A stretch of DNA of 64,000 nucleotides from Candidatus Moraniibacteriota bacterium (GTDB taxonomy: Bacteria; Patescibacteriota; Minisyncoccia; Moranbacterales; UBA2206). The notes under the pieces are model-generated. The model was given only the letters and a program-made list of their open reading frames with translations. It ran no database searches and had not been told where the DNA came from. This document shows, in pieces, positions 1 through 64,000 of the stretch. The position numbers and the translations under genes were made by a program. The DNA is taken from positions 41,828 to 105,827 of the forward strand of contig JAUXSK010000018.1 of the NCBI GenBank assembly GCA_030679995.1. Reading direction: 5' to 3'. The number at the start of each line of letters is the position of its first letter. Position 1 is the stretch's first letter.

Positions 1-6
1 CACTAT

Positions 7-1137
7 TTGGAATCATTTGAAATCGACGTTCCTATGGAAAACAGATTGGTCGGCAAGCTGTTTTTCGTGCCCTATGCTGCCAGAGATGACCTACGGAGAA
101 TTTTGAAACAGGCTTTGCTCGAAAACAGGCAAAGACTTGGTAACCTCACGCTGGGTCAATGGATTCAAGAGTTTGAAAAAACCTTCAACATCCACACTCG
201 GACAAAATCAGCTCCGGTTGAATTTGTTTCCCGCCATCCGCAAGCAATCCTACTCAATCCCATCGAAAGACGGAGACTAAAAGAAATCATCCATACTTAT
301 GACTATTTGCTGGTTTCAACCCTGCCAACCACCGAGCCTGAGCTTAGTGAAATGTTAGCCAATATGCCGGACACGGAAACATCCGAAAAACAAGACGGCT
401 CCGCAAGAGCAACCTACGCTCCGGAATCCTACAGAAAAAGCTTCTCTGGAAATTCGACATCCGCAGACACAGCAATCATTCCGCTAGACGAAATTTTGAA
501 ACAATTTCCCGAAATCGGCGAACAAATCATCACTTCCAACCGTATACAAATCCTGAGCTTTCCCGAACCGGCGCGCCCGTCCATCAAAAATTGGCTGGCT
601 GATTACACGTCCATCCTGGGCAACGAACCGCACGATTCCATAGCCCGGGGCAATTATTTGTTCCATGAAAAAAATACGCAGAACCTGAGTTCAACCAACA
701 GGAACAGATTGGCTTACATCCTGAAATCCTTCGATGAAAAAACCCCAATCACGATGGACAAGTCAAGCAAACAAATAATCTTCGACGATACGAACGAAAT
801 CCCGGAACCCAGAAAAAACGATCAGAATTCTCAAAACACTTCGACGCAAAAAACGCCAACCGCCAACTACGCGCCGCAAACCAACAAAATCAGCTTTTCT
901 TCCCCGCAGAAATTATCCTTTGAAAAAATAACACCCCCTGCCAAAACCGCCACCGTTCCGGCCAACCTTCCGACTGGAAACCTCGCCAGACCGGCACAAT
1001 TCGGAAATAACCAGCCCGGCAGGATGACCAACCAGCAACCCTACCGCATCACGCCGTCCGGCAGCCGGCAACAGATTGTCGATACGAAAGCGATGCCAAG
1101 AGTGTTGCCGAAGAATGTGGTAAACCTGCGCGATTAA
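7..1137 (+). CDS. Hypothetical protein with a Pro/Gln/Thr/Asn-rich low-complexity C-terminal half. The ORF opens at the window edge with TTG, so the true start may lie upstream or at the ATG at 34.
   Basis: Long uninterrupted ORF with coding-like composition and no recognisable catalytic motif. Confidence 0.4.
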   Translation: MESFEIDVPMENRLVGKLFFVPYAARDDLRRILKQALLENRQRLGNLTLGQWIQEFEKTFNIHTRTKSAPVEFVSRHPQAILLNPIERRRLKEIIHTYDYLLVSTLPTTEPELSEMLANMPDTETSEKQDGSARATYAPESYRKSFSGNSTSADTAIIPLDEILKQFPEIGEQIITSNRIQILSFPEPARPSIKNWLADYTSILGNEPHDSIARGNYLFHEKNTQNLSSTNRNRLAYILKSFDEKTPITMDKSSKQIIFDDTNEIPEPRKNDQNSQNTSTQKTPTANYAPQTNKISFSSPQKLSFEKITPPAKTATVPANLPTGNLARPAQFGNNQPGRMTNQQPYRITPSGSRQQIVDTKAMPRVLPKNVVNLRD

Positions 1138-1178
1138 ATTCAAAATCTAAAATTACAAATTCCAAATAAATCACAATG
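1138..1178. repeat. Left arm of the AT-rich palindromic intergenic repeat (copy R1). It ends in ...CCAAATAAATCACAATG, and that ATG is the start codon of the four-helix-bundle gene.
   Basis: Direct comparison with the full copies at 2020-2147 and 2835-2974 shows the shared AAATYCARAATYYAAAATTACAARYTCCAAATAAAT..CAATG left arm. Confidence 0.7.
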
Positions 1179-1538
1179 TCCGAAATCCAAAAAACAAAAC
1201 GATACGATTTAGAGGATAGAACGTTAGAGTTTGGAAAGAGAATTTTGAGATTAGCAAAGGCCTTGCCAAAAAACACAATAAATTTCAAGTTAATTGATCA
1301 ATTTGTCCGTTCCGGCACTTCAATGGGAGCAAACTACCGAGAAGCTAATGAAACTGAAACCAAAAAAGATTTTAAATTTAGAATGAGAATATGCAGAAAA
1401 GAAGGTAAAGAGACCATTTATTGGCTATATTTAATAGCCGAAGCTAATCCAGAATTTGAAGAAAGAATAAAACCACTTTTACAAGAAACGACTGAAATCG
1501 TAAAAATATTCGCCGCCATTCTTGTAAAATGTGAATGA
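1176..1538 (+). CDS. Four-helix-bundle protein of the 23S rRNA intervening-sequence protein family, nested between the two arms of repeat copy R1.
   Basis: 120 aa, all-helical and Lys/Glu-rich. The FGKRILRL...IDQFVRSGTSMGANYREA...YWLYLI pattern is typical of the family. Assignment is by recall, without an HMM search. Confidence 0.7.
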   Translation: MSEIQKTKRYDLEDRTLEFGKRILRLAKALPKNTINFKLIDQFVRSGTSMGANYREANETETKKDFKFRMRICRKEGKETIYWLYLIAEANPEFEERIKPLLQETTEIVKIFAAILVKCE

Positions 1539-1602
1539 TTTTGATGATTTTGAATTTAATATTTATTTGGAATTTGTAATTTTGTATTTGTAATTTAAAC
1601 AT
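1539..1602. repeat. Right arm of the palindromic repeat (copy R1), ending in TATG, which supplies the start codon of the downstream gene.
   Basis: ATTTATTTGGAATTTGTAATTTTGTATTTGTAATTTAAACATATG is the inverted complement of the left arm and matches the 3' ends of R2 and R3. Confidence 0.7.
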
Positions 1603-2019
1603 ATGGGTTTATTCAATGTTCCCCAATTCATCGACATCGAAGACAAGATTGTCGGACCGCTGACCGCCAAGCAATTGGGCTGGATGGGGGCGGCCGGAGT
1701 GATCCTTTTGGTGGCCTGGAGCATCCTGGACCTCACGGCATTCATCATCGCCGCTATCCTCACCAGCATCATTTTCGGCAGCCTGGCATTCTACCGTCCC
1801 AACGGACAGCCATTGGTCTATTTCATCTTTTCCGCCATCTCTTTCGCCTTCCGTCCTAAAATATATATCTGGAAAAGGGTGGCTGACAAGAGCGTACTCG
1901 GATTCACTCCCGCCCAAAAGACGAAAGCTGAAAAAAATGCTAAAATAAAGACATTGGCACCCAAGGAAGTTTCGGAACGGAAGATAGAAGATATTTCACA
2001 TTTATTGGACAGTAAATAA
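1603..2019 (+). CDS. PrgI/VirB3-like small two-TM T4SS component.
   Basis: The N-terminal NVPQFIDIEDKIVGPLTAKQL resembles the PrgI-family VP..I..E.K..G.LT.RQ motif, followed by two hydrophobic helices. It is ~138 aa and sits immediately upstream of virB4. Confidence 0.55.
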   Translation: MGLFNVPQFIDIEDKIVGPLTAKQLGWMGAAGVILLVAWSILDLTAFIIAAILTSIIFGSLAFYRPNGQPLVYFIFSAISFAFRPKIYIWKRVADKSVLGFTPAQKTKAEKNAKIKTLAPKEVSERKIEDISHLLDSK

Positions 2020-2147
2020 ATCCAAAAATTAAAATTACAAGTTCCAAATAAATTGCAATGGCCAAAATTCAAAATTGTTTTAAATTTTGAAAGTTGAGAT
2101 TTAGAATTTATTTGATATTTGTAATTTTGAATTTGTGATTTAAGTTT
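2020..2147. repeat. Full copy (R2) of the ~130-bp AT-rich palindromic intergenic element, filling the gap exactly from stop codon to start codon.
   Basis: The inverted arms AAAATTACAAGTTCCAAATAAATTGCAATG and ATTTATTTGATATTTGTAATTTT flank a central AAAATTCAAAATTGTTTTAAATTTTGAA palindrome. A 10-codon mini-ORF begins at the CAATG. Confidence 0.75.
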
Positions 2148-2834
2148 ATGGAATCATTGCACTCGGAAAAATTAGCCACCCAGACCAGCACCTCTGCTTC
2201 CCAGCAGTTTCTTGACGTGGCCGAAATCAAGGAAGGCGTCGTAGTGCTGAAAAACGGCTCTTTTCGGGCTGTCATAGCCGTATCGGCCATCAATTTCGAT
2301 TTGAAATCCACTGACGAACAGGAAGCGATCGTTGGACAATATCAAAACTTCCTCAATTCGCTGGATTTCCCGGTCCAAATCCTCATCAGTTCCCGCAAAC
2401 TCAACGTGGACAAATATATCGGTTTCATCGAAAAAAAGGAAAAACAACAGACCAACGAGCTCCTGAAACTGCAAATTTCAGAATACAAGAATTTTATCCA
2501 CCAGCTGGTTTCCGTTTCCAATATTATGGACAAGAATTTCTATATCGTTGTGCCATTTTCCCCGATTGAAAACCAAGAAAAGAGCTTTTTGAGCAATCTT
2601 TTCAATAGCCTCAATGCCAAAAAGAACATCCTGGAAAAAAGGGAGAATTTTGAAACCTACAAAAACCAGCTCTACCAACGGATCGACCACATTTCCGCCT
2701 CGCTGTCTGGCATCGGATTGCGTATCGCCCCGCTGGACACCCAGGAACTGGTCGAATTGCTCTACCAATCCTACAATCCGAACCTTTTCGCGGAAAGCAA
2801 GCTGGGAGATGTGAGCGCAATGGAACTCAAATAG
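2148..2834 (+). CDS. VirB4 N-terminal-domain-like protein, probably the detached N-terminal part of a Gram-positive-type VirB4.
   Basis: GVVVLKNGSFRAVIAVSAINFDLKSTDEQEAIVGQYQNFLNSLDFPVQILI resembles the N-terminal 'inf.L.s.eEq...f..fL..l.fp.Qi' segment of PrgJ/TraE-type VirB4 proteins. It has no TM segment and no Walker motifs. Confidence 0.45.
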   Translation: MESLHSEKLATQTSTSASQQFLDVAEIKEGVVVLKNGSFRAVIAVSAINFDLKSTDEQEAIVGQYQNFLNSLDFPVQILISSRKLNVDKYIGFIEKKEKQQTNELLKLQISEYKNFIHQLVSVSNIMDKNFYIVVPFSPIENQEKSFLSNLFNSLNAKKNILEKRENFETYKNQLYQRIDHISASLSGIGLRIAPLDTQELVELLYQSYNPNLFAESKLGDVSAMELK

Positions 2835-2974
2835 AAATCCAGAATCCAAAATTACAAGCTCCAAATAAATTACAATGTTCAAAATTAAAAAATTCAAAAC
2901 CGTTTTGAATTTTGAAAATTGTAATTTAAATTTTATTTGATATTTGTGATTTTGAATTTGTGATTTAAAATATT
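2835..2974. repeat. Full copy (R3) of the palindromic intergenic element, lying between the two virB4-like ORFs.
   Basis: Same arms and central palindrome as R2. It ends in TATTATG, which provides the start codon of the 604-aa virB4 ORF. Confidence 0.75.
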
Positions 2975-4789
2975 ATGGATTTATTCAACAAAAAAGGTAA
3001 AACCGAACAGGACCAGGTGATTCTTTCTGAGAAATATTACCAGGAAGGCGTCGCGAAACTGCAAGACCTGATCGCTCCGGCCGCCATAAAAATCCTACCC
3101 CAATCCATCCGGCTGGGGGAAACTTTGGCTAAAACGATTTTTGTCATCTCTTATCCGAGATATCTGCATAGTAATTGGTTTTCACCCATCATCAACATCG
3201 ATATGCCGATCGACATCTCGATGTTCGTACATCCCGTCGAAACTTATGACATCTTGAAAACCCTCAAAAAAAGCGCGACCCAGGTCCAATCGCAACTGCA
3301 CATCGAGCAGGAGAAAGGACTGATCCGCGACCCGACCCTGGAAACGGCCATCCAAGACATCGAGGAATTACGGGACAAACTCCAACAAGGTACGGAAAAA
3401 TTCTTCCGCTTCGGCCTATATATCACGGTTTACGGCCAAGATGAGAAAGATTTGGAAAAAGCCGCGAAAAACATCGAATCGATTTTGGAAGCCCAGCTGG
3501 TCTATGTGAAGCCGGCTATCTTCAAAACCGAACAAGGTTTCAATTCCACTATCCCGCTGGCCAATGATGAATTGAACATCGGAACCAATATGAATTCCGC
3601 CCCGCTTTCCACCACGTTTCCCTTCGTTTCTTCCAGCCTCTCCAATGACGAAGGCATCCTCTATGGCATCAACCGCCATAATAACAGCTTGATCTTATTC
3701 GACCGTTTCAAAATGGAAAACGGCAATATGGTGGTCTTCGCCAAATCCGGCGCGGGTAAAAGTTACACCGTCAAACTGGAAGTGCTGCGATCCCTAATGG
3801 TCGGCACCGATGTCATCATTATCGACCCGGAAAACGAATATAAACATTTGTGCGACACGGTAGGCGGATCTTTCGTCAAAATTTCTTTGAATTCCACCAA
3901 CCATCTCAACCCTTTCGATTTGCCGAAAATCGCCGAAGATGAGGATCCGGAAGACATTTTGCGCAACAACATCGCCAGCCTTCTGGGACTCCTGCATCTG
4001 ATGTTGGGCAACATCACTCCGGAAGAGGATTCCATCCTTGACCGCGCGGTGCACGAAACCTATGCCATCCGCGACATCACCGGACAAACCGATTTTAACA
4101 CCCTGGCCAAAGAAGCCTATCCGACTATGTCCGATCTTTACCAGGTTTTGCGCAATATGGAAGGAGCCGAAGATTTGGCCATCCGTTTGGAAAAATACAC
4201 GGAAGGGATTTTTGCCGGCTTTCTCAATAACACCACCAACATCAAAGTGGACAACGCGCTGGTAGTTTTCAATATCCGCGATATGGAAGAAGAATTGCGC
4301 CCCCTCGCTATGTATATCGTCTTGCAATTCATTTGGAACGAGATGCGCACCAATCTTAAAAAAAGGATCGTTCTGGTGGATGAGGCTTGGGTGATGATGA
4401 AATATGACGATGCCGCCTCATTCCTGTTCGGAATTGCGAAACGCTGCCGAAAATATTATACTGGACTCACGACGATCACCCAGGATGTGAACGATTTCCT
4501 TTCTTCGCGCTATGGCAAACCGATCGTGACCAACTCATCCATCCAGCTCCTGCTCAAGCAATCTCCTGCGGCTGTCGATATGATCGCGGAAACGTTCTAT
4601 TTGACCGACCAGGAAAAATTTCTGCTGCTTGAAAGCAATGTCGGAGAAGGGATTTTTTTCGCCGGCACCAAGCATGTGGCCATCAAAGTCATCGCTTCCT
4701 ACAGCGAAGACCAGATCATAACGACCGACCCGGCCCAAATGTTGGAAATCGAACAGGCTAAAAGGGAGTTTGATGATGAGGAAGAATAA
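2975..4789 (+). CDS. virB4: VirB4/TraC/PrgJ-family conjugative-transfer (T4SS) ATPase.
   Basis: Walker A MVVFAKSGAGKSYTVK (nt 3749-3763), Walker B RIVLVDEAWVMM, the ITQDVNDF motif and an N-proximal ISYPRYLHSNWFSPII segment all match VirB4-family signatures. Confidence 0.8.
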   Translation: MDLFNKKGKTEQDQVILSEKYYQEGVAKLQDLIAPAAIKILPQSIRLGETLAKTIFVISYPRYLHSNWFSPIINIDMPIDISMFVHPVETYDILKTLKKSATQVQSQLHIEQEKGLIRDPTLETAIQDIEELRDKLQQGTEKFFRFGLYITVYGQDEKDLEKAAKNIESILEAQLVYVKPAIFKTEQGFNSTIPLANDELNIGTNMNSAPLSTTFPFVSSSLSNDEGILYGINRHNNSLILFDRFKMENGNMVVFAKSGAGKSYTVKLEVLRSLMVGTDVIIIDPENEYKHLCDTVGGSFVKISLNSTNHLNPFDLPKIAEDEDPEDILRNNIASLLGLLHLMLGNITPEEDSILDRAVHETYAIRDITGQTDFNTLAKEAYPTMSDLYQVLRNMEGAEDLAIRLEKYTEGIFAGFLNNTTNIKVDNALVVFNIRDMEEELRPLAMYIVLQFIWNEMRTNLKKRIVLVDEAWVMMKYDDAASFLFGIAKRCRKYYTGLTTITQDVNDFLSSRYGKPIVTNSSIQLLLKQSPAAVDMIAETFYLTDQEKFLLLESNVGEGIFFAGTKHVAIKVIASYSEDQIITTDPAQMLEIEQAKREFDDEEE

Positions 4790-4943
4790 GTTTTTATGAT
4801 TTCAAGTTTCAATCTGCCAGCTGGTAGACCAAATTATTCCAAATCAAATCCAAAGATCAAATTAAAAAATAACTTTTGATATATAGGCTTTGAGCTTGAT
4901 TTGGAATAATTTGAGCCTTGAATAATTTGGATTTTAAAAAATT

Positions 4944-5471
4944 ATGTCCGACGAACAACAAAATCATGCGAATAACCTCAAAATGGCTCGCATCGGTTCT
5001 CTGAAAAATTCAGCCCAGAACATTAGAAAAAACGTCAAAGCCGCGGTTAATGTCGTTTCGCTTACGGCCTACCTCGAACCCTTTACGGACTGGCTGTTCG
5101 GCATCGCCCTTATCCTGGCCATCATCAAAGATATTTTTGATTTAGTCAACAACGCCCTTATTGCCGCTTTCGGCATCGGGATACCCCTGATCGTGGTTTT
5201 TACCGCCATCGTCTCACTCGCCATCGGATTCATAATGCTACTGACAGGCTCTTCCGGCAAAAGGAAAACCGCCAAGAAAATCGCCCAGGGCCTGCTCAAA
5301 CGATTTCTCCTGCTGGTTGGCGCCTCAGCAATCGAAGCGGTTCCCGCAATCAGCTTGTTGCCACTCGAATCACTCGTAGTCATCATCATATTTTGGCTGA
5401 CACTGGTTGAAAGGAAAAAAAACGCGGAAGCGCAAAAAGAACAAGCGGCAGCGATGGCCGCAGCCGCTTAA
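4944..5471 (+). CDS. Small multi-TM membrane protein, possibly a VirB6-like or accessory T4SS membrane component.
   Basis: Three to four hydrophobic helices, a basic N-terminus and an Ala-rich C-terminus. It follows virB4 on the same strand. Confidence 0.45.
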   Translation: MSDEQQNHANNLKMARIGSLKNSAQNIRKNVKAAVNVVSLTAYLEPFTDWLFGIALILAIIKDIFDLVNNALIAAFGIGIPLIVVFTAIVSLAIGFIMLLTGSSGKRKTAKKIAQGLLKRFLLLVGASAIEAVPAISLLPLESLVVIIIFWLTLVERKKNAEAQKEQAAAMAAAA

Positions 5472-5483
5472 AACAAAGTTTTT

Positions 5484-6143
5484 ATGGACACAAAACAAAA
5501 ATCCAGCCCCCTATCCCATTGGAGAACGGAATTGATCAGCTCCGCGATTGTTTTGTTGTGCTTGTTTTTAGCCGTTTATTTCCCAGCCCAAGGAACATTG
5601 CAACTTTTCAGTAACACACTATTCTTTCTCTTTTTATTGCCGGTCTTGTATATAAAAATTATTTTAAAGCAAAATTTGACTGATTTTGGCTTTAATACGC
5701 TAAATATATCTGCTGGTTTATTGTGGTCGCTTGCGATGTTAGCCTCTTCTTTCCTGATTATTTTTTTCTTAATGCATTTTTATAATTTTGAACAAAAATA
5801 TTTTCTTCCAACTTATCTAGCGCAAAATTTCTGGGTCTTTCTGTTCTATGAGCTGGTTCTGGCAAATTTCTTATTTTTTATACAAGGATTTTTCTTCAGG
5901 GGATTTGTTCTTTTTTCATTCGCGAAAAAATTGAATTTCTTCGCCCCCCTTATCCAATTTTTGATTTTCACATTGTTTCTCGCGGCTACAAATTCTATCA
6001 ATTGGAAGGCAGCTCCTTCCATAATACTATCCCTGACTGGCGGCATCGTGGCTTACAAAAGCAAATCATTCATCTATCCATATTTGACCAGTTTATTGTT
6101 TATGATTATCCTAGATGCCTATATAATTTATCTGTTCAAATAA
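5484..6143 (+). CDS. Phe-rich polytopic membrane protein, with at best a degenerate CPBP/Abi-like fold.
   Basis: About six TM helices. FIQGFFFRGF weakly recalls CPBP motif 1, but motifs 2 and 3 (the His residues) are absent. Confidence 0.4.
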   Translation: MDTKQKSSPLSHWRTELISSAIVLLCLFLAVYFPAQGTLQLFSNTLFFLFLLPVLYIKIILKQNLTDFGFNTLNISAGLLWSLAMLASSFLIIFFLMHFYNFEQKYFLPTYLAQNFWVFLFYELVLANFLFFIQGFFFRGFVLFSFAKKLNFFAPLIQFLIFTLFLAATNSINWKAAPSIILSLTGGIVAYKSKSFIYPYLTSLLFMIILDAYIIYLFK

Positions 6144-6149
6144 TTTTTT

Positions 6150-8822
6150 ATGAACATCCTACAAAAATCACTCGCTGCATCTCTTATTTCACTTATTATT
6201 TTCTCATCGGGAGCGCCGGCTATTCATGCCGATTCATTTTCGCTAGACCCGATTTCAGCAGCTGTTACCGATAAGGCTATGGGCGACATAATGGATTATT
6301 TCGGAATTAATCAGCAAGAGCTGAAAAACAATATCCAAACTATGAATGTTTCCCGCCAGAAAAAAATCCCGCCCCAAGTTTCCATCACTTTTACGCCGGC
6401 CAGCCCAGTGCCGGGAGAAAAAATAACCGCCACTGCCACTCCGACGTATTTTATGAATGATCCGTCCCAAATCTACTATACTTGGCTTCTGAAACGGTCC
6501 GGCAAAGATGGCGGCGCCGAAGATTACAAAGTCGCCGCTATGCGCATTATCGCCAGCGGTGATTTCGAGTATGAGCAGGAATCATATGCGGACGACGGTG
6601 AGAAAAGCGCGGGCGATTCCGATACTGGCGATTCTGATGGCTACTATGCCTTTTTCGGCGGCCAAGATCAGAAAGGCAAAAAGTCGCGATGTTTTGCCAA
6701 TGACATTTCTTCCGGCAATGATTATGAAATCACCTGCAAACACGCTTTCCCCACTAGTAGTCCGGGAGAAGTCGGCGACGGAGAATTCGGATTGGAAGAA
6801 GAAAAGTTTTGGCACACCGATCCAAAATCCAACGACACGGCCAACAGCGGGACTATGGATGAGGCTGCCGTGGTCGGACTCGGCAAAACCACTTTCAGTT
6901 GGATTTATGCCCCTGGTGATAAAGTCGGGGTCATCGTAGAGGGTATTTCGGTCGATCCGACCAGCTATGCCGATTCATCTTACAAAACGATGTGGGCTAT
7001 GCCCAAAAATACCGAGGACAATTGCAATAATGTCGATCTTGATTCATTGCCGGAAAACCGCACCGACACCCCTATCATAACTAAAATAGATTATACCGAC
7101 ACGGATACCGACGGCTATGAAGAATCTTATACTAAAGTCACCGCGACCACATCCTACAGTTATGCTACTGGTGATTATATCGTGAAAACCGGTGAATCTC
7201 CCGGCATCCAGATCCTAAAAACTACCAAAACTACGGTTACGACGCAAGATTGCATCTTGCCGCCGGCATCTTTGCTTGAACCATCCCCGGTTGAAATATG
7301 CGGCGATGCCACTACGCCAGCACACTGGCCAATTTCATCCTCGACTTCCAATCCTCGCTTCGTCACTGCCTCTGACGGATCCCTTGATTCAAGCACCGAT
7401 TTCAATAATTGTCTTGAGGATAATTTGGTCGACCCAGCACAAGGAACTTCCAATAAAAAATTGGATGTTTCACTTTCCTATTTGCCAGATACTCCGATGA
7501 ATGACCCTGCCGGAGATAATGCCGATGAGCTGGTTATCCAATCATCTATCTTGAACGCTGGAAATAAAGATTTTATCTATTACGATTGGAGCGTTTCCCT
7601 AGGCTCGTCCATTTCAGCCGATGATTGGATTGCGCTTGACGCCAACACCAAAAAACAAACCGGACTGGATCAGACCGCCGGAATCGGATTGAAATCATTA
7701 AAAATGAATTTGAATTTTGACAAACCGGAAGCGTTCTACGCCAAGATAACCTTGCGGGCAAAAGAAACTTCCTTTGAGAATTTGCAAAAAGAAGGCGTCG
7801 CCACCATCATAGTCCCTATTTACAATGCGCAAAACAAAATCGAGGTCTTCCCAACCAACGTTTCGGCCGACTTGGATATAACCCTCGATGTCGCACCCGA
7901 AGCCAAGCGTTGTGACAGCGGAATTGAAAAAACACTTTGCCCGATTGTAAAAAATGAGATCGTAGGATTAAAGACCGATATCGATCCAGATGATTATAAT
8001 TTAGTCTGGACGCTTAATGGAGAACCACTTTCATCGGCAAATCCGAACGCCGCTACGGCCTATTTCCCGGTACTGCAAGAAAAGGGAACCAAATACACGG
8101 TCAATTTAAACGCTTCCCATAAAACCTCCCAAGAAAAAATAACCCTCACGAAAACTTTTATAGTAGCGGATCCGGAAATCCATATATCCGCCGTCAATGA
8201 AAGCGCCGCCAACTCGACTTGCCTGCCGATCCTCCTGGGATATTATGTCGATCCGATAAATAAAAATCCTAATCCGGCGCCGGCAAGCGATGACTCTTTA
8301 TGGCCTGACTATAGCGAAGATTCTTTTGAAGCCTTGCAAGGCAAGGTAATCAAGTTAAAAACAACATCGAACGCGCTTTCTCCCAGCCAACCGTCTTGGA
8401 TTATCGACGGGGTAATCGTGACAACCGATAACGCGGCTTCCCTCGGCGCCACACTCAATGCCGACGGAACGCTCAGTTTTTCTGCCGATAAATCAACAGG
8501 CGCGACTTATTCGGTAGGCGTCGAAACGCTCTACACCCAAACTAATCTGGTCAAAAAAGCCCTGTATGGAAAATGGGGCATCCCCCTGACGGATTTCTAT
8601 GAAAAGCGCATCAGCAAATCAATTACGATCAAGGTAGCCGATCAGATCGATGTCAGCTCCGCCCTAGCCGCCCGAACGCAGGATAAAAAAATTCTAGCCA
8701 GCCTCTTTTCATCCATACCGGCCTATGTCAATTTCCTTTTCCGAATCATCCTTACTCTCATCTTAATCTTGTTTTCCACCGGATTGCTGTTTTCATTTTT
8801 TCCGAAACAAAACCAAGCCTAG
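6150..8822 (+). CDS. Large (890 aa) secreted surface protein with an N-terminal signal peptide and a C-terminal TM anchor. It is a putative T4SS-associated adhesin or surface factor.
   Basis: Signal-like MNILQKSLAASLISLIIFSSGAPAIHA, a Thr/Asp/Ser-rich body and a C-terminal hydrophobic helix ILTLILILFSTGLLFSFF. Confidence 0.55.
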   Translation: MNILQKSLAASLISLIIFSSGAPAIHADSFSLDPISAAVTDKAMGDIMDYFGINQQELKNNIQTMNVSRQKKIPPQVSITFTPASPVPGEKITATATPTYFMNDPSQIYYTWLLKRSGKDGGAEDYKVAAMRIIASGDFEYEQESYADDGEKSAGDSDTGDSDGYYAFFGGQDQKGKKSRCFANDISSGNDYEITCKHAFPTSSPGEVGDGEFGLEEEKFWHTDPKSNDTANSGTMDEAAVVGLGKTTFSWIYAPGDKVGVIVEGISVDPTSYADSSYKTMWAMPKNTEDNCNNVDLDSLPENRTDTPIITKIDYTDTDTDGYEESYTKVTATTSYSYATGDYIVKTGESPGIQILKTTKTTVTTQDCILPPASLLEPSPVEICGDATTPAHWPISSSTSNPRFVTASDGSLDSSTDFNNCLEDNLVDPAQGTSNKKLDVSLSYLPDTPMNDPAGDNADELVIQSSILNAGNKDFIYYDWSVSLGSSISADDWIALDANTKKQTGLDQTAGIGLKSLKMNLNFDKPEAFYAKITLRAKETSFENLQKEGVATIIVPIYNAQNKIEVFPTNVSADLDITLDVAPEAKRCDSGIEKTLCPIVKNEIVGLKTDIDPDDYNLVWTLNGEPLSSANPNAATAYFPVLQEKGTKYTVNLNASHKTSQEKITLTKTFIVADPEIHISAVNESAANSTCLPILLGYYVDPINKNPNPAPASDDSLWPDYSEDSFEALQGKVIKLKTTSNALSPSQPSWIIDGVIVTTDNAASLGATLNADGTLSFSADKSTGATYSVGVETLYTQTNLVKKALYGKWGIPLTDFYEKRISKSITIKVADQIDVSSALAARTQDKKILASLFSSIPAYVNFLFRIILTLILILFSTGLLFSFFPKQNQA

Positions 8823-8855
8823 ACTATATTTGCCAAAAATACTAATATATCAAAT

Positions 8856-9821
8856 ATGTATAAAAAATTAACCGCCCTTCTTTTAGCCGTATTTTGTCTT
8901 GCGCCGACCTTGGTGCTCGCAGGCGCCTTCGATTACAGGCCGATGGAAATGATTCCCGGCTTTGAAGCTGAAACCGTCGGCAATTTCTACACCTATATCG
9001 GAGCGGTCTATAAATTCGGCCTATGGACCGTAGGGATTTGCGCGATGTTTATGATCGGCATCGGCGGCTATATGTACATCATATCCGCCGGCAACAGTTC
9101 CAGTATGACCAAAGCAAAGGGAGTGATTATCGACGCTATCGCCGGTTTGATCCTGGCGCTGGTTTCCTTTCTGATCCTATACGAAATCAATCCTAATTTA
9201 GTCAAATTAGGCGGCAACGACATCGGCGGCAATACCGCTTTGACTGAAAAGATTATCACCTCAAAAACATTAACCAAGGGCTGTGAAAACTACGCCAATG
9301 ATTTTGAATCCGCTTCCGGAGGCGATAAAAACCTGAAATGCCTACTTATCGGCATCGCCAATGCGGAAAGCAATTGCAATCCTAGTGCGATCAGTAAACA
9401 TAACGCCTGCGGAATGATGCAAATCTTACCGGCAACTGCCGGGCAATCCTGTGAGGAACTGTTATCCAATCCGTCCGCCAGCATCCAAAAAGCCGCTTCG
9501 ATCATCGCTTCCTCCCGCAACAGTATTCCGTCATCTTCCGGCTTTTCACTGGGAACAAGTTATGCCCTCGCTAAAACTACGGTAAGCTATGGCGATTATA
9601 CCTATGACACCGGCAATGACGACTTGATCGCCGCTTATAACGCCGGCTCCGGAAAAATTGCCGCTACGCCGGGCAAAGCCGGTCCATTCGTAGTTTCAAC
9701 GGACTGCCCGAGCCCGACCACTCCCGCCTGGCAATGCCATATCAATCCGGGCGGATTTTCCGAAACCCAAAAATATGTTATGCGCGTCCAATCGTTCCAA
9801 GCGGCTTGCTTGGCTAAATAA
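8856..9821 (+). CDS. Secreted lytic transglycosylase (SLT domain, VirB1-like) with an N-terminal VirB2/TrbC-like hydrophobic hairpin.
   Basis: SLT catalytic signature AESNCNPSAISKHNACGMMQI (E-S...GLMQ type). The N-terminal signal peptide is followed by two hydrophobic helices separated by SAGNSSSMTKAKG. Confidence 0.6.
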   Translation: MYKKLTALLLAVFCLAPTLVLAGAFDYRPMEMIPGFEAETVGNFYTYIGAVYKFGLWTVGICAMFMIGIGGYMYIISAGNSSSMTKAKGVIIDAIAGLILALVSFLILYEINPNLVKLGGNDIGGNTALTEKIITSKTLTKGCENYANDFESASGGDKNLKCLLIGIANAESNCNPSAISKHNACGMMQILPATAGQSCEELLSNPSASIQKAASIIASSRNSIPSSSGFSLGTSYALAKTTVSYGDYTYDTGNDDLIAAYNAGSGKIAATPGKAGPFVVSTDCPSPTTPAWQCHINPGGFSETQKYVMRVQSFQAACLAK

Positions 9822-9836
9822 CCATCTTTCTATTTT

Positions 9837-10973
9837 ATGATCCTATCTAAAAAAATTTTTATATTTTCCTCAATCGCCCTAGTTATTGTCTTGATTCTCT
9901 GGGGAATCTACAGCCTGTCTTTTCGTAAGATTCCGGAACAGCTTGCCACCTTGAAAAGTCCAAGCCCATCATTATCGACGGCGTCCAAAAATGTTGCCGC
10001 AATTGAACCGCTCACCGATGAGGCTGTTTTATCACCCGCGCTTTCCCCGGACGGCGCATCCATCAGATATTATTCAAAAACCAATGGCAAGGCGTATGTA
10101 ATCAACCTTGCTGACCGCGATAAACGGGCTATTTCCGAGAAAGAATTGATCGGTTTATCCGACATAATCTGGTCGCCGGACAGATCCAAGGTTATTTCCG
10201 AGTTTTCAACCGCGACCGGCCGCTCCAAATTCTTTCTGTATGACTACGCACAAAACAAAGGCACGCAACTAAAAGACAATCTCGACACCGTCGTCTGGCA
10301 AAACAATGAAAAAATATTTTATAAATATTTCGACGCGAAAACCCAGACAAGAACCCTCAACTTCGCCAATCCGGACGGATCAAGCTGGCAGAAAATAACC
10401 GATTTGGCGATGAAGGATTTGCTTATCGCACCCATTCCGCGGACCAGTCTGGTTTCATTTTGGAACAAACCGGATGCTTTCACGGAAACCCTGATGCAAT
10501 CCTCGCCGGTTCTGGGCGGAGAAAGAAAAAACATTGTCAAAGGAAAATATGGAGCCGATTATCTCTGGAGCCAGGACGGCAATTCGCTTCTCGTGGGCAG
10601 TGTTGATGCCAAAGGCGGTTCAAAGCTGCAACTGGGCGTAACCAACAGCCTGGGCGGCGAATACCGGAATCTTGGCATTCCGACCCTTGTTTCTAAATGC
10701 ACCTGGTCAAAAAACAACAAAGCCATTTATTATGCTTTGCCTGGAGCGATTCCAACCGAAGCGATCTTGCCTAATGATTACTTAACCGACAAATTCCGTA
10801 CCAATGACACCTTTTGGAAAATCGATGTCGCTACGGGAGAAAAATCCCGCTTGGTAGATTTGGAAAACATAACTGCCGCCTATGATGCCGCCGACTTATT
10901 CCTGGATCCGGATGAAAGCCTGTTGTTTTTCACCAACAAGATCGATGGCAAGCTATATAAAATCACTCTCTGA
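9837..10973 (+). CDS. Membrane-anchored TolB-like (PD40) beta-propeller protein.
   Basis: N-terminal TM helix. Repeated SPDG/WSPD-type PD40 motifs (LSPDGASIRYYS, IWSPDRSKVISEF). Confidence 0.5.
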   Translation: MILSKKIFIFSSIALVIVLILWGIYSLSFRKIPEQLATLKSPSPSLSTASKNVAAIEPLTDEAVLSPALSPDGASIRYYSKTNGKAYVINLADRDKRAISEKELIGLSDIIWSPDRSKVISEFSTATGRSKFFLYDYAQNKGTQLKDNLDTVVWQNNEKIFYKYFDAKTQTRTLNFANPDGSSWQKITDLAMKDLLIAPIPRTSLVSFWNKPDAFTETLMQSSPVLGGERKNIVKGKYGADYLWSQDGNSLLVGSVDAKGGSKLQLGVTNSLGGEYRNLGIPTLVSKCTWSKNNKAIYYALPGAIPTEAILPNDYLTDKFRTNDTFWKIDVATGEKSRLVDLENITAAYDAADLFLDPDESLLFFTNKIDGKLYKITL

Positions 10974-12167
10974 CTACTTTATGCGCAATGTTGTCTTCCG
11001 CTCCGAGCTAGGCTCGGAGCTTTTTTTAATCCCAACAAAAAAACTCAGCCAAAACAAGACCGCCAAATCGTTCTTAAAATAAGTGGTATCAAAAATACCG
11101 TGCACCAATATGTAGATTATGATTGCGGCAGCTCCCCAATCAACCTCTTTTTTCCAACTGCCTGATAAATCCCTGAACCAGAGGACTAATATTGCCAAAA
11201 AGCCCACTAAGCCGGCTAGTCCGGCCTGCAACCAGAACGCCAAAAACAAATTGTGCGGCTGCGGCACCGCCCATTCCAGATAAGGCGGAAAATATTTTTG
11301 ATATTCCAAATATTTGTCCTGGAAATTTCCCGGACCGATGCCTAAAAAAGCGTTATCAACAATCATTTTTCCAGCTGAATTCCAAATCATCATACGCGAA
11401 GCCAAGGAAGATCGATCCTCCAATCGCACCAGACCATCAAATTTACTGGTGCCTATTTGGAAAAATATAATTATCCCCGCAACCAATCCCAGAAACAACG
11501 CGCTTTTCCATTTTTTCCAACCGTTTTCATTTAAAAAAACCAAACCGCCAGCCGCGACAAAAACCGCCAGCCAAGCGGCATATGAAAATGTCAGATATAA
11601 CGCGCTCAAAATAATCGGCAAGGAAATCGCGTAGAATGCTTTCCTTTTAGCGAAAAATGCGCCGCCTATGATAATAGCTGGCGCTAAAAACATCGCCAAA
11701 TAATTCGGGGAATTATAAAACGCTTTAAGTCTGCCGTCATATGTCATTTCACCCAGAAAAAAATAGACCAGCGCTACGCTCGCGACCAGCAAGGCCGAAA
11801 TATAAGTCGCTTCCAAAACAGCCCCGCTCTTTTCCCGCCGAGTCGCTTCAAGTGCGACAAAAGCGAAAACCATCGGAATGATAAACCAGCTTTTTATTAT
11901 ACCTAATCCGACCAAGACAGAGCCACCAAAAAGCGTTCCAAGCGCGAGTCCACCCATAATCATTACAATGGGTATGAAATATTTTTCATATCCTCTGAGC
12001 GCGATTTTGAAGGTCCTGCGCTCAATCACAAACCAGATCACCGCGACGGATGCCATCAATTCAAACATATTCGTAGGCACGCCTAGAAAAGAAATTTTCC
12101 ATAGGTACGCCGGCATCGCGACGATGGCCCAATAAATAAAATTTTCCAAGCTAAATGTTTTTTTCAT
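10974..12167 (-). CDS. O-antigen ligase / Wzy_C-domain polytopic membrane protein.
   Basis: Wzy_C signature ...MMIWNSAGKMIVDNAFLGIGPGNFQ, with more than 10 TM helices. Confidence 0.65.
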   Translation of the reverse strand: MKKTFSLENFIYWAIVAMPAYLWKISFLGVPTNMFELMASVAVIWFVIERRTFKIALRGYEKYFIPIVMIMGGLALGTLFGGSVLVGLGIIKSWFIIPMVFAFVALEATRREKSGAVLEATYISALLVASVALVYFFLGEMTYDGRLKAFYNSPNYLAMFLAPAIIIGGAFFAKRKAFYAISLPIILSALYLTFSYAAWLAVFVAAGGLVFLNENGWKKWKSALFLGLVAGIIIFFQIGTSKFDGLVRLEDRSSLASRMMIWNSAGKMIVDNAFLGIGPGNFQDKYLEYQKYFPPYLEWAVPQPHNLFLAFWLQAGLAGLVGFLAILVLWFRDLSGSWKKEVDWGAAAIIIYILVHGIFDTTYFKNDLAVLFWLSFFVGIKKSSEPSSERKTTLRIK

Positions 12168-13419
12168 CTGACAATTCTAAATTATTCCAACTTATGATAA
12201 TCAAGAAAAGGGCCAGGACTACCGGAGAATATATGGCGGTTTCCACTAGGGAATGCGCCGCAAAAATAACCAAACTGGCCAGACTGAAAAAAAACAAGCT
12301 TTCTTTTTTGCTTTTTTCCCAAAATCCGCGAAAAGTTGCCACTAAAATCCCTATCCACACCAGCGCGTTCAAGATTCCGGTTTCTACGGCTATATCCAAA
12401 TATGTATTGTGCGCGTATATCGGATCCCTATAGGTGGCAGTCGGCTTCACCTCCAGGGGATAATTACCTATGCCAACACCTGCCAACGGATTTTCCCTTA
12501 TCACATCCGTAGCTTTATACCACATTGCCAGTCGGCCCTGATTGGAACCCTCTTTGAGATCGAAACTTGAAATAAATCTTTGCGAGACCGGAGAAGGAAT
12601 CGCCACGACCGCCAGACCCAAGCCCAAAATCACCCCGACTGCGATTTTGGAGGGCCTATTTATCCTCCGCCAAGATAAAATTCCCATAAATACTAATCCG
12701 GCAGCCAAACCTAGATAGCCTCCGCGTGAAAAAGTCAGGATATCCGCCAAAAAAATCACACTAAAAGCGCTAATTGCAAGCCATCTCCGCCTTTTTTGCC
12801 TCAGTATCAACCCAAGAGCTAACGGAACCAACAAACCCAGATAAAAAGAAAACATATGCGGATCAGGGAAGAGCGAAGTCGCCCGCAAATAAGTTTGTCC
12901 GGCAATTCCAACGAGCCAACTGGGATTTTCCAGAACGGCCGCTCCGAAACTTTTGCCCAAAAAGGGCACTGTCATATGTTCAGCCCAAAAAACGTAGATC
13001 GCCTCCAGACCGAATACGAATTGCGCGACAAATTGGACCAGACCGATTAGCGCTATAACCGCCCCACTCAAAACCATCGCGTCCGCGATTCCAAGCAGTC
13101 TTTTTTTATTGGAAATCACTTGGCCGGCCACGAAATAGATTGGGAAGATTGAAAATAAAAAAAGCAATTTGCGCACCGACCAATCGGTGTTTTTAGCCGC
13201 GACAAGCGAAAAAATATTCAAAAACAAGAAGGAAGCCACCAGCCAGGACTGTACGCTGTTTTTTATCACGATATTTTTACTCTTCAATCCTTGTGCCAAC
13301 CAAACAGCGAAAAAGACCAGGATAAAAATCCGGATGGATGCTAGATCGACACCGGCCATCGGATTGATAGCCAGCTGGAAAGGGAGATATAAAACCAGCA
13401 GAACGAGAAAATTATACAT
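12151..13419 (-). CDS. Second O-antigen ligase / Wzy_C-domain membrane protein, a tandem paralogue of the preceding gene.
   Basis: RLAMWYKATDVIRENPLAGVGIGNYP signature. Polytopic. Confidence 0.65.
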   Translation of the reverse strand: MYNFLVLLVLYLPFQLAINPMAGVDLASIRIFILVFFAVWLAQGLKSKNIVIKNSVQSWLVASFLFLNIFSLVAAKNTDWSVRKLLFLFSIFPIYFVAGQVISNKKRLLGIADAMVLSGAVIALIGLVQFVAQFVFGLEAIYVFWAEHMTVPFLGKSFGAAVLENPSWLVGIAGQTYLRATSLFPDPHMFSFYLGLLVPLALGLILRQKRRRWLAISAFSVIFLADILTFSRGGYLGLAAGLVFMGILSWRRINRPSKIAVGVILGLGLAVVAIPSPVSQRFISSFDLKEGSNQGRLAMWYKATDVIRENPLAGVGIGNYPLEVKPTATYRDPIYAHNTYLDIAVETGILNALVWIGILVATFRGFWEKSKKESLFFFSLASLVIFAAHSLVETAIYSPVVLALFLIIISWNNLELSDEKNI

Positions 13420-13517
13420 CTTCTATGGAATTTTTCTTAAAAATCAAACTATTTGGATTTGCAAATCCTCTGTCATCAAAAACGCCGCGATCCGACTTGA
13501 AACCAAGCCGGACTTAT

Positions 13518-14381
13518 TTAGAATTTTACATTCTTAAAGTCCCGATATGCCCGCTGGATGACCAAGGCTGTTCCGTTTTTATTGAATTTTACATCCAGCC
13601 AATTTCCAATTTTTTTTGCTCCGACATAGCCGATTATCCAAGGCTTCATCCAAGTTTTTATATTTTTTTTAAAAAATACCAATCCGGAAATGACTGTCCA
13701 ATAAGCTTCATTCTCCGCGCATTTCCTATTTTTTTTAAGATGATAAATCCAGCTAGCCGAAACCATCACACTCCTAAAACCCGCTTTTCCAGCTCTGAAA
13801 CTTAAATCCACATCCCCCCAGCAGAGAAAAAAGTCCTCGTCAAACAACCCGACTTTTTTAAACACTCCCGCCTTCACCAGCATACCGCGGCCGGTTATGA
13901 ATTCCGATTCGTAAAAATCCTCCGTTTGGATTTTTTTTGCATATTCAAGGCCCATCTCAAACCAATTGATTTTTCCGCCCGAAAAACAAACGCTCGCAGC
14001 ATCGCCTTCAAAAATGATGGGACTGAGCAAGCCTATTTTTTCATCATGCCCAGCCACCTCGATAAGCCGGATCAAACAATCCTTATCGACTTCCGTAGCG
14101 CTATCCAATAGCAATACGTATTCCGCCATCCGCTCAAGGGAAAAACGGATTCCGATATTATTTCCGGCCGCACAACCGAGATTTTCCGCATTTTTAATGA
14201 AATTGGCCTTGGAAAAATTGGTTTTCGCCAATTCCAATGACCCGTCATTAGAATCATTGTCAACAAAAACGACCTCAAAATTCGGATAATTCAACTTGAA
14301 TACGCTCGTCAAACATTTTTGCACCGTCGCCTTGCTATTGTGGTTCAATATTACGATAAAAACCTTAGGATAATTCATCAT
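13518..14381 (-). CDS. Family 2 glycosyltransferase.
   Basis: N-terminal VFIVILNHNSKATVQKCLTSV...VVFVDNDSNDGS (GT-A fold, D.D motif). Confidence 0.7.
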   Translation of the reverse strand: MMNYPKVFIVILNHNSKATVQKCLTSVFKLNYPNFEVVFVDNDSNDGSLELAKTNFSKANFIKNAENLGCAAGNNIGIRFSLERMAEYVLLLDSATEVDKDCLIRLIEVAGHDEKIGLLSPIIFEGDAASVCFSGGKINWFEMGLEYAKKIQTEDFYESEFITGRGMLVKAGVFKKVGLFDEDFFLCWGDVDLSFRAGKAGFRSVMVSASWIYHLKKNRKCAENEAYWTVISGLVFFKKNIKTWMKPWIIGYVGAKKIGNWLDVKFNKNGTALVIQRAYRDFKNVKF

Positions 14382-15807
14382 ATTCTTGCACGCCTTTTTT
14401 ACTGATTAGACTGGTTATTTCGGACAAGCTGATCGTCTTGAAAATCCACAGTGACACGAAATAGACCGCGGAGCTTGCTATGGCCAAGATGAAAAAATTC
14501 AGTCCCGTCATCAATCGGAGACCGATCGCCATCAATCCTCCGGAAAAAACAACGCCTGAGAACTTTTCCATCCGCGGCACGTACTTCAGTTTCCTGGCGA
14601 CCAGCCCGGCCGTCAATACCACGACCGTGAATTCAGTGATCACAGAAATGCAAGCAGCGGCCATATATGAGAATTCCGGGATAAAAATAAGGTTTAGCCC
14701 CACATTGAGCAGCGCAGCCAAGCCCAGCATCCACATAAGTTTTTTTTGCAGATTACCCACAATCAACACCGTATTGAAAAATTGGCCGAAAAAAATAAAT
14801 GCCAGCGCAAAAACCAGGATCCGCAAGACCACGCCCGCCTCTGCGAATCCGGCCCCGCCAATCAATCTAATCACATCATCCGCCAGGAACAATGTGCCGA
14901 TGACCAGCGGCACGACCAATATCACGAAGACTTTGAACGTCTTATCGGCCACATCGACAAACCGGCCACGGTTCGCAAAAATACTATGTGCCATTATCGG
15001 CATAACCAAGCCAGCGATCATACCTGGGAAAAAAGTGATATTCTCCAAAACCTTATACGCGGCATTGTAAATCCCCACATCCGCGCTACTTTTCAAAACT
15101 GAGAGTAAAATGGTGTCCATCTTAAAATATACGAAGGTTACGATAGCGGCAATGCCCATCGGCGCCGATTCCTTCAAAAACGATTTCCAATAATCAAAGT
15201 CGAATCGCAAACGGATCCGCACATATTTCTTGGCCAAAAAATAGATGATGCCGAAATTGACCATCATATTCAAAAGCAAGGCGGAAATTATCCAGTTGAA
15301 GCCTAAATTGGCTCGCACCACCAATATGATCGTCACGACCTGCACGGCTTTGCCGGCCAATTCTCCGACCGCCACCCTGTCCATCGCCAGATTTTTTTGG
15401 AATACGCCGTTCAAGATCTGATAACCAGAAGAAAAAATGAATGAAGCGGCGGCGATCACTATCCCGATCTTGACATCGGCAGAATACGAAAAAAACCAAA
15501 CCACCAAAGGAGAAATGCCAAAAACAGCCACACTGGAAATCAGTCGGATAGAAAATATATTGCCTAAAATCCGCTCTTCATCCGCCCCCTCCCGAGAAAT
15601 TTCCCGCGTAGCGATATGATATAGGCCCAAATCAGAAATTGCCGCGAAAAAAGATAAAAACGCCAACACAGTGGCGTAATTTCCAAACCCTTCTTTACCA
15701 AGATATCTTGTGATAAAACCGATAGCAACCAAAGCAAGCGCCGTAGACAGCACTTTAGAAACGCTGCTCACAAAAACATTGTAAGCTATTTTTCTAGCAA
15801 CAGCCAT
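14365..15807 (-). CDS. Polysaccharide flippase (Wzx/MOP superfamily). The start is called at the internal Met MAVARKIAYNV rather than the longer ORF reaching 15933.
   Basis: About 12-14 TM helices. The N-terminal region resembles Wzx family proteins. The longer ORF would overlap jag by 50 nt. Confidence 0.6.
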   Translation of the reverse strand: MAVARKIAYNVFVSSVSKVLSTALALVAIGFITRYLGKEGFGNYATVLAFLSFFAAISDLGLYHIATREISREGADEERILGNIFSIRLISSVAVFGISPLVVWFFSYSADVKIGIVIAAASFIFSSGYQILNGVFQKNLAMDRVAVGELAGKAVQVVTIILVVRANLGFNWIISALLLNMMVNFGIIYFLAKKYVRIRLRFDFDYWKSFLKESAPMGIAAIVTFVYFKMDTILLSVLKSSADVGIYNAAYKVLENITFFPGMIAGLVMPIMAHSIFANRGRFVDVADKTFKVFVILVVPLVIGTLFLADDVIRLIGGAGFAEAGVVLRILVFALAFIFFGQFFNTVLIVGNLQKKLMWMLGLAALLNVGLNLIFIPEFSYMAAACISVITEFTVVVLTAGLVARKLKYVPRMEKFSGVVFSGGLMAIGLRLMTGLNFFILAIASSAVYFVSLWIFKTISLSEITSLISKKGVQEYDELS

Positions 15808-15883
15808 GTGCGAAATTTCAAATTTTAATTTAAAATCCCAATCTCGATTGAAATTTTTCTTAAAATATGAGTAATTTATGATT

Positions 15884-16381
15884 TTAAACTGTTTCCGCCG
15901 GCTTGATAACGACTTTCCTGTCATCTCCCTCACCGATGCTTTCGGTTATGACATCGGCATTTTTTGAAAGTTCCATATGCACCAGCCTGCGCTCATAGGG
16001 AGACATCGGACGGAGAACGATCGCTCTTTTTTCTTGGACCGCCTGCTGGGCCGTATTTTTCGCCAGCGTTACGATTGAAAAGCTCTTTTCTTTGCGATAA
16101 AAATTGACGTCCACTATGAAATGGATCCGTTCATCCGTCTTTTTCCGGATTAAAATCCTCGCTATATGCTGCAACGACTGGAGATTGACGCCATACTGCC
16201 CGATTAAAAAATTCGATTCTTCCGTTTTTATATTACAAATTATATTCTCCCTGACTATGCCGTCTTCCCCCTCTTCGGTTTCATGCGACATCTCTATTTC
16301 ACAAGAAAATCCCATCTTATCCAATAGCTCCGCCACAGATGACTTGATTATCTCATCCAGATTGCCCGGTTGTTTTTCCAT
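15884..16381 (-). CDS. jag: Jag/KhpB-like RNA-binding protein with KH and R3H domains.
   Basis: R3H-like ERRLVHMELSKNADVITESIGEG. Its position downstream of yidC matches the conserved rnpA-yidC-jag operon. Confidence 0.7.
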   Translation of the reverse strand: MEKQPGNLDEIIKSSVAELLDKMGFSCEIEMSHETEEGEDGIVRENIICNIKTEESNFLIGQYGVNLQSLQHIARILIRKKTDERIHFIVDVNFYRKEKSFSIVTLAKNTAQQAVQEKRAIVLRPMSPYERRLVHMELSKNADVITESIGEGDDRKVVIKPAETV

Positions 16382-16403
16382 ATATTTAAATTTATCTATT
16401 AGC

Positions 16404-17174
16404 TTATTTTGCCACGATAACAGCCACGGACGTCTCCTTTTTCTCCATATATCGCTGCTGCAAAATCATAAATACCGTTGAAACCAACCAATAGAGCGCC
16501 AGCCCGGCCGGGAATTTGATTCCGATAAAAAGCGTCAGCAACGGCCCAAGAAACAACATCTGTTTTGTCATCATCTCAGAAAAATCAGGCTCGCCCTGGA
16601 CTGCCGCCTTTATAGGCTGTTTGGCCATCATCATCTTCGTCTGTATGAATTGAGCTCCGGCAGCCAAGATGACCAACAGAATGTGCGGCAAGCTGCCTAA
16701 AGTGAGCCGGCTGAATTCGATAGCGGAGGCCAAATCCACGATGCCGACGAACATTTTATTGATTTGTCCCGGATTGGCGATGAAAGAGTATAATTCAGCC
16801 TGATTGATAATAAGCCCGGCTTGGGAAATATTGAACAAAACCCGGTAAATAGCGATTAAAAAAACCAATTGGGCTATCATCGGCAAGCACCCGGAGAATG
16901 GATTAGAGCCGCTTTCCTTGTATAATTCCATCATAGCCCGGCTTTGCTTTTCTTTGTCATTTTTATATTTACCCTGGATCGCCTTTATCTTAGGCTGCAA
17001 TTCTTGCATTTTTTTCTGCGATTCGATCTGCTTCTTGCTTAGCGGAAACAGCAAAAATTTAATCAATACCGTCAAAATGATGATAGCTACGCCAAAATCA
17101 GGAATTATATTGTAAATAAAAATCAGCAGGTTATAAATCGGATAATAAACGAATGTATCGAATAAAAATGACAT
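16404..17174 (-). CDS. yidC: Membrane protein insertase YidC (short, Gram-positive type).
   Basis: Polytopic protein with conserved YidC core segments. It is adjacent to rnpA. Confidence 0.85.
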   Translation of the reverse strand: MSFLFDTFVYYPIYNLLIFIYNIIPDFGVAIIILTVLIKFLLFPLSKKQIESQKKMQELQPKIKAIQGKYKNDKEKQSRAMMELYKESGSNPFSGCLPMIAQLVFLIAIYRVLFNISQAGLIINQAELYSFIANPGQINKMFVGIVDLASAIEFSRLTLGSLPHILLVILAAGAQFIQTKMMMAKQPIKAAVQGEPDFSEMMTKQMLFLGPLLTLFIGIKFPAGLALYWLVSTVFMILQQRYMEKKETSVAVIVAK

Positions 17175-17554
17175 TATTTTGTTTTTATTGAAGACTTGTC
17201 TTCTTTTATATTTGTTAGCAATTGTCCCAGCGCCAAAACCTCCATTATATTCTTCTTGAAATCGATGCTTCTGGTTTTTTCTTCTTCCCGCTTACGCGCC
17301 ATAATGACTATATCCAAGCCTTTTTTGATGTTTTTCAGTTCAGGCTGGATAATTCCCCGGATTTCTTTCTTAACCTGATTCCTTTCAATCGCTTTTTTTG
17401 AATATTTAAGACCCACCACTATCCCTATCCGCGTGTCCCGCGTGCCATTTTCCATAATTTTAATGGCAATATTCTTTGCAGAAACAAAAATCCCGAATTT
17501 CTGGACCTTTTCGTGATCTTTTTTTCTGGTTAGCCGGTTTTTGAATGGGAGCAT
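17174..17554 (-). CDS. rnpA: Ribonuclease P protein component.
   Basis: 126 aa and basic. The NRLTRKKDHEKVQKFG...RIGIVVGLKYSKKAIERNQVKKEIRGI pattern matches RnpA. It lies between rpmH and yidC. Confidence 0.8.
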   Translation of the reverse strand: MLPFKNRLTRKKDHEKVQKFGIFVSAKNIAIKIMENGTRDTRIGIVVGLKYSKKAIERNQVKKEIRGIIQPELKNIKKGLDIVIMARKREEEKTRSIDFKKNIMEVLALGQLLTNIKEDKSSIKTK

Positions 17555-17573
17555 TTTGAGAATCTTAGGCTAA

Positions 17574-17711
17574 TTAAGCCGTCGTAAGCCGTTTTCTGCC
17601 CTTAGTCCTTCTTCTTTTCAATACGGCTTGCCCGGTGGCGGTTTCATTTCTCTTGCGAAAACCATGCCTGTTTTTTCTTCTTGTGCTGGATGGTTGGTAT
17701 GTCTGGCTCAT
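17574..17711 (-). CDS. rpmH: 50S ribosomal protein L34. It is absent from the ORF track because it is shorter than 60 aa.
   Basis: My translation of the minus strand gives [45 protein letters not shown], a classic L34 sequence. It sits directly upstream of rnpA. Confidence 0.85.
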
Positions 17712-17714
17712 AAG

Positions 17715-18020
17715 ATTAGATTTTATATATATTATCCTTTAATTAGTCGCTATTGACTGATTCCAAGTTTATCAACTATCCCAGTTAAAGTCAACCTAAT
17801 AGCCCTTTTGCCAAGCATCAACCGATCCGATTACAGAGGCATCCGAAAAGCGCAGGCCCTTGATTTATTTATAATTTCATAATATACAGTAGTTAGGGTT
17901 TTTTTAGGACTTGCCAACAGCTTATCAACAGACTTATCCCCACTCTTTCCTTAGACATTCGATTTTCAGCGTGATATACTTCAGTTTACACAATTCTTAT
18001 TCTTAATCTTAACCTTCCAT
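17715..18020. promoter_or_regulatory. dnaA upstream region carrying DnaA-box-like 9-mers, a candidate oriC half and the dnaA promoter.
   Basis: TTATCAACT, TTATCAACA and TTATCCCCA variants of TTATCCACA. AT-rich, and located between the divergent rpmH and dnaA. Confidence 0.45.
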
Positions 18021-19397
18021 ATGACCAACGAGGAACTTTGGCGGGCCGCTTTAGGGGAAATAGAGCTTTCGATCTCGAAGGCGAACTTCATCACATGGTT
18101 TAAAAACACCTCCATCCTATCAAACAATGATGGTCGCGTCATAATCGGCGTTCCTAACGGATTTGCCAAAGAATGGCTTGAAAACAAATACAATCTCTAT
18201 ATACTCAAAGCTTTGCGAAATATCCAGCCCTCTATAAAAGAGGTTTCTTGCGCCATAGGTTCCGAAAAGGAAAACGCCTTCCGAGAAAACCAGGTCGATG
18301 CGATCATCCCTCCAAAAAGGGTCGTTTTTGAAAAGCCACCGGTCGAAAAAAACTTTCAAATAAGCCAAGAAAATAACCTAAATCCTAAGTATATCTTTGA
18401 GAATTTTATCGTCGGTTCTAGTAATGAGCTGGCTAGGGCGGCCTGCTATGCCGTATCGCAAAATTTGGGCCGTATTTATAATCCGCTTTTCATTTATGGC
18501 GGAGTGGGCTTGGGAAAAACCCATTTATTGCAATCTATCGGCAATGAAATTCTTAAAAAAAATCCTTCCAAGAAAGTAAAATATATCACCTCTGAGCGCT
18601 TCACTAATGAACTGATCGACTCTATCCGGACCCAAAAAATAAACGAATTCAAAGAACATTACCAGAAAATCGACCTTTTAATCATCGACGATGTGCAATT
18701 CCTGTCCGGTAAAGAAAAAACTCAGGAAGAGTTTTTCCATATCTTTAATTACCTGTACCAACTAAACAAACAGATAGTTTTAAGCAGTGACCGCGCACCG
18801 AAAGCTATTCCGACTTTGGAAGAAAGGCTTCGTTCACGCTTTGAAGGCGGGATGATCGCAGATGTTTCCAAAGCTGATTTTGAAACAAGAATGGCTATTT
18901 TAAGCAAAAAGGCGGTTGATGAAGGGTTGACAATTTCCACCACCGCCCTTGATTTTATCGCCCAAAATATCACCCACAACATCCGCGAATTGGAAGGCGC
19001 GCTGAATCGCGTCATCGTCTCGTCGCAACTTACCAACCGGGAACCCACCTTAGATTATGTTTCCGCCCTATTATCAGACATTATCGCCAGTGGCAAAAAA
19101 AAGGGCATAACCCATAAACACATCATCGACGCCGTGTCTTCTTTTTATGATATTGACACCGCTGATTTGATTATGAAGAATAGAAAAAAAGAGGTTGTAA
19201 AACCCCGACAAGTAGCAATGTACCTTATGCGTAGTGAACTCCAATATTCCTACCCGGGAATCGGCGAAAAATTAGGTGGCAGAGACCACACCACCGCTAT
19301 CCATGCTTATGATAAAATATCCAAAGAATTAGAGTTCAATAAAAAACTACTTGAGGACGTCGCTTCTATTAAGGAGCAACTTTACAATATATCCTGA
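18021..19397 (+). CDS. dnaA: Chromosomal replication initiator DnaA.
   Basis: AAA+ Walker A GGVGLGKTHLL, sensor motifs and a C-terminal DnaA-box-binding domain. Confidence 0.95.
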   Translation: MTNEELWRAALGEIELSISKANFITWFKNTSILSNNDGRVIIGVPNGFAKEWLENKYNLYILKALRNIQPSIKEVSCAIGSEKENAFRENQVDAIIPPKRVVFEKPPVEKNFQISQENNLNPKYIFENFIVGSSNELARAACYAVSQNLGRIYNPLFIYGGVGLGKTHLLQSIGNEILKKNPSKKVKYITSERFTNELIDSIRTQKINEFKEHYQKIDLLIIDDVQFLSGKEKTQEEFFHIFNYLYQLNKQIVLSSDRAPKAIPTLEERLRSRFEGGMIADVSKADFETRMAILSKKAVDEGLTISTTALDFIAQNITHNIRELEGALNRVIVSSQLTNREPTLDYVSALLSDIIASGKKKGITHKHIIDAVSSFYDIDTADLIMKNRKKEVVKPRQVAMYLMRSELQYSYPGIGEKLGGRDHTTAIHAYDKISKELEFNKKLLEDVASIKEQLYNIS

Positions 19398-19672
19398 TAA
19401 CTTGTGGATAAACTGTATCCCAACCATTATCTATCCCTGTGTATATCTTCTGAATTAACCATATCCGCTGTGTGCACCCAAAAATAAATAATCCAATGTC
19501 TTGACTTATTCCCCAGCTATGAAAATCAGTGATAAAATATCAACTTATCAAATTATCCACAGTAAATTTACTTTATCTTAGCCATAAATAAGACATATCC
19601 CCAGAAATCCAATCCCTATATAATAAACAATAAACTTATAAATATTTAAAGATAAATTATTATATTAATACT
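19398..19672. promoter_or_regulatory. dnaA-dnaN intergenic region containing perfect DnaA boxes, the probable oriC.
   Basis: TGTGGATAA at 19404-19412 (reverse orientation) and TTATCCACA at 19553-19561, plus several one-mismatch boxes. The region is very AT-rich. Confidence 0.55.
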
Positions 19673-20827
19673 ATGAAACTAACTTGTACCCAAGAAAATT
19701 TTAAAAAAGCTGTCTTTAATTCGGAACGGATGGTTTCCAGACAAAACACCTTACCGATTTTAAATAATATTTTATTTGAAACTGAAAACGGGGGATTGAA
19801 ACTTTCTGCCACAAATCTTGAAATTGGGGTTTCCGTCCAAATCGGGGCAAAAATAGAAGAAGAGGGGAAAATAACTATTCCGGCTAAATTAATCAGTAAT
19901 TTCGTTAATAATCTGCCAGCTGGGGAAAATATATCCCTGGAAGTGATAGATCAAAGCCTTAAAATAAAAAGCGGTTCATCCAAAGCTGTAATAAAAGGCT
20001 TGTCAGCAGAGGATTTTCCTTTAATACCGAAAAAACAAACGGATTTCATATTGAATATACCAAGCTTGAAATTAAAAAATATAATTTCCAAGGTTATTAC
20101 ATGCGTGGCTTTTAATGAAACACGCCAAGAATTGACCGGGGTGAATCTTGTTTTAAAGGAAAAAGAAATTTTATTTGCCGCTACGGACAGCTTCCGTTTG
20201 GTCGAAAGCAGTTTGAAACTGGAAGAAGTGAATGTAAGCAGTGTTTATAAAGAATTTTTAGAGAAAAAAAATACATTCATTATTCCGGCAAATACCTTTG
20301 TGGAATTGGCGCGGATAATATCATCGGATATTGAAAGTGATATTAAAATAGTTTTTGAGGAGGGGCAGGTATTTTTTGAAATAGACGGTACGGATGTGGT
20401 TTCCCGCCTGATTAACGGTAAATATCCGGATTATAAACATATCGTGCCGGTAGAATTCAAAACCCGGATAGTGGGTGAAAAAAACATTTTTCAAGGAGCG
20501 CTTAAAATGTCCAGCGTTTTTTCAAGCGGGAAGACTAATGAAGTGGTGCTTAAAATCGATGCTGAGGAAAATAAACTCCTGATCGAAGCTAGGAGCGTAG
20601 AAGTGGGTGAAAACTCTTCAGAGCTCACTGTGGACATCGTGGGGTCATCTCAAGAAGTAGTTTTTAATTCAAAATATTTATTGGACGGGATAAACACGGT
20701 TATGACTTCGAAAGTTGCTATTCTTATGAATAATGCTTCCTCGCCGGTAGCGATCAAGGAAATCGATGAAAAAACCGGAGAAGTTTTAGAAGGGTATGTT
20801 TATATTGTAATGCCGATAAAGAATTAA
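19673..20827 (+). CDS. dnaN: DNA polymerase III beta sliding clamp.
   Basis: About 384 aa with the three-domain clamp pattern, directly downstream of dnaA. Confidence 0.9.
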   Translation: MKLTCTQENFKKAVFNSERMVSRQNTLPILNNILFETENGGLKLSATNLEIGVSVQIGAKIEEEGKITIPAKLISNFVNNLPAGENISLEVIDQSLKIKSGSSKAVIKGLSAEDFPLIPKKQTDFILNIPSLKLKNIISKVITCVAFNETRQELTGVNLVLKEKEILFAATDSFRLVESSLKLEEVNVSSVYKEFLEKKNTFIIPANTFVELARIISSDIESDIKIVFEEGQVFFEIDGTDVVSRLINGKYPDYKHIVPVEFKTRIVGEKNIFQGALKMSSVFSSGKTNEVVLKIDAEENKLLIEARSVEVGENSSELTVDIVGSSQEVVFNSKYLLDGINTVMTSKVAILMNNASSPVAIKEIDEKTGEVLEGYVYIVMPIKN

Positions 20828-20914
20828 GCTCAGTTTTATCGCGATAAATCGTTGGGACGTCGCGGGGAATTAATTTCTCGGCAAATTGTCCCATAATAAA
20901 TCGAAGGTCATTTT

Positions 20915-21196
20915 TTGCAAATCAACCAGCTCTTTCGATTTGATGATGATCGCTATTTTTTCTTTCCACGAGGCGATGAGCATTTTGTTGTTGTTGATAT
21001 TCACTTCTGGGGAAAAGGTCATTTTGTCTTCCGGCAAAAGTGTTTGGTTATGTGCGAAGAATGTGGTGGTCAGTGGGTGTACTCAGGCTCGGGGGAGCAA
21101 ATGCAGTATCGGTTCTGTAAAAAATGCGGGGCGGAGGAGTTAGTGATCTATCCACTCGGTAAAAAAAGAATAGCATTATGTAGGAACCAAGTATGA
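20915..21196 (+). CDS. Small zinc-ribbon hypothetical protein.
   Basis: CEECGG...(17 aa)...CKKCGA, a C4 zinc-ribbon pattern. It was preferred over the overlapping 20886-21143 frame. Confidence 0.3.
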   Translation: MQINQLFRFDDDRYFFFPRGDEHFVVVDIHFWGKGHFVFRQKCLVMCEECGGQWVYSGSGEQMQYRFCKKCGAEELVIYPLGKKRIALCRNQV

Positions 21197-21279
21197 CCGC
21201 AAACCAAAAAAATAATTAAAGAAGGTGAAAAAGTTTAATTCACAAGGCGGAAACTCATCGAAATTCCCCGCCTTTTTAT

Positions 21280-21597
21280 TTGCTTAAAAGCCGGCTTTTG
21301 ATTATGCTGTATGATATGAAATCGCTTAAAAACTATTTGGTCAAAAGGGATGTTTTTCAACCCAAGACGCTGGATGACCAGACGGTTTTTTATGTTTTCC
21401 GCAAGGTTATCAAGGAGGAATTCGGCAATGTGGGCATTGAAAAGCTGATTCCGGATTATTACAAAAACAAGACGATATTCGTGAAATCAGACAGTTCGGC
21501 TTGGTCTTCGGAGATGTGGCTGCAAAAGGATCGGATCGTGCGCAAGATGAACGCCGAATTGGGCGAAGGATCGATTGAGAAAATCAAAGTCAAATAA
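21280..21597 (+). CDS. DUF721 (DciA-like) protein.
   Basis: IFVKSDSSAWSSEMWLQKDRIVRKMNAELGEGSIEKIKV matches the DUF721 core. It lies near dnaN as in many genomes. The start may be the internal Met at ~21313. Confidence 0.55.
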   Translation: MLKSRLLIMLYDMKSLKNYLVKRDVFQPKTLDDQTVFYVFRKVIKEEFGNVGIEKLIPDYYKNKTIFVKSDSSAWSSEMWLQKDRIVRKMNAELGEGSIEKIKVK

Positions 21598-21625
21598 AAA
21601 ACCTCGGATTTCCGAGGTTTTTTTG
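21598..21625. terminator. Bidirectional rho-independent terminator between the convergent DUF721 gene and the PBP1a gene.
   Basis: AAAAACCTCGGATTTCCGAGGTTTTTTT: a GC stem flanked by an A-run and a T-run. Confidence 0.7.
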
Positions 21626-21634
21626 CGAAGTCTA

Positions 21635-24166
21635 CTAGGGGGTTGAAACGATGTTGGTATGGATCGTGATGTTCGTGTTTTTGGATTTGTCATTTTTATC
21701 AACGGCGACGGCTTTGATTTCCAGGTCGGACGTCTTTTTGCTATCAGGCACGGAATAATCATAGCTTAAAGATGAACCGTTTTTAGAAGAGACTTCGTCA
21801 TCATCGACATATAAGGTTATTTTATCTATATCGAAAGCGGAAGAAGCCGAGACTTTGATTGTGACGGTGTCGGAAGTTATCGTCGCGCCATTGGAGGGTG
21901 AAGTTATTTTCACTTTCGGAGCGATGCTGGAAAAATCATCAGACTCGCATTTTTTGGTAGGTGCTGAATCATTGGAAAGGTTTTTATCTTTCTCGGCATA
22001 TTTCTGGACAGCCTTTTCCCAATTTTTAAATTGCGGATCATCTTCAGGGTCTTTAGGGGCATCTCCGCGCGGATCATCCTTTTTGACATACCATAAGATG
22101 GAATGGGCGGAGAAGAATTTTTTCTTAGTTTTGAGGCTGTCCGGGCAGGCATCGGTAGCTAGGCAGTAGTCGTCGTTTTTACCAGGTATCTCGCAGACCT
22201 CGATTTTTTCTTCCGTGTCAAGCTTGCCATTCAGAATCGGCTTGCCGGCATCTTCCGTTTCATATTTCGGAAATTGTTCCACATTATAGTTTTTCAAAGC
22301 GCCATCCATAAATTTCCGCCAGATCGGAGCGGCCACATAGATTCCGTCAGCCCCCTGGGCCATCGTGGAATTGTCATTGTTGCCAGCCCAGACACCAGCA
22401 ACAAGGGATGGCGTGTAACCCATTGCCCATCCGTCGCGCCATTCATTGGTGGTCCCGGTTTTGGCGGCTACGGGACGGTCAGTGAAATTGAACGGATTGT
22501 TGGTTCCGAAAACCGGAGCGCGCAAGGAATTGGTGGACATTACGTAATCAAGCATAGTCACATATTTTTCGTCGATGACTCTTTGGCCGGGGTCGCTTTG
22601 GTATTCTTCAAGAATTTTTCCGGATGAGTCGGTTATTTTCAAGATAGCGGTTTTGTCATGATGGACTCCGCCGGTAGCTAGGGATCCATAGGCATTCGTA
22701 TGGTCAAGCAAGGTCACTTCGCCGCCGCCCAATACCAAAGAGAGTCCGTAATCGAAGGATTTGTCCAAGGTGGTTATACCAAGCGCCTTGGCAGTCGTAA
22801 TGGAATCCTGGACTCCAGCCAGATAGAGCGTTTGGACAGCAGGAACGTTTAGGGACATCGCTAGCGCATCTTTCATTTGGAGCAGCCCGTGATTTTTCCC
22901 GTCATAATTTTTAGGGTTGTAGCTTTTTCCGGAATCGGTTGAAAAATCGGTGTCTACGTCCCACATTTGGGTTTCCGGAGTATAGCCTTTTTTAAAGGCC
23001 GTCAGATAGACATAGGGTTTGAAGGACGATCCGGGCTGGCGGTTACGGATAGTGACATTGACTTGTCCATCAATGGATTTGTCAAAATAATCCTTGCTGC
23101 CTACCATCGCCAGTATTTGTCCGGTACGCGGATCCATCGCGACCATTGCGGCATTTTCAGCCCCATATTTTTTCGTGTTGGATTCCGCGCCTTCTTTGAC
23201 AGCCTGTTCGGCTAATTGTTGTTTATCCCAATCAAGCGTGGTGTAGACCTTAAGGCCGCCTTGTTCCAATGCTTGCTGCCCATAAGTTTTTTCCAGATAT
23301 TCCTTGATGTACATTACGAAATGTGGCGCGGAAATATTTTCCGAAGACGGCCGTATTTTTGCCAATATATCGACTTCCTTGGCTGCGGCGGCTTGTTCCT
23401 GGGAGATGTAACCGAATTTTTCCATCTGGGTCAGCGCATACAGCTGTCTGCCTCGCAAGGCGTCGGCATTATTTCCATAAGGGGAATAATAGGATGGCGC
23501 TTGGGGCAGGGCGGCTAGAAGGGCGGCCTCATCAAGCGTGAGTTCTGAAGCATGTTTGCCGAAAAAAGTTTGCGCGGCCGCTTCGACGCCATAGGCATTG
23601 GAGCCGTAGGGGATTTCATTGAGGTACATCGCCAATATTTCATCCTTGGAAAATTTAAGCTCGATTTCGATGGCCAGAATCAACTCTTTGATTTTGCGGG
23701 AAAGTGACCTTTCATCGGTAAGGATGGAGTTTTTGACGAATTGCTGGGTAATCGTGGAGCCGCCCCGTCCGCCACCTCGGCGCAAGACGTTTGAAATTAC
23801 GGCATTGGCCAAACCTCGCACATCAAAACCCGGGTGGTGGTAAAAATTCTGGTCTTCCAGGGAAATGGTGGCGTATTTGATGGCATCCGGCATATCGGTG
23901 AATTGGATTTGGGTCCTTTTTTCTTCACCATGGATGTCGTAGAGCAGATGGTCGCCCGTGCGGTCGTAGATTTTAGTCGATTCCGTAACGACCCGTTTGC
24001 TGATTCCATTGGCGCTGGGCAAATCTTTGGCGAAATAGACGAAAATGCCCAAAATCATAAGCACGGAAAGGCCTGTCGCATAAGCGCTGATCCTACCAAA
24101 CATCCGCCAGCGGTTTTTGCTGGAGGTATTTTTGAAATTTCTTAAGGGAGAGAATATTTTGTCCAT
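21635..24166 (-). CDS. Class A penicillin-binding protein (PBP1a, transglycosylase plus transpeptidase) with a C-terminal Ig-like extension.
   Basis: GT51 motif EDQNFYHHPGFDVRG, SxxK transpeptidase motif SSFKPYVY, an N-terminal TM helix and a C-terminal beta-rich tail. Confidence 0.9.
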   Translation of the reverse strand: MDKIFSPLRNFKNTSSKNRWRMFGRISAYATGLSVLMILGIFVYFAKDLPSANGISKRVVTESTKIYDRTGDHLLYDIHGEEKRTQIQFTDMPDAIKYATISLEDQNFYHHPGFDVRGLANAVISNVLRRGGGRGGSTITQQFVKNSILTDERSLSRKIKELILAIEIELKFSKDEILAMYLNEIPYGSNAYGVEAAAQTFFGKHASELTLDEAALLAALPQAPSYYSPYGNNADALRGRQLYALTQMEKFGYISQEQAAAAKEVDILAKIRPSSENISAPHFVMYIKEYLEKTYGQQALEQGGLKVYTTLDWDKQQLAEQAVKEGAESNTKKYGAENAAMVAMDPRTGQILAMVGSKDYFDKSIDGQVNVTIRNRQPGSSFKPYVYLTAFKKGYTPETQMWDVDTDFSTDSGKSYNPKNYDGKNHGLLQMKDALAMSLNVPAVQTLYLAGVQDSITTAKALGITTLDKSFDYGLSLVLGGGEVTLLDHTNAYGSLATGGVHHDKTAILKITDSSGKILEEYQSDPGQRVIDEKYVTMLDYVMSTNSLRAPVFGTNNPFNFTDRPVAAKTGTTNEWRDGWAMGYTPSLVAGVWAGNNDNSTMAQGADGIYVAAPIWRKFMDGALKNYNVEQFPKYETEDAGKPILNGKLDTEEKIEVCEIPGKNDDYCLATDACPDSLKTKKKFFSAHSILWYVKKDDPRGDAPKDPEDDPQFKNWEKAVQKYAEKDKNLSNDSAPTKKCESDDFSSIAPKVKITSPSNGATITSDTVTIKVSASSAFDIDKITLYVDDDEVSSKNGSSLSYDYSVPDSKKTSDLEIKAVAVDKNDKSKNTNITIHTNIVSTP

Positions 24167-24244
24167 AAAATATTATATTTTAAAATACAGCCGAAAGAGG
24201 GTATTTACAGTCATCATCGGAATGCCGTGAAGTCAATTGGTATT

Positions 24245-26200
24245 CTACGATAATTCCGGGTTTTTATCAAGCTCGTCGGCGGGGCTGTTTTCGGATATTT
24301 GAAGTTTATAGCCATCCTTGATTTTATCCCAAATTTTCAAGGCATATCGTGACGGGGTTTTAATTTTAGCCGCGTCAAGAAAACCAAGCTTCGCGAGGGA
24401 GGTGATAGTTTCCAGATTGATGCCTAGATAGGCGTATTTTTCTTTGCCGATAGCTTTTAGCTTGTCCATCAGTAAAAGTTGCTCCAAATAGGCGGTGGCA
24501 TCGCTTCGCGTAAGGATTCCGGACTGCCCTGAAAAACCAGTAGCGCTGTTAAAGAGTCTCTTAACCGATCCGATAGCCGTTTTTAAGCGCAAGTCTACTT
24601 TTTTTTGAAAGTTTTTGTCCGTAATAATCCCAGCGTCCAGCTGGGCCTTTAAAATTTTATAGGCACTATCGTAGAAAGCGGATACACAATCTAAATAATC
24701 TCCGCCTCGCAGCCGGCAAACCATCGCTCGGACGTAATGTGGTATGGGTATCGAACGGGTGCCAAAAGCTTCAGTGGAGATGATGTCCTGCATATGCATC
24801 GCTCCTCCTTCCGCATAGATTCCTCTTCTGTCGCTATTGATGCGGTTGAATAATGTAAGCGGCAGGGCCTCCCTGTTTATTTTTTGAAAAATATGGGCGA
24901 TTTCATGTCCAAGCATAACGGAAATAACGGACTCGACCGTCCTTTTTTTATTTTCAGTGTGTCCCAATTCGTAGACTTTTCGTTTTTGATCAATGTTGTT
25001 CGTTTTAAATTCAGGTCCGGTTACGACTTGCCATTTGCCGTCTGGCGCAGGGTTTTCCCTGGATGGATCATATTCTAAACTTGGATAGACGCTTTTTTCC
25101 TTACAATTTTCCAATAACTCCTCGACCCAGGGGAGATATTGTTCAACGGACATTTTCGCATCGAGAATTTTTTTAGGATCCAGGCCTTTTTTTTGGATGT
25201 TTTCATTTGTGGATAAGGCATTTTCCAAATAAAGCTTTTCTATTTGATCGGCATACCCCTCGATTTCTTTACTGATCTGCTCCCTGTCTCCAGAAGCGTT
25301 GTATTCTTGGGAGGCGCCGTAAATGAATTTATCGAAACGGGCTAGTGTTTTTTCTGGATCGGAAAGTCCATAAAAAAGCTGGATGTCGTCCGGATGCTTT
25401 TTGGCGGGATGGGCTAGGGCGCTTTCTTCTTTTGAAATCGTTTCGTCGCCCAAAATGTCTGCCGTATTTTTGGCGGCTATTCCAAAAAAAACTTGGTTAG
25501 CGATCATTTCATTGACTCTTTTTTTGTAGAGAGTCAATATTTCGCGTAAACCTTCGTTCAGGCCTGAAGATGGCGTCGCGGGAGAACCGAGGCTGGCGAG
25601 TTTTTCCTTGAGAAAATGTTTAAAAATGCGTAGCTGGCTGATTTTTTTTAAAGAAATGTCCGGAGTCAATAGGATAGTGGCTCTTTCCGGCAAGGGCGTC
25701 TCGGGATTGATTCGCAGGCTTCCGTCAACCGCTTTTTGTCGGGAGAGCCTGAGAAAGAAATTATTATCGGAAAAGTTTATGGATCTTCCAAAAAGTTCGG
25801 CGACTTCCTTTGAGGAAACGGTTTTTTCATCAATCAATTGCCTGATAGCTTGGCGGTTTTTCAAGATGGAGGCTGTGACAGCTTGGATCGTTTCCCCGTC
25901 CAATTCTATCCCGGTAGTGGCGAAAAAGTCTTTGCGTCCCGCATCGGATAGGAAATATTCGGGATAGAAAGTATGGCTGACAGATACTAATTTGTAGATA
26001 GTCTCGAAATTTCCCCCTAGTTCATTTTCAAAATCCAGAAGCTCCGCGATTTCTTTTTTAGATAATTCTATTTTTGGCAACTCCCCAGACTCGATTTTCT
26101 CCAAATTTTCAATTTTTTGATCGACGCCAGCCGATGCGCGTTCCGGATACAGTCGAGTTGTTTTTTGGGTTTCAAAATTCATAAAGTCCGAACTAAACAC
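24245..26200 (-). CDS. Large HExxH zinc-metallopeptidase-like protein. It is a putative gluzincin, possibly a DUF1704/MATCAP-type carboxypeptidase.
   Basis: HEIAHIF, with a candidate third zinc-ligand Glu 27 residues later (YAEGGAMHMQ). The DUF1704 assignment is from memory and needs an HMM search. Confidence 0.45.
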   Translation of the reverse strand: MFSSDFMNFETQKTTRLYPERASAGVDQKIENLEKIESGELPKIELSKKEIAELLDFENELGGNFETIYKLVSVSHTFYPEYFLSDAGRKDFFATTGIELDGETIQAVTASILKNRQAIRQLIDEKTVSSKEVAELFGRSINFSDNNFFLRLSRQKAVDGSLRINPETPLPERATILLTPDISLKKISQLRIFKHFLKEKLASLGSPATPSSGLNEGLREILTLYKKRVNEMIANQVFFGIAAKNTADILGDETISKEESALAHPAKKHPDDIQLFYGLSDPEKTLARFDKFIYGASQEYNASGDREQISKEIEGYADQIEKLYLENALSTNENIQKKGLDPKKILDAKMSVEQYLPWVEELLENCKEKSVYPSLEYDPSRENPAPDGKWQVVTGPEFKTNNIDQKRKVYELGHTENKKRTVESVISVMLGHEIAHIFQKINREALPLTLFNRINSDRRGIYAEGGAMHMQDIISTEAFGTRSIPIPHYVRAMVCRLRGGDYLDCVSAFYDSAYKILKAQLDAGIITDKNFQKKVDLRLKTAIGSVKRLFNSATGFSGQSGILTRSDATAYLEQLLLMDKLKAIGKEKYAYLGINLETITSLAKLGFLDAAKIKTPSRYALKIWDKIKDGYKLQISENSPADELDKNPELS

Positions 26201-26294
26201 TAAGTAGTTTAATTATAGGACTATATTATGATTTTTCCAAAAAAAAATAAGCTTGCGAATAGCCCATTGATATTCCGGAGGAGAAGCGCCGGCT

Positions 26295-27239
26295 TTAAAC
26301 ATCCGCCAATCGTCCAAGTGATTGCAAAACGCTTTTTATGAAAACAGCGGAATTTTTCATTTTTTCCGAAGGAAAGCCGATCTGGTCATTCAATTCAAAA
26401 ACGAACGGTTCCGCCCCGTTTTGGACACCAAGATCGATAGAATAGACCGGACGGTTGAATTTTTCATCGATGCGCTCTTGTATTTTTTTCACCCTATCGA
26501 TGATGAATGCCGGGATATTTTCAAGGGGGACTTCTTTGATCGATCCGCCCTGGGCGACATTGGCCAGAAGCGATCCCTCCTTGGGCGCGCGTACATGACT
26601 CAAGACGATTTTGCCATCCGCGATCACTATGCGCAAATCATGGTGGCCATCGATAATCCCGGGGATTCCGCGGGAAGTATCGACAAATTCTTGAAGAATA
26701 TATTCGCGACCCTCTGGGATATCTGCTTGTTTTATTTTTTCCGCGCGATCAATCACGATCCCGTTGCCGCACATCCCGTTGGCGGGCTTGAGCACGACCA
26801 ACGCGGACGGAGAAAATGATTCCAGTTGCCGCAATAGTCCGGCCCTGTCTTTGATCTGGGAGCTTTTGGGCATAAAATCGCCGATAAATTCCTGAGTCGC
26901 ATTTTTATTGTTGCACAATCTTTTAAAATGGATATTATTCAAAGTTTTAGAGCCGGCATCTTCAGTCGGAAAAGACATCCCGCCGCTCCGATCGAAAACG
27001 GCATCCGCCTCGATGCTTTCCGTTTCCGGTTCAAAAAAAATTCCATTATAGCGATAGGCGTTATTGAAGACCAAAGGGCCTGTAGCGTCGGTTTTGCCGC
27101 TGGCGATATACATATCGAAGCCTTCAGCTAAGCCTTGTTTGAAAAAATCATGATAGACGCTCCTTTTCGCATCGAAAGTGGAGAAGGGATCCTTTTCCAT
27201 CTTACGCCTATGGAAATACATCACTATTTTTTTTCGCAT
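26295..27239 (-). CDS. ATP-grasp domain protein (amidoligase).
   Basis: LVVLKPANGMCGNGIVI and YILQEFVD...HHDLRIVIADGKIV are ATP-grasp core motifs. Confidence 0.6.
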   Translation of the reverse strand: MRKKIVMYFHRRKMEKDPFSTFDAKRSVYHDFFKQGLAEGFDMYIASGKTDATGPLVFNNAYRYNGIFFEPETESIEADAVFDRSGGMSFPTEDAGSKTLNNIHFKRLCNNKNATQEFIGDFMPKSSQIKDRAGLLRQLESFSPSALVVLKPANGMCGNGIVIDRAEKIKQADIPEGREYILQEFVDTSRGIPGIIDGHHDLRIVIADGKIVLSHVRAPKEGSLLANVAQGGSIKEVPLENIPAFIIDRVKKIQERIDEKFNRPVYSIDLGVQNGAEPFVFELNDQIGFPSEKMKNSAVFIKSVLQSLGRLADV

Positions 27240-28135
27240 ACGGTTAAATATTCAGCTAATTTTTTAATTTCAGGTGAAATATTGATATCCAGCGTGAGTG
27301 CCGGGCAACTGTTAACCTCGAATATCACAGGACTTCCGTCCGGCCGTTCGATGACATCTACGCCTGCGACCTGGATATGCGTCGTTCGGGCTGCCAAAAC
27401 AGCCTCTTTTTTGATACGGTTTCCGACTGTGGAAATATCGACAAATTCTTCAGTCGCCCCCAAATGCACGTTGTTCCGGAAAGCTTCTTTTTCAGAGCGG
27501 ATTTTTTTCTCAGTTACGGCCACTTTGCTTCCAGTCACAAGGATTCGATATTCAAAATCATTGGGGATGAATTCCTGCAGGAAGATTTCCTTGCGGTCAT
27601 CCTGACTGGATCTTTCCAGGATGATTTTTTCCAGCTCACTGATATTTTTGGCCAAAAAAACACCCGCCCCTTGCGAAGAGTTGCATTCTTTGACTACGAT
27701 CGGCAATTTCAGATATGTTACGGCATTGCGCAGGTGCTTTTTCGGATATGATCCGGCGAAATAAGTCTTGGGAATGGAAATCCCTGCCAACGCCAGGCGG
27801 AACATCTGGGTTATCTTGGCGGCATCGGATGCGTCCTTAGTTTGTTCATGGTAGCGGTCGATCAGATTGACTCCGGATTTTTTCGCTATGTGCGCCAGCA
27901 TATGGGCAACACCCCTGTTCCGGCCGACCTTTCTGATATAAATATTGTTCCAGGATGTCACCGGTTTCCCGCAAATCGACAATCCGACTTTGTTTTTTTC
28001 TATTTGAATTTCGGTCTCTTCTAGACTGGAAACGGAAAAATCCACTCCTTTCCGGGCGAGTTCGGCGCCGGTCAGGCGTAAAAATTTTTTCATTTTCGGT
28101 CCGGTCTTCTTCTTGTTTTTTAATATCAGCAACAT
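27224..28135 (-). CDS. RimK-family alpha-L-glutamate-ligase-like ATP-grasp enzyme.
   Basis: PIVVKECNSSQGAGVFL, LQEFIPNDFEYRILVTGSKV and GVDVIERPDGSPVIFEVNSCP are RimK-like motifs. Confidence 0.7.
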   Translation of the reverse strand: MLLILKNKKKTGPKMKKFLRLTGAELARKGVDFSVSSLEETEIQIEKNKVGLSICGKPVTSWNNIYIRKVGRNRGVAHMLAHIAKKSGVNLIDRYHEQTKDASDAAKITQMFRLALAGISIPKTYFAGSYPKKHLRNAVTYLKLPIVVKECNSSQGAGVFLAKNISELEKIILERSSQDDRKEIFLQEFIPNDFEYRILVTGSKVAVTEKKIRSEKEAFRNNVHLGATEEFVDISTVGNRIKKEAVLAARTTHIQVAGVDVIERPDGSPVIFEVNSCPALTLDINISPEIKKLAEYLTVCEKK

Positions 28136-28171
28136 AAGCGTTTTTAGTTACTTATTATAAAAACGGCTGGG

Positions 28172-29146
28172 TCAAATCTGTTTGTCATCGGAAACTGTCG
28201 TGTTTAATTTCAGGATGAAGTTTATGATGTCCTTGATGACATTCCTGGATTTGCCGTGAGTCGGGTTGTAATGGATATAGATGTCAGGCTTCCCGTTTAT
28301 TTCCAGGATTCCGAATGTCTGAGCGGCAGGATCCTCGGATATATTTTCGCAGATTATGTCGATGCCGGCAAGATAATAGCCGACCGCATCGGCGGCCTTG
28401 ACGCAAATGGAAATAATTTCTTTGTTGATCGAATCCGTGGCATCCCGGGTTTCCCCACCTTCAGCCAGGGAGGAACTTTTTTTGATAGAAACGGCTTCTT
28501 CGGCATCTAGGACGGAATCAAGCGAAAAACCTTGCTCGCGTAAAATTATTTCCAGCGCCCGGTCGATCGGAGTTTTTCGGCGGGTATGCTTCTGTTTTTT
28601 CTGGATGAGGGTGGCTATCGTGGATTTACCATCGCCGATGATTCTCGGCGGAATCATTTCCAGCGCCCCGATAACCTTTTTATCCAGTATGAGGATGCGG
28701 TATTCTTTGCCGAAGATCATTTCCTGGGCGATAAGCGATCTGAAATTCAAAATCTCTTTGATTATGACGGCTTTGGCCTCCTCTGCATTTTTTATGTAAG
28801 GGAAAATACCCTGGCTGTTTGAACCGGCGGAATCTTTGATGATTATGGGGAATTTTAGGTTGTTGAGTTTCTTTTCAACTTCTCCGGGTGTGAAATTTTT
28901 TCTGAAAAAAAAGACCGTAGTCGGCGTGGGAAGCGACTGGCGCCGGAGCAGCGTATAAGTCAGGTCCTTGTACGCCGTTGCGCCAGCGATGCTGATAAAG
29001 TTTTTGGCGATTCTGAATTTTCTTGTGATAAGAAAAGCCTTGCCACCTACGTGGATATAATAACAGCGCCTTTCCGGGATAACTTCTTCGAATGTCCCTC
29101 CCATTTCCTCGACGACTTTCCGGATCAATAAAGTGTTTTTTATCAT
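28172..29146 (-). CDS. ATP-grasp enzyme resembling the N-terminal ATP-grasp domain of cyanophycin synthetase and RimK.
   Basis: FPIIIKDSAGSNSQGIF, IIGDGKSTIATLI and GIDIICENISEDPAAQTFGILEINGKP motifs. Confidence 0.6.
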   Translation of the reverse strand: MIKNTLLIRKVVEEMGGTFEEVIPERRCYYIHVGGKAFLITRKFRIAKNFISIAGATAYKDLTYTLLRRQSLPTPTTVFFFRKNFTPGEVEKKLNNLKFPIIIKDSAGSNSQGIFPYIKNAEEAKAVIIKEILNFRSLIAQEMIFGKEYRILILDKKVIGALEMIPPRIIGDGKSTIATLIQKKQKHTRRKTPIDRALEIILREQGFSLDSVLDAEEAVSIKKSSSLAEGGETRDATDSINKEIISICVKAADAVGYYLAGIDIICENISEDPAAQTFGILEINGKPDIYIHYNPTHGKSRNVIKDIINFILKLNTTVSDDKQI

Positions 29147-30537
29147 TTTTTCACGTCGATTAAAAATTTGTTCAAATTTATCTTCCCGATAATCATCGGA
29201 TATTTCATATGCGATCGGTCGACCAAGGTTATTTTCGTGGGGATGGTTATCGTATCCATAGTGAATTCGATATTGATCATCGGACGGTAGGTGTAGCCAT
29301 TGGATGATTTTACAGGAATGGTGGAAACGATATCCGGAATATCCTTATAAATTTCCCAGCGCTCTTTTTTATCCAATTTCTTCAAATTTTCATAAGGCAT
29401 TTTTAATTTTTCAAATTCATCGATCGTTTTTTCAAAGCCCAGCGTTTTGGCCAGGCTGTCATCGATGGATGACCAGTCGGCGCCCGTGTCGATTTTAGCT
29501 TCCACTTCTATCGTCTTGCCGTCTTTTCCGACCAATTTGATTTTTTCCACGGTGCCGATGACTTTCCGGCCGGAAATTTCCTCGACTTCTTCCTCGATTT
29601 CTCCCCCGAATAGATCCATACCCATCCGCACTCCGCGGGCGATAGTTTTTATTTTGAGGCCGGAAACGCGCCTGAGCCTTTCGGCGAGGCCGGCCAGATT
29701 GGCGACTTGGATGGAAAGTCCCGGGCGGGCATTAAGCTCCAGGATGACTGGGCCGTGATTTTTATCGATAGCCACATCCACGCCTAGGAAGCCCAGATTG
29801 GAAATCTCTTGGGACTTCGAGGCCAGGAGCAGGATATCTTTCCAGTAGGGGATGCGGATGCCGCTGACGGGGAAATTCGTGCCGGGAATTTTTTCAATAA
29901 ATTTATTTTTCCCCTGGATAGCCGTCGTAGTCACTCCGGTGGCCATATCGATTCCGACGCCGACAGCGCCTTGTTGCAGGTTGGCTTTGCCTCCGGATTC
30001 CCGGGTGGGCAGGCGCAACATCGCCATCACTGGGACTTTATTGAAGACGATGACGCGGATATCCGGAATGCCCTTATATGAATAGGGTTTGAATAATTTC
30101 AGAAGCTGCAGGCGCTCTTCAAAAAATGCGATATCCGGCGTGTTGGACAGGGAAAATGAACCGTCCAAAATATTGCGGATGTGGCTGCGCAAATCTTCGA
30201 TAGTGATGAGCGAGCGGTCAGCCTTGACCCATGCGTCATCCCGCCCCTTCTTTTTTCCGTAAACCACGATGATGCCTTCGCCACCAAAACCGCGATTAGG
30301 CTTCAGAGCGAAACTTGAAGGAAGGGATTGCCAATCGAAATTTTCCAAATCTTCGATAGTTTTGATTTTGGCGATCAAGCTCGGCACGGCTATGCCGCTT
30401 TTTTTCAGGACTCGCTTGCTGAGTAACTTGTCGTCAGCCAGCCGTTTGGCCCGAAGCCGATTATACGGGCGAATGAACTCAAGATTTCTTGAGTTCATAC
30501 CGAGAAGCTTTTGGCTGTTTTTGAAAAATTCAAACAT
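29143..30537 (-). CDS. Fusion of an ATP-grasp ligase (alpha-L-glutamate-ligase-related) to a C-terminal retropepsin-like aspartyl-peptidase domain (Pfam 'Zn_protease').
   Basis: N-terminal FALKPNRGFGGEGIIVV...GKANLQQGAVGVGID...ILELNARPG, and C-terminal AKIDTGADWSSID (a DTGA aspartic-protease signature). Confidence 0.65.
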   Translation of the reverse strand: MFEFFKNSQKLLGMNSRNLEFIRPYNRLRAKRLADDKLLSKRVLKKSGIAVPSLIAKIKTIEDLENFDWQSLPSSFALKPNRGFGGEGIIVVYGKKKGRDDAWVKADRSLITIEDLRSHIRNILDGSFSLSNTPDIAFFEERLQLLKLFKPYSYKGIPDIRVIVFNKVPVMAMLRLPTRESGGKANLQQGAVGVGIDMATGVTTTAIQGKNKFIEKIPGTNFPVSGIRIPYWKDILLLASKSQEISNLGFLGVDVAIDKNHGPVILELNARPGLSIQVANLAGLAERLRRVSGLKIKTIARGVRMGMDLFGGEIEEEVEEISGRKVIGTVEKIKLVGKDGKTIEVEAKIDTGADWSSIDDSLAKTLGFEKTIDEFEKLKMPYENLKKLDKKERWEIYKDIPDIVSTIPVKSSNGYTYRPMINIEFTMDTITIPTKITLVDRSHMKYPMIIGKINLNKFLIDVKK

Positions 30538-30540
30538 CGG

Positions 30541-31200
30541 CTAGAGTTTTTTAATAATATCTTTGAAACGGATATATTCGCTCACCCGCAATCCGGTCCA
30601 GCGGCCGATCATAACATTAAAGGGTATGGTGAATAGGATGACCCAGGGATAGGCGACCAAGAGTTTTATCAATGCTCCCCAACTGGCGATATAAAAGCCT
30701 GCTACGGAAATGACCAGGGTTTCAAACGCCAAGATGAGCGCGGTCTTATTGCCTTTTTCAATTTGCACGGCGACGAATTTTTCTACCAGCGTGATCATAA
30801 TCAAAATAGGGAAAATTGAAACGGAAGCCAGTCCGGTCCTGCGCAGGTTGCCGCCGAAAACAAGCAACAATAGGATTAAAACGGCAACGACGGTCAACAT
30901 TATGGCGACACGGGGAAGGTAGAGGAGCCGGAAGGGCTTGAGGATGAAGCGCATCAGCATCCCGATGAAAATGACCGCTAAAAAAATCGCCACGCCATAA
31001 CGCAATCCGTTAGTAGCCAGGAAGGCGAAGGTGATGATAAGGGGCGTGTAGATGCCAAAAGCTTTGATACCGACGACTTGGCGCAAGAAAGCGATCAAAG
31101 TCGCGATAATCGGCAACATCAGGATTAAGATGATCGTTTCAAAAGGCACGCCTTCGATAAGGAAAAAACGGATTATGGGGCTGATGTTCAAGTCCATCAA
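30541..31200 (-). CDS. 7TM membrane protein, first gene of the ATP-grasp cassette. It may be related to the 7TM modules linked to RimK-like ligases.
   Basis: Seven predicted hydrophobic helices in 219 aa. It is spaced 4 nt from the next gene on the same strand. Confidence 0.5.
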   Translation of the reverse strand: MMDLNISPIIRFFLIEGVPFETIILILMLPIIATLIAFLRQVVGIKAFGIYTPLIITFAFLATNGLRYGVAIFLAVIFIGMLMRFILKPFRLLYLPRVAIMLTVVAVLILLLLVFGGNLRRTGLASVSIFPILIMITLVEKFVAVQIEKGNKTALILAFETLVISVAGFYIASWGALIKLLVAYPWVILFTIPFNVMIGRWTGLRVSEYIRFKDIIKKL

Positions 31201-31287
31201 GTTTTTAAGTTTTTAAGTTTTTAATTTTTTAAATGATGTTCGGAGAACATCATTGCTGAAATTAAAAATCAAAAATTCGTTTAAAAA
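31201..31287. repeat. AT-rich intergenic element with (GTTTTTAA)x3 direct repeats and a palindrome.
   Basis: AAGTTTTTAAGTTTTTAAGTTTTTAATTTTTTAAATGATGTTCGGAGAACATCATT...AAAAATTAAAAATT. Confidence 0.5.
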
Positions 31288-31806
31288 TTAAAAATTGTTA
31301 ACTTTCCGGCTGTTTATGTGGCAAATGGCGATCGCTAAGGCGTCAGCCGTATCATCCGGCTTAGGCACGGCTTTCAGGCCTAAAATGCTTTTAACCATCA
31401 GCTGGACCTGCTTCTTTTCCGCTTTGCCGTAGCCTGTGACGGCTTGCTTCACTTGCAGTGGCGTGTAGCTAGCTATCTTGACACCTTTTTGCTCTAGTGT
31501 CAAGAGGATGCCGCCTCTGGATTGCCCGACACTGATGATAGTCTTTTTATTTTTGAAAAAGAATAGCTGTTCCACGGCCGCTTCGCGGGGATGGTATTTT
31601 TCAATGATATTGACAAGATCTTCGGATATCTCAGCCAAGCGGTTTTCCTCTGAATTGTTTTTGGGGGTGGAAATATGCCCGAAAGCCACCGGAACAAGAA
31701 TTCCGGCATTTTCTTCAATAATAGCCCAGCCGACCGTCGCCGTGCCTGGATCTATGCCCAAAACGCGTAACGGATGGCTTATGATTTGTTTTTTAGCTCC
31801 CCCCAT
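31288..31806 (-). CDS. ruvC: Holliday junction resolvase RuvC.
   Basis: LGIDPGTATVGWAII N-terminal RNase H-fold motif, 172 aa. Confidence 0.85.
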   Translation of the reverse strand: MGGAKKQIISHPLRVLGIDPGTATVGWAIIEENAGILVPVAFGHISTPKNNSEENRLAEISEDLVNIIEKYHPREAAVEQLFFFKNKKTIISVGQSRGGILLTLEQKGVKIASYTPLQVKQAVTGYGKAEKKQVQLMVKSILGLKAVPKPDDTADALAIAICHINSRKVNNF

Positions 31807-31811
31807 TTTTA

Positions 31812-32534
31812 TTATTCCAAGTTATCAAAAATTTCTTGGACATCATCTTGGTCGTCCAAGGTTTCCAAAAGTTTTTCATAATCAAGTTGGTCATCGGCTG
31901 AAAGGGTGGTTTTTTGCAAGGAAATATAGGATAAACCGGCATCCTCTATCTTGAGGCCGGCCTTCTCCAAATTTTCTTGTACGGTTTTCAAATTTTCCGG
32001 TGCCGTATAGACGGTCAAGATGTTGTCCGAGTAGGCGGTGTCTTCCGCTCCGGCATCGATGGCCTTTTCTTCCAATTCGTAGGGATCAGCACCTTCGGCA
32101 AGGGCTAAATTGATGTTGCCGACTTTTTTGAAATTCCACATCACGCTGCCCATTTCGCCAAGCTTTCCGCCGTTTTTAGTGAAGATGCTCTTGATTTCGC
32201 TGACAGTGCGGTTCCTATTGTCGGTGGCGGTCTTGATTAACATCATAACGTTGCCCGGCCCCATACCTTCATAAGTTATCTCGACGATTTCCGTGCCGTC
32301 CTTAAGCTCGCCGGTACCTTTCTTGATAGCGCGCTCGATGTTTTCCCGCGGCATATTATCCAAGCGCGCCCGGTCGATCGTCAGCCGTAATTGGAAATTG
32401 GTTTCCTGGCTGCCGCCTCCATCGCGCGCGGCGATCGTGATCATCGTAGCGTGTTTGGTAAAAACCTTGCCTTTCTTGGCGTCATTCAATCCCTTTTTAT
32501 GTTTTATTCCGGCCCAATGCGAATGTCCTGACAT
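31812..32534 (-). CDS. yebC: YebC/PmpR-family transcriptional regulator.
   Basis: N-terminal MSGHSHWAGIKHKKG signature. Confidence 0.9.
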   Translation of the reverse strand: MSGHSHWAGIKHKKGLNDAKKGKVFTKHATMITIAARDGGGSQETNFQLRLTIDRARLDNMPRENIERAIKKGTGELKDGTEIVEITYEGMGPGNVMMLIKTATDNRNRTVSEIKSIFTKNGGKLGEMGSVMWNFKKVGNINLALAEGADPYELEEKAIDAGAEDTAYSDNILTVYTAPENLKTVQENLEKAGLKIEDAGLSYISLQKTTLSADDQLDYEKLLETLDDQDDVQEIFDNLE

Positions 32535-32615
32535 ATATTTATCTTAAGATTTAATAGACCGCGAGCGAGACATTTATAATACAATGGTAGCACCCTGAAA
32601 TTTTAATTTCAAGAA

Positions 32616-33359
32616 TCATTGGATTTCCTTACCGTTATTCCAGGCCATTTCAAAAAGCGGACGGATGGAGGCGGCGAGTTCTTCCGATTCGATGACTACG
32701 ATGAAAGGCTTGTCTTCAAGGGAGGTGATGGCAAGCTTGTTTTCGCATAAAGAAAAATCCATATTAAAAGCGAGTATTTCAGGCAAATAGCGCGCTTGCT
32801 GGCCGTTCGCGGAAAGTTGTCTGGCGGCTTGCAATTCAAAGGGGCTGTTCGGAACCAGATGCTTGCCTTTGACTGATATGAGTTTTTTGTGGTAATCATG
32901 CAACCATTTCTCAAGAGAACCTGGAAAATATTTATCGATTTTTTCATAGGAGGATATAAAAAAAGCTTCCGAGGCGAGATTGAAAGATTCATAAACTTTC
33001 CAGATGCCCTCTTTGGTTTCATGGTAGGTTATTTTCGGCCGTTTTGTGCCTTTGTTGTGCAGGGTCCGGAAAATCGGAAGCATTTCGGAAAAATTTTTAG
33101 CGGTGTCTTTGAGTTGGAATAAAATAAGGGAGGGATCCGTAGCCTGGAAGACACTGATTTTTTTCCCGGGCAGTTCGCTGGCATAACCGCGCTTGATCAA
33201 ACCTTCCAAAATCACATAGATAATCGAGCGTTTCAATTTCGTAGCCTTGGCAATTTCCGTGACAGTGCCTTGGCTCAACTCCAAAAGCGCCAAATATACT
33301 TCGGCCTCTTTTTGGGTGAATCCCGTTTGTTCCAATAAATTTAGCAGGCCTTGATCCAT
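32616..33359 (-). CDS. TrmB-family HTH transcriptional regulator.
   Basis: N-terminal winged helix TQKEAEVYLALLELSQGTVTEIAKATKLKRSIIYVILEGL. It is a paralogue of the gene at 63115-63864. Confidence 0.6.
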   Translation of the reverse strand: MDQGLLNLLEQTGFTQKEAEVYLALLELSQGTVTEIAKATKLKRSIIYVILEGLIKRGYASELPGKKISVFQATDPSLILFQLKDTAKNFSEMLPIFRTLHNKGTKRPKITYHETKEGIWKVYESFNLASEAFFISSYEKIDKYFPGSLEKWLHDYHKKLISVKGKHLVPNSPFELQAARQLSANGQQARYLPEILAFNMDFSLCENKLAITSLEDKPFIVVIESEELAASIRPLFEMAWNNGKEIQ

Positions 33360-33545
33360 ATAAAGAGCGTAACATAAGGGTATATTTTGTCAATATTTTT
33401 GATAAAAAAATAATAAACTGCCAATTTTAAGCCAAAAATAGGTTAATATTAAAACTAAACCATTGATAAATTAATAATTTTGCATTAACATTAAGCGTTG
33501 TTTTAATGGAAAGTTGTTTAAAAATTAAACACAGAGGACGCAATT

Positions 33546-33764
33546 ATGTCGAAGCTAGAAAAATATCGAAAGTACGTGAATATATTGCCAGTCGTAGCGG
33601 CAGCAATTATAGTCGCGGTATGTTGCAAAAGAATTTGGTTGGACGGATCTAGTCCTATGCCAAGTATCTTGGATGTAGTGGAATTGCTTTTTGCCGGGTG
33701 TTGTTGTATAGGCTGGTTTTATCTTTTGGAAAAACTGAATCCTATTGAAGAGGAAATAAAATGA
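33546..33764 (+). CDS. Small two-TM membrane protein.
   Basis: AGAGGA Shine-Dalgarno 7 nt upstream. The ATGA overlap with the next ORF suggests translational coupling. Confidence 0.35.
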   Translation: MSKLEKYRKYVNILPVVAAAIIVAVCCKRIWLDGSSPMPSILDVVELLFAGCCCIGWFYLLEKLNPIEEEIK

Positions 33765-34165
33765 AAAAATTTCTGGCGAGTTTATGGCAGGAAATAGGCA
33801 AGCCAATATTGATTGGAAGTTTAGCACTATTGCTAATCGGAGGCTTGATAACTCATTGTGAGCCGGAAATATCAAAAGAGGAACAAATCAGGCATCAGCT
33901 GAAATATTTTCAAGGCAAGACCTATGACTTGGCGGAAAATGAGCCAGGGGAAAAGTTTTTTTTCCAAGTCGAATTGCAAGAAATTGCGGAGCTTAAGATG
34001 AAACAGATTCTTGTGCGGAGAGCGAGTGATGATATGCTATTTTGCGCCCTAGCTCTGATTGACGCGAAATTCAAAGCGGGCGCGGAAGTAAAATATATGT
34101 TTTTCAGAGGAAGAAAAAACTCTTTCGGTCTTCTTAATGAGTTTGCGGTCGCCATCCCTAAATGA
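33761..34165 (+). CDS. Hypothetical exported or membrane-anchored protein.
   Basis: N-terminal hydrophobic segment. It is coupled to the upstream small ORF. Confidence 0.35.
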   Translation: MKKFLASLWQEIGKPILIGSLALLLIGGLITHCEPEISKEEQIRHQLKYFQGKTYDLAENEPGEKFFFQVELQEIAELKMKQILVRRASDDMLFCALALIDAKFKAGAEVKYMFFRGRKNSFGLLNEFAVAIPK

Positions 34166-34227
34166 TGGCGAGAGAAGGCTTGTTCAAAAGGCCCCGATCC
34201 TGAAGCAGGAGCGGGGCCGTTGATTTT

Positions 34228-36222
34228 TTATAAGGCCAGGGTGATTTTGTTTAGAAAAGAACTTATTTTTATATTCAGGTTTTCCAGCAATGTGATAGCC
34301 CAGTGTTTGCGCGCGGGAAAATTTTCAAAAGCATAATCGGGTTGCAAGCGCGGGTTTTCCCCGGCGAAGGCTTGGGCGGTGCTGATGTGAAGGCCGAAAT
34401 TGATGAAGGAAAACCTGGTTTTTTGTCTGTTTTCCCAATCGGGCGAAGGCGATGATTGGCCGAGATCCTTCGCGGTTTCCGGAGTGGGAAGAATTTCTTC
34501 TTGGATTTTTTCTTCGACGATTCCAGTCGCCGTATTATTTTCCGCGGGAGTCGCCAAGGGGCTTGGCTCTTTTTCGGCCGGCGTTATGACGGCTGGGATG
34601 TTCCATTTCCAGCCGGACTTGGTTTTTACATAGGTCGCGCCTTCGGCGACGGATTTCTTTTTGTCGCCATAGCTGACGTGCGAAGCGGTTTTACCGTTCG
34701 GATAGCGCAGTTCTATTTTTCCTTTGGTATTCGGCAAAGTGAATTTCGAAACGGCATAGGTGATTTTGGCGGCTTTACCGTCTTTTATGAAAAAATCTTC
34801 CGTAATCGGATGATTGGATAATGTCTTTGTTCCGCTGGCGATGCTCCAATTTTTAAGGTTGATTTTCTTTTTAGTGTTATTTTTAATATTCAAAAATTCC
34901 GCGCCGGTATCGGCTCCGTCCGGATTAGGCGAGAGGCTGATTATTTTGACATCCAGCTTGGGAAATTTTTCCACTTCGATTTTGAAAGTGTCGATTTTGT
35001 CCTCGCTGCCATCAGAAACTTTTAGCGTCACTTTATATTCGCCGGTCTTTTCATATTTGTGGCGGGTTTTTTGCAAATAACTCTTGTGTCCGTCGCCGAA
35101 ATCCCAAGTATATTTCAAATTATCTTTATCTTTATCAGAGCCTTTGGCGGAAAATTCGGCATAAGTATTCACATAAACTTTTTCCGGAACTTCATCTTTG
35201 ACTTGGGGAAAGTTGTTGAAAATATTTTCCGCGCCCGGTGTTAAAAATTTACTCCAGCGCCAATTTTTTCCGTCGAAGTTGTAGGAAATATTTTGTTTAG
35301 CGCTTTTGTAATCGATCGTGGAAATTGTTTTTCCATCCGGGGAATAAAGCGTGACCGATTCCGAACCGGAATTGTTCAGGGCGAACTTGAAATCCTTTTT
35401 ATGAATTACAAGATAGCTTTGTGATTCTAAAGATGTGTTTTTGGGAAAAACATACTTTCCGCTCTTGGAGGCATCATGCAATATCCAGCCGGAAAGATCG
35501 ATTGGCAGTTCTTCCGGATTGTATAATTCGATGAATTCTTCACCGTCGGTTGAGGGATAGGGAAGCAGCTCGTTCAGAGTCAGTTTTTCTGAGTATGCTT
35601 CAGATTCTTCGGGCGGTGAGGTGACCTCCACATCTTGACCGGTAAAATTTTCTATTCCAGGGGTTCCATTATTAACGTAGCTTTCTTGCCAAATATCGTC
35701 GTCTAAATCGAATTCCAAGGTTTTTTTATTTCCATTGGCCCCCATCGTTTTGTCATAAGAAGTGCCAGCCGACCATGTCTTGCAACGATCAAAACTGATT
35801 TTTATTCCAGCCTGTGTATTATTTAGATTTAAGACCGAATCTGATAATGTTCCTGCATAATCAGGATGATCATTTATAAAATCATTTTTATTATCCGCGA
35901 TTATAACATATTCTTTCGAGGCCATATTTAAATCAGAATCAAACGTATGGCAGGTGTTTTTTAATTTTCCGTTAGCATCGCGTTCTTCTTTTTCATCGAT
36001 AAGCCCTAATGAATTTTTCGGAATATTTATTTTCGAACCGGACGCGTTAAAAATTTCAATCCATTCCCTCCCGGTATCGCTGCCATCAAGGTCGTACATT
36101 ATTTCGGTGATAATCAGATCGGCAGAAATTTCATCGGCGGAAAGTTTTTCTGAAAGAATAAAAAACCCTGTCAATAAACAGGGTAAAAAAGCGGCCAGAT
36201 AGATTTTGCGTTTGTTTTTCAC
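34228..36222 (-). CDS. Secreted protein with three lamin-tail domains (LTD) and a PKD domain.
   Basis: LIITEIMYDLDGSDTGREWIEIFN, LNELLPYPSTDGEEFIELYNPEELPIDLSGW and IISLSPNPDGADTGAEFLNIKN are LTD motifs. YTWDFGDGH...YKVTLKVSDG is a PKD domain. An N-terminal signal peptide is present. Confidence 0.6.
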   Translation of the reverse strand: MKNKRKIYLAAFLPCLLTGFFILSEKLSADEISADLIITEIMYDLDGSDTGREWIEIFNASGSKINIPKNSLGLIDEKEERDANGKLKNTCHTFDSDLNMASKEYVIIADNKNDFINDHPDYAGTLSDSVLNLNNTQAGIKISFDRCKTWSAGTSYDKTMGANGNKKTLEFDLDDDIWQESYVNNGTPGIENFTGQDVEVTSPPEESEAYSEKLTLNELLPYPSTDGEEFIELYNPEELPIDLSGWILHDASKSGKYVFPKNTSLESQSYLVIHKKDFKFALNNSGSESVTLYSPDGKTISTIDYKSAKQNISYNFDGKNWRWSKFLTPGAENIFNNFPQVKDEVPEKVYVNTYAEFSAKGSDKDKDNLKYTWDFGDGHKSYLQKTRHKYEKTGEYKVTLKVSDGSEDKIDTFKIEVEKFPKLDVKIISLSPNPDGADTGAEFLNIKNNTKKKINLKNWSIASGTKTLSNHPITEDFFIKDGKAAKITYAVSKFTLPNTKGKIELRYPNGKTASHVSYGDKKKSVAEGATYVKTKSGWKWNIPAVITPAEKEPSPLATPAENNTATGIVEEKIQEEILPTPETAKDLGQSSPSPDWENRQKTRFSFINFGLHISTAQAFAGENPRLQPDYAFENFPARKHWAITLLENLNIKISSFLNKITLAL

Positions 36223-36261
36223 CCGGATTGGTTGTTTTTTTGTTCAAGATCGATAATCGGA

Positions 36262-36864
36262 CTATTTGGCGGTCTTTTTTTCAAGCGCGGTCCTGATCGC
36301 TTCGGCTTCCGTTCTGGCTTTTGCGTCCCCGGTTTGTTTTTCGCTTGATTTTTCCAGATTCATAATGATATTTTTCAAAGCATACGGGTCGGCTACTTTT
36401 TCAAAAAGGAATTTTTCCTGTTCGGCCGCAGTCTGGATTTGGACATCGCCGTAATTAAGGAAAGTCGGAATAATGCCCAGGACCTCGGCGGAAACATCTT
36501 GGATCTTGTCCAGTTCGACTTCGCTGACCTCGCGCGAAAAAAGTCCGCGCTGGGTGATATTGACGATTCTTTTGCTGGTTATGATCCAAACATCGAAATA
36601 GTAATCGATCCAAACCAGGAAAAACATAATCCAGATCAGCATCGCGAAAAGGCTTTCAAAAAAAACAAGCAGTCGCTGATAATCCGCGTCCGCCAGGATG
36701 GGGAAAAGGGCTGGCAAAATAGCATAGCTGCCGAACAATAGCAGGAGCATCGTGAAAATCAAAAATAAATTTTGCAGGATATTGAACCAATGCCGGTGGA
36801 TAACGGTGATCATTTCTTCATCTTCCCGCTTATCGGAAAAATGATATGGATTTGAATTAAGCAT
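36262..36864 (-). CDS. Membrane protein with a bacterial PH-like (bPH_2/DUF304-type) domain.
   Basis: Two N-terminal TM helices, then WIITSKRIVNITQRGLFSREVSEVELDKIQDV...YGDVQIQTAAE. Confidence 0.5.
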   Translation of the reverse strand: MLNSNPYHFSDKREDEEMITVIHRHWFNILQNLFLIFTMLLLLFGSYAILPALFPILADADYQRLLVFFESLFAMLIWIMFFLVWIDYYFDVWIITSKRIVNITQRGLFSREVSEVELDKIQDVSAEVLGIIPTFLNYGDVQIQTAAEQEKFLFEKVADPYALKNIIMNLEKSSEKQTGDAKARTEAEAIRTALEKKTAK

Positions 36865-36873
36865 ACGTTTCGG

Positions 36874-37098
36874 TTAGAAGGTTAGTTTATAAAATAATGA
36901 ATTCCAGTCAATCGAGAAAAACAGCAGGAGATTGGAGAACAAAAGTCCGGCAGACACGGCTATGAACAGGAGCAGGACGATGGTTTTTATTTCCGAAGCC
37001 GTGGAATATTTGACCAGATGATATGCGATAAAAAGAGAAGCGAGCGTGTATATGGACACCAGGATCAGATATAGGATCAAGACAAAGAGAGAAAACAT
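36874..37098 (-). CDS. Small two-TM membrane protein.
   Basis: 74 aa, entirely hydrophobic, upstream of the PH-domain gene on the same strand. Confidence 0.3.
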   Translation of the reverse strand: MFSLFVLILYLILVSIYTLASLFIAYHLVKYSTASEIKTIVLLLFIAVSAGLLFSNLLLFFSIDWNSLFYKLTF

Positions 37099-37106
37099 CG
37101 TGTTAG

Positions 37107-38195
37107 TCAGATTAATTTGTTAGCGTTTGAATATTTTATGCCCAGGTGGTTGTAGGCGTGCTCGGTCACCATGCGGCCGCGCGGAGTCCTGGTCATAAAG
37201 CCGATTTGCAAGAGATAGGGTTCGTAGACATCCTCGATCGTCTTTATTTCTTCGCTGGTTGCCGCGGCGATCGTGCTCAGGCCGACCGGTCCGCCGTTGA
37301 ATTTTTCGATAATGGTGCGCAAGATGTGGCGGTCGGCCGGTTCCAACCCGATCGGGTCGACGTCGATCATTTCCAGGGCTTCCTGCGCGATGGCGCTGTC
37401 CACGAATGGGTGGTTTTTGATCTGTGAAAAGTCGCGTACGCGTTTCAAAAGCCGGTTGGCGACGCGCGGGGTTTGGCGGGCGCAACTGGCGATTTTGGCT
37501 AGTCCGGTGTCGTGGATATCCACGCCTAGGATCCGGCTGGATCTTTTGATGATATCCTTCACTTCCTCGTTTCCATAGAATTCCAACCGGTAGGTAGCGC
37601 CGAAACGGTTACGCAACGGATTGGTGAGTGATCCAAGTTTGGTCGTGGCGCCGATAAGGGTGAATTTAGGCAGATCCAACTGGATGGTGCGGGCCGAGGG
37701 GCCTTTGCCGATGATGATATCCAATTTGAAATCTTCCATCGCCGGATAGAGGATTTCTTCGATGGATTTATTGAGCCGGTGGATTTCATCGATAAATAGG
37801 ATATCGCCATCTTGCAAATTAGTCAGGATCGAACCGAAATCGCCGACGCGCTCGATGGCCGGGCCGGAAGTGGTCTTAATGTTGACGCCCATTTCTTTGG
37901 CGATGATGTTGGCCAGAGTCGTTTTGCCTAGTCCAGCCGGGCCGTATAGCAGGATGTGTTCGATAGGCTCTTTACGTTTTTTGGCGGCGCGAAGCAGGAA
38001 ATCCAGATTTTTTTTGACTTTCTCCTGGCCGATATATTCGGAAAAACTCTGGGGACGCAAGGTGTTATCCAGATTATTGTCTTCAACGGTTGCTTTCGGC
38101 TGGGTAGCGGAGGCCAGATCATTGAATTGTTCGGATGAATCGACTAACACAAGTAGTTTTAAATTTTCAATTTTAAATTTAAAATGAAATCCCAA
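37107..38195 (-). CDS. ruvB: Holliday junction helicase RuvB. Its N-terminal ~25 codons are encoded by AT-rich repeat sequence, so the true start may be further downstream.
   Basis: Walker [15 protein letters not shown], Walker [11 protein letters not shown] and sensor motifs. Confidence 0.9.
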
Positions 38196-38285
38196 ATGTT
38201 TAAATTTTTAAACATTCAGCATTTAAAATTGATTTAAAATTTCAAATTTATAAATTTAAAATTATAGGCTTTAGCCTCATTGTAG
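38150..38285. repeat. AT-rich repeat/palindrome element related to the intergenic repeat family.
   Basis: TTTTAAATTTTCAATTTTAAATTTAAAATGAAATCCCAAATGTTTAAATTTTTAAACAT... containing the perfect palindrome ATGTTTAAATTTTTAAACAT. Confidence 0.5.
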
Positions 38286-38291
38286 CATTGC

Positions 38292-38320
38292 TTGACAAAA
38301 AATAAAAGGTGTGCTAAGAT
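38292..38320 (+). promoter_or_regulatory. Near-consensus sigma70-type promoter driving the orphan plus-strand transcript.
   Basis: TTGACA (38292-38297), a 17-nt spacer, then TGcTAAGAT extended -10 (38312-38320). Confidence 0.55.
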
Positions 38321-38326
38321 GCCTAG

Positions 38327-38558
38327 TCATATGATTTTGGCTGAAAAACGCCTTTCGTATGGCTAGCAGTAAGCTGTAGGCAATTGGTGATTTCTATCTT
38401 TTGTCATCAATTTTGGGAACTTTTTATCAAGATATGGGCGGATTGGTGCAAGCTGGGCCGTGCCTCGATACTGTTCCTTCCCCGAGGGCCTAGCTCTTGG
38501 GACTTGCCTGCAGATTACTGATTGATAGAGAAAAACTCGGTTCATACCGGGTTTTTTG
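38327..38558 (+). ncRNA. Candidate ~230-nt small RNA of unknown identity, with its own promoter and intrinsic terminator and no plus-strand ORF.
   Basis: Bounded by the promoter above and a terminator ACTCGGTTCATACCGGGTTTTTTG (38534-38557). It is GC-richer than its surroundings and contains GGGCGGATTGGTGCAAGCTGGGCCGTGCCTCG...CCCCGAGGGCCTAGCTC pairing potential. It lacks the 5' GGGG / 3' CCA tmRNA signatures and the RNase P P4 motifs. Confidence 0.3.
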
Positions 38559-38577
38559 TTTGGATAAAAAAGAAAAG

Positions 38578-38612
38578 GCGGGAGCTCCAGTGTGATGGAA
38601 TTCCCGCCCGGG
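38578..38612 (-). terminator. Rho-independent terminator of the GGDEF gene.
   Basis: The minus strand reads GGGCGGGAATTCCATCACACTGGAGCTCCCGCC followed by TTTTCTTTTTT. Confidence 0.55.
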
Positions 38613-38618
38613 CAAAAG

Positions 38619-39794
38619 TTATTTCTTATGGCAAGGCCGCAACAATACCCTTATCTCATAATCAAGAGTGAGAACTCTGTTTCTGAGAAAGGAAGCGCAT
38701 TCGTCGATTTCTGAGATTTCTGATATTTCAACTAGAAAATCATCATGTGATGCGGTTATGTCGCAAGTCTGTAATAGGCCATATTTTTTAATTATCAGCC
38801 GGTACAGTTCGCTTGAAACATCGGTTCGCAGGCGGTTTATTCGCCTTGCTTCATGTAAACGGATGGCGGATTCCTGGTCCGTCGTTCCGCGTGTTATCAG
38901 CAAGGCCTGCAAATTATTCGCGGGACAGGCTGATTCCCAGAGTTTTTCCTTGAGGATTATTTTCCTGTGGGTGACTAAGTCACCGGAAATATCCTCCACC
39001 ATTCCCATCAGGGTGTCTCCCAAGGCTTTTTTCGAAAAAGCCTTGTTTTTGTCGCACGTTTGCAAGAATGAAACAAGGATATCCCAAAAAATGCATTCCC
39101 CAGCCGTAACGGACGGGGTGAAATGGAACTTTCCTGATGAGCGTTCCGCTTTTTCTAGCAGGCACTGGCCATATTCGCCAAGTCGATTATTCGTTTCCGG
39201 ATTATGGAAGTCCAAATCAGGAAAGGAAATCTTCGAGACTTCGGAAATAACCAGGTCTCTTAAGACGAGATACATCGGACAGTAGGTCGGTTCATCAATC
39301 GCGCAAGGAATTATTTCATCAACGCTGCCGGTGCTTCTTCTGACCAGCACATCGAATTCATCTCCACCTGCCCGGTCGATTTCCAGGATCAGCGAATGCT
39401 TTTCGCAAAAGTCCCGGATTGTCTGGTTATGGAGAGCTCCGGCAACCAGATCCAGCAGGGCATCACCTAATCGATGGCTGCCGACATCGTTGACCGTTTT
39501 CAGTCCATCCAGATCGAAACGGATCTTAGCGACCCGTTTCAGTCGGGTTTTGATTTCGGCTATCGGCTGGCCGCTAAAAAGAGTTAGGATAAAAATATTG
39601 CGAATCTCGTTTTTTATCCAAGCTCCGCCCTCGTGGAAGCCATGCTTGGCTGCCAACTTCTCGTAATTTGGGGGAGAACAAGTCTCCTTATCGTCATTTG
39701 GTGTCGCCACCCTACTTATCAATTCTTGTAATTCGCTTTCCATAGTCATACGTCGATTCTCCTGTCGAATTTTAAGATTGATGCTTAAGTCCAC
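38619..39794 (-). CDS. GGDEF-domain diguanylate cyclase (catalytic motif intact, no I-site) with a C-terminal extension of unknown function.
   Basis: FDLDGLKTVNDVGSHRLGDALL...RAGGDEFDVLV follows the canonical D.D..K..ND..GH..GD..L...R.GGDEF order. GGDEF lies at nt 39354-39368. Confidence 0.7.
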   Translation of the reverse strand: MDLSINLKIRQENRRMTMESELQELISRVATPNDDKETCSPPNYEKLAAKHGFHEGGAWIKNEIRNIFILTLFSGQPIAEIKTRLKRVAKIRFDLDGLKTVNDVGSHRLGDALLDLVAGALHNQTIRDFCEKHSLILEIDRAGGDEFDVLVRRSTGSVDEIIPCAIDEPTYCPMYLVLRDLVISEVSKISFPDLDFHNPETNNRLGEYGQCLLEKAERSSGKFHFTPSVTAGECIFWDILVSFLQTCDKNKAFSKKALGDTLMGMVEDISGDLVTHRKIILKEKLWESACPANNLQALLITRGTTDQESAIRLHEARRINRLRTDVSSELYRLIIKKYGLLQTCDITASHDDFLVEISEISEIDECASFLRNRVLTLDYEIRVLLRPCHKK

Positions 39795-39876
39795 CTAGTT
39801 GACAGCCAAAGCGCGGTGTCTGGTGTCCAAATAGGTGGACTTAATTTTTTTAAAGAAACTGGGTCGGTAAAGGATG

Positions 39877-42800
39877 TCACAGGTCAGTCACCCGTTCGAT
39901 TTCTTCGATGGTAGTTTCACCCTCCAAGACTTTCAATACGCCGTCTTGGGCCATCGTCAACATTCCGTTTTCCATAGCCTTGTCGGCCAATTCAGAAGTG
40001 ATGGCGCCTTGGGTAATAAGGGCTTGGATGTCTTTATCGACAATAAACACTTCACTGATGGTGGTGCGGCCTTTGTAGCCGAGGTAATTGCATTTTTCAC
40101 AGCCTTTGGGTTTGCAGATTTTTTCAATCGGCGGGATTTCCACGCCGGATTTCGGTGAAATCGTTTTGATAACCATAGTGATTTTTTCTTTTTCTTCGAG
40201 TGTCGGAATGGTTTTTTCTTTGCAGTCGCACAATTTGCGCACCAGGCGTTGTGCCATAAAAGCGTTTACGCCGGAAGCGATATCGGAAGGCGAGACGTCC
40301 ATATTGAGCATCCTCTGGACCGCTCCAGCCGCGTTGTTGGTGTGGATGGTAGAAAGGACCAAATGTCCGGTCAGCGCGGCTTGCACGGCGACTTCGGCGG
40401 TCTCGTTGTCGCGGATTTCACCGATCATCATAATGTCAGGATTCTGGCGCAAGAGCGAACGCAGGGCGGTCGGAAAAGTATAACCCTCTTTGTCGTTCAC
40501 GGGAGTTTGCAGCAGACCTTCGATTTGGTACTCGATCGGATCTTCTACGGTGATGATTTTCACTTCGGGTTTATTGAGGATATTCAAGAGACTGTAGAGG
40601 GTAGTGGTTTTGCCGGAACCGGTCGGACCGGTATTTAGGAAAACCCCGTTTGGCTTGGAAATTTCGTGCAAGATTTTTTTCTTGTTCTGTTCGCGGATGC
40701 CGAGCTTGTTGATGTCCAATTCTTGCGAAGCCTTGCTTAAAAGCCGCATTACTACGGTTTCCCCGTAGCCGCCGAGAATGATGGAGATACGCACGTCGAC
40801 CGATCTTTCCTTGACATCGGCAATCTCATCGGCGAAGCGGATTGAAAAACGGCTGTCGACGACGCCTTCGCGCACTTGGGATTTGACGCCGCTCAGGATT
40901 TTTATTTCACCGAGGATGGCCGGATATTCATTGAGCGGCAATGCCACGACGGTTTGCAGGATGCCGTCGATGCGGAACCGGAATTTCACATCGTTTCGTC
41001 CTGGCTCGATGTGGATGTCGCCGACCCCGAGCAATGAGGCGGCTGCGAAGATGATTTTGTTGATATCGGGGACTTTGGCGAGGTAGATGGCGGCTTGGAG
41101 TTTTTTGAAATCGGCGATGTTTTCTTGGGCTTTGGCAAAAGATTCCTCGTCGACCAGGATATTGCGGCCGAGCGATTGGGACATCAGCTTTTCATAGACG
41201 CCTTCCAAGAAATCACCTTCGCCCGTGACACGCTTCACTTCGTCGATGGAGGTTATGCCGCCCAAAGCTTTCAAAATTCCGTCTTGCAACATCGTGATCA
41301 TTCCGGCCTCCAGCGCGGCCACGGTCAATTCCGTTTCTCCAGCCAGATTGAGAATCAGGCTTTCCAAATCCTCATTGAGGGTGAGCACTTCAAAGATGCC
41401 GATGCGTCCCTTATAACCGAGATTATTGCATTTGGGGCAACCCTTCGGCCGGTAGAGCTTGGTGATCTCTTTGGGTACCTCGACTTTGGCTTTGGGGGAT
41501 ATGATGGATAATATTTTTTTGATGGAAGCGAGTGATTCTTTGGCTGGCACATATTCCTCCTTGCAATCGCACAATTTGCGCACTAATCTTTGGCCGATAA
41601 TCGCATTGACAGCGGGAACGATCAGCGAGGGCTTCACGCCCATCTCGATGAGGCGGGGGATGGTCCCGATGGCGTTGTTGGTATGGATGGTGGAAAGGAC
41701 CAAATGTCCGGTCAGCGCCGAGTTGACGGCGATGTCGGCTGTTTCTTCATCGCGGATTTCTCCCACTAGGATGACGTCCGGATCCTGCCTGACGATGGCG
41801 CGCAAACCGTTGGCGAAAGTGTAGCCACGGGATCTTTCAATCTGGGTCTGGGAAATGCCGGCGACTTCATATTCGATCGGATCTTCGATGGTGATGATTT
41901 TCGTTTCCGGATCGTTGAGTTTGTTGATGAAAGAATAGAGAGTGGTGGTTTTACCGGAGCCGGTCGGACCGGTCGTGAGAATCATACCGTTAGGCGCGGA
42001 AATCTGTTTTTGCAACTCCTCATAGGCCAGGCCTTGCAGTCCCAGACTTTCCACATTGACCTGGATGGAGGAGGGATCAAGAAGGCGCATAACCACACTT
42101 TCTCCGAAACTGCCTGGAATGATGGAAACGCGGATAGCGATTTTTTTAGCTTCGATGTTCACTTCGAAATTACCATCCTGGGCGATGTCGCGCAGGTTGA
42201 TTTTCATGCCCGACATCATTTTTATCCTGGAGATGATGGTTTTGAAGATATTCAGAGGCAAAAAAGCCACGTCATGCAAGACGCCGTCGATCCGGTAGCG
42301 CAGACGGAATTCTTTTTCCTGCGGTTCGATGTGGATATCGCTTGCGCCAAGTTTATAGGCGCCGCCCATGACGATATTCAGGACTTGGGTAGTCGGTAAC
42401 TCGTTAATCCGTTGTTTCAGGGTGATGAGGTCTTTCAGATATTCATCGAATTTTTCCAAATCGTCCCCGGTGAGGTTGACGCTTAGCTGGGAAAGGATGT
42501 CGGTGAAAACGATCTTTTTATATTTCTCTAGGACTTTATCCATATTATAGCGGGAAATCACGAAAATCTGCGTATCCCAACCCCTGGTTTCAGAAAGATT
42601 TTTCAAGTATCCGACAGTTTTCAATTGTATCGGATCAGGCGAGACTATCGTAGCTTTCTTGCCGATTTTCTGGATGATGGCGATATCATAGAGCCTTGCA
42701 TCTTCCTCGGATAGCAACTTCAGGCTTTCAGTGCTGATCGGGACGAGATTGGTGTCAAGATATGGCAGTCCGAGCGCCGCCGCGAAAGCTGCCGCCTGCT

Positions 42801-42912
42801 CTTCTTCGGATTGGTGGCGTAAATTGGACAGGACTTTGGCGGTGTCAGTTTCTTTTTGAGAAGCTCCGACAGTTCCCAAGGATGATGAGCGGTCCCTTAA
42901 TATTTTTATCAT
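39877..42912 (-). CDS. pilB: Covalently fused tandem GspE/PilB-family secretion ATPase with N1-N2-CTD-N2-CTD architecture.
   Basis: Two complete modules. Each has Walker A GPTGSGKTT (nt ~41944-41973 and ~40601-40633), Asp box, Walker B (DPDVILVGEIRDEETA and NPDIMMIGEIRDNETA), His box LTGHLVLSTIHTNNA and a tetracysteine CDCK...C(P/E)KCN. A GspE_N-like N1 domain lies in the first ~150 aa. Confidence 0.85.
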   Translation of the reverse strand: MIKILRDRSSSLGTVGASQKETDTAKVLSNLRHQSEEEQAAAFAAALGLPYLDTNLVPISTESLKLLSEEDARLYDIAIIQKIGKKATIVSPDPIQLKTVGYLKNLSETRGWDTQIFVISRYNMDKVLEKYKKIVFTDILSQLSVNLTGDDLEKFDEYLKDLITLKQRINELPTTQVLNIVMGGAYKLGASDIHIEPQEKEFRLRYRIDGVLHDVAFLPLNIFKTIISRIKMMSGMKINLRDIAQDGNFEVNIEAKKIAIRVSIIPGSFGESVVMRLLDPSSIQVNVESLGLQGLAYEELQKQISAPNGMILTTGPTGSGKTTTLYSFINKLNDPETKIITIEDPIEYEVAGISQTQIERSRGYTFANGLRAIVRQDPDVILVGEIRDEETADIAVNSALTGHLVLSTIHTNNAIGTIPRLIEMGVKPSLIVPAVNAIIGQRLVRKLCDCKEEYVPAKESLASIKKILSIISPKAKVEVPKEITKLYRPKGCPKCNNLGYKGRIGIFEVLTLNEDLESLILNLAGETELTVAALEAGMITMLQDGILKALGGITSIDEVKRVTGEGDFLEGVYEKLMSQSLGRNILVDEESFAKAQENIADFKKLQAAIYLAKVPDINKIIFAAASLLGVGDIHIEPGRNDVKFRFRIDGILQTVVALPLNEYPAILGEIKILSGVKSQVREGVVDSRFSIRFADEIADVKERSVDVRISIILGGYGETVVMRLLSKASQELDINKLGIREQNKKKILHEISKPNGVFLNTGPTGSGKTTTLYSLLNILNKPEVKIITVEDPIEYQIEGLLQTPVNDKEGYTFPTALRSLLRQNPDIMMIGEIRDNETAEVAVQAALTGHLVLSTIHTNNAAGAVQRMLNMDVSPSDIASGVNAFMAQRLVRKLCDCKEKTIPTLEEKEKITMVIKTISPKSGVEIPPIEKICKPKGCEKCNYLGYKGRTTISEVFIVDKDIQALITQGAITSELADKAMENGMLTMAQDGVLKVLEGETTIEEIERVTDL

Positions 42913-42984
42913 AAAGATACGGACTCAATTTTGTTTATTTTACTTCATTTTACTTCATTTCGCGCTATCCTACAAATTGCAAGC

Positions 42985-43010
42985 TCAAAAAAACTCCCAT
43001 AATGGGAGTT
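42985..43010 (-). terminator. Rho-independent terminator downstream of the nrnA-like gene.
   Basis: The minus strand reads AAACTCCCATTATGGGAGTTTTTTTGAG. Confidence 0.6.
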
Positions 43011-43075
43011 TATCCGGAGTGATATTTTTCAAAGCTGGTTTCTGGTCCGGTTTCCAGTGTCGGATCAAGAAAAAA

Positions 43076-44356
43076 TCAATGGCTGATTTCTTTTATTTTC
43101 TTAGCGATCGATTCTCCAGCCTCAGCTATGTTGGCCATAGTTAGGTGTATCTCCAATGTGTCGCGCTTGAGCGTGCCGTTGAAAAACTGATTGATTCTTT
43201 TTAGCAATTCTTGGTCGGATGATTTCAAATCAGCTACGGTCGAAAGGGAAGTATCATTATAGAGAGCCATAAAAATTTTACCATCACTGTAGTTTTCCTG
43301 CAATTTCTCCAAAATCAGCGCGATATCGGTTTGGTTGGAACGGCTTTGCACGAAATCTTCCACACTGATGATTGTCCAAACCAATTTAGTCTGTTCATCC
43401 AGATTGAGATTTGACATGGCGCGCCCCCAAAGTTTCAGGATATGCAAAGGCTGGGTTTTGTACAGCCAGCGGATGATAGTCTGCTGGTCGGCTTTTTTGT
43501 CCATCAGGGCGGCGGCGGCCAAGAGGGATCGCGGAGTGGTGTTTTTCTTCTGGAAACTTTCCGTGGCGCTGATGATACCGGTCAGAAGACAGTCGGCGAT
43601 AGCCTTGTCGATCAGGTTCACATCCATATCATTGAAGGCGGCGCTTAGGATTTCGCTGCAAGATGAAGCGGTGGTATCGACCAGGTTGATTTGGCCGAAA
43701 TTGTCATTGTCGCTGCGGTGGTCGATATTGACGATCGGGACTTCGAAAAACAGATCCGGATTATTCTCATATATCTTGCCGAGCCGTTCCAAGTCCGGGC
43801 TGTCCAAAACAACGATCAGGTCATATTTGAATTTGGCCAGGATGAAAGAGAAATCACGCGGATTGAGCGCGCCTTTCTCAGGCGTCAGATAAATATTCAA
43901 TTTATCGGCTGTTTTTTCCGTGCGGATATCCCGGATCTTATTGTAGGCCGTGTCGAATGACAGTACGAAGTCGCGGGCGCCGGAAATTTCCGTGAGGATC
44001 CCCTCCGGCTTAGGCAGGAAATCATATTTGGCGGAGAGGTGGTTGGAAAAGGCGATCGTAGCCCGGACGCCTTTTTTTTGCAGAAAAAAATAGAGCGCCC
44101 AAGCGCTGCCGACCGCATCTCCGCTGGGATTTTCCGGAATCAAAACCAGTACATCTTGGGATTTGTCTATGAATTGCTTGAATTGTTCCTGGGGTGACAG
44201 TGTCATAAGTTGATAGTTATTTTTAAGCAGTATTACAAGATAACAGGATAAAAAGCGCGTGTCAAATAAAGCCCTCTTTTCTTTTTGGCGGATTACCGCT
44301 AACATATGTATGTTATGGAAAAAGAATTTATCACTGGAAATTTCAAAGAAACGCAA
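43076..44356 (-). CDS. nrnA: DHH/DHHA1-family phosphoesterase (NrnA-like nanoRNase / pAp phosphatase).
   Basis: DHH-family layout with VNIDHRSDNDNFG (a DHR variant of the DHH motif) and a C-terminal DHHA1-like GGGH region. Confidence 0.6.
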   Translation of the reverse strand: MRFFEISSDKFFFHNIHMLAVIRQKEKRALFDTRFLSCYLVILLKNNYQLMTLSPQEQFKQFIDKSQDVLVLIPENPSGDAVGSAWALYFFLQKKGVRATIAFSNHLSAKYDFLPKPEGILTEISGARDFVLSFDTAYNKIRDIRTEKTADKLNIYLTPEKGALNPRDFSFILAKFKYDLIVVLDSPDLERLGKIYENNPDLFFEVPIVNIDHRSDNDNFGQINLVDTTASSCSEILSAAFNDMDVNLIDKAIADCLLTGIISATESFQKKNTTPRSLLAAAALMDKKADQQTIIRWLYKTQPLHILKLWGRAMSNLNLDEQTKLVWTIISVEDFVQSRSNQTDIALILEKLQENYSDGKIFMALYNDTSLSTVADLKSSDQELLKRINQFFNGTLKRDTLEIHLTMANIAEAGESIAKKIKEISH

Positions 44357-44854
44357 AAATTAGGCAAGTCCCTGGCTTTAGAGATTGGAAACGAGCTCCA
44401 AGGTCCAGCCTTGTCTTCAATAGCGCGATCTCAAAGTCCGATTCTGGAAGGCGCCTTCGTGTTTTGTCTGGAAGGCGATTTGGGCGCCGGAAAAACCACG
44501 TTCACGCAGGGGGTATTGAAAGGATTGGGAGCTGAGGGGCCATACACGAGCCCGACCTTTCTCATAATGAAAGAATATAATTTGCAAGATACAAAATACA
44601 AGAAACAAGAAACAAAAAAATTCAAAATTCAAAATTCAAAATTCAAAATTCGGAACATATATCATATTGACGCGTATCGGGTTGGAGCTGAAGATGTTTT
44701 GAGTCTAGGCTGGGAAGAGATGATCGCCGATCCGAAAAACGTCGTAATCGTGGAATGGCCGGAAAAAATCGCACGGATATTACCGGAAAATTCAATCAGG
44801 ATAAAATTTGAGTGGCTGGATGAGAATCAGAGGAAAATAACCTTTGGAAAATAA
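44306..44854 (+). CDS. tsaE: tRNA threonylcarbamoyladenosine biosynthesis ATPase TsaE (YjeE), carrying an in-frame ~20-aa Lys-rich insertion derived from a repeat element.
   Basis: Walker A LEGDLGAGKTTFTQG, then SPTFLIMKEY and IYHIDAYRV. The insertion NLQDTKYKKQETKKFKIQNSKFKIRN lies between the conserved Y and H. The start may be at 44315. Confidence 0.75.
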   Translation: MYVMEKEFITGNFKETQKLGKSLALEIGNELQGPALSSIARSQSPILEGAFVFCLEGDLGAGKTTFTQGVLKGLGAEGPYTSPTFLIMKEYNLQDTKYKKQETKKFKIQNSKFKIRNIYHIDAYRVGAEDVLSLGWEEMIADPKNVVIVEWPEKIARILPENSIRIKFEWLDENQRKITFGK

Positions 44855-44886
44855 AAAATCTTACCGTTGCGGTAAGATTTTTTTAA
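44855..44886. terminator. Bidirectional terminator between tsaE and the CDF transporter gene.
   Basis: AAAAAATCTTACCGTTGCGGTAAGATTTTTTT. Confidence 0.7.
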
Positions 44887-44889
44887 GTG

Positions 44890-45894
44890 TTAATTTATTT
44901 CGATATCCACGTGGATCACTTCTGGAAACTTTTTCTGGATCCTTTTCTCGATGGCGTCGATCTTGCTGCCGATGAGGCGCGGTACGCGATCGATGTAGTC
45001 TGCGCAAAAACGTACAAAGCCGGCATAATCGTCCTTGATATCATCGAATTCATCTTTGAGCGCCCCGTTTCGGTACATCGCTTTCATCAGGGCCGGTCCA
45101 TGGAATTCAACTTCGCATTTGATGCGGTATTTTCTGAAGTCTAGGGTGGAGGATTTGAAATCGATGACCTTTTCAACGGCTGGCTCGGCCTCAAGGATTT
45201 TGATGATATGTTCTTGCATATCTTCCGGCATAGATTTTTCCAACAGGTATTCCCGATTTTTAGCGATTAGGATGATGGCGACAACCGCCAGGAGGATGCC
45301 GATGAAGATGGAACCAATCGCATCCCAATAATGCTGGCCGGTCAGATAGGTCAGGACGATGCTGGCAATCGCGATTAGGATACCTAAAACCGCCACTCCG
45401 TCTTCATAGAGGACGGCGATAGAGGACGGATCGCCCTGGCGCAGCGATTGCGCCAGGCTTTGGTTTTTGATTTTGATGGCGCGAAAAGCGATGATGAAGG
45501 TAAAACTTTCAATGATGAGTGAAAGGATAAGGATAGCGAATATGGCAGGTGAAATATGCACCTCGGCGGTTTGGCGCAAATCGCTGATGCCTTTGTAGAT
45601 GGTCACGCCGGCGCCCAGAAAGAAAATCCCGCAAGCCGAAATGAGCGCCCAGAAAAACCTTTCATGGCCGTAGCCATAGGAGAATTTCCGGGTGGCTTTT
45701 TTGGAAGACCTCTTGATGCCGACCATCAGCAACGCCTGGTTGCTGGTATCGGCCAAGCTGTGGATGCCTTCGGAAAAAAGCGCGCTGGATCCAGAAAGGG
45801 AAAAGCCTGCGAACTTGAGAATCGTGACCAGAAGATTGCCGCCCAGGGCGGATGCGACCGGCCAAAAACCGGAGGTTTTGTCAGTAGGTATCAT
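44890..45894 (-). CDS. Cation diffusion facilitator (CDF) family metal efflux transporter.
   Basis: Six TM helices and CDF signature HSLADTSNQALLMVGIKRSSKKATRKFSYGYGHERFF. Confidence 0.8.
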   Translation of the reverse strand: MIPTDKTSGFWPVASALGGNLLVTILKFAGFSLSGSSALFSEGIHSLADTSNQALLMVGIKRSSKKATRKFSYGYGHERFFWALISACGIFFLGAGVTIYKGISDLRQTAEVHISPAIFAILILSLIIESFTFIIAFRAIKIKNQSLAQSLRQGDPSSIAVLYEDGVAVLGILIAIASIVLTYLTGQHYWDAIGSIFIGILLAVVAIILIAKNREYLLEKSMPEDMQEHIIKILEAEPAVEKVIDFKSSTLDFRKYRIKCEVEFHGPALMKAMYRNGALKDEFDDIKDDYAGFVRFCADYIDRVPRLIGSKIDAIEKRIQKKFPEVIHVDIEIN

Positions 45895-46124
45895 TGAATA
45901 AAGATAAGATTACGCTTGATAGTATAACGCAAAAACCCGGAACAAGGAAGCTTTGTAAGACTTGTCACGATAGGAGTAGGCTTGGCTGATCTGCGAAAGG
46001 GCGGACTGTTTGTTTTAAAAGCTTCCATCCAAAGCCGCTATTTTTAAAAATAATGATTTTGGAAAAAGCGGGAATCGTCTGAGCGTTACAAGTCGATTCC
46101 CGTTTTAATGAAGTCCGGGTTAAT

Positions 46125-46367
46125 CTAAGGGACTTTTTCCATATTATACCCCCAGTGTTTAAAGGGTAGATTCAATTCGGCCATCCTCAGACCCAAGGGG
46201 GAATTAAATCGAATGGAGAGGATCAATTCTCCTTTTTCTCCAAGTCTGGCAAATAATTCCAAATTTTCTCCCCCAGTCTCTTGTGAAAATTCGGCCATCT
46301 CGGACTTTATTTCTTCAAACGCGATTTTGGCCTGCCCAGACAGCAATATTCTGGAAAGATTAAGCAT
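46125..46367 (-). CDS. Small hypothetical protein (80 aa).
   Basis: Strong SD AAGGAGGG 5 nt upstream of the ATG, and a stem-loop terminator CGGGAATCG...CGATTCCCG immediately downstream. Confidence 0.4.
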   Translation of the reverse strand: MLNLSRILLSGQAKIAFEEIKSEMAEFSQETGGENLELFARLGEKGELILSIRFNSPLGLRMAELNLPFKHWGYNMEKVP

Positions 46368-46892
46368 TTCACCCTCCTTTTTCAGCGTGATTGGTATTTT
46401 TTAAAATACAGCCCTTTATTTTTTTAGGGTATGATATTGTAGCTCTATAATAATAAATTAGCAAGCGACTGGAAATGTTCGCAGAATATCCTAAAAATTT
46501 TCCAACCAAAAAAACCGCCACGATTCCACTCAACAGATCTAAGAGAAGGATTTTGATTTGCCCGGCGGAACAGTGTCGGCTTTCTAAATGGATTGAGCTA
46601 TAGGGTACTTAATATATTGCAATTGCCATAATTTAAGTATGCTTAAATTTGCAGCTTTGGGAGGGCTTTCAGTACAATTTTATATTTTTTCAAAAATTTC
46701 CATTTGGTTGTTATCATGGATATTTCCGCATTTGAAATTTTAATGTGCTCCTGCTGAACCCATCATTCTTGCATCAAATGACGAGTTTGGTAAGAAAAAA
46801 ATCCAAATGGGACATAGTAATACGGATATCTTATCTTTGATTTAAGCTATGCTATAATAGGATAATGAAATTAAACATTTAAAATCAAAACA

Positions 46893-47648
46893 ATGCGAAA
46901 AACCAAAATATTCCTGCTCTTGCTGGGCGTGCTGGCGCTGGCCGGCTGCTCGCAGGAGGAAGTGAGGCAAAATACGGTGGACAGTCCGGTTTTGAATCCG
47001 GCGGCCAATACCCAACAGATGCTGGATCTGAAAAACCAGGCCCAGCAAAATATCCAAGGATCGGTCGATAAGGAAAACGCAAGATTAAATAATACGCTTA
47101 ATGAAAACAATATGAATGATGTGGCAAACGCACTAGGGGAAAACGCAGCGCTGGTCAAAAACTATCCGCTGGCTGTAATTAAAACCAGCCTGGGAGATAT
47201 CAAAGTTAAGTTCAATGGCGACAAGACGCCGGTGACAGTGGGTAATTTTCTGAAATTGGCACAGGCCGGTTTTTACAATGACACGAAATTCCATCGGGTC
47301 ATCAAAGGCTTTATGATCCAAGGCGGCGATCCGAATTCCAAAAAAGATAACGTTTCCACTTGGGGAACGGGCGGACCAAATTATCGTTTCAATGACGAAT
47401 TGTCGGGACAGGAGAAATATCCGCAAGGCACATTGGCAATGGCTAATGCCGGACCGGATACCAACGGGTCGCAATTTTTCATCGTGACGGCCAGCCCCGA
47501 GGCGCCGTTGCCGCCGAGTTACACCGTTTTCGGTTCCGTCGTGTCCGGCTTGGATGTGGCGCTCAAGATCGAGAACGTCAAAACCGGAACCAATGACCGG
47601 CCGGCGGAGGATGTGGTGATCAAGGGTGTTGAATTGTTGGAGAAATAA
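46893..47648 (+). CDS. Cyclophilin-type peptidyl-prolyl cis-trans isomerase, a lipoprotein.
   Basis: Lipobox LLLLGVLALAGC. The cyclophilin core FHRVIKGFMIQGGDP...GTLAMANAGPDTNGSQFFI. Confidence 0.85.
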   Translation: MRKTKIFLLLLGVLALAGCSQEEVRQNTVDSPVLNPAANTQQMLDLKNQAQQNIQGSVDKENARLNNTLNENNMNDVANALGENAALVKNYPLAVIKTSLGDIKVKFNGDKTPVTVGNFLKLAQAGFYNDTKFHRVIKGFMIQGGDPNSKKDNVSTWGTGGPNYRFNDELSGQEKYPQGTLAMANAGPDTNGSQFFIVTASPEAPLPPSYTVFGSVVSGLDVALKIENVKTGTNDRPAEDVVIKGVELLEK

Positions 47649-47662
47649 GAAACTTTGTTTTC

Positions 47663-47697
47663 AAAAAAAAGCCTGCTCAAAAAGCAGGCTTTTTTGA
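47663..47697 (+). terminator. Rho-independent terminator after the PPIase gene.
   Basis: AAAAAAAAGCCTGCTCAAAAAGCAGGCTTTTTT. Confidence 0.75.
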
Positions 47698-47762
47698 TAG
47701 TAAAAATTTCAATGGGTAGAAAATAATTTGTAATATCCAGATCTTCTAGATATACTTGGTAT

Positions 47763-50465
47763 ATGAGTGAGAAATCAAAAAAACTGGTCGTCATCGACGG
47801 CAACGCGATCATCCACCGCTCGTTCCATGCTTTGCCGCCGCTTTCGACCAAATCGGGCGAGTTGGTGAACGCGGTCTATGGGTTCGCTTCGACCTTGCTT
47901 TCCGTTATTGAGAAATTCCATCCGGACTATATTTTGGCGACTTTCGATTTGGCGGCACCGACTTTTCGCCATACGGAATATGCGGAATATAAGGCGACGC
48001 GGACCAAGGCGCCGGACGAATTGTACGCGCAGATTGATCGGGTCAAGGAATTGGTGCGGGCGTTCAATATTCCGATTTATGAGAAAGAAGGGTTTGAGGC
48101 GGATGATGTGATCGGGACAGTGGTGAAGCAATCGGAAAAATTGGATGCGGGCATTGAAAACATCATCGTGACGGGCGATTTGGATACTTTGCAGTTAGTG
48201 ACAGAGAAAACGAAAGTTTATGCTTTGCGCCGCGGCATTACGGACACGGTTCTATATGGCGCGCCGGAAGTAATGGAACGTTTCGGATTGCGGCCGGATC
48301 AGATGATCGATTACAAAAGCTTGCGGGGAGACGCGTCGGACAATATTCCCGGTGTCAAAGGCATCGGCGAAAAAACCGCTACGGACCTTTTGCAAAAATA
48401 CGACACTGTGGAAAAAGTCTATGAAAACATCGCCGAGATCAAAGGCGCCGTGAAAGACAAGTTGGAAAAGGACAAGGCCCAGGCTTTCAAAAGCAAATGG
48501 CTGGCGACGATCGTTTTGGACGCGCCGGTTAAGCTGGAATTGGATAAAGCCATTACGCGAGAATTCGACCGGCCGACGATCGTGAAGCTTTTCCAGGAAT
48601 TGAATTTTTTTTCACTTATAAAAAGACTCCCGCAGGCCGATGCGAATCTACGAACGGAATCCGAATCTACGAACGGAAATGACGGGGTGAAGGATTTCAA
48701 GTTTGAATTGATCAAGGAAGATAAATTGGATGATTTCATCAAGCTTTTGGGCGGTCAATCTGAAGTGGCTTTCGCCCTATCGACGCGAGGCGGGGAGAAA
48801 TATTTTTCCAGCACGATCAAGGGTGTGGCATTTTGTTACAAGACCGGCCGAGCGGGTTATGTCGAATATTCAGAAAATAATTTTGCAAAACTGAAAAATA
48901 TTTTTGAAAATGGAAGTGTCCGGAAAACAGGCTATGATTTGAAATATGACTTGGAGGTCTTGGAAAAATACGGAATCGGTTTGCGGGGCATCGATTGGGA
49001 TGTGATGATTTCCGCGTATGTTTTGAATCCGGGCGGAAAAGTCGGGCTGGAAGATATCGTCCTGGAGGAATTGGGGGAAGAGCTGGAGCCGGCTGAAAAG
49101 AAAGGCCAATTGGGACTGGAAATCGAATCGATGGATGAGGTGGCGCAAAAGATGTGCCGGCGGGCGGATTACATTTTCAAATTGAAAAACATCTATCAGC
49201 AGAAAATCCAGGAAATCAGCGGCCAACAAAAAGGCGAGCACAATCTGAAAAATGTCTTTACGAAAATCGAAATGCCCCTAGTCGGAATTTTAGCCAAAAT
49301 TGAAATGAACGGCATCCGGCTGAACGAGGTTATTTTTGCGGGCATTTCCGTGACAATCAGCAAGCGGATTGAAAGCTTGGAAAAAAGCATCTATGGGCTG
49401 GCCGGCACGGATTTCAATATCAATTCGCCCAGGCAAGTGGCGGAAATCCTGTTTGAAACGTTGAAAATCCCGGCGGACAATATCAAGAAATTGAAAACCG
49501 GCTATTCCACGGCGTCTTCCGAATTGGAGAAATTGCGCGGGGAGCATAAAATCATCGAGAAAATCGAGGAATATCGGGAAATTTTCAAGCTGAAAACGAC
49601 CTATCTTGACACGCTTCCGAAATTGGCGGATGAAAATTCCCGCATCCACACGACATTCAACCAGGCGGTGGCCGCCACCGGCCGGCTTTCTTCATCCGAT
49701 CCGAACTTGCAGAATATCCCAATCCGGACGGATGTCGGGCAATTGTTGCGCACGGCTTTCGAAGCGGAAAAGGGTTTCCGGCTGGTGAGCGTCGACTATT
49801 CCCAGATCGATTTGCGGGTGGTGGCGCATATGTCAGGCGATAAAAATATGATTGAGGCCTTTACCAAAGGCGAAGACATCCATCGCACGACAGCTTCGAT
49901 CATCAACGGCGTTTCTTTTTCGCAGGTGACCGAAAAGATGCGAAGCAAAGCCAAGGCCTTGAATTTCGGCATCATCTATGGGATGGGTGTGTTCGGCTTC
50001 GCCGCTTCGGCTGGCATCGGACGGGAAGAGGCCAGGAAATTCATCGCGGAATATATGGAAAAATTTTCCGGCGTGGCGGAATATATGCGGAAAACCAAAG
50101 AAGAAGCCAAGAAAAACCTGTTTGTGGAAACGCAACTGGGGCGTCGGCGCTATATCCCGGAAATAAACTCCGCCAATTTCCAAGTGCAAAGCGGAGCCGA
50201 AAGGATGGCGATCAATATGCCGATCCAGGGCATGGCGGCGGACATTATGAAATTGGCGATGATCGAAGCGGAGGAATTGGTGGCGGAATATGCCGGCCAA
50301 GTCCGCACGGTCTTGCAGATACACGATGAACTTCTGTTTGAAGTCAAGGAAGAAATCGCGGAGGATTTTATGCGGAAAATAAAAACCGTAATGGAAAATG
50401 TCTACAAGCTCAAAGTCCCATTGGTAGTGGATGTGAAGGCTGGGGATAATTGGGGGGAGATGTGA
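47763..50465 (+). CDS. polA: DNA polymerase I with 5'-3' exonuclease, 3'-5' exonuclease-like and polymerase domains.
   Basis: N-terminal LVVIDGNAIIHRSFHA (FEN domain). C-terminal RRRYIPEINS...KLAMI and QIHDELLFEV polymerase motifs. Confidence 0.95.
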   Translation: MSEKSKKLVVIDGNAIIHRSFHALPPLSTKSGELVNAVYGFASTLLSVIEKFHPDYILATFDLAAPTFRHTEYAEYKATRTKAPDELYAQIDRVKELVRAFNIPIYEKEGFEADDVIGTVVKQSEKLDAGIENIIVTGDLDTLQLVTEKTKVYALRRGITDTVLYGAPEVMERFGLRPDQMIDYKSLRGDASDNIPGVKGIGEKTATDLLQKYDTVEKVYENIAEIKGAVKDKLEKDKAQAFKSKWLATIVLDAPVKLELDKAITREFDRPTIVKLFQELNFFSLIKRLPQADANLRTESESTNGNDGVKDFKFELIKEDKLDDFIKLLGGQSEVAFALSTRGGEKYFSSTIKGVAFCYKTGRAGYVEYSENNFAKLKNIFENGSVRKTGYDLKYDLEVLEKYGIGLRGIDWDVMISAYVLNPGGKVGLEDIVLEELGEELEPAEKKGQLGLEIESMDEVAQKMCRRADYIFKLKNIYQQKIQEISGQQKGEHNLKNVFTKIEMPLVGILAKIEMNGIRLNEVIFAGISVTISKRIESLEKSIYGLAGTDFNINSPRQVAEILFETLKIPADNIKKLKTGYSTASSELEKLRGEHKIIEKIEEYREIFKLKTTYLDTLPKLADENSRIHTTFNQAVAATGRLSSSDPNLQNIPIRTDVGQLLRTAFEAEKGFRLVSVDYSQIDLRVVAHMSGDKNMIEAFTKGEDIHRTTASIINGVSFSQVTEKMRSKAKALNFGIIYGMGVFGFAASAGIGREEARKFIAEYMEKFSGVAEYMRKTKEEAKKNLFVETQLGRRRYIPEINSANFQVQSGAERMAINMPIQGMAADIMKLAMIEAEELVAEYAGQVRTVLQIHDELLFEVKEEIAEDFMRKIKTVMENVYKLKVPLVVDVKAGDNWGEM

Positions 50466-50493
50466 GTCGCAATAAGAGTGATAAATTTCAGGA

Positions 50494-51390
50494 ATGATAA
50501 ATAAAAATATGTATGAGGGAGAAACAATCAAAAAGGACCAGATTGGCAACGGGAACGAGGTCGTATCGCCCGGAACCGCGGACGGACGCTGGAAGAAAAA
50601 AGAAGAATCGATAAAGTCATTCCGTCCGACTGGCAATATAATCGCGGACGCGAAAGCCTATTATGATTTGATCGGATTGAGGTATACCGGAAGCCACATC
50701 GGCGAATTATTTGAAAACAATGATGCGAAGGGTATGGCTGATCAGCTTCGATATTCCATTGGCGTAGAAGAAAAAAGTGGGTTTGAGGATATCGACCATT
50801 ATTTCGATGTGAGCCGGCAGGTTATGCAAGGTATCGTGGATGCGTATGAGGCGCAAGAGGAGAAGGAATTCAGTGTGGAAGCGGTTTCTCGTGATGAGTG
50901 GGAGAGGTTCAAACGGTTGAGACTGGAGGCTTTGAAAAAATATCCCCAAGCTTTCGGGGCTTCATACGAAGAAGAATCCGCTAAGTCGGATGAATATTGG
51001 CAGAAGAAAATAGCCGATTTCCATAAGAAAGAATCTTCTTTCTCGGTTTCGAGGATGTTTGCGGCCAAAGACAAAAATAGTAAAGAACTGATCGGTATGG
51101 GCGGATTTTTCAGAAAGGCTCCTGCGGCGGTTATGATTTCGGAGCTCTATGTCAAAAAAGAATTCCAAGGCAAGGGCGTAGGAGAATCTCTATTGAGAAA
51201 TATCATACAAGAGGCGGAAAAAGACGGACGATTCTCCCAGATTGAGCTGATAGTCAGCAAGGGTCAGAAGGAGGCGATAGGACTGTATGAAAAACTCGGT
51301 TTTAGGGTGGCCGGACAGGCAGGGGATGAAACGACCACTTTGAAAGACAGTCTTTTGATGGTCAGGCAGTTGGACAAAGTCGCCGAATAA
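50494..51390 (+). CDS. Protein with a C-terminal GNAT N-acetyltransferase domain and an N-terminal region of unknown function.
   Basis: GNAT motif A ELYVKKEFQGKGVGESLL and motif B EAIGLYEKLGFRV. The true start may be internal. Confidence 0.5.
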   Translation: MINKNMYEGETIKKDQIGNGNEVVSPGTADGRWKKKEESIKSFRPTGNIIADAKAYYDLIGLRYTGSHIGELFENNDAKGMADQLRYSIGVEEKSGFEDIDHYFDVSRQVMQGIVDAYEAQEEKEFSVEAVSRDEWERFKRLRLEALKKYPQAFGASYEEESAKSDEYWQKKIADFHKKESSFSVSRMFAAKDKNSKELIGMGGFFRKAPAAVMISELYVKKEFQGKGVGESLLRNIIQEAEKDGRFSQIELIVSKGQKEAIGLYEKLGFRVAGQAGDETTTLKDSLLMVRQLDKVAE

Positions 51391-51533
51391 ATTTTTATCT
51401 AATACGGAAGGGGCCGTTTCAGGCTCCTTTTTTTGATGGGTGGCCGGTTTTTTTGAGAGTCGTGAATTGGATGCGCAGGCGGTTTTTTTAAAAAATCTTT
51501 ATGCGACCCGGAATAAACGGCCATCAGTTGGAT

Positions 51534-51568
51534 TGACAATCGAATATGTTTGTGCTAAAATTTCTTGA
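51534..51568 (+). promoter_or_regulatory. Near-consensus sigma70 promoter upstream of the small ORF at 51644.
   Basis: TTGACA, a 17-nt spacer, then TGcTAAAAT. Confidence 0.5.
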
Positions 51569-51643
51569 TTACGAAGTGGTTTTTTAAAAAAGCTCGCCAT
51601 AATTTGGCGGAAAGAATAATTTTACTTAATAAGAGGTGTCCGT

Positions 51644-51949
51644 ATGTCAGAGGAAAGCTTGCGCTGGTTCAAGGCCAAAAGGACAAATGGTAATTGTAGC
51701 AAACCAGACAGAGATGCGGGCTTGTCCCAGTCTTGCATAAACGGAGCGGTAATGAGTAGGCAGATGAGTAAGAGCGCCGAAAGACGCTTGGCGAAGATAA
51801 AGAATCAGGGATTGTATGAAGGCTGTACGGTCCAGATGAGCAACACGGGCAAGTTGCGTGAAATTAAAAGCATCACTCATGATGGCAGAATATTGATGAA
51901 AGGTGCCGAACGGGTTTGCAGTCCCAGCGATTGCACGCTGGTTAAGTGA
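51644..51949 (+). CDS. Hypothetical small Cys-rich protein.
   Basis: Good SD AAGAGG 7 nt upstream, plus the promoter above. Confidence 0.35.
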   Translation: MSEESLRWFKAKRTNGNCSKPDRDAGLSQSCINGAVMSRQMSKSAERRLAKIKNQGLYEGCTVQMSNTGKLREIKSITHDGRILMKGAERVCSPSDCTLVK

Positions 51950-52074
51950 TATTATAAAGAGGGTAAAGGGGCTTGTGTAATTCTACGAAGCCCCTTTAAA
52001 AATGCTCGCTTTATTTTTTATAAAAAAATCACTATACTCGATACAACGTTAATTATCCCCCTAAGATCGAATTT

Positions 52075-52944
52075 ATGCCGGAATTGCCTGAGGTCCAGAC
52101 GGTCGTCTCGGATCTGAATGAAAAAATCAAAGGCGACACCATCGTCGATTTTTGGAGTGGGTGGCCGAAAGCGATCAAGGGAAAGTCCTTGGCTTTGTTC
52201 ACGAAAGAAATCGCGGAGCGGAAAATCTTGGGCGCGCGCCGGATCGGGAAAAACATCTTCATCGATCTGTCGGGTGGGAAAACTTTATATTTGCATTTGA
52301 AAATGACAGGACACTTACTGGTAAAAGTTCAAAATCCAAAATCCAAAGCCGAGGATTATTTCGCGGACAGGGTCAATCAATATATCAGGCACAGCTGGAC
52401 GTTAAAAACTAAAAACCATAAACTAAAAACCATTGAGTTTTCGGATATGCGGAAGTTCGCCAAGATCGTTTTGGATGATACGGACAGAATCGCCCAGTTG
52501 CCGGAAATCGAAGCGTTGGGGGTTGACGCGATGGATCCTGAATTCACTTGGCAAAAATTCGATGAAATCCTGGATAAGAAAAAAAACGCGCCCATCGGGA
52601 TCCTGCTGATGGATCAGTCTTTGATCGCCGGTATCGGCAACATCTATCGCAGTGAAATTCTTTTTGAAGCCGGCATCTTGCCGACTAGAAAAGCGGCGGA
52701 TATCGCAAGGGAGGAAAGGAAAAAACTCTTTCGCTCGATCGGGAAAATTTTGCGGAAAGCCGTCAAATTGCGGGGAACTTCCGATTCCGATTACCGTGAC
52801 ACCTCGGGAGCGCCGGGCGGTTACCAGAAGGTTTTGCAAGTCTATCGCAAAGCTGGTGAAAAATGTCAAAGATGTGATACAATAATCAAGCGGGCGGTTT
52901 TGGGGCAGAGAAGCGTTTTTTATTGCCCGGACTGCCAGAAGTGA
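52075..52944 (+). CDS. mutM: Formamidopyrimidine-DNA glycosylase (Fpg/MutM).
   Basis: N-terminal MPELPEVQT catalytic Pro2/Glu3, an H2TH region and a C-terminal zinc finger CQRCDTII...YYCPDCQ. Confidence 0.85.
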   Translation: MPELPEVQTVVSDLNEKIKGDTIVDFWSGWPKAIKGKSLALFTKEIAERKILGARRIGKNIFIDLSGGKTLYLHLKMTGHLLVKVQNPKSKAEDYFADRVNQYIRHSWTLKTKNHKLKTIEFSDMRKFAKIVLDDTDRIAQLPEIEALGVDAMDPEFTWQKFDEILDKKKNAPIGILLMDQSLIAGIGNIYRSEILFEAGILPTRKAADIAREERKKLFRSIGKILRKAVKLRGTSDSDYRDTSGAPGGYQKVLQVYRKAGEKCQRCDTIIKRAVLGQRSVFYCPDCQK

Positions 52945-52995
52945 ATGAGGTTTAAAAAAGCTGGAATTGTAATTTTTTAAATAAAAACAACGAGT

Positions 52996-54147
52996 ATGAA
53001 ACAAAAAGCCATTATCGCCATCATTGCGATAATCATCGTGGGCGGAGGATTTTATTTTTTCTCAGGCCCGGAGAAATCCACCAAGCAGATCGATTTGGAT
53101 ACGAAGGAGAAATCGCAGAGCTATCCGATTGTCAATGACGGACCGGTCAGTCCGGTTTCCGGACTTTCTTGTGAAAATTGGAACCGGCGGGCAGTGGCGG
53201 TTATGCAACCAGCCGATGTCCAGGCTCGGCCGGCTGCCGGATTTTCCGAGGCGGATATGGTGATCGAGATGCCGGCCTATACCGGATCGGTAACCCGTCT
53301 GATGGGAGTTTATATCTGCAACATCCCGGAGGAAATCGGCGCTATCAGGAGCTCCCGGCATGATTATATCGCCCTGGCTAAGGGGTTGGATGCGATTTTC
53401 ATCCATTGGGGAGGTTCGCATTTCGCTTTGGATCTATTGAAAGATAAAATTATCGACAGCTATGATTGTATGACCGGATCGTATTGCGAGCGCTGGGCGG
53501 TGAGCGGGAAGATGCGCTTGGAGGACACCGGGCACATCACGAAAGCGAACGTGCTCAAGATGATCGAGAATTTCAAATATCGCACGGAAAACAAATTTGC
53601 CGGTTATGCGCATCAGGGCGAGGCACCGCTGGACCAACGGCCGGAGAAAGGCCATTTGCGGGTATCCTTCAAAGATCCATATGACGTTTCATTTGATTAT
53701 GATAAGCAGACGAATACGTATTTGAGGACTTGGAATGACGAAGCGGACACTGATCGCAACAATAAACAAAGGATAGCGCCGAAAAACGTGGTTGTCCTGA
53801 CGGCCCAGTCGGAGCAGATCACATTGGATCAGAATTATGTCGGACAAGGTTTGCAGGATCCTTGGAAAAATGTCGAGGAAATCAAGAAAACCGGAGTCGA
53901 GAGTATCAGCGGCCGCTACAATAATATGCAGATCGGGGATCCATGGTATGATTCGGTCGATTCCGGCGAAGCGCATTATTATATGAATGGTCAGGAAGTG
54001 ATCGGCACTTGGAAAAAAGATAAATCGAGTTTGGATAGCAAGTTGTTTTTCTATGATCAATCCGGTCAAGAAATAAAATTCGTACCTGGACAAATCTGGG
54101 TGGATATATTGCAGCCAGGGCAGGTGTTGCGTTGGACGGTCGACTAA
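52996..54147 (+). CDS. DUF3048 (YerB-like) membrane-anchored protein.
   Basis: N-terminal TM helix. RPAAGFSEADMVIEMPAYTGSVTRLMGVY resembles the DUF3048 N-domain. Confidence 0.55.
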   Translation: MKQKAIIAIIAIIIVGGGFYFFSGPEKSTKQIDLDTKEKSQSYPIVNDGPVSPVSGLSCENWNRRAVAVMQPADVQARPAAGFSEADMVIEMPAYTGSVTRLMGVYICNIPEEIGAIRSSRHDYIALAKGLDAIFIHWGGSHFALDLLKDKIIDSYDCMTGSYCERWAVSGKMRLEDTGHITKANVLKMIENFKYRTENKFAGYAHQGEAPLDQRPEKGHLRVSFKDPYDVSFDYDKQTNTYLRTWNDEADTDRNNKQRIAPKNVVVLTAQSEQITLDQNYVGQGLQDPWKNVEEIKKTGVESISGRYNNMQIGDPWYDSVDSGEAHYYMNGQEVIGTWKKDKSSLDSKLFFYDQSGQEIKFVPGQIWVDILQPGQVLRWTVD

Positions 54148-54154
54148 AAAACTT

Positions 54155-54187
54155 CAAAAAATCCCCTGGAAAGGGGATTTTTTTTAT
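54155..54187 (+). terminator. Rho-independent terminator after the DUF3048 gene.
   Basis: AAAAAATCCCCTGGAAAGGGGATTTTTTTT. Confidence 0.75.
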
Positions 54188-54212
54188 CCTAGGGATATGC
54201 TAGAATGGTTCT

Positions 54213-55181
54213 ATGATACTTTTTCTTTATGGCGAGGATCCATTCCGATCCCGTCAAAAATTAGCGGAAATAAAAAAAAGATTCCTGGTTTCCGACGCGT
54301 CCGGATCGGGACTGTCTATTTTCAATTGGACGGAAAAAAATTCCAAATATCGGTTGTTGGACGTGCTGGGCACTTCCAATCTTTTGGCGCCCAAAAGATT
54401 GGTTATCGTGCGGGATATGCTGGAAGTGGCGACGGACAGTGAGAAAGACGAGTTGATCGCTTATCTGAAAAAATATGAAAAACAGATCCAGGCCGATCAG
54501 GATTTGGTGGTTATTTTTTGGGAAGACGGCCAGCCGAAGAAAAACGGCAAATTATATAAAGCGCTCTTTAAGATAGCCAAATCCCAGAATTTTGAAAGAT
54601 TGTCCGGAGGCAAATTGGACCAGTGGCTTGCGCAACGGATAAAAGAGTTGGATCCGACCGGCGGTATTTCGGGGGCGGCTTTGGAAAAGCTGATCCTATT
54701 CGCAGGCAGCGATACGGATTATTTGGATAAGGAATTGCAAAAACTCGTCAATTTTGCCGACGGACGGATTATCCAGGCGGATGATGTGGAGCTTCTGGTG
54801 CGGGCGAATTCGGATGCCAATATCTTTGATACGATCGATGCGTTAAGCGCGAATAATAAAAAAAAAGCTTTGCGCCTGGTGCAGGAGCATCTTAAAAAAG
54901 GCGACGATCCTTTCTATGTTTTTTCGATGTATGTCTACCAATTCAGGAATATTTTGAAAGTGGCCGATTTGGATGGACAATATCACGGCAATGATTATGC
55001 GATCGCCAAGGCCAGCGGTTTGCATCCTTTCGTGGTGAAAAAAAGTCTGAGCCAAGTGCGGAATTTTCCTATGCCGAAGCTCAAGGAGATTTATCAGAAA
55101 TTAAGCGATTTGGACACCCGGATCAAAACCGGCCAAATCGATATCCGGGTGGCGCTGGATAAGTTTATTGTGGAATTGTAA
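54213..55181 (+). CDS. holA: DNA polymerase III delta subunit.
   Basis: N-terminal MILFLYGEDPFRSRQKLAEIKKRF. Length and helical C-terminus are typical. Confidence 0.75.
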   Translation: MILFLYGEDPFRSRQKLAEIKKRFLVSDASGSGLSIFNWTEKNSKYRLLDVLGTSNLLAPKRLVIVRDMLEVATDSEKDELIAYLKKYEKQIQADQDLVVIFWEDGQPKKNGKLYKALFKIAKSQNFERLSGGKLDQWLAQRIKELDPTGGISGAALEKLILFAGSDTDYLDKELQKLVNFADGRIIQADDVELLVRANSDANIFDTIDALSANNKKKALRLVQEHLKKGDDPFYVFSMYVYQFRNILKVADLDGQYHGNDYAIAKASGLHPFVVKKSLSQVRNFPMPKLKEIYQKLSDLDTRIKTGQIDIRVALDKFIVEL

Positions 55182-55406
55182 TTGCAATGCGTTACTTTCT
55201 TTTGGCAGCAAAAGAAAGTAACCAAAAAAAACTGCCGGCACCGGGCTTGTGCTGTCTAGATTCTCAGCTTACTCGCTAAAATTCCCGAAAAGGCTAAAAA
55301 AGATTGTTAGCAGGTAATTTTTTAACGCTCATGCGCTGAAATTTACCTGCCGGCCGGTAGGCGGGGAAACGCACTACGCCAAGGTGCGGAATATTTTTTA
55401 AACAAA

Positions 55407-55432
55407 CAAAAAACACCTTTCGGTGTTTTTTA
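55407..55432. terminator. Bidirectional terminator serving rpsT on the minus strand.
   Basis: AAAAAACACCTTTCGGTGTTTTTT. Confidence 0.7.
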
Positions 55433-55444
55433 AGTTTGTGAAGA

Positions 55445-55717
55445 TTATTTCTTGATTGCGATCGCTTTGACTTTCTTGTTGAGTCTGGATTTCTTGCGGG
55501 CGGCCGTATTTTTACTGATAACTTCTTTCTGGGCAGCCTTATCAAGTGATTGGAAAGCTTTTTTGGCCCATTCTTGGGCTGTCTTGGCGTCATTTTTGGC
55601 TATGGCTTCGGTAGCTTTTTTGATAGCGCTCCGGAAAAGACCCTTAATCCGCTTGTTTATCTCGGTCTTCCTGTCGGTGACGCGCATGTATTTCTTGGCT
55701 GATGCTTTGATTGGCAT
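55445..55717 (-). CDS. rpsT: 30S ribosomal protein S20.
   Basis: MPIKASAKKYMRVTDRKTEINKRIKGLFRSAIKKA is a classic S20 N-terminus. Confidence 0.85.
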   Translation of the reverse strand: MPIKASAKKYMRVTDRKTEINKRIKGLFRSAIKKATEAIAKNDAKTAQEWAKKAFQSLDKAAQKEVISKNTAARKKSRLNKKVKAIAIKK

Positions 55718-55832
55718 ATTGTTTTCTTAAGTTAATTCCTTTTAGTTACCTAGTATTTTTAGCACAGTCTGGGAATTTATGCAAGGATTTATTGGAAAAA
55801 CCGCGCGGAGATGTTAGAATGGCAACATACAT

Positions 55833-56405
55833 ATGATAGCTAAGATCAAAGGTAAAATAGAATACAGCAAGGATCGGTTCGTAGTGGTGGATGTCAACGG
55901 CGTGGGTTATAAAGTCCATTTGACGAGCTATGCGCTGGGTAAGATCGCCGGGATGGAACAGGTCGATTTTTTCGTGCATACGTCCGTCCGGGAAGACGCT
56001 CTTGATCTATTTGGCTTTCTGACTTTGGAGGAATTGGATATGTTTGAACTTTTGATTTCCATCTCAGGTATCGGACCCAAAGCCGGCTTGGGCATCCTTT
56101 CCATCGCTACGCCTAAAACCATCAAAACCGCTATTTTGAACGAGGATTCTTCCATCCTGACCAAAGTGTCGGGAGTGGGTAAAAAAACCGCTGAGAGGGT
56201 CATTTTAGAGCTCAGGAACAAGGTGGCCGACCTGGCAGTCGGAGAGAAGGAAGAAGCGGTCTCTGATTCTGACGCGATCGAAGCTTTGATTTCGATGGGA
56301 TATTCCGTGACCGAGGCGCGCGACGCCTTGAAATTGGTGCCGAAGGATATTGCGGATATCGGCCAAAGGGTCAGTGCGGCTTTAAGGAGTTTGGGCAAAA
56401 AATAA
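55833..56405 (+). CDS. ruvA: Holliday junction DNA helicase RuvA.
   Basis: MIAKIKGKIEYSKDRFVVVDVNGVGYKVHLT OB-fold N-terminus, plus two HhH motifs. Confidence 0.9.
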   Translation: MIAKIKGKIEYSKDRFVVVDVNGVGYKVHLTSYALGKIAGMEQVDFFVHTSVREDALDLFGFLTLEELDMFELLISISGIGPKAGLGILSIATPKTIKTAILNEDSSILTKVSGVGKKTAERVILELRNKVADLAVGEKEEAVSDSDAIEALISMGYSVTEARDALKLVPKDIADIGQRVSAALRSLGKK

Positions 56406-56431
56406 AATAAACCATAAGAACCAATCATATT

Positions 56432-57409
56432 ATGCGGGATAACAAAAGCAGTTTCATAGCCAAGAACTCCCCGGATGGAGGATTTTTGCAATCGGATTGG
56501 TGGAAAAATTTCCAATCGGCGGTCGGCAGGAAAAATCTGAATATCAAAGGCGAGACATTTTGGAACAATATTTTCGAACACAAACTGCCTATCGTCGGTA
56601 AATATTTTTATATTCCGCGCGGTAACATATTCAAGATCAAAGATAAAAATGTCAAGAACTATTTTGACAATCTGATCGGTTTGGCCAGGGATAATGGCGC
56701 TGGCTGGATACGGATCGAGCCGGCCTCGCAGGAGGTCCTTGAATTGACCCGTAAAAATGTAAGTTTGCCGATCATAAAAACCCCGCACGAGATGCAACCG
56801 AGAGAGCTTTTTATTATTGATTGCGCCAAGAGCGAGGCGGAGTTATTGGCGGCGATGAAGCCGAAAACGCGCTATAATATCAGGTTGGCGGAGAAAAAAA
56901 ACGTCAAAGTCATCGTTTCCAACCGCAAGGAATGCATAGATAGTTTTTGCGATTTGGTGGAAATCACAAGCAAACGGCAAGGGATAACTCCGCATCCGAG
57001 AAATTATTATCAGAAAATGTTCGAAGTTGTCCCGAGTGAAAATATTAAGCTATACTGTGCGGAATTCGAAGGGGAGATAATAGCCGCCAATATAGTCATA
57101 TTTTTCGGAAATACCGTCACTTATCTGCACGGAGCTTCCGACGATCGGTTCCGCAATGTGATGGCGCCCTATCTTTTGCAATGGAGGCAAATCCAGGATG
57201 CGAAAAAGGCCGGCGCGGTCGGCTATGATTTTGGCGGAGTAAAAACGCAAACGGAGGATAATAATTGGGCGGGTATCACCCGGTTTAAATTTGGTTTTTC
57301 ACCGGCGACCAAGGTCAGCGAATTTCCCGGCAATTACGATATCATCCTGAACCCCTTTAAATACCAGGCCTACAGGCTGATCCGGAAAATAAAAAGTTTT
57401 TTGCGGTAA
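56432..57409 (+). CDS. FemAB-family peptidoglycan interpeptide aminoacyltransferase.
   Basis: KSEAELLAAMKPKTRYNIRLAEKKNVKV and GAVGYDFGGV match FemAB motifs. Confidence 0.65.
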   Translation: MRDNKSSFIAKNSPDGGFLQSDWWKNFQSAVGRKNLNIKGETFWNNIFEHKLPIVGKYFYIPRGNIFKIKDKNVKNYFDNLIGLARDNGAGWIRIEPASQEVLELTRKNVSLPIIKTPHEMQPRELFIIDCAKSEAELLAAMKPKTRYNIRLAEKKNVKVIVSNRKECIDSFCDLVEITSKRQGITPHPRNYYQKMFEVVPSENIKLYCAEFEGEIIAANIVIFFGNTVTYLHGASDDRFRNVMAPYLLQWRQIQDAKKAGAVGYDFGGVKTQTEDNNWAGITRFKFGFSPATKVSEFPGNYDIILNPFKYQAYRLIRKIKSFLR

Positions 57410-57532
57410 ACTGAAGACGTATGGATCAACTCTCCTGCAGGGGGGTTGATTTTTTATATCCGGGATGGTATAGTGCAAAACTCCCGTTCTTTCATTAAAT
57501 TTAAAATCAATCGGCAAAAGGAGGTGGTTTAG

Positions 57533-58183
57533 GTGGTTGCAATCGTCAGGAGGGGCTGGGTAGATGTCGATGTCTTCAAGTTTGCCCGTAAGAATGATAA
57601 ACCTTGGACGCTTTTGGCTTTGAGATACGCCAAGTTATATTTCCAGGGGATGTATCGCAAGGACGGCCGGGATGCTTTCGTGCATGCGTACAAAGTCGCC
57701 CAAATCTTGATTTACTTCGGTGTTTGGGATGACGAGGTCATAGCTGCGGGTATTTTGCATGATATCCTGGAAGACGTATCTTATGCGGCTTTGGATGTTT
57801 TGAGTCAAGTTTTTCCGCAAAGAACGGTCTCGCTGGTTGTCATTGTGACAAAATTCGAAGGGGTTATATTAGCTGAGTATTTCCATAATATCAGCCTTAA
57901 TCCTTTCACTGTCCTGATCAAGTTGGCAGACAGGTTACATAACTTGCGCAATATGATCAAAAATCTGGATAAGAAACATTGTTTCAATCTGGAAAAGCTT
58001 CGCGAGCAATCACAGGAGACGAACGATTTCGTTGTCCGCCTGCCGTATGCGGCGATTGTCCGTGAGAAAACCAAGGCATCAGGATGCCCGCCGGAATATT
58101 TTTCCGCTATGGCGGCTATGGCAGGTGAATTGCGTGAAGCGGTCCATCTGGCTAAAGTTATTTTGGCTGGGCTGGTCATCTGA
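57533..58183 (+). CDS. HD-domain protein resembling the RelA/SpoT-type (p)ppGpp hydrolase domain (a small alarmone hydrolase-like protein).
   Basis: HAYKVAQILIYFGVWDDEVIAAGILHDILEDV matches the H...A..L.....D...I.AALLHDvvED HD motif. There is no synthetase domain. Confidence 0.55.
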   Translation: MVAIVRRGWVDVDVFKFARKNDKPWTLLALRYAKLYFQGMYRKDGRDAFVHAYKVAQILIYFGVWDDEVIAAGILHDILEDVSYAALDVLSQVFPQRTVSLVVIVTKFEGVILAEYFHNISLNPFTVLIKLADRLHNLRNMIKNLDKKHCFNLEKLREQSQETNDFVVRLPYAAIVREKTKASGCPPEYFSAMAAMAGELREAVHLAKVILAGLVI

Positions 58184-58238
58184 GGGGGTCTGCTTGCATT
58201 TCGCAACCGGACCCTTTTTCTATGTTATAATTCAAAAT

Positions 58239-59573
58239 ATGAAAAGATTGGTTCCGCAAAAATTGAAAAATATTTATCATCTATTCCAAGCCATCTTGGC
58301 GAATATTCGGTATGGCTTTCCGACTAGGAAGATGAAAACCATCGGCATCACCGGCACGGACGGCAAAACTACGACCTGTCAGATGGTAGCTAAGATTTTG
58401 GAAGAGGCTGGTAAGAAAGTGGCGATGGCTTCCACCATAAATTTCCGCATCAACGGCGAGGAAGAAAAAAACCTTTCCCACTTCACGACTTTGTCGGCTT
58501 TCGCGGTGCAGAAATTCGCGAGGCGGGCGGTGGACGCGGGCTGTGAATATCTGGTTTTGGAAACTTCTTCGCATTCACTCGATCAATACCGGGTGTGGGG
58601 AGTGGATTATAAAACGGCGGTCATTACTAACGTGACGCGCGAGCATTTGGACTATCACCAGACGATGGAAAAATACCGCCAAGCCAAGGCGAGGCTTTTT
58701 AAAAAAGTCCAAGTAGCAATCGTGAATCTGGATATGGAAAAACCGGAGGAATATTTCGACCGTGGCGCGGGTAACATTTTGGGATATGGCTTGAAAATCC
58801 AAAATCCAAAATTACAAATTTCAAATAAATGCAAAATTCAAAATCAAAAATTCAAAACCGTCATTGCTCAAAATATTGAATTAGGAATTGATAAATCAGC
58901 TTTTTCAGTCGGTGATCAAAAGTTTATTTTAAATTTGATCGGGGATTTCAATATTGAAAACGCGCTGGCGGCTATCAGCGTCGGGGTTTCGGAAAATATC
59001 GATCTGGCGACTTGCGCCAGGGCCTTGGAGAAAATCACCGGCGTGCCGGGACGGATGGAATATGTGCCGAATGGCAGGGGATTGAATATTCTGGTGGATT
59101 TCGCTTTGACGCCGATCGCTCTGGAAAAACTATACTCGGTGCTTTTGAAAATAAAAAAACCGGAAGCGCGGATCATTGCGGTTTTTGGATCGTGCGGGGA
59201 ACGCGATCGCGGCAAGCGGCCGATTATGGGCGCAGTCGTTTCCAAATATGCTGATTTCGTGATTGTGACCGATGACGAGCCTTATCATGAAAATCCAGTC
59301 CAGATAATAAATGAAATATTTTATGGCGTTATCGGACAGAGGATGGCAGACGAGATCCCGAATCAAGATCCAAACAAAAAAATAGAAGGTGAAAATTGCT
59401 GGAGAATAACGGGCAGAAGGGAAGCGATCAGAAAGGCTTTGGAAATAGCCAAACCCGAGGATATTATCGCCGTCACCGGCATGGGAGCGGAAGAATCGAT
59501 GATAGTGGGGGATGAAAAAATCCCGTGGAACGACCGGCAGGTGATTTTGGAGGAGTTAAAAAAGATAAAATAA
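58239..59573 (+). CDS. murE: Mur ligase family protein (MurE-like UDP-MurNAc-tripeptide ligase) with an in-frame ~24-aa repeat-derived insertion.
   Basis: GITGTDGKTTT P-loop and the VLETSSHSL...VITNVTREHLDYH central domain. The start is called at MKRLVPQKL rather than the ORF-track start at 58032, which overlaps the upstream gene. The insertion LKIQNPKLQISNKCKIQNQKFKTV lies at nt ~58792-58863. Confidence 0.8.
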   Translation: MKRLVPQKLKNIYHLFQAILANIRYGFPTRKMKTIGITGTDGKTTTCQMVAKILEEAGKKVAMASTINFRINGEEEKNLSHFTTLSAFAVQKFARRAVDAGCEYLVLETSSHSLDQYRVWGVDYKTAVITNVTREHLDYHQTMEKYRQAKARLFKKVQVAIVNLDMEKPEEYFDRGAGNILGYGLKIQNPKLQISNKCKIQNQKFKTVIAQNIELGIDKSAFSVGDQKFILNLIGDFNIENALAAISVGVSENIDLATCARALEKITGVPGRMEYVPNGRGLNILVDFALTPIALEKLYSVLLKIKKPEARIIAVFGSCGERDRGKRPIMGAVVSKYADFVIVTDDEPYHENPVQIINEIFYGVIGQRMADEIPNQDPNKKIEGENCWRITGRREAIRKALEIAKPEDIIAVTGMGAEESMIVGDEKIPWNDRQVILEELKKIK

Positions 59574-59598
59574 AAAATCCCTCACGGGATTTTTTTGA
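59574..59598. terminator. Bidirectional terminator between murE and the PAP2-like gene.
   Basis: AAAAAATCCCTCACGGGATTTTTTT. Confidence 0.75.
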
Positions 59599-59614
59599 TG
59601 GGTCGGTTTAGGAA

Positions 59615-60064
59615 CTAAAGGACGGCGATAAGGAAAACGGTCAGGGCGAAGCCGAGGATACCGCCGGCCAGGGCTTCGGACGGTTTGTGACCCATCCTTT
59701 CTTTGAGGCGCGGATAGTCCGCTTCGGCTGCTCCGATTTTGTGGACGATCATATTGATGTAACGGCTGTGTTCGCCCATATAGACGCGCAGCCGGGTGGC
59801 GTCGTCGATAATCAAAATAGCCAGAGTAATCGCGATGGCGAAAGCCCCGGAAGTGAGGCCTTCGAAATAGCCGACCGAAGTCACCAGGGAGGCCATCAAT
59901 GCGGAGTGGACGCTCGGCATATGGCCATAGGTCATTCCGTGACTCAGGGTGTATTTGAAATCCCGGTTATGCCGGAAGTAGAAAATGACGAATTTCAGGA
60001 TTCTGACCAGGGCCAGGACGATGAGCGGAATAAGGACGACATAATAGGCGGACAAGTTTCCCAT
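59615..60064 (-). CDS. Divergent PAP2 (DUF212) family membrane protein.
   Basis: YGHMPSVHSALMASLVTSVGY and DDATRLRVYMGEHS match the acid-phosphatase/haloperoxidase-related divergent PAP2 family. Confidence 0.7.
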   Translation of the reverse strand: MGNLSAYYVVLIPLIVLALVRILKFVIFYFRHNRDFKYTLSHGMTYGHMPSVHSALMASLVTSVGYFEGLTSGAFAIAITLAILIIDDATRLRVYMGEHSRYINMIVHKIGAAEADYPRLKERMGHKPSEALAGGILGFALTVFLIAVL

Positions 60065-60332
60065 AATATATTTATTAGGATATTAACTGTCTGAATTATA
60101 GCACATCCGCTTGACGGATATGCTATCTGGATATATAGTGGGGATATGTCGAATATGTCACAAAGAAATTTCTGGTTTTATTTTTACGGCTTTAGTCAGA
60201 GGTCGTTTCTTTGTGGATTTTAGGGAATAGTCAAAAATCACAAGAAAACGACCTCTGAAGAAGGCCGTTTTTTATTTCGGTTTTTTGTCAAATCAATGGC
60301 ACAATGTGCTAAAACTAAAGAGAGGAGATATT

Positions 60333-60512
60333 ATGTCCGGTCAAGAAGCTTGCAGTAAAAAAAATGATGCTGGCGTGCAGAGTCACGAGCAGCACGAAGA
60401 AAATGGAAGGAGCAAGGTACAAAGTTATCCGACAGCGGTGTTGGATAGCTGTGGGAAACCAACCGGCAGAATCGTGCAGGTGGTTCCCGGCGTCAATGAT
60501 GCCGATTTTTAA
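60333..60512 (+). CDS. Small hypothetical protein (59 aa).
   Basis: Strong SD AGAGGAGA 6 nt upstream of the ATG at 60333. Confidence 0.3.
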   Translation: MSGQEACSKKNDAGVQSHEQHEENGRSKVQSYPTAVLDSCGKPTGRIVQVVPGVNDADF

Positions 60513-60626
60513 AAAACTGCCCTTTAGGGTCAAAGGTGGCGTTGGGAGAATTTTCTCTTGGCGCCGCTTTTATTTTTCCCCGAAAAATGCTAAAATACTG
60601 ATATTAATTACTTAAGTGAAAACATT

Positions 60627-61178
60627 ATGGGAAGCGGATTGATATTATTAATCGTCTTGGCGGTGGCTGCCTTGTGGGTGGTCGCGGTCTATAACGGCCT
60701 GATCAAACTGAAGAATCGGGTGGACGAAGCCTGGAGCGATATCGACGTGCAATTAAAGAGGCGCTATGACCTGATTCCGAACTTGATCAATACGGTCAAA
60801 GGCTATGCGGCGCACGAGAAAGAAGTATTTGAAAAAGTAACTGCCGCGCGTACCATGGCGATGAATGCTGGATCAACCCAGGAAAAAGCAGAGGCTGAAA
60901 ATATGCTAACGGGAACCTTGAAGAGCTTGTTTGCCGTTTCGGAAGCCTATCCTGATTTGAAAGCTAATCAAAACTTTTTGGAATTGCAACGGGAACTGAC
61001 GGACACTGAAGACAAAATCCAGGCTTCGCGCCGTTTTTACAACGGCAATGCCCGGGATTTCAATATTAAAATCGAAGTTTTCCCGAACAATCTGATTGCT
61101 GGGATGTTGCATTTCACCAAACGGGAATTCTTTGAGGCTGGCGAAGGCGAGAAGGAAAACGTGAAAGTCGAATTCTAG
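60627..61178 (+). CDS. lemA: LemA-family membrane protein.
   Basis: N-terminal TM helix plus WSDIDVQLKRRYDLIPNL...EAYPDLKANQNF...RRFYN. Confidence 0.85.
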   Translation: MGSGLILLIVLAVAALWVVAVYNGLIKLKNRVDEAWSDIDVQLKRRYDLIPNLINTVKGYAAHEKEVFEKVTAARTMAMNAGSTQEKAEAENMLTGTLKSLFAVSEAYPDLKANQNFLELQRELTDTEDKIQASRRFYNGNARDFNIKIEVFPNNLIAGMLHFTKREFFEAGEGEKENVKVEF

Positions 61179-61213
61179 CCCCCTTGATTGATGCTGATTT
61201 TTCCTATTTGTGA

Positions 61214-61242
61214 CAAAAAACCGCCCGCGGGCGGTTTTTTTG
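61214..61242 (+). terminator. Rho-independent terminator after lemA, overlapped by the TGTGCTATAAT extended -10 of htpX.
   Basis: AAAAAACCGCCCGCGGGCGGTTTTTTTGTGCTATAAT. Confidence 0.75.
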
Positions 61243-61286
61243 TGCTATAATCCAAAAAGAACCATAAAAATAAGCTAAAAAGACAA

Positions 61287-62186
61287 ATGGCAACTATCTA
61301 TACGCAAGCGGACAAAAATACGCGCCTGACCTGGCTATATATCACCGGTTTTCTGGTTTTCGTAATCGGGGTGGGTTATGTTTTCGCGGGAGCGATGCGC
61401 AACAGCCTGATTCTCTATATCGCGGTGGCTTTTTCCATCGGGATGAGTTTCGTTTCCTATTGGTGGAGCGACAAGATCGTTTTGGCGATGAGCAACGCCA
61501 AGGAAGTGACGCACGACAATGCCCGCGAGATCTACCATTTGGTTGAAAACTTGTGCATCACCGCCGGCTTGCCGGTGCCGAAAATATACATCATCCAAGA
61601 CAGCGCGCCCAACGCTTTCGCGACCGGACGCGATCCGGAACATGGGGTGATTTGTCTGACGACCGGCATCATCGCAAAATTAGAAAAAGCCGAGTTGGAA
61701 GGCGTCATTGCCCATGAATTGTCGCATATCGGCAATCGGGACATTCTGCTTTCGACAGTCGTGGTCGTGTTGGTGGGTTTTGTCACGTTGTTGGCCGACT
61801 GGTTCCGCAATTGGACGTTTTGGGGTGGCGGCCGCAGTCGCGATAATAATAATGAAGGTGGCGGACAATTACAACTTATCTTGTTCATCCTGGCGATCGT
61901 GCTTTCCATTTTGGCTCCGATCGCTGCTATCCTGATGCAAATGGCGATTTCCCGGAAAAGGGAATTTCTGGCCGATGCTTCCGCGGCCCTGCTGACGCGC
62001 TATCCGGACGGACTGGCACGCGCCTTGGAAAAAATTTCCGCCGACCAAGAACCGCTCGAAGCCGCCAATCGGGCCACGGCACACTTGTATATCACCAATC
62101 CCTTCAAGGGGAAAAAAGTCTCTTCGTTATTTATGACCCATCCTTCAATAGAAGCGAGGGTCAAGGCTTTGCGGAATATGCGATAA
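61287..62186 (+). CDS. htpX: Zinc metalloprotease HtpX (M48 family).
   Basis: Two N-terminal TM helices, HELSHIGNRD (HExxH) and a downstream conserved Glu. Confidence 0.85.
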   Translation: MATIYTQADKNTRLTWLYITGFLVFVIGVGYVFAGAMRNSLILYIAVAFSIGMSFVSYWWSDKIVLAMSNAKEVTHDNAREIYHLVENLCITAGLPVPKIYIIQDSAPNAFATGRDPEHGVICLTTGIIAKLEKAELEGVIAHELSHIGNRDILLSTVVVVLVGFVTLLADWFRNWTFWGGGRSRDNNNEGGGQLQLILFILAIVLSILAPIAAILMQMAISRKREFLADASAALLTRYPDGLARALEKISADQEPLEAANRATAHLYITNPFKGKKVSSLFMTHPSIEARVKALRNMR

Positions 62187-62352
62187 TCAGCGGATAATAA
62201 GCGATAAAAAATATGGAAGGAGAAAGATTCAAAAAGAACTCAAATAATCAAAAGTATTTTTTTTGTGCATGATAACGTGTTGAAAAGTTTTTTAGGGATA
62301 AAAAAAGAAGGACAAGCGCGCTGGCTTGTCCTTTAGCTTGTTGTAATGAATA

Positions 62353-62913
62353 TCACTTGCGATCTACCACATAAAATGGGTAGTAGTATCCAAGTCCTTG
62401 CTCTAAATAAGTTTTCTTCAATAATTCTACTCCCTCCCAATTTTGCAGATACTCATACTCGGGATGGAGGTTGAAGAAATCGCTTATTATCTTTTGAGGT
62501 ATGACCATATGATACACGGGAAACATAATGAAGGCGCCAAGCAGAAACGCGAGTCCAAAGTGCGTTATTATTTCTATATTATTCAATGGATTTATGTTTT
62601 GGGCGTCTATTCCAATAAATATTTGCAAGGTTGCCCATACAAAAGGAAATAAACACACACCAATTCGCATAATAGAATAAATAAGATTCTTCTCGGATGT
62701 TTTTATTCCATTAATTACTGATAGCACATCATGCTTTTTTTGTGTCTGAATATTTTCTTGCTGCTCCTTTTCTTGTTTCTTGGTCTCGGCGTTTTCTTTT
62801 TGGCGCCGTTCCAATTCTTCCTGTTGGATCACTTCGCCGTTGCAAAGAAGCAGATATTCTTTTCCGCAATCGCAGATAAATTGTTTGTGTACGCTTGTAA
62901 ATAATAATTTCAC
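62353..62913 (-). CDS. Hypothetical protein with an N-terminal Cys-pair zinc-ribbon-like motif and C-terminal TM helices.
   Basis: CDCGKEYLLLCNG. A terminator hairpin GGACAAGCCAGCGCGCTTGTCC lies downstream on the minus strand. Confidence 0.35.
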   Translation of the reverse strand: MKLLFTSVHKQFICDCGKEYLLLCNGEVIQQEELERRQKENAETKKQEKEQQENIQTQKKHDVLSVINGIKTSEKNLIYSIMRIGVCLFPFVWATLQIFIGIDAQNINPLNNIEIITHFGLAFLLGAFIMFPVYHMVIPQKIISDFFNLHPEYEYLQNWEGVELLKKTYLEQGLGYYYPFYVVDRK

Positions 62914-63114
62914 GGCAATCCTCCCCGAAGGTTATTTTTATTTTGATGAATGAATTGTTAAAGGATGCTTCATTATACAAATAGTAAAAATTATGGCAAA
63001 TATTTCGGGGATAATGTTGATATTTTCCCTTAGTGTAGCTGTTCATTTCTTACAATCTTTGATTATATGACGAAAAAAGTTGACACTTTTTTAAAATGAC
63101 GATAATATATTTCT

Positions 63115-63864
63115 ATGGATAAATTAAGAGAAAAATTGATTGGCTTGGATTTGTCCGATAGGGAAACCGATGTTTATCTGGCTGTTTTGGTTTTTGGAAA
63201 AGGTACGGTTTCCGATATCGCGCGCAAAGCGAAAATCAAAAGGACGACCGTTTACGAATACATTGAAAGTTTATTGGAAAAAGGATTGATATATAAGACC
63301 GCCGAAAAAAAGCGCATATTCTATTGCGTTGAAAATCCGGAAAAGATAGTCAAAATGTTGGAGAATATAAAGAAGGCGATCGATGAGAAAAAGCAGAGAG
63401 CGGAAAAAATAATTCCTGATTTGCAGTCTTTGTATTCCGCTTCTTTTAATAAGCCTGTGATCAGTTTTTATGAAGGAAAACAGGGAATCAGGAGAATATA
63501 TGAAGAGATGGCTGATACCCACAAGGATGTTTATTCGATTTTTTCTCCGACCAGTTTTTTCAAACTGTTTTCTTTCCGGGAAAACCACGAGTTGTTGATG
63601 AAATTATATGAAAATGGCGGGATGATGTATAATCTGGTTGAAAAATCGGACAAAGCTGTTGAGCGGTTGAAACGCAAGGAATATGACGGTTTCGTGAAAA
63701 ACAAGTTATTGCCGGAAGGATTCAAATTTGAAACCGATTTGTTGATCGTCGGCGATACGGTGGCTATGGTTTCCTTCAAAAATTTGGTAGGCGTAATCAT
63801 CAAAGATAAGGCAATCGCGGATTTGCAAAAAAACATTTTTAATTTGCTTTGGAAAAATAAATAA
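63115..63864 (+). CDS. TrmB-family HTH transcriptional regulator, a paralogue of the gene at 32616-33359.
   Basis: DRETDVYLAVLVFGKGTVSDIARKAKIKRTTVYEYIESLLEKGLI winged helix. Confidence 0.6.
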   Translation: MDKLREKLIGLDLSDRETDVYLAVLVFGKGTVSDIARKAKIKRTTVYEYIESLLEKGLIYKTAEKKRIFYCVENPEKIVKMLENIKKAIDEKKQRAEKIIPDLQSLYSASFNKPVISFYEGKQGIRRIYEEMADTHKDVYSIFSPTSFFKLFSFRENHELLMKLYENGGMMYNLVEKSDKAVERLKRKEYDGFVKNKLLPEGFKFETDLLIVGDTVAMVSFKNLVGVIIKDKAIADLQKNIFNLLWKNK

Positions 63865-63879
63865 TATCCTATGCAATTC

Positions 63880-64000
63880 AAGCTTCCCAAAAACAACGAC
63901 CGTTACCAATGGACGCTCCATTCCATCGAGAAGATGAAATTCTATGGTTTGAGCGAACAAAAAATCCTGGGTGTCATCAAGCGGCCCCAGCGCAAAGAGG
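63880..64000 (+). CDS. 5' fragment of an ORF that continues beyond the window.
   Basis: ORF MQFKLPKNNDRYQWTLHSIEKMKFYGLSEQKILGVIKRPQRKE runs to the window end. Confidence 0.2.

Follow-up and report, generated by a model that had tools for sequence, protein, structure and literature searches.

The episymbiotic life of CPR bacteria (Patescibacteria) depends on type IV pilus-like machines, and to our knowledge almost nothing is known about how these machines are regulated. In the window, the 64-kb stretch of DNA analysed here, three adjacent genes of a Moranbacteria-type CPR bacterium raise the question of whether such a machine is locally controlled by c-di-GMP. A preliminary description read them as an NrnA-like DHH nuclease that degrades pGpG, a tandem PilB whose N-terminal domain is a c-di-GMP receptor, and a catalytically intact GGDEF cyclase. 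Our analysis confirms the genes and supports the interpretation only in part, with most of the c-di-GMP circuit failing. The reading as cyclase, receptor and hydrolase is not backed by sequence, and the labels "nanoRNase NrnA" and "PilB" hide a probable pseudo-enzyme and a fused double ATPase. The locus can best be described as a block of core genes conserved in Moranbacteria, into which one optional gene is inserted, an explanation that we hold with about even confidence.

The ORF calls place three co-directional genes on the minus strand between positions 38619 and 44356, as previously described. Their order is DHH-like, fused double PilB and GGDEF-like, followed by ruvB. The initial calls for the GGDEF-like and DHH genes were too long at the 5' end. 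The DHH-fold protein, identified by Pfam, has 376 aa; its gene starts at ATG 44206, in line with orthologues of 374-377 aa, and comprises 43076..44206. The fused PilB/GspE-type ATPase has 1011 aa and is encoded by 39877..42912. The most likely start of the GGDEF-like gene (38619..39749, 376 aa) is ATG 39749, which has an AGGAG ribosome-binding site and agrees with homologues of 373-376 aa. With this start, the spacing from the pilB stop is 127 nt and not 82 nt as first given.

The DHH-like gene is followed by an intrinsic terminator (42987..43011, minus strand), composed of a hairpin at 42991-43011 and a U run (-14.8 kcal/mol, z -3.46). A terminator had been claimed at 42985-43010, and it is real; a hairpin with a T run is found at the matching place in the related lineages L001, L006, L088, L098, L096 and L097, with different stem sequences. 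Between this terminator and pilB, sequence reading reveals a promoter-like site (42941..42975, minus strand) made of TTGTAG (42975-42970), a 17-nt spacer and TAAAAT (42952-42947). L088 and L098 share the TTGTA box. The site overlaps a 10-nt direct repeat at 42941-42960, lying within the interval 42935-42962 in which a repeat had been reported; it doubles a -10-like TAAAAT and is limited to the window clade (window, L001 and L006). The only match of a sigma-70 scan before pilB (42937-42908) overlaps the start codon and was rejected in favour of TTGTAG-17-TAAAAT. Since the start of pilB is promoter-like and separated by a terminator, the link to the DHH-like gene is one of neighbourhood only, which supports the earlier proposal that pilB has its own promoter.

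The spacer between pilB and the GGDEF-like gene has a strong predicted hairpin without a U run (39785..39844, minus strand; -28.9 kcal/mol, z -4.96). The long stem is kept at the equivalent place in L001 and L006 despite sequence differences in and around it. This hairpin is not a classical terminator, so co-transcription of the GGDEF-like gene with pilB is possible in the window clade. An intrinsic terminator, consisting of a hairpin and a U run (38566..38609, minus strand; -21.7 kcal/mol, z -4.2), follows the GGDEF-like gene. Just outside the studied span, a small conserved structured RNA of 157 nt is predicted at 38360-38516 and is unannotated. No Rfam family was found in the whole window at gathering score, or in 37000-45000 at E<=1, and thus no c-di-GMP riboswitch (GEMM); ARAGORN gave no tRNA or tmRNA.

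The GGDEF-like protein was assigned by profile, AlphaFold and Foldseek, and by its predicted model it is a genuine GGDEF fold. The AlphaFold model has a pLDDT of 91.7 and a pTM of 0.82, and the top 30 Foldseek matches in the PDB are all GGDEF domains (TM-score 0.5-0.64, normalised on the target). The family profile matched solved diguanylate cyclases in the PDB at 6e-9, and hhalign to canonical GGDEFs gave a probability of 99.4%. The protein begins with N-terminal helices, continues into a GGDEF fold interrupted by a hairpin-helix insert, and ends in long C-terminal helices. Both RAGGDEF and DLDGLKTVNDVGSHRLGD are found in it. The upstream motif is present with canonical N-to-D spacing, but it reads ND.G.H..GD, so that the pattern ND..GH..GD given before was one position off. 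As had been noted, no RxxD I-site precedes GG by 5 residues when the sequence is read directly against the PleD layout.

Residues D79, K84, N87 and D96 correspond, with identical spacing, to D327, K332, N335 and D344 in the list of catalytic and binding residues of PleD (PMC6629876), and they are invariant or nearly so in 31 family members. Some members carry N, S or T at the D344 position. Invariant in all 31 are D79, N87, G95, G129, D130, E131 and R287, while K84, H92, G128, F132 and K263 are nearly invariant. The members compared are only 20-30% identical, and at this distance such conservation is a signature of retained catalysis. The C-terminal half of the domain aligns weakly. K263 and K267 are tentative equivalents of the phosphate-binding K442 and R446, since they pair with them only where a forced hhalign alignment is of low confidence, in its tail. 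The dN/dS of the gene is 0.15, which indicates purifying selection, compared with 0.02-0.07 for its three neighbours. From these residues, the protein is probably an active cyclase, although an insert of about 60 residues could disrupt catalysis.

The curated HMM cut-offs are not reached. The protein scores 20.5 bits against Pfam PF00990 (cut-off 23.8), over profile positions 24-93 of 161 only, and 24.1 against NCBIfam TIGR00254 (cut-off 37.4). All six relatives scanned against NCBIfam also missed the latter cut-off, and the Pfam GGDEF model matched 25 of the 31 family members. Among other library identities, PADLOC gave no match and NCBIfam gave only sub-threshold diguanylate cyclase/phosphodiesterase models. 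The claim of a catalytically intact GGDEF therefore stands for the signature, the metal- and guanine-binding residues and the fold, and is not established by the HMM scores.

These scores bear on the strongest of the alternatives, namely that the protein is a non-catalytic, degenerate GGDEF acting as a nucleotide receptor or ATPase adaptor, like FimX, PelD and GdpS. Sub-threshold matches confined to the first two thirds of the domain, the large insert with the unusual helical extension, and the fast evolution are all consistent with it. However, D79, N87, G129, D130 and E131 would not be expected to stay invariant, nor K84, H92, G128, F132 and K263 nearly so, in such divergent proteins. In degenerate GGDEFs of known families, the GGDEF motif itself is usually gone, and here it is kept. 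We consider this alternative unlikely.

The DHH-like gene and the fused PilB form a widespread core pair, and the DHH-PilB-RuvB synteny is conserved. A GGDEF-like gene fills the slot before ruvB in the window clade and in L003, L004, L088, L090 and L098. Among these six lineages, its product is 27-46% identical and PilB 66-97%. The gene is missing from all three relatives sampled through PilB (L095, L096 and L097), where the synteny is otherwise identical, and a tblastn search of their pilB-ruvB spacers for remnants gave nothing better than E 0.02. The GGDEF-like gene is optional, divergent and fast-evolving, and close relatives do without it. Its recurrence in one slot over such a range of PilB identities could mean a real functional tie to PilB. 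The slot of L090 has in addition an IVP, a 67-aa ORF and a receiver domain, whose gene lies directly upstream of the GGDEF-like gene. In L088, L004 and L003, the slot also has a leader with a 27-30-aa ORF, and the leader is promoter-like. Distant family members P0011, P0014 and P0030 are on short contigs, and the readable context (L093) has no PilB nearby. A pattern scan of metagenomes returned mostly ordinary GGDEF proteins sharing the DxNGLKxxN box. Its extended matches were limited to L008, L010 and L011, and of these L011 alone has a PilB-type gene, which is single and lies at a distance of 6 kb on the opposite strand.

This variability could also be that of a hypervariable accessory or conflict locus, in which GGDEF-like alleles are horizontally exchanged or replaced and serve host/phage signalling unrelated to PilB. 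The similarity of the GGDEF-like proteins is out of step with that of PilB: L004 and L098 are 87% identical in PilB and 30% in the GGDEF-like protein, and the window and L004 are 76% and 44% identical, respectively. The presence of the gene is patchy, the other slot contents vary (L090; L088, L004 and L003), and the GC3 of the GGDEF-like gene is 0.50, below the 0.60-0.65 of its neighbours. Nevertheless, the incongruence comes from a small neighbour-joining tree and saturated distances. The slot flanks have no mobile-element genes or repeats, no effector gene was found adjacent, and the lack of a PADLOC match also argues against a conflict system. We rank this explanation somewhat below a degenerate GGDEF, as rather improbable.

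The second gene was correctly called a tandem pilB. The fused protein has two T2SSE ATPase modules (Pfam, 756.7 bits over two stretches), 48% identical to each other, and each half has a Walker A motif, an Asp box, a Walker B motif, a His box and a CxxC...CxxC tetracysteine motif. It is composed of a short N-terminal region, a GSPII-like subdomain, an N2-CTD module, a linker and a second N2-CTD module. At least 120 clusters of fused PilB of about 1005-1015 aa were found at 69% identity or more, with the exception of P0181 (1460 aa, 52%); those carrying a source name are mostly from Moranbacteria or Parcubacteria. The proposal that the N-terminal domain is a c-di-GMP receptor does not hold for the known type of site. 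MshEN consists of two tandem 24-residue motifs, RLGxx(L/V/I)(L/V/I)xxG(L/V/I)(L/V/I)xxxxLxxxLxxQ, with a 5-residue spacer (PMC5013675). A strict search for this pattern gave no match in the window PilB or in the six reading frames of the window, and a relaxed pattern derived from the same source matched neither any of nine fused PilBs nor those six frames. At best, 6 of 11 positions agree. Pfam MshEN (PF05157) gave a sub-threshold 18.3 bits (cut-off 23.1) over residues 47-131, which corresponds to the C-terminal subdomain only. Furthermore, the N-terminus of PilB is alike whether or not a lineage has the GGDEF-like gene. No PilC/GspF, pilin or PilM/N/O genes were found in about 59 of the 60 window ORFs or in the flanks of related loci (up to 10 kb per side), and the platform and pilin genes may be elsewhere in the genome.

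The DHH domain of the first protein passes Pfam at 39.2 bits, with no Pfam match for DHHA1, and the NCBIfam equivalog model for NrnA gives 38 bits (cut-off 350). The closest relatives in the PDB, Rv2837c/NrnA and TmPDE (E ~1e-13), align with residues 127-297 only. The active site of B. subtilis NrnA consists of H20, D24, D26, D80, H103, H104 and D156 (PMC5593865). At these seven positions, the window protein has P24, S28, D30, D135, H163, R164 and A214, respectively. The same replacements are seen in 121 orthologues, where H20 becomes P, D24 becomes S, T or N, H104 becomes R or K, and D156 becomes A. Of the 121, none retains the Asp of D24, the His of H104 is kept in 4, and 118 have A in place of D156. 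The GGGH motif is missing in all of them; its equivalent, placed by eye as no computed NrnA alignment covers the C-terminus, is a variable FNGTLKRD. With four of the seven active-site residues (H20, D24, H104 and D156) replaced and GGGH missing, the protein is, judged on sequence, not a credible pGpG hydrolase or nanoRNase, contrary to the preliminary description, and its remodelled active site is probably inactive. As D30, D135 and D162 are retained and residue 216 is acidic, some residual or altered metal chemistry is conceivable. The gene is strongly conserved (dN/dS 0.05-0.07), with at least 120 conserved clusters that often share contigs with fused PilB.

In a bolder reading, the DHH-like protein and the fused PilB are a Moranbacteria-specific two-gene motor module. 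The dead DHH protein would be a dinucleotide or nanoRNA sensor, or a regulator of a trimer-of-tandems ATPase ring, and the hypervariable cyclase in the slot an optional, lineage-specific input to this sensor. If true, c-di-GMP would be linked to the pilus through a receptor type not yet described. We regard this as a long shot.

No EAL, HD-GYP, PilZ or second GGDEF protein was found in about 59 of the 60 ORFs of the 64-kb window, and the one remaining ORF (46893-47648) was assigned as Pro_isomerase by synteny. As far as seen, the c-di-GMP pathway is incomplete within the window, with no receptor, phosphodiesterase or riboswitch. The argument from three genes in a row is weak, because DHH-PilB-RuvB is a conserved core that stands without the GGDEF-like gene in all three relatives sampled through PilB. 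In the literature, we found nothing specific on tandem or fused PilB, on a DHH-PilB link or on c-di-GMP in Patescibacteria; one paper notes in general terms that sediment-attached ultra-small MAGs are enriched in diguanylate cyclase genes. A circuit of c-di-GMP synthesis by the GGDEF protein, sensing by the PilB N-terminal domain and pGpG clearance by the DHH protein fits the adjacent, co-directional genes, the conserved GGDEF catalytic residues, the pilB/GGDEF-like interval without a U-run terminator in the window clade, the identical slot in six lineages and the upstream receiver-domain gene of L090, but it is very doubtful given the nine fused PilBs without the MshEN motif, the lost DHH active site and GGGH, the equal conservation of the DHH-like protein and PilB where the GGDEF-like gene is missing, the PilB N-terminus that is alike in either case, and the promoter-like leader of the GGDEF-like gene itself in L088, L004 and L003.

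We therefore return to the conserved block with an optional insert. Its core order would be tsaE and the DHH-like gene, then the fused double PilB, a variable slot, the small structured RNA and ruvB. The fused PilB would be a working secretion or pilus-type ATPase, each polypeptide providing two protomers, so that three copies may form a six-module ring. Its DHH-like partner would have lost the two-metal site. In the window lineage, the slot would hold a fast-evolving, stand-alone GGDEF-family enzyme, divergent outside its invariant catalytic and guanine-binding residues. This enzyme most likely condenses two GTP into c-di-GMP, and members with N, S or T at the D344 position may make a close cyclic dinucleotide. 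It would probably act as a homodimer through the long C-terminal helices, without I-site feedback. Its target would not be the known MshEN-type site of PilB, and the link to the motor would be positional and dispensable in relatives. The locus thus offers as targets a GGDEF subfamily missed by standard HMM thresholds, a widespread tandem PilB whose ring would need three polypeptides, and a dead-looking but strongly conserved DHH partner. An active cyclase would make this a compact system in which to study the role of c-di-GMP in a very small genome.

Comparison with known systems places each protein. The GGDEF-like protein shares the predicted fold of PleD, WspR and T. maritima TM1788 (PF00990), and also the GGDEF hairpin, the Mg-binding Asp and the guanine-binding Asn/Asp spacing of diguanylate cyclases. 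Unlike these, it scores under the Pfam and NCBIfam cut-offs, has F replaced by L in the DxDxFK box (DLDGLK), has the insert of about 60 residues following the GGDEF strand, and lacks an I-site and a recognised sensor domain. Family-specific are the motifs LMG...SD......K...K and TR, followed by about 130 residues of long helices. The fused PilB shares the PilB/GspE-type ATPase core of MshE, PilB2 and PilF and has the GSPII-like C-terminal subdomain in its N-terminus (weak Pfam MshEN). It differs in being a covalent tandem of two N2-CTD modules and in lacking the two 24-residue MshEN motifs; the 46 residues before the GSPII-like part are too short and are unrelated to MshEN. NrnA, Rv2837c (CnpB) and TmPDE are the closest PDB sequence relatives of the DHH-like protein, with similar lengths and a DHH domain that passes Pfam. 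In contrast to them, it has four of seven active-site residues replaced, a variable first DHH histidine, and neither GGGH nor a DHHA1 HMM match, and its gene is always upstream of fused PilB. FimX-PilZ-PilB and GdpP show that a GGDEF-type domain can be coupled to a PilB motor and to a DHH domain, respectively. The GGDEF of those systems is degenerate and is tied to the pilus ATPase in the former and to DHH/DHHA1 in the latter, whereas here no EAL or PilZ partner was found in the window, the protein has an intact GGDEF signature, and the association is an optional one between separate genes.

The preliminary description read the three adjacent genes as a local c-di-GMP circuit, in which a GGDEF cyclase, a PilB receptor and an NrnA-like DHH protein that clears pGpG act together. 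Two of these three legs, the PilB receptor and the DHH hydrolase, fail, while an active GGDEF protein, judged from its residues and its predicted fold, is a plausible third leg. The locus has under-described components: a GGDEF subfamily below HMM cut-offs, a widespread fused PilB, and the dead-looking DHH partner of this PilB.

The three genes are indeed co-directional on the minus strand, in the order DHH-family gene (ORF 43076-44356 as called), fused double pilB gene (39877-42912, 1011 aa) and GGDEF-like gene (38619-39794, a 391-aa ORF as called), with ruvB (37107-38195, minus) as the fourth. Comparison with homologues, together with ribosome-binding sites, places both outer starts further downstream than called. 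The DHH gene begins at ATG 44206 and encodes 376 aa (orthologues, 374-377 aa), and the GGDEF-like gene begins at ATG 39749, behind an AGGAG site, and likewise encodes 376 aa (homologues, 373-376 aa). The spacer from pilB to the GGDEF-like gene is therefore 127 nt, not 82 nt as first given. The closest database proteins to those of the window belong to MAGs of Candidatus Moranbacteria and of the Parcubacteria group.

Elsewhere in the window, in the replication origin region (16404-20827), the minus strand carries rnpA, yidC and a Jag/R3H gene, and the plus strand dnaA and dnaN; the GC skew turns near 20 kb, with a cumulative minimum near 18-20 kb. A type IV secretion or conjugation-like cluster (1603-9821, plus) encodes a PrgI-family protein, a VirB4/TraG-type P-loop ATPase (604 aa) and an SLT transglycosylase, and also has several large ORFs without any Pfam match, such as 6150-8822 (890 aa). 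A 23S rRNA IVP four-helix protein is located at 1176-1538. A run of four ATP-grasp genes (RimK, GSH-S, ATPgrasp_ST; 26295-31200, minus), including one with a fused putative zinc-protease domain, adjoins a 7TM_transglut membrane protein, and this arrangement is kept in the related loci L001 and L098.

The DHH-like protein passes Pfam DHH (39.2 bits) and has no match to Pfam DHHA1; its score for the NrnA equivalog of NCBIfam is 38 vs a cut-off of 350. Its best solved relatives, Rv2837c/NrnA and TmPDE (E ~1e-13), align with residues 127-297 only. The active site of B. subtilis NrnA is composed of H20, D24, D26, D80, H103, H104 and D156, and its DHHA1 domain binds the substrate through a GGGH motif (PMC5593865). 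The window residues aligned to these seven positions are P24, S28, D30, D135, H163, R164 and A214, respectively, where motif I (the H20, D24 and D26 positions) was aligned by a sub-significant HMMER stretch (-0.1 bits) and a P-x-x-D-x-(V/I)-G-S pattern. Among 121 orthologues of at least 64% identity, all 121 have S, T, N or G at the D24 position, 118 have Ala at the D156 position, 116 have R or K at the H104 position, and only 83 have H at the H103 position. The GGGH-equivalent region, placed by eye, the C-terminus being outside the computed NrnA alignments, is variable. Both ligands of metal 2 and one of metal 1 are lost, which makes a canonical two-metal phosphoesterase unlikely. The gene is nevertheless under strong purifying selection (dN/dS 0.05-0.07), and the orthologues have long invariant patches. 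The protein thus has a function, though probably not pGpG hydrolysis, the activity first proposed for it.

The 1011-aa protein has two matches to Pfam T2SSE (756.7 bits) and lies above the cut-offs of both the GspE and the PilB equivalogs of NCBIfam. Its halves (residues 150-563 and 590-1009) share 48% identity, and each contains Walker A (GPTGSGKTT), an Asp box (EDPIEY), Walker B (ILVGEIRD / MMIGEIRD), a His box (TGHLVLSTIHTN) and a CxxC...CxxC motif; an N-terminal extension is confined to the first half. The fused PilB has relatives in at least 120 protein clusters, which, with one exception, are about 1005-1015 aa long and at least 69% identical, and those with a named source are mostly from Moranbacteria or Parcubacteria. 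This number of same-sized clusters rules out that the fusion is an assembly artefact. The exception, the fused-PilB relative P0181 (1460 aa, 52% identity, 98% query coverage), may have three ATPase modules. The usual six-module ring would be built from three fused polypeptides. Among the ~59 ORFs scanned of the window's 60, and in up to 10 kb on either side of the related loci, no gene for PilC, PilM/N/O or a pilin was found.

The N-terminal domain of PilB, proposed as a c-di-GMP receptor, lacks the MshEN motif. The strict pattern has no match in the window PilB or in the six-frame translation of the window, and the relaxed search pattern, published besides the strict one (PMC5013675), has none in that translation or in nine of nine fused PilBs. 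The best 24-mer has 6 of the 11 conserved positions. The Pfam MshEN match is sub-threshold (18.3 vs 23.1 bits) and spans residues 47-131, which is the GSPII-like C-terminal subdomain; the 46 residues ahead of this part are too few for the 53-residue binding module. Whether or not a lineage has the GGDEF-like gene, the N-terminal architecture is the same.

Six lineages have the GGDEF-like gene 3' of the fused PilB (the window clade, L003, L004, L088, L090 and L098). It follows directly in the window clade (L001/L005 and L006), L088 and L098. On the short contigs of L003 and L004, it is directly preceded by 65 aa of the C-terminal part of a PilB-type gene and by a PilB-type linker and second module, respectively. 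In L090, the most divergent of the lineages with this gene, the slot between pilB and ruvB also holds a 23S rRNA IVP gene, a 67-aa ORF and a stand-alone receiver-domain gene (6334-7528), which separate the GGDEF-like gene from pilB. The receiver-domain gene is its immediate upstream neighbour, and the two may be a split response-regulator/cyclase pair. The GGDEF-like gene is missing from all three relatives picked via PilB alone (L095, L096 and L097; PilB 69-72% identical), in which the block is otherwise the same (PolA-PPIase-TsaE / DHH-PilB-RuvB-74aa-bPH-LTD) and no relic is detectable in the spacer. The DHH-like protein and PilB have at least 120 conserved clusters each, often from shared contigs, and the close GGDEF-like family has seven. 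Evolution is faster in the GGDEF-like gene than in its neighbours: its dN/dS is 0.15 vs 0.03-0.04 for PilB and 0.02 for RuvB, and its amino-acid identity is 79-87% where PilB has 96-97%. Between L004 and L098, PilB is 87% and the GGDEF-like protein 30% identical, and thus their similarities do not track; a more distant family member, P0014 in L093, has no PilB nearby. Because of this patchy presence, fast divergence and PilB-independent similarity, the stable unit is the DHH-like protein with the fused PilB, and one slot is variably occupied by the cyclase, an optional gene. The link of the cyclase to PilB is one of position and is dispensable.

The terminator reported between the DHH gene and pilB was recovered (-14.8 kcal/mol, z -3.5); its position is kept in other lineages, with different stems. 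Past it, ahead of pilB, lies TTGTAG-17-TAAAAT, and the direct repeat described there is present as a duplicated -10-like box restricted to the window clade. The spacer from pilB to the GGDEF-like gene has a hairpin with a 13-bp stem and without a U run (-28.9 kcal/mol, z -5), whose long stem is kept in place in L001 and L006 despite sequence differences in and around it; co-transcription of the two genes is therefore possible in the window clade. In L088 (7567-8000), L004 (1845-2263) and L003 (200-615), this spacer is ~420 nt long and contains a promoter-like box, a long hairpin (AAACAAACAACAA.../...TTGTTGTTTTTGTTT), a 27-30-aa ORF that has an RBS but no conserved sequence, and a strong second hairpin immediately ahead of the GGDEF-like RBS. 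It may be a leader or attenuator. Another terminator (-21.7 kcal/mol) lies 3' of the GGDEF-like gene.

A conserved structured RNA candidate of 157 nt (38360-38516, minus) is located between the latter terminator and a promoter-like site of ruvB. It also precedes ruvB in L001, L006, L095, L096 and L097, and in L088, whose copy has a 127-nt insertion. RNAalifold predicts 43 pairs, 11 with compensatory double changes, and the closing stem CTGCAGGCAA/TTGCCTACAG covaries. The element has no Rfam match at E<=1, tmRNA was rejected as its identity, and no Rfam family was found in the window.

No EAL, HD-GYP, PilZ or second GGDEF domain was found in the ~59 ORFs scanned in the 64-kb window. The GGDEF-like protein itself, described as catalytically intact, keeps the signature residues and the fold but misses the curated HMM cut-offs, both for Pfam GGDEF (20.5 vs 23.8 bits, profile positions 24-93 only) and for TIGR00254 (24.1 vs 37.4). 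A word-index search gave only seven relatives, of which the source-named ones are CPR (Candidate Phyla Radiation) proteins, and a profile search run exhaustively over 1.84 billion representatives gave 392 matches at E<=1e-3 and 26 at E<=1e-10. In an alignment of 31 family members (19-87% identity to the window protein), D79, N87, G95, G129, D130, E131 and R287 are invariant, and G82, L83, K84, H92, L99, G128, F132, G217, M248, G249 and K263 nearly so. Pfam GGDEF is matched individually by 25 of the 31, and the family profile matches solved diguanylate cyclases at 6e-9 and, in hhalign, canonical GGDEF domains with 99.4% probability. The AlphaFold model made with this alignment (pLDDT 91.7, pTM 0.82) has helices at the N-terminus, a GGDEF core (~72-232) into which an extra hairpin-helix segment is inserted, and long helices over ~130 residues at the C-terminus. 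At E<=1e-3, its Foldseek PDB matches are GGDEF domains of diguanylate cyclases; those further down, to about rank 30, are likewise GGDEF domains, degenerate ones such as FimX among them.

There is no RxxD I-site ahead of the GG, as had been noted. The D96 position, which determines base preference in GGDEF enzymes, as in Hypr-GGDEFs, is N, S or T in some relatives. From the conserved residues and the model, the protein is probably an active, divergent cyclase, and we infer a cyclic product. K263 and K267 fall on PleD K442 and R446 solely in a low-confidence forced alignment. D79, K84, N87 and D96 have the same spacing as D327, K332, N335 and D344 in the residue list of PleD (PMC6629876).

Follow-up and report, generated by a model that had tools for sequence, protein, structure and literature searches.

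The tetracysteine zinc-binding motif in the CTD is a mark of the PilB/GspE clade of motor ATPases (PMC5424180), and the solved PilB hexamers of this clade show a CCOCCO arrangement of C2 symmetry, their rings being describable as "beads on a string" of packing units each formed by N2D(n) and CTD(n+1) (PMC5424180, PMC6858323). How the PilB motor couples ATP hydrolysis to the insertion of pilins is disputed; the options include a C2 rotary cycle (PMC5424180) and a C6 concerted cycle, and there is no agreement on the meaning of the two-fold symmetry (PMC9765406). For the platform, both a dimer and a trimer of PilC have been considered (PMC11656802, PMC10790770), and PilC/PulF has been predicted to form a trimer in which 3x2 cytoplasmic domains face the six ATPase protomers (PMC11656802).

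The gene examined here, from Candidatus Moranbacteria, is a genuine, anciently duplicated and covalently fused motor ATPase of the PilB/GspE clade, and it lies within a window of 64 kb, the whole stretch of DNA that was analysed. It resembles PilB/GspE/PilF proteins (G. metallireducens PilB, 5TSG/5TSH, hereafter PilB(Gm); V. cholerae GspE, 4KSR; T. thermophilus PilF, 5OIU) in the N2D+CTD fold of each module, with TM of about 0.9, in having all the catalytic motifs, the arginine fingers, the pore-loop acids and the zinc tetracysteine in each module, and in carrying a single putative GSPII/N1 domain at the N-terminus. Sequence identity to PilB(Gm) is 45% for module 1. The tandem protein differs from these relatives in the number of its motor modules, two to a chain and three in one ortholog, with only one N1 domain for two modules, and in having a conserved structured linker, a module 2 that has lost a clade-conserved N2D arginine, and a gene that stands outside any pilus or secretion operon. 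T. thermophilus PilF (6F8L) is likewise a long PilB-family protein, of about 900 aa, with an internal domain duplication, but there the GSPII/N1 domain is repeated, in three copies, ahead of a single motor module, whereas in the tandem chain the motor module itself is repeated.

Architecture of the tandem chain and its junction

The features of the locus are as follows, with the N2D boundaries of module 1 mapped from the N2D of PilB(Gm), residues 181-288 (PMC5424180).

43076..44356, minus strand: DHH-family phosphoesterase, upstream on the same strand and syntenic with the tandem ATPase in Moranbacteria; context only
39877..42912, minus strand: complete ORF of the tandem PilB/GspE-type ATPase, 1011 aa, 111.3 kDa, stop codon at 39877-39879
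42520..42774, minus strand: N1 (GSPII/MshEN-type) domain, one copy, residues 47-131, a weak match to PF05157
42079..42399, minus strand: module 1 N2D, residues ~172-278, with R229 (the "SRIK" arginine, kept) and arginine fingers R261/R276
41221..42057, minus strand: module 1 CTD, residues ~286-564, with Walker A 315-322, Asp box 339-347, Walker B and catalytic E385, pore-loop D388/E390, His box 401-410 and zinc cysteines 448/450/492/495
41080..41220, minus strand: inter-module spacer, residues 565-611, consisting of a linker helix and duplicated N1-N2 connector helices
40738..41079, minus strand: module 2 N2D, residues ~612-725, with arginine fingers R708/R723 and R688 kept and E669 in place of the "SRIK" arginine
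39880..40716, minus strand: module 2 CTD, residues ~733-1011, with Walker A 762-769, Asp box 786-794, Walker B and catalytic E832, pore-loop D835/E837, His box 848-857 and zinc cysteines 895/897/938/941
37107..38195, minus strand: RuvB, downstream, one of the housekeeping genes whose synteny with the tandem gene is conserved

The gene is a single ORF with an ATG start and no internal stops, and it encodes one putative N1 domain followed by two full N2D+CTD modules. The Pfam model T2SSE (PF00437) matches two full-length stretches, with 756.7 bits in total against a cutoff of 24.9 and module envelopes at residues 168-563 and 608-1009, and the top NCBIfam models, GspE (TIGR02533) and PilB (TIGR02538), match two stretches apiece. 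The single N1 domain scores 18.3 bits with PF05157, below the cutoff of 23.1, and many close relatives carry a precomputed match to this model. The original prediction, of an N1 domain and two N2+CTD units each with Walker A, Asp box, Walker B, His box and tetracysteine, was confirmed in that every motif was found twice: GPTGSGKT at 315 and 762 (Walker A), DPDVILVGEIRD at 377 and NPDIMMIGEIRD at 824 (Walker B), TGHLV at 401 and 848 (His box), and the zinc cysteines, whose first pair reads CxC and not CxxC in the subclade of the query. Both folds are PilB cores when compared with 5oiu and 5tsh. The residues of PilB(Gm) named as catalytic or as acting between subunits (R271, R286, E357, E395, D398/E400, T411, H413, H420 and R455) are all present in both modules which, judging from these residues, are apparently catalytically competent, in agreement with the further prediction that neither catalytic module is degraded.

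A fusion of PilB with PilT was ruled out because both modules are of the PilB/GspE type. Against solved or curated relatives, the modules gave E values of 1e-84 to 1e-111 for PilB/GspE/PilF and 1e-31 for PilT, and TIGR01420 clears its cutoff only by summing the two modules. A PilT/PilU retraction ATPase was similarly rejected on the basis of the zinc motif, the probable N1-type domain and the lack of AIRNLIRE, a motif that marks PilT/PilU.

The two modules are joined in frame by the predicted linker of ~45 aa, residues 564-607 between the module envelopes, through which the ORF runs uninterrupted. New sequence is confined to roughly residues 565-593, within which a conserved amphipathic helix, GEGDFLEGVYEKLMSQSLGR, occupies positions ~565-584, and from residue 594 onwards the sequence repeats the N1-N2 connector that belongs to module 1. 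The original prediction considered the duplication to be old and no product of assembly, and both judgements hold. Module 1 (154-563) and module 2 (594-1009) are 48% identical (BLASTP, E = 1e-135), the only DNA match between the two halves covers 448 bp at 69% identity, and the deepest clusters of the tandem family are 39% identical to the query. That two neighbouring PilB genes were merged through an error of sequencing, assembly or gene calling is so improbable as to be negligible, since the same in-frame junction with its conserved linker motif recurs in more than 119 independent clusters at 90% identity, drawn from four data sources (NCBI, JGI, ENA and Logan assemblies), and, among the matches listed, in at least ten species-representative genomes; a local frameshift or assembly artefact is thereby ruled out. 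The junction DNA contains no N bases and no homopolymer longer than A6, both alternative frames are rich in stops, and each "single" protein that groups with module 2 proved to be a fragment of a tandem.

Spread of the family and divergence of the modules

Both modules are under purifying selection, and the family is ancient, spans several lineages and is asymmetric in its modules. The same architecture, 1004-1055 aa long and at full coverage, is found in 119 of the 120 best database clusters, and the deep tandem clusters derive, among the matches listed, from Parcubacteria, Paceibacterota, Falkowbacteria and Moraniibacteriota. The family nevertheless makes up only about 15 of 15,461 strong T2SSE clusters. 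Alignment column identity reaches 0.81-0.87 in the N2D and CTD of both modules, and the linker, at 0.68, exceeds the N1 domain at 0.64. Walker A, the Asp box, the atypical Walker B with its catalytic Glu and the His box are kept in every tandem cluster of the main family and also in P0129 and P0131, two of the independently arisen fusions; the catalytic and inter-subunit residues named for PilB(Gm) are invariant across the tandem family, and the zinc cysteines are conserved throughout it except in module 2 of P0128. The arginine fingers (R261/R276 and R708/R723, corresponding to R271/R286 of PilB(Gm)) are arginine in 74 of 74 sequences at the Moranbacteria level and in each of the deep tandem clusters tested, which comprised 16 proteins.

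Whether such fusions were already known can be answered in two parts. They are common in this lineage and have been deposited since 2012-2015, but they are annotated only generically, as "GspE/PulE family protein", and the database records of tandem relatives never mention the tandem architecture. A full-text search of one collection of papers likewise gave no description, in line with the original prediction, and a natural tandem architecture of the PilB/GspE motor seems never to have been described before.

The fusion itself seems, from the sequences, to have had at least four separate origins, one in the main family and the others in at least three further lineages (P0129, P0131 and P0136), a count taken from a neighbour-joining tree with poorly supported deep nodes and in which these three "independent" fusions are each represented by one contig. 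A single three-module ortholog was found, on one contig, and it is syntenic with the tandem gene. The module numbers seen, two and three, both divide six.

The asymmetry between the modules is small and specific. At 111 columns conserved across the PilB clade, module 1 deviates at none and module 2 at three. One of these three, the "SRIK" arginine of the N2D (R238 in PilB(Gm)), has been lost from every module 2 and module 3 copy of the main family, its replacement in module 2 being seen in 13 of 13 deep clusters and 74 of 74 close relatives, and the younger fusions have kept it. Such a distribution would be expected had one N2D interface become intramolecular and its constraint been relaxed. 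A structural role for R238 is not named in PMC5424180, PMC9765406 or PMC11656802. A second position, equivalent to R257 of PilB(Gm), was examined for clues to which modules are neighbours and was found to be uninformative, because its partner E357 is present in both modules and the loss from module 1 is confined to the subclade of the query.

Gene neighbourhood and candidate assemblies

The tandem gene sits among housekeeping genes, encoding a DHH phosphoesterase, RuvB, TsaE, FtsH and translin. Genes for PilC/GspF, PilM/GspL or pilins were found neither in the 64-kb window nor beside the tandem gene at eleven related loci (L001-L010 and L081), so that the link to a pilus machine is drawn solely from homology. 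A link to c-di-GMP through a GGDEF-like neighbour was also considered and rejected, because the N1 domain does not carry the motif by which MshEN binds c-di-GMP and none of the related loci has this neighbour.

We infer, at about even chances, that three tandem chains form one six-module ring which powers type IV filament assembly under a trimeric PilC-type platform; ring formation, the arrangement within the ring, the platform partner and the function in pilus assembly all belong to this inference. The ring would be closed as a trimer of fused dimers, with module 1 and module 2 alternating around it and the N2D of each module docking on the CTD of the next, as in the normal PilB packing units. 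Such a 3x2 ring would lie beneath a platform in which each PilC subunit is itself an internal duplication and contributes two cytoplasmic domains, and the other filament parts would be encoded elsewhere in the genome. Tethering adjacent protomers is topologically natural, because PilB rings are strings of N2D(n)+CTD(n+1) units, and the pore-loop acids in both modules would fit with both facing one central pore. AlphaFold2 models of the full chain (pLDDT 76.8, pTM 0.43) gave good domains and an inter-module arrangement without confidence, and a CTD1-linker-N2D2 sub-construct, modelled as a test of an intramolecular packing unit, yielded no confident geometry (pLDDT 62.5, pTM 0.40).

One point against a single ring is that all solved PilBs are C2 CCOCCO hexamers, of which an exact copy is impossible in a 3x2 ring, and the geometry of other duplicated motors raises the alternative that six chains build a stacked double ring, in which a ring of module 1 with its N1 domains contacts the platform and a ring of module 2 lies coaxially beneath. 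Like KaiC, p97/Cdc48, ClpB/Hsp104 and EccC of the T7SS, the tandem protein has at least two P-loop modules per chain. Those proteins come from other ASCE or AAA+ families, and in them modules that arose by duplication form hexamers with separate coaxial rings; indeed, stacking rings, rather than alternating modules within one, is the commonest solution among the known tandem P-loop ring ATPases (KaiC, p97, ClpB and EccC). To our knowledge, a stacked ring of motor modules is not known in the PilT/VirB11 family, and no PDB chain spanning two modules occurred among the structure matches. An engineered fusion of the hexameric ring protein Hcp1 to the C-terminus of GspE crystallised as hexamers (4KSR/4KSS), and a PilB-type C-terminus can therefore feed a second ring. 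The spacer of ~45 aa is of sufficient length, the three-module ortholog is equally explicable as three stacked rings, and module 2 has diverged further than module 1, as would be expected of a ring that serves a separate task. The GspE-Hcp1 fusion is reported to stack coaxially. A second ring would, however, be out of reach of PilC, and yet the pore-loop acids, arginine fingers, His box and zinc site of module 2 are equally selected; nor does stacking predict an arginine loss confined to the N2D of module 2. We regard stacking as rather unlikely, though a serious competitor.

The gene neighbourhood bears on a different alternative, that this PilB-derived ATPase no longer drives a type IV filament and instead serves another process, forms a smaller assembly or enters a mixed oligomer with single-module PilB. 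In the window and at the related loci covered, the tandem gene is always an orphan among housekeeping genes and never lies beside pilus genes, and a genome labelled Moraniibacteriota (L044) has a canonical PilB-PilC-pilin-PilM-PilN operon in which PilB has a single module, so that the pilus may already have an ATPase dedicated to it. Against this, all the PilB-specific features are kept, including the probable N1 domain, the zinc tetracysteine, the pore-loop acids and the arginine fingers, and in type IV filament systems the gene for the motor ATPase is often an orphan. This alternative appears improbable to us, and the single ring of three fused dimers is the reading preferred here.

Symmetry, parallels and mechanistic meaning

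The fixed order of two non-identical modules limits the symmetries available, such that a 3x2 ring can never be strictly C2 and a 2x3 ring can never be C3. It was on this point that the original prediction required revision. It had assumed a C2 hexamer of alternating open and closed pairs, but CCOCCO comprises three interface states and repeats with a period of three and not two (PMC5424180, PMC6858323). It had further proposed that two conformational states are hard-wired into the non-equivalent subunits. In a 3x2 ring, however, protomers n and n+3 always pair module 1 with module 2, and strict C2 symmetry is therefore impossible and the states are not hard-wired to module type. Such a ring fits only C3 symmetry, of an OCOCOC-like kind, or an asymmetric cycle.

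A fuller version of the single-ring model, which we put forward tentatively and hold to be less likely than not, is that the tandem and its three-module ortholog constitute a natural covalent pseudo-hexamer: a C3 ring in which each fused dimer would meet one duplicated PilC monomer, the modules would be starting to specialise, and the N2D interface of module 2 would have been relaxed by tethering. The nearest parallels in symmetry are Pex1/Pex6 and the alpha3beta3 assemblies of F1/V1-ATPases, in which three pairs of diverged paralogues provide six P-loop modules with C3 pseudo-symmetry and a rotary cycle. Their pairs are separate polypeptides, and one F1 paralogue is non-catalytic, whereas the tandem pair is covalent and both modules look catalytic, with a ring arrangement that we only infer.

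Were the C3 pseudo-hexamer to be correct, an assembly motor of the PilB clade would work without the C2 CCOCCO state, a result that would favour a C3-compatible or sequential mechanism together with a trimeric platform, and the enzyme would be a natural system in which mutations could be directed to chosen positions of the ring. Engineered tethering, as in GspE-Hcp1 fusions (4KSR/4KSS) and single-chain ClpX pseudo-hexamers, serves to enforce ring formation or to set defined mutations at known ring positions. These are laboratory constructs, whereas the tandem is natural and has long been kept by selection. The natural fusion could substitute for engineered single-chain hexamers, in that mutating one module would render every second ring position catalytically dead. 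Its recurrent independent origin, if upheld, suggests that the fused arrangement is readily tolerated.

Parcubacteria and Paceibacteria are ultrasmall, episymbiont-like organisms whose type IV pili are thought to serve in contact with the host and in the uptake of DNA, and the tandem motor, if it acts in pilus assembly, would add a lineage-specific feature to their surface machinery. The tandem-bearing organisms are uncultured, and the source of the present sequence is a member of the candidate phyla radiation.

The fused ATPase and its occurrence

The two-module open reading frame of the original prediction was confirmed at the stated coordinates, and every motif was found twice. Residues are counted from Met1.

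39877..42912, minus strand: tandem ATPase, single uninterrupted frame, 1011 aa, ATG start
Residues 315 and 762: Walker A (motif scan)
Residues 339 and 786: Asp box (motif scan)
Residues 377 and 824: Walker B (motif scan)
Residues 401 and 848: His box (motif scan)
Residues 448/450/492/495 (module 1) and 895/897/938/941 (module 2): zinc cysteines

Pfam yielded two T2SSE stretches, both full-length, and near the N terminus (residues 47-131) a weak match to MshEN/GSPII. GspE and PilB were the top NCBIfam models, with two matches each. Modules 1 and 2 share 48% identity (BLASTP, residues 154-563 versus 594-1009). The first cysteine pair of the zinc site is CxC in the subclade of this protein (C448-D-C450 and C895-D-C897, at about 41563-41571 and 40222-40230), whereas deeper tandems and solved PilB/GspE structures carry CxxC.

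The junction DNA contains no ambiguous bases, both alternative frames there are stop-rich, and DNA similarity between the two halves is confined to one 448-bp match of 69% identity. In a protein search of 5.8 billion clusters, 119 of the best 120 matches considered were 1004-1055 aa long, with 97-100% query coverage and 69-100% identity. They originated from NCBI, JGI, ENA and Logan assemblies, were labelled mostly Candidatus Moranbacteria or Parcubacteria, and included a match of 100% identity named 'GspE/PulE family protein [Candidatus Moranbacteria bacterium]'. The junction is in frame in all 74 aligned close relatives, with the linker consensus GEGDFLExIYEKLMSQTLGR, and column identity is higher for the linker (0.68) than for the N1 domain (0.64), the two N2Ds and two CTDs lying at 0.81-0.87. 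As judged from these sequences, the conserved in-frame junction and linker rule out an assembly or frameshift artefact for practical purposes, as had been claimed.

HMMER searches of 1.84 billion representatives of 50%-identity clusters detected 15,461 T2SSE proteins at E < 1e-30, and only about 15 of these clusters show the two-module architecture of about 980-1050 aa, the lowest identities to the query being 38-39%. Named members belong to the Parcubacteria group or Paceibacterota and include KKU82539.1, from groundwater genomes of 2015. A junction-spanning probe revealed at least 10 tandem loci among GTDB species representatives, in Parcubacteria, Moraniibacteriota, Falkowbacteria and Patescibacteria; the other matches listed aligned with one module only. 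The sequence counts thus indicate that the architecture is rare in the T2SSE superfamily, yet typical of a deep clade inside the candidate phyla radiation. It had been considered that such fusions might prove common and already annotated in this lineage; they are indeed common rather than unique there, and have been public since 2012-2015, but under generic names only.

No description of tandem PilB/GspE ATPases was found in the accessible parts of the full-text literature, including a PilB review of 2024 and the paper on MshEN, in agreement with the earlier view that the architecture was not known to be described. What is new is the covalent repeat of the motor module, along with a structured and conserved linker, a single N1 domain for two motor modules and a module 2 that is derived. 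In PilF, by contrast, it is the N1 domains that are repeated. This natural fused motor is real and conserved, has apparently gone undescribed, and is directly relevant to an unsettled question of mechanism.

Origins of the fusions

In a neighbour-joining tree of 103 modules (100 bootstraps, with weak deep support) all module 2s of the main family, the tandem clusters sharing the linker, fall together, and most module 1s lie in an adjacent group; the apparently single proteins grouping with module 2 are tandem fragments only. The shared linker and module 2-specific substitutions led us to conclude, from sequence comparison, that the main family derives from one old fusion; the original prediction of an old duplication is supported.

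Three tandems outside the main family, P0129, P0131 and P0136, lack its conserved linker motif, and in each the two modules are sisters, with bootstrap values of 100, 97 and 98, respectively. Since the modules of P0129 (73% identity) and P0131 (55%) are each other's closest relatives and are joined by short linkers unrelated to that of the main family, these two appear to be younger, independent fusions, and with P0136 we conclude that there were probably at least three, each known from one contig. P0136 (1047 aa) carries an N-terminal PilC-type T2SSF segment (residues 118-203) and has lost the Walker A lysine of its first ATPase module (GPTGSGTTT), such that it may represent a platform-domain/pseudo-ATPase/ATPase fusion.

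A relative of 1460 aa, P0027 (L081:8001-12383), carries three T2SSE stretches and is known from a single contig of one JGI sample. Its modules 2 and 3 share 58% identity and a DFLREIY linker motif precedes each. Because its synteny is that of the window gene (RuvB, bPH, LTD/PKD, TsaE, DHH, then the ATPase), it is, on gene order, an ortholog that gained one module rather than an assembly-made expansion.

Module conservation and proposed ring arrangement

Valid P-loops, Asp boxes, Walker B motifs and His boxes are kept in both modules across the tandem clusters. The query was mapped on G. metallireducens PilB, PilB(Gm) (chain index = native number + 20), and the functional residues compared are those highlighted in McCallum et al. 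2017 (PMC5424180).

Functional residues of PilB(Gm) and their counterparts
Arginine fingers R271/R286: module 1 R261/R276, module 2 R708/R723
Asp-box E357: module 1 E347, module 2 E794
Catalytic E395: module 1 E385, module 2 E832
Pore-loop D398/E400: module 1 D388/E390, module 2 D835/E837
T411, H413 and H420: kept in both modules
R455: module 1 R445, module 2 R892

Each module shows the PilB/PilF core fold (TM about 0.9) and is an ordinary PilB/GspE clade member; structure comparison found no PDB chain covering two modules. Of 111 columns at least 80% conserved among 67 single-module PilBs, none is altered in module 1 and three are altered in module 2. The clearest deviation concerns the N2D 'SRIK' arginine (PilB(Gm) R238; R in 62 of the 67), which every module 1 retains (13/13 deep clusters and 74/74 close relatives). 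No main-family module 2 has kept it, nor has module 3 of P0027, E being the usual replacement. Four conserved N2D arginines have been reported (PMC9765406), and this one is taken, by its position, to be among them.

Solved PilB hexamers consist of N2D(n)+CTD(n+1) packing units connected by flexible linkers, and all are CCOCCO with C2 symmetry; PilT, FlaI, DotB and archaeal GspE2 show OCOCOC (C3) states (PMC5424180, PMC6858323). BfpD has C6 symmetry, and what the two-fold symmetry signifies is a matter of open debate (PMC9765406). The original prediction that open and closed states are hard-wired into non-equivalent subunits does not hold as stated: CCOCCO has a period of three, C2-related positions in a ring built of three such dimers would always hold one module of each type, and in any rotary cycle each site visits all the states. 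A C3 or asymmetric cycle is compatible with a 3x2 ring, and C2 would suit the three-module form as a 2x3 ring.

AlphaFold gave no usable inter-module geometry for the tandem ATPase, and we infer its quaternary structure, partners and function. The most likely arrangement, to which we give about even credence, is three fused dimers in one ring, in which modules 1 and 2 would alternate and which would mirror the 3x2 platform of PilC/PulF, where in-silico evidence has a trimer with two cytoplasmic domains per monomer contacting six ATPase protomers (review PMC11656802). Stacked rings, for which tandem P-loop ATPases offer more precedents, are a less likely but plausible alternative. Favouring the single ring, pore-facing and inter-subunit residues are kept in both modules, the packing-unit architecture makes tethered neighbours natural, the fusion recurred, and the N2D arginine was lost from module 2 alone, as relaxed selection on a tethered interface predicts.

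Genomic context

A DHH phosphoesterase gene flanks the window gene on one side, and downstream of it come a GGDEF-like ORF and then RuvB. In the related loci L001, L002, L009 and L081, DHH, the tandem ATPase and RuvB follow each other in this order.

38619-39794, minus strand: GGDEF-like ORF, 391 aa, directly downstream of the tandem ATPase

This ORF carries the literal motif RAGGDEFDVL, with a sub-threshold Pfam GGDEF score (20.5 versus 23.8 bits). None of the related loci compared has a counterpart, and it is therefore an insertion specific to the source genome. The distant tandem L006 is surrounded by FtsH, translin and MFS transporter genes. No PilC, PilM, pilin, second T2SSE gene or prepilin signal motif was found within the 64-kb window; L044, from a genome labelled Moraniibacteriota, carries an operon of canonical type in which PilC, pilins, PilM and PilN follow a single-module PilB.

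Several further features were observed in the window.

1603-9821, plus strand: type IV secretion/conjugation-like cluster
18021-20827, plus strand: dnaA beside dnaN
28172-30537, minus strand: two adjoining ATP-grasp genes
34228-36222, minus strand: large secreted-type LTD + PKD protein

An LTD/PKD protein is also encoded no more than a few kb from the tandem gene in L001, L002, L081 (3864-6131) and even the distant L006 (2611-5229). One ATP-grasp protein is sugar-transfer-associated with a putative zinc protease domain and the other is RimK-like; the first gene and those adjacent at 30541-31806 have the same synteny in L001 and L003. At about 20 kb the GC skew switches sign, and the chromosomal replication origin probably lies there, near dnaA/dnaN. 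The secretion-like cluster encodes a 604-aa P-loop ATPase of the VirB4/TraG type, a member of the PrgI family, an SLT lytic transglycosylase and two proteins resembling T4SS pilins. It also includes large ORFs lacking a Pfam match, such as the one of 890 aa at 6150-8822.

Eight of the PilBs recovered as nearest relatives with one module (P0152, P0161, P0162, P0164, P0167, P0185, P0194 and P0205) bear C-terminal extensions of 150-300 aa with no Pfam match, each with two copies of the helical motif L..YL..LE.EQ...P..G[IV], and these appear to constitute a separate, uncharacterised PilB architecture.

Follow-up and report, generated by a model that had tools for sequence, protein, structure and literature searches.

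An A-rich in-frame linker in a Moranbacteria TsaE protein as the probable arm of a dispersed palindromic element

The tsaE gene of an uncultured, ultra-small CPR bacterium (Moranbacteria) carries, between two of its conserved motifs, an extra A-rich segment that we interpret, with a probability of about 0.7, as a tolerated arm of a selfish element, namely the A-rich arm of a heptamer-periodic palindrome lying in frame and in sense orientation. The gene lies within a 64,000-nucleotide stretch of DNA, referred to here as the window. In the explanation that we propose, the parent form of the element would be a cassette resembling the intervening sequences (IVS) of 23S rRNA, in which a gene for a PF05635 four-helix-bundle protein (S23p) is placed between two arms, and the shorter forms of the family would be hairpins that lack an ORF and fill intergenic gaps. 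Selection would pass only single A-rich arms that are read in the sense direction and in the open frame. In TsaE, such an arm would occupy a predicted-disordered β-hairpin turn between the SPTF strand and the YHxDxYR strand, where it may be carried as a tolerated passenger, and once settled it would evolve chiefly as its 7-nt units slip during replication. TsaE tolerates no shift of frame, and only gains or losses of three units (21 nt, 7 aa) would therefore survive, giving the five-copy allele found here and the two-copy allele of a 99%-identical strain.

The host gene is a typical member of its family. The ORF at 44306-44854 on the forward strand encodes TsaE (Pfam PF02367, E = 3.8e-31, 108 bits against a cutoff of 26.6), and by this family assignment its product is the ATPase subunit of the t6A threonylcarbamoyl-transfer complex. 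The coding sequence annotated by NCBI spans 44315-44854 (+) and starts with MEKEF at 44315, the in-frame ATG at 44306 lying further upstream; identical proteins are deposited as MDP1620170.1 and MDP1833865.1. All of the invariant motifs, GxxGxGKT (Walker A), SPTF and YHxDxYR, are kept in the orthologue alignment, and the protein therefore combines the Pfam gathering score with the Walker A, SPTF and HxDxYR motifs that define a TsaE. Exactly between SPTFLIMKEY and IYHIDAYRV lies a linker of 26 residues, NLQDTKYKKQETKKFKIQNSKFKIRN (N92-N117; 44579-44656, +), that is in frame with the gene and would represent a degenerate copy of the A-rich arm. The DNA of this linker is 14-24% GC, and GC content falls to 0.24 over 44550-44649, compared with 0.44-0.57 in the flanks and 44.5% in the whole window.

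An initial annotation of this DNA had noted about 20 extra residues at this position, and comparison with other TsaE proteins bears this out. The 23-24 residues of the window at this point correspond to 2-4 residues in the solved TsaE structures (T. maritima 6n9a_E and B. subtilis YdiB 5np9), an excess of 20-21 residues. The spacer from SPTF to HxDxYR was also measured in 82 genome loci, where it is 12-17 residues long in most non-CPR genomes and 20-53 residues long in many CPR genomes; the shortest CPR spacers have 11 residues (L009 and L013) and that of the window has 34. The same annotation had described five tandem TTCAAAA heptamers, which correspond, in another register, to a perfect (AAAATTC)x5 run at 44617-44651 (+) that encodes KFKIQNSKFKI. 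Tandem Repeats Finder reports this 35-nt run with period 7, 5.0 copies, 100% identity and a score of 70, and places around it a less regular array of the same period (44585-44649, 8.9 copies). A probe of three heptamers, allowing up to 3 mismatches, matched the window 10 times, where shuffled sequence would give 0.03 matches; apart from the TsaE run, these matches fall in members of the repeat family, in a variant AT-rich hairpin (38157) or in heptamer tracts of Fpg and MurE. Arrays of this period are frequent in related DNA: of approximately 300 tandem arrays with at least 3 copies in 1.3 Mb of mostly CPR loci, 171 have period 7, and about half of the period-7 arrays fall within long ORFs.

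On comparison with close relatives of the window, the heptamer run proves to be a hotspot for indels, a liability that had been anticipated at annotation. The closest database protein (P0001, encoded on contig L001 of GCA_034366505.1) lacks exactly QNSKFKI, and L001 is 99.04% identical to the window over 5838 columns with 35 substitutions, the sole indel being the loss of 21 nt, or three heptamers of the run. This block is given as 44617-44637 (+), its placement within the run being arbitrary, and it is likewise missing from L002 (GCA_030679985.1). The L002 contig is 86.6% identical over 9.6 kb and lacks two 21-nt blocks, both inside the linker, the second of which (44584-44604, +) is made of ACAAxAx-type heptamers and encodes approximately DTKYKKQ; every other in-gene indel of this alignment is of 4 nt or less. 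Copies of AAAATTC number 5 in the window and in L093, 2 in L001, L002 and L092, approximately 5 in L090 and 4 in L091. Between the window and the syntenic L001 and L002, the differences in linker length are all multiples of three units, which fits slippage of any size followed by loss of the out-of-frame products, and slippage is the probable mechanism of these indels. The copy-number variation is based on three assembled alleles, and a scan of the TsaE junction in two metagenome collections found no further copy-number alleles. Two thirds of the possible slippage sizes destroy the gene, which makes the run a built-in mutational liability and for this reason a natural strain-typing marker.

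A perfect five-copy repeat inside a coding sequence, with a unit length not divisible by three and a copy number that varies between strains, would also suit a contingency locus in which frameshifting of the heptamer run switches TsaE on and off. However, the three assembled alleles are all in frame and differ by multiples of three units, with 0 out-of-frame alleles among them, and t6A synthesis is a core function for which tsaE is essential in E. coli. We consider such a switch highly improbable, and phase variation of tsaE was rejected because only in-frame alleles were seen among the three. Repeats can also be mis-assembled in metagenome-assembled genomes, and an AT-rich repeat mis-joined into the gene, or a corresponding fault of annotation, might give the appearance of a linker. 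This is hardly credible here, as the run of 35 nt is below typical read length, the identical five-copy allele occurs on a contig of GCA_030680195.1 (L093, 100% identical over 1340 nt) and homologous in-frame inserts are present in dozens of independent assemblies.

The interpretation of the linker as an element arm depends on the repeat family found elsewhere in the window, which consists of AT-rich palindromes of approximately 125 nt each. Heptamer-periodic palindromes of this family are common in CPR bacteria. Their arms follow a complex, non-periodic consensus (AAAATTACAAATTCCAAATAAAT), with a AAATAAAT core and an outer arm, and the arm consensus in the window reads AAATCCAAAATTACAAxTTCCAAATAAATxxCAATGxxCAAAATTCAAAA. 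Two of the palindromes are devoid of an ORF and both lie among type IV secretion genes. The first (2016-2144; arms E = 1.8e-11 and 2e-9) starts at the stop codon of the upstream gene and takes up the space that separates a PrgI-family gene from the one following it, and its RNA would fold into a hairpin of -35.5 kcal/mol (z = -6.2). The second (2833-2968; arms E = 4e-11 and 2.8e-10) starts immediately past the upstream stop codon and lies 5' of a VirB4/TraG-like ATPase gene, with a predicted RNA hairpin of -33.5 kcal/mol (z = -5.9). TIGR-Tas arrays were considered and set aside, the elements here being single palindromes and not arrays.

A full cassette is located at 1132-1600 (+), with its left arm at 1132-1202, a PF05635 gene at 1176-1538 and its right arm at 1536-1600. 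The gene encodes 120 aa of the PF05635 family ('23S rRNA intervening-sequence protein'), its ATG is that of the CAATG in the left arm, and PF05635 is the only ORF associated with inverted arms. The same arms bracket the PF05635 gene in 5/5 loci examined (the window, L083, L085, L087 and L088), with inverted-repeat alignment scores of 56-65 across the five. Protein searches and contig look-ups placed these cassettes between ABC and FtsX genes in L083, between ruvA and ruvB in L087, and between cca and dnaN in L088; that of the window lies among type IV secretion genes. L083 also contains a second PF05635 paralogue, whose ATG comes after a stop codon and (AAAATCC)x3, in that order. This ties PF05635 to a cassette found in different lineages between pairs of genes that are unrelated to one another, its proteins being 78-93% identical; homologues at this level of amino acid identity are found in many CPR assemblies. 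The gene is far more conserved than TsaE, since TsaE orthologues outside the two syntenic close relatives share approximately 50-75% identity.

Several searches bearing on the nature of the cassette gave negative results. A tblastn search with the PF05635 protein found no homologue in the 82 TsaE loci, and a scan of viral contigs found no arm core. The Rfam gathering scan of the whole window returned 0 hits and no rRNA was found there; no target-site duplication was obvious at the junctions inspected and no transposase was seen. The open-access literature yielded no paper on such cassettes between protein-coding genes or on their arms within coding sequences.

The relationship of TsaE linkers to this family was examined with a profile built solely from PF05635-flanking arms and ORF-less palindromes, which was searched against 1.29 Mb of loci. 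This profile matched the TsaE linkers of L090 (E = 6.7e-9), L018 (E = 5.9e-8), L007 (E = 1.4e-7), L005 (E = 5e-5) and L091 (E = 2.7e-4); each of the five covers nearly the whole arm, from model positions 3-6 to 65-71, and begins two codons past the conserved Tyr. The linker of the window itself matches weakly, with E = 0.18 against a profile of the window's own arms (nhmmer) and E = 0.011 against the arm model in a small TsaE-only database, and for this reason we argue homology between the TsaE linker and the arm via the orthologues. Among these, L090 and L091 have clean arms together with an (AAAATTC)4-5 run like that of the window; L090 also has the window's CG[GC]AAC-ATxTATCA 3' junction, and the L091 run is followed by ATCAAC. 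The window linker is colinear with the arms in the TsaE genes of L090 and L091, in MurE and in the PF05635 flanks. Aligned end to end with the MurE arm, it gives a Smith-Waterman score of 58 against 29.8±5.2 for dinucleotide shuffles, with 0/1000 as high, a significance that is inflated by the low-complexity, quasi-periodic character of both sequences. Read in this way, the insert would probably consist of the outer part of an arm, now degenerate, and of inner heptamers that have expanded again. The proposal at annotation that the insert resembles the central part of the intergenic repeats is upheld, as the heptamer run corresponds to the loop-proximal part of the palindrome and orthologues carry full arms.

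The weak match of the window's own linker is also what would be expected of a microsatellite that arose in place through slippage from a native A-rich turn, its likeness to the element being convergence under a common slippage bias. The entire linker is a period-7 array, the observed changes are all indels of heptamer units, CPR loci are rich in period-7 arrays with many unrelated units, and polymerase slippage has been proposed to account for the over-representation of heptamer repeats in bacteria (PMC4692102). However, many Moranbacteria TsaE genes have the full-length A-rich arm, with its non-periodic consensus, at the identical codon position (nhmmer E down to 7e-9), arm-bearing orthologues share the window's 3' junction, and the arm consensus is a dispersed repeat found beside unrelated genes in different lineages. 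An origin by slippage in place is on this evidence quite unlikely, and the derivation of the linker from an element arm is preferred.

Copies of the arm are present in other genes of the window. An ORF identified as a Mur ligase (MurE) holds a full-length arm, KIQNPKLQISNKCKIQNQKFKT, in frame at 58793-58861 (+), with E = 2.2e-9 in nhmmer over model positions 5-74 for a model built without the MurE copy. This is in keeping with the earlier suggestion that the element is tolerated by a second housekeeping gene. Over the aligned stretch, the MurE of the window exceeds bacterial MurE chains by 26-32 aa; its HMMER comparison with PDB chains showed no clean gap at the arm, and we regard the arm as a likely rather than a proven insertion. 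Heptamer tracts are found inside Fpg at 52328-52348 and 52403-52433.

The frames of the element provide a simple account of the form in which it appears in genes. Every left arm can be read through in exactly one frame (IQNPKLQxPNK…), each of the three frames of the T-rich right arms is interrupted by stops, and only 1/6 of the element reading frames is thus open. All of the in-gene arm matches (7/7) are sense-oriented and in this open frame, their peptides reading [EK]IxNxKxQIxNK… and then KFKIQNSK. The single open frame of six explains why only arm-only, sense-only copies are found in genes. Selection in this sense accounts for which copies are tolerated and not for the copying of a single arm, and we know of no mechanism for copying one arm only. 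As RNA, the in-gene arms are predicted to be unstructured (0 and -2.65 kcal/mol, not better than shuffles) and would therefore make no RNase III-type stem, unlike the full palindromes.

Structure prediction suggests how the insert can be carried without harm to TsaE. An AlphaFold2 model derived from 43 sequences (pLDDT 81.9, pTM 0.80) resembles YjeE/TsaE 1htw_A with a target-normalised TM of 0.80 and an rmsd of 2.4 Å (Foldseek). The insert, residues 92-116 in the model, is predicted as coil between strands 88-91 and 117-122, with pLDDT < 50 at residues 98-110. Judging from the hairpin topology, this turn should lie at the end of the sheet far from the nucleotide-binding motifs of both strands, and since the disordered turn should point away from these motifs the ATPase core would be unaffected. 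The insert would also lie at a distance from the TsaD interface. We take it to be probably selfish or neutral.

The composition and the persistence of the insert might alternatively reflect a functional, lineage-specific basic loop, recruited for example to contact tRNA or TsaD/TsaB, with its length tuning this function. The insert is strongly basic, it persists in many Moranbacteria and is recognisable there despite near-saturated synonymous sites in the core, and it is never lost in the clade formed by the window, L001 and L002, where the shortest linker still has ETKEFKIRN. Typical insert peptides in Moranbacteria include FPISNFQFPNK, KSQNPKSKIQN and KFKIQNSKFKI and are of variable length. 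Such a role is nevertheless doubtful, given that the insert ranges from 11 to 53 residues among orthologues with no conserved residue inside it, that unrelated repeat-like peptides (HDPRSTIH, PPYEGGGWG, KGSTFKIPKVEPL) fill the loop in other lineages, that the segment is predicted to be disordered and that the same arm occurs in the unrelated MurE and Fpg.

A tolerated element arm is therefore the reading that we retain, and its history can be followed among the orthologues. Native linkers of similar length and composition in other TsaE genes would have argued against a repeat origin, and similar linkers do exist in Moranbacteria; these are, however, themselves copies of the arm, and orthologues with short linkers exist as well. 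Their occurrence moves the event back in time and leaves the repeat origin in place. The TsaE insertion is lineage-wide in Moranbacteria, either old or recurrent, and is not private to this genome. The 5' junction is uniform in all arm-bearing TsaE orthologues, which suggests a single old insertion.

The similarity among these inserts is greater than expected from simple decay. Percent identity between inserts is uninformative because shuffled A-rich sequences already align at 78%, and for this reason alignment scores and HMM E-values were used; the mean alignment score between inserts is 33.7 as compared with 13.2±3.3 for shuffles. Third codon positions of the TsaE core are only 31-61% identical, which is near saturation, while the arms stay near their consensus, so that simple neutral decay is inadequate as an explanation. 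The conserved arms instead point to gene conversion, re-insertion or selection on the insert. In 8/47 loci the best DNA match of the TsaE linker lies within its own 10-20 kb flank. The L006 linker has a 30/30 nt match to (AATTTCC)n within another gene, and that of L019 a 30-nt match to an AT-rich repeat tract approximately 4.5 kb off. These own-flank matches suggest homogenisation within the genome or repeated insertion. The contrast between insert and synonymous-site conservation is only suggestive, rather than proof, of gene conversion.

A broader scheme can be put forward tentatively, and we hold it to be less probable than not. In this scheme the TsaE insert would be one trace of a CPR-wide mobile IVS-like system, in which the cassette spreads between lineages, ORF-less hairpins are left behind intergenically, and single open-frame arms are seeded into surface loops of proteins (TsaE, MurE, Fpg and others), where they may be kept similar by gene conversion or re-insertion. 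S23p would serve as the mobility or maintenance factor of this system; to our knowledge the function of S23p has remained unknown since the 1990s.

The TsaE insert is modest when taken alone, and the element family that it exposed is the more valuable lead. CPR/Patescibacteria genomes are very small, and a selfish-looking repeat has been kept despite this in a t6A gene and in MurE; the case shows how such elements settle within conserved housekeeping proteins of uncultured CPR bacteria such as the Moranbacteria. For annotation and structure prediction, caution is advisable, as low-complexity K/N/Q/I/S peptides in CPR proteins can be repeat arms rather than lineage-specific functional domains. 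The idea of IVS mobility also becomes testable through comparative genomics.

Several known systems share features with the elements described here. The TsaE run resembles a contingency locus in being a perfect repeat within an ORF, with a unit not divisible by three and a polymorphic copy number, and differs in that only alleles of 3n units are found, in a core housekeeping gene, with no sign of on/off switching. A MITE would have terminal inverted repeats, target-site duplications and descent from a transposase-bearing IS element; in the elements here inverted arms are present, no target-site duplication was obvious at the junctions inspected and no transposase was seen. Cyanobacterial STRR and the GGGNATC repeats of Xanthomonas and Nostoc are heptanucleotide repeats that are dispersed mostly between co-oriented genes, vary in copy number among close relatives and are reported to be under-represented in coding regions (PMC4692102). 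The elements examined here are likewise dispersed tandem 7-nt families, placed for the most part between co-oriented genes and with copy numbers that vary between close relatives, but their heptamers are part of a larger palindrome and occur repeatedly in frame in genes.

The full cassette is closest in architecture to the 23S rRNA IVS, which are found with S23p/PF05635 in Coxiella, Leptospira, Salmonella and others. In both, terminal inverted repeats pair into a long stem whose loop contains a PF05635 ORF, an arrangement found in the 1132-1600 cassette and the four other loci and not in the single-arm TsaE insert, and both have heptamers just 5' of the start codon, which are of AAAATYC type here. 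In Coxiella, the stem encloses the S23p ORF and the upstream heptamers are GACAGAT x2-3 and strain-variable; the mobility of IVS-type elements has long been hypothesised (PMC4990558), and PF05635 ORFs are known in rRNA insertions of CPR bacteria (PMC11270868). The location is different, as IVS lie in helix 25 or helix 45 of 23S rRNA, from which RNase III excises them, whereas the cassettes and ORF-less derivatives here are flanked by protein-coding genes, with no rRNA in the window. Single arms embedded in coding sequences are a further difference from the IVS.

The closest functional analogues are the Rickettsia palindromic elements (RPEs), which are found in frame in many unrelated genes and encode a peptide at fold-compatible positions (PMC10969869). 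The likeness lies in short dispersed palindromes that occupy a reduced genome and enter unrelated housekeeping genes in frame, and would be one of analogy rather than of membership, the host here being a CPR bacterium; both the host phylum and the sequence differ. In TsaE and MurE a single arm rather than the whole palindrome is present, because the right arm has stops in all frames, and these in-gene copies form no hairpin. The arms here are also made of 7-nt units that keep slipping, and the family includes a recognisable full-length form that encodes a protein, the PF05635 cassette; we know of no equivalent form for the RPEs. In-frame insertion of selfish palindromes is thus an established phenomenon, and its extension to an IVS-like PF05635 cassette is plausible. 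The family described here provides a second, independent example of RPE-like behaviour, in this case with an identifiable protein-coding parent.

The hairpin turn of TsaE, which lies between the SPTF and YHxDxYR strands and holds a probably arm-derived linker in the window, accommodates long insertions of unrelated sequence in other genomes. These comprise 53 residues in a MAG labelled Verrucomicrobia (contig L074, 10130-10318) and 42 residues in a member of the Giovannonibacteria (contig L054, 10187-10342), one of which falls outside Moranbacteria. Because these loops hold long and unrelated insertions, the turn is suggested to be a generally permissive site. TsaE has a second variable insertion site (window 44384-44452, residues ~27-49), which follows LALEI and precedes the Walker A strand; pLDDT is low at residues 42-45. 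This insertion is missing in many orthologues and is represented in others by different repeat-like peptides, such as GGPASTRDESTRGG and RKGSTFETKKETPRSNLG; a similar peptide beginning KGSTF is also found in other TsaEs, where it occupies the hairpin loop.

Arm and heptamer sequences are also carried in frame by two further genes of the window. A full-length arm (KIQNPKLQISNKCKIQNQKFKT, window 58793-58861) lies in the Mur ligase middle domain of MurE (ORF 58032-59573), and two short A-rich heptamer tracts (window 52328-52348 and 52403-52433), encoding KVQNPKSK and LKTKNHKLKT, lie in the N-terminal domain of the formamidopyrimidine-DNA glycosylase Fpg/MutM (ORF 52075-52944). The Fpg tracts may be arm remnants. 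Across the mostly CPR comparison loci L003-L082, period 7 is the dominant class of tandem array, accounting for 171 of ~300 arrays, with units as varied as AATTTCC, AATTTTC, TTACGTC, CGATCCA and CAAGAAT (examples are L014 14751-14815 and L012 14198-15342). Approximately half of the period-7 arrays are located inside long ORFs, and the class includes a perfect (TGCTCCA)x9.3 array that encodes LHAPCSM three times.

Additional repeats were identified in the window. Three intergenic inverted repeats (4828-4945, 31182-31311 and 38134-38285) are AT-rich and have a periodicity of 7-8 nt, but cannot be clearly assigned to the main palindromic family; the last is conserved in the 86.6%-identical relative L002. 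A T2SSE-type ATPase gene of 1011 aa (window 39877-42912) contains an internal duplication (40331-40662 versus 41672-42003, 74-75% identity, offset 1341 nt), which amounts to two ATPase modules in tandem.

At window 1132-1600, a palindromic element is split by a PF05635 gene (23S rRNA IVS protein, a four-helix bundle) in its loop, with the start ATG falling within the left arm. Two ORF-less palindromes occupy intergenic gaps of the type IV secretion cluster, which includes a PrgI-family gene and a VirB4/TraG-like gene; one (2016-2144) begins at the stop codon of the upstream gene and the other (2833-2968) begins just past that of its own upstream gene. Both retain CAATG together with the opening codons of the PF05635 gene and so look like cassettes with an internal deletion. 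Their RNAs form hairpins of about -35 kcal/mol, which could be RNase III sites inside operons. Homologues of the PF05635 protein in other CPR lineages (78-93% aa identity) are bracketed by the same arms between unrelated gene pairs (loci L083, L085, L087 and L088), and the gene with its arms, here and at those loci, looks like a mobile IVS-like cassette residing outside rRNA.

Follow-up and report, generated by a model that had tools for sequence, protein, structure and literature searches.

Rickettsia palindromic elements (RPEs) are a textbook curiosity of selfish DNA inside protein-coding genes, and were reportedly described by Ogata et al. in 2000 (Science 290:347). A second type of repeat that is relevant here is found in the 23S rRNA genes of Leptospira and Coxiella, whose intervening sequences consist of inverted repeats, or a hairpin, around an S23p open reading frame (ORF). 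For the RPEs, one account places the repeats both in intergenic DNA and in frame in unrelated housekeeping genes, where the insert contributes a peptide at a position that is compatible with the protein fold (PMC10969869). Occasional in-frame fusions to host ORFs are also reported for other small non-autonomous repeats, namely ERIC/RU (PMC2759123), the QMITE elements of Coxiella (PMC5896051) and pneumococcal BOX (PMC3049150). Finally, inverted-repeat DNA within coding sequence is described for the mitochondrial genes of Nematomorpha (PMC6649704).

In the literature that we searched, there was no description of such repeats in CPR, Patescibacteria, Parcubacteria or Moranbacteria. Here we describe a case from a contig of a Candidatus Moraniibacteriota bacterium (JAUXSK010000018.1), of which a stretch of 64,000 nucleotides was analysed and is called the window below. 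A segment of 72 nucleotides in the murE gene of this organism is, by the evidence of sequence comparison, one complete arm of a repeat family found in Moranbacteria-like CPR genomes, whose members are AT-rich palindromes of about 130 nucleotides.

Results

The insert and its host gene

The host gene (58239-59573, + strand) encodes an intact MurE-family Mur ligase of 444 amino acids, identified by profile and domain matches. The protein scores 383.8 bits against TIGR01085 (murE; E 1.3e-114), where the cutoff for the family is 257.3, and both Mur_ligase_M (PF08245, 5.8e-46) and Mur_ligase_C (PF02875, 8.3e-23) are detected. It does not have the complete three-domain MurE fold: the usual N-terminal (UDP-binding) domain is missing, and the TIGR01085 match begins at profile position 69. 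The MurE orthologues of Moranbacteria are all similarly short (412-497 amino acids), and the nearest relatives of this ligase are annotated as Candidatus Moranbacteria or Moraniibacteriota. An AlphaFold2 model of the protein, built from an alignment of 72 sequences (mean pLDDT 87.5, pTM 0.86), resembles solved MurE structures with TM scores of 0.81-0.83.

The insert (58791-58862, + strand) comprises codons 185-208 of this gene and encodes LKIQNPKLQISNKCKIQNQKFKTV. Its 24 codons, or 72 nucleotides, are in frame and free of stops, and its coding strand is the A/C-rich arm of the repeat, almost without G. A first-pass annotation of this DNA had placed the segment at 58792-58863. The sequence is indeed present as it was quoted, but the coordinates are one base too high, because the gene frame puts the codons for LKIQNPKLQISNKCKIQNQKFKTV one base earlier. 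That the segment is stop-free and a multiple of three in length was correct, as the gene frame gives 24 open codons.

Three copies of the repeat, called E1 to E3 here, lie elsewhere in the window, and blastn-short matches the insert to these copies with E values between 1e-6 and 5e-9. The insert shares 85.5% identity over 69 nucleotides with E3 (2835-2903), 92% over 36 nucleotides with the left arm of E1, and 89% over 45 nucleotides with the reverse complement of the right arm of E1. In a joint alignment the insert spans exactly one arm, from the first bases of the element to the apex of the hairpin, AAAACCG. The annotation had described a truncated copy of an intergenic repeat. The repeat origin is borne out by these matches; the truncation is not, since one complete arm is present up to the centre of symmetry.

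The part of the arm that is diagnostic of the family is a non-periodic core (58808-58830, + strand; AAAATTACAAATTTCAAATAAAT), which has seven matches in the window. When up to three mismatches are allowed, 0.01 occurrences of this 23-nucleotide core (AAAATTACAAATTYCAAATAAAT) are expected in the window and seven are found. The arms of the three palindromes account for six of these; the remaining one, without a partner arm, is the MurE insert.

No stable fold is predicted for the insert alone (z 0.18 on the + strand and -0.60 on the - strand). This bears on the idea that the mature protein lacks the segment, whether through RNA processing, translational bypass or protein splicing. The idea draws on the likeness between the parent element and the intervening sequences of 23S rRNA, which are excised by RNase III. 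However, a single arm lacks the hairpin that would have to be cut (z about 0), a stop-free segment that keeps the frame is what one would expect under selection on translation, and there are no intein motifs in what is merely a 24-residue segment. We consider removal extremely unlikely.

The parent repeat

The three parental copies are clustered near the start of the window (1135-2968), in an operon with a TraG/VirB4-like ATPase, and each of them takes up the entire spacer between the stop codon of the preceding gene and the following ATG. Like the rest of the family they are about 130 nucleotides of AT-rich, palindromic sequence, with arms that are inverted repeats over their full length. E3 (2833-2968, unstranded) is an empty palindrome and the closest full-length copy to the insert; its left arm ends at about 2901, and its right arm starts at about 2902. 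The predicted E3 hairpin has a free energy of -33.5 kcal/mol (z -6.61), and no shuffled sequence was as stable. The same is true of E2, a second empty palindrome (2018-2145, unstranded; -35.5 kcal/mol, z -6.35, no shuffle as stable).

The remaining copy, E1 (1135-1599, + strand), has a gene between its arms. The left arm (1135-1175) is followed by a gene for a four-helix-bundle protein (1176-1538) and then by the right arm (1545-1599), and both arms contain the exact core. The gene product has 120 amino acids, matches PF05635 (1.1e-17) and TIGR02436 (1.8e-23), and has 2rld as its closest solved relative. Arms that enclose a PF05635 gene are found again in a related genome (L008, 4330-4795) and, among the matches listed from the metagenome scan described below, at five loci where the arms stand 364-398 nucleotides apart around a four-helix-bundle gene. 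This is the sole type of gene found between arms, in 8 of 81 occurrences among the matches listed and in E1.

No transposase or other mobilising enzyme tied to the repeat was identified. A scan of the whole window with Rfam returned no family and no rRNA, and a tRNA scan of the window returned none. A search of viral contigs for the exact arm core gave no match, hence no sign of carriage by phage. The flanks of 13 copies, both in-gene and intergenic, show no consistent target-site duplication on inspection by eye, and among them there was no pair of near-identical empty and filled alleles that would set the junctions.

The ancestral state and the structure of the loop

In solved MurE structures the insert is absent and the site is a short turn only. 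Outgroup sequences from Saccharibacteria, Berkelbacteria, Roizmanbacteria and Firmicutes have no insert either, and read TYSLKSNADL or similar at the site. From 121 Moranbacteria sequences we drew 99 distinct MurE segments, and 28 of these are insert-free, with TYSLKNxKADIFAEN and 17 residues between fixed anchors. The alignment with MurE orthologues that had been proposed as a check on the insertion thus confirms an ancestral state without the insert, as shown by the outgroups and by these 28 segments. Orthologues of the arm type have 33 residues between the same anchors; the arm has taken the place of a short turn of the ancestral protein (N-x-K-A-D), or has overprinted it. An extra segment is therefore present, as had been claimed, but the net gain is 16 residues and not 24.

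The structural part of the earlier proposal, that the insert might be a surface loop, agrees with the AlphaFold2 model, in which a beta-hairpin carries the insert at its tip, as a loop of low confidence. Residues 188-202 have pLDDT values below 50 and lie between the strands formed by residues 179-184 and 205-209. Because this low confidence is confined between two strands of a MurE-like model, we read the insert as an extended and probably disordered loop that caps a beta-hairpin of the MurE central domain.

The insert in related genomes

Related genomes were covered at about 20 kb each. An independent metagenome-assembled genome, L001 (JAUXSI010000037), has a MurE protein that is 91% identical to ours and an insert that is identical at 72 of 72 positions, and diverged arm inserts are present in the MurE genes of L015, L008, L027, L002 and L104. 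These relatives speak to the concern that the insert is an artefact of assembly or binning, e.g. a chimeric join through the repeat. The concern is natural for a window that is metagenome-like, given that assemblers can be misled by repeats. Yet an insert at the same codon occurs in independent assemblies from other projects (identical in L001, diverged in L015, L008, L027 and L104), and both the frame and the flanking MurE domains are intact, so that the probability of an artefact is, in our view, negligible.

A more distant relative is L119, whose MurE is 41% identical to the query in protein and 53% in DNA, and which is as distant from the query as the insert-free outgroups are. At the same codon it has an arm that is 81% identical globally, and identical at 55 of 58 positions locally. 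The first-pass annotation had held that a similar segment at this position in MurE of unrelated taxa would speak against an insertion. Such a segment does exist in this distant orthologue, yet the outgroups are without it. With arm DNA at 81-95% identity against 53% for the host gene, and with empty outgroups, the L119 sequence argues for repeated or recent insertion and not for an ancestral feature.

The comparison of arm and host can be extended to six relatives. The nucleotide identity of the host gene outside the insert is 0.88 for L001, 0.77 for L015, 0.68 for L008, 0.66 for L027, 0.67 for L104 and 0.53 for L119; the corresponding identities of the insert are 1.00, 0.82, 0.85, 0.71, 0.83 and 0.81. 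Composition-shuffled controls gave, in the same order, means and maxima of 0.59 and 0.74, 0.58 and 0.71, 0.56 and 0.69, 0.55 and 0.68, 0.57 and 0.71, and 0.56 and 0.68, i.e. means of 0.55-0.59 and an overall maximum of 0.74. The arm equals or exceeds the host gene in conservation in all six cases, and it usually exceeds it. To judge from these sequences, if a single ancient insertion had drifted without selection in a disordered loop, one would not expect arm identities of 81-85% where the host gene has 53-68%. An arm that is better conserved than its host calls for insertions that are recent or repeated, for gene conversion, or for some constraint at the DNA or RNA level.

The perfect match to L001 was considered as a sign of conservation specific to the insert, and was rejected because it is part of a near-identical tract of 276 nucleotides. 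There are 14 mismatches between the window and L001 in the 36 nucleotides upstream of the insert and about 4 in the 276 nucleotides from 58791. The two sequences are free of mismatches from the left edge of the insert on (58791-58913), and near-identity continues to about 59066. The pattern has the look of a recombination tract whose breakpoint would lie at the repeat.

A constraint on the arm itself would mean that it has been exapted, whether as a Lys-rich flexible loop, as a site for recombination or protein binding, or as an unstructured A-rich tract in the mRNA. This could explain why the arm DNA exceeds the host gene in conservation in five of six comparisons beyond the sister genome, why arm-type inserts are constant across lineages (72 nucleotides and a 33-residue segment), and why the divergence between the window and L001 falls sharply at the left edge of the insert. 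High conservation would also follow from a recent insertion, however, and the site is empty in 28 of the 99 segments, while in some others the peptide there is unrelated and comes from an unrelated repeat. Nor is there a conserved peptide, because different hosts use both open frames (KLQIPNK and NYKFQIN), and disorder is predicted for the loop. We therefore judge exaptation to be unlikely, although it is partly compatible with the repeat origin that we favour.

Recurrent occupation of the MurE site

Repeats of other types are found at the same MurE turn. In L007 the turn is occupied by a GC-rich palindrome (TGTCATCC...GGAATGACA) that encodes the peptide CHPERSGAESKDL...SLGMT, and the neighbouring FemAB-like gene contains an in-frame copy of 72 nucleotides with 98.6% identity. 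The sequence clearly points to a recent and separate insertion in L007, against a background that is otherwise near the insert-free state. Other GC-rich types occupy the turn in L011, P0080, P0095 and P0107, while in L002 and L014 GC palindromes are nested within an insert of the AT type. The insert of L005 at this site is a GATACAA-type tract, which is 91.7% identical over 36 nucleotides to a tract in the TsaE gene of the window.

Further MurE sites have taken up repeat peptides in some lineages, the main one being a second hot spot after residue 364, where some orthologues have clear repeat peptides and L082 has the exact arm core. The corresponding variable site in the window (59331-59370, + strand; residues ~365-378, DEIPNQDPNKK) has pLDDT values below 50 at residues 369-376 and is possibly a decayed, older repeat insert.

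Arms in other genes

A scan of metagenome contigs for exact matches to the 23-nucleotide core returned at least 120 stretches. We took a census of the context of 81 core occurrences in 80 loci among the matches listed, and all counts that follow refer to these listed matches. In 32 of the 81 the core belongs to an empty palindrome, with the partner arm 18-114 nucleotides away, and in 8 it adjoins a four-helix-bundle gene that is 50-86% identical to the one in the window. The arms are far apart with no four-helix-bundle gene detected in 4 cases, and the context could not be classified in 28. The remaining 9 occurrences are in frame, deep within a long, recognisable ORF and with no partner arm in that ORF; there was no case among these nine in which both arms lay within one ORF. 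Their hosts are MurE at the main site (L104 and L119) and at the C-terminal site (L082), TrhP/U32 peptidase (L092), UvrC (L096), a glycosyltransferase (L103), an O-antigen-ligase-like membrane protein (L106), topoisomerase I (TopA, L120) and LepA (L128).

Two frames of the core are open and both are used by hosts, giving KLQI[PS]NK or NYKFQIN, and the third contains TAA. Three of the in-gene arms, those of the query MurE, of TopA in L120 and of the C-terminal MurE site in L082, stop at the same apex, AAAACCG or AAAACGG.

The window has a further in-frame, repeat-derived insert, in TsaE (44579-44647, + strand; residues 92-114), which includes a perfect (AAAATTC)x5 array and a GATACAAAATACAAGAAACAAG tract. 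It provides 23 residues where the TsaE of Thermotoga (6nak) has 2. Some other tracts in the window were considered and rejected. A G-free tract (15813-15845) had the appearance of an arm inside a gene on the opposite strand, but falls before the point where a polysaccharide-synthesis gene probably starts, and two tracts in Fpg (52324-52349 and 52402-52434) add merely 3-6 residues to what is seen in solved Fpg.

The arm itself is made of degenerate AAAATYC heptamers, and pure heptamer arrays occur in frame elsewhere, as in the TsaE array above and in the FemAB-like gene of L009, which has (CAAGATA)n and (AAAATTC)n. One may ask, then, if the MurE segment arose in place, from a heptanucleotide microsatellite or a low-complexity loop that was inherited vertically, and resembles the repeat by composition only. 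This is very unlikely. The non-periodic core of 23 nucleotides is present and the whole arm aligns from end to end. Identities to other copies reach 81-100%, where shuffled sequences reach 0.74 at most, and nine unrelated ORFs are hosts to this arm among the matches listed.

Discussion

Why should genes contain one arm when intergenic DNA contains two? In either orientation, a palindrome of this family has its A/C-rich arm first and its T/G-rich arm second. In 34 intergenic elements we counted 92 stop codons in the A/C arms and 167 in the T/G arms. There is an open frame in 26 of the 34 A/C arms and in 17 of the 34 T/G arms, and just 2 of the 34 whole palindromes can be read through in some frame. 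The single-arm rule thus holds in large part because a stop-rich T/G arm would truncate essential proteins, and selection of this kind leaves GC-rich palindromes, such as that of L007, free to persist whole. The filter is not absolute, as half of the T/G arms (17/34) are open. The apex-exact ends of three in-gene arms suggest a defined mechanism more than random deletion followed by selection.

We propose the following course of events. An arm would have joined murE at the tip of a beta-hairpin, where it turned a 5-8-residue turn into a 24-residue loop rich in Lys, Gln and Asn. The second arm may have been lost, by a deletion of the inserted palindrome that broke at its centre, or avoided from the outset, by insertion or conversion of a single arm. 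The loop would be translated, unstructured and exposed on the surface, and we infer that it is harmless; it would be tolerated because the site is permissive.

In our assessment the insert is in all likelihood selfish repeat DNA that is tolerated, in the manner of an RPE, in a permissive loop of MurE, and not a new functional module. The functional consequence at this locus is probably nil or small. The MurE insert is one case of a widespread RPE-like process in the genomes of Moranbacteria-like CPR bacteria.

A bolder reading is that the hairpin and the four-helix-bundle gene make up an undescribed and active mobile element of CPR bacteria, which repeatedly writes single arms into permissive loops of essential genes. 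It would place them either through insertion that is selective for the site or through gene conversion with intergenic copies as donors, and the Avd/S23p-like four-helix-bundle protein would be its candidate factor for mobilisation or nucleic-acid binding. An active cassette of this kind would explain why arms are conserved above their hosts, why their ends are exact at the apex and why a single MurE codon is hit in lineages that share only 41% identity. We regard it as a tentative possibility, and a doubtful one.

There are some practical consequences for the study of CPR genomes. Loops derived from repeats inflate and diversify CPR proteins, and confuse alignment, family clustering and gene calling. 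They could also mislead studies of structure or phylogeny in these uncultured organisms. The recurrence of inserts at the MurE hairpin turn is a natural experiment that shows where essential enzymes tolerate extra sequence. The association of the arms with a gene of the rRNA-intervening-sequence/Avd family gives a testable clue to the role of this widespread, unexplained family.

Comparison with known systems

The repeat shares features with several described systems. E1 has long inverted repeats around a PF05635 ORF of about 120 amino acids, as have the intervening sequences of 23S rRNA. However, the copies described here lie between protein-coding genes and not within rRNA, they are mostly empty (32 against 8 with a gene among the matches listed), and their single arms enter protein-coding genes.

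The parent element has terminal inverted repeats, as MITEs do, but we found no transposase-bearing relative with the same ends. In comparison with ERIC/RU, QMITE and BOX, the in-gene copies here are single arms and the frequency of essential genes among the hosts appears high. The palindromes of Nematomorpha are long and perfect and both of their arms are coding, whereas only one arm of the CPR repeat is coding.

The closest likeness is to the RPEs. The parent family is palindromic, falls within the RPE size range of ~100-150 bp and has many copies, and it is found in spacers as well as in frame in MurE, TsaE, UvrC, TopA, LepA and TrhP. In MurE it has entered at a position that is compatible with the fold, a loop between strands that is absent from solved structures. 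The differences are that RPEs are read through whole, while the MurE insert and the nine in-ORF copies have one arm each; that the Moranbacteria palindrome can hold a four-helix-bundle gene; that one MurE site is occupied recurrently, in lineages down to 41% identity; and that the host belongs to the CPR/Patescibacteria. The likeness is one of behaviour, and we do not claim membership of the RPEs. The single-arm rule, the recurrent site, the conservation of arms above their hosts and the link to a four-helix-bundle gene are apparently undescribed, and CPR bacteria would provide a second, phylogenetically remote instance of RPE-like repeats in protein-coding genes.

Repeats in and around murE

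When positions 58743-59066 of the window are compared with the sister MAG (L001, JAUXSI010000037), the density of mismatches shifts abruptly at the left edge of the MurE insert. The 36 nt upstream of the insert carry 14 mismatches; a perfect run of 123 nt begins at 58791, with about four mismatches as far as 59066. A recombination breakpoint may lie here, at the repeat. An HD-domain gene (HD_4, 57533-58183), which lies between the FemAB-like gene and murE (region 57403-58237), is missing in the sister MAG, where about 5.5 kb of additional DNA is found downstream of murE (L001 3880-9398). The gene content near murE is therefore fluid.

MurE has a second length-variable, low-confidence site at residues ~365-378 (IPNQDPNKK, window 59331-59370). 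In orthologues this site hosts clear repeat peptides, and the related locus L082 has an exact copy of the diagnostic 23-nt arm core there; the segment in the window could be what is left of an earlier insert that has since decayed. Neither this MurE (58239-59573) nor any of the Moranbacteria orthologues has the N-terminal, UDP-binding domain that is canonical for the enzyme; the orthologues are 412-497 aa in length, with the profile match beginning at position 69.

In relatives, the FemAB-like gene is a further host of repeats. One related locus, L007, carries the same GC-rich palindrome in frame in both its FemAB-like gene and MurE (8919-10004 and 10001-11359), an additional SATHSVAGGPSK insert close to the N-terminus of MurE and an additional KIQDTITKQKTNSNIQNTNY tract in the FemAB-like gene, thus several repeat families occupy two adjoining essential genes. 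Repeats can also be nested: at the MurE site, L002 (2715-2792) and L014 (8807-8923) have inserted arms of the AT type that in turn contain GC-rich palindromes, e.g. CCGCCGCGGCGG in L002, and a 95% identical copy of the L014 palindrome is found elsewhere in the same murE (8299-8338). In locus L009 the FemAB-like gene and MurE contain in-frame arrays that consist purely of heptamers, (AAAATTC)n and (CAAGATA)n (9007-9035, 9634-9669 and 10658-10685); these arrays encode peptides with a 7-residue period (KIQNSKF and QDTRYKI).

Intergenic elements

Three palindromic elements in a TraG/VirB4-like operon (1135-1599, 2018-2145 and 2833-2968) each occupy the whole spacer from a stop codon to the next ATG. 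One of the three hosts a four-helix-bundle (PF05635) gene whose ATG sits within the arm; the empty copies retain this ATG, giving the mini-ORFs MFKIKKFKTV... and MAKIQNCFKF. Further AT-rich tandem repeats, with a period of 7-8 nt, lie within or adjoining intergenic DNA (31199-31296 and 38157-38263).

Other coding sequences

Two short, G-free, repeat-like tracts in Fpg/MutM (52075-52944, + strand) encode KVQNPKSKA and LKTKNHKLKT (52324-52349 and 52402-52434). Compared with solved Fpg structures they lengthen the protein by just 3-6 residues, and they could be remnants of repeats, either small or decayed. The second in-frame, repeat-derived insert of the window is in TsaE (44579-44647, + strand; gene 44306-44854). 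It contains a perfect (AAAATTC)x5 array, and slippage by a single 7-nt unit would change the frame of this essential gene. The TsaE insert amounts to 23 residues, compared with 2 in Thermotoga TsaE.
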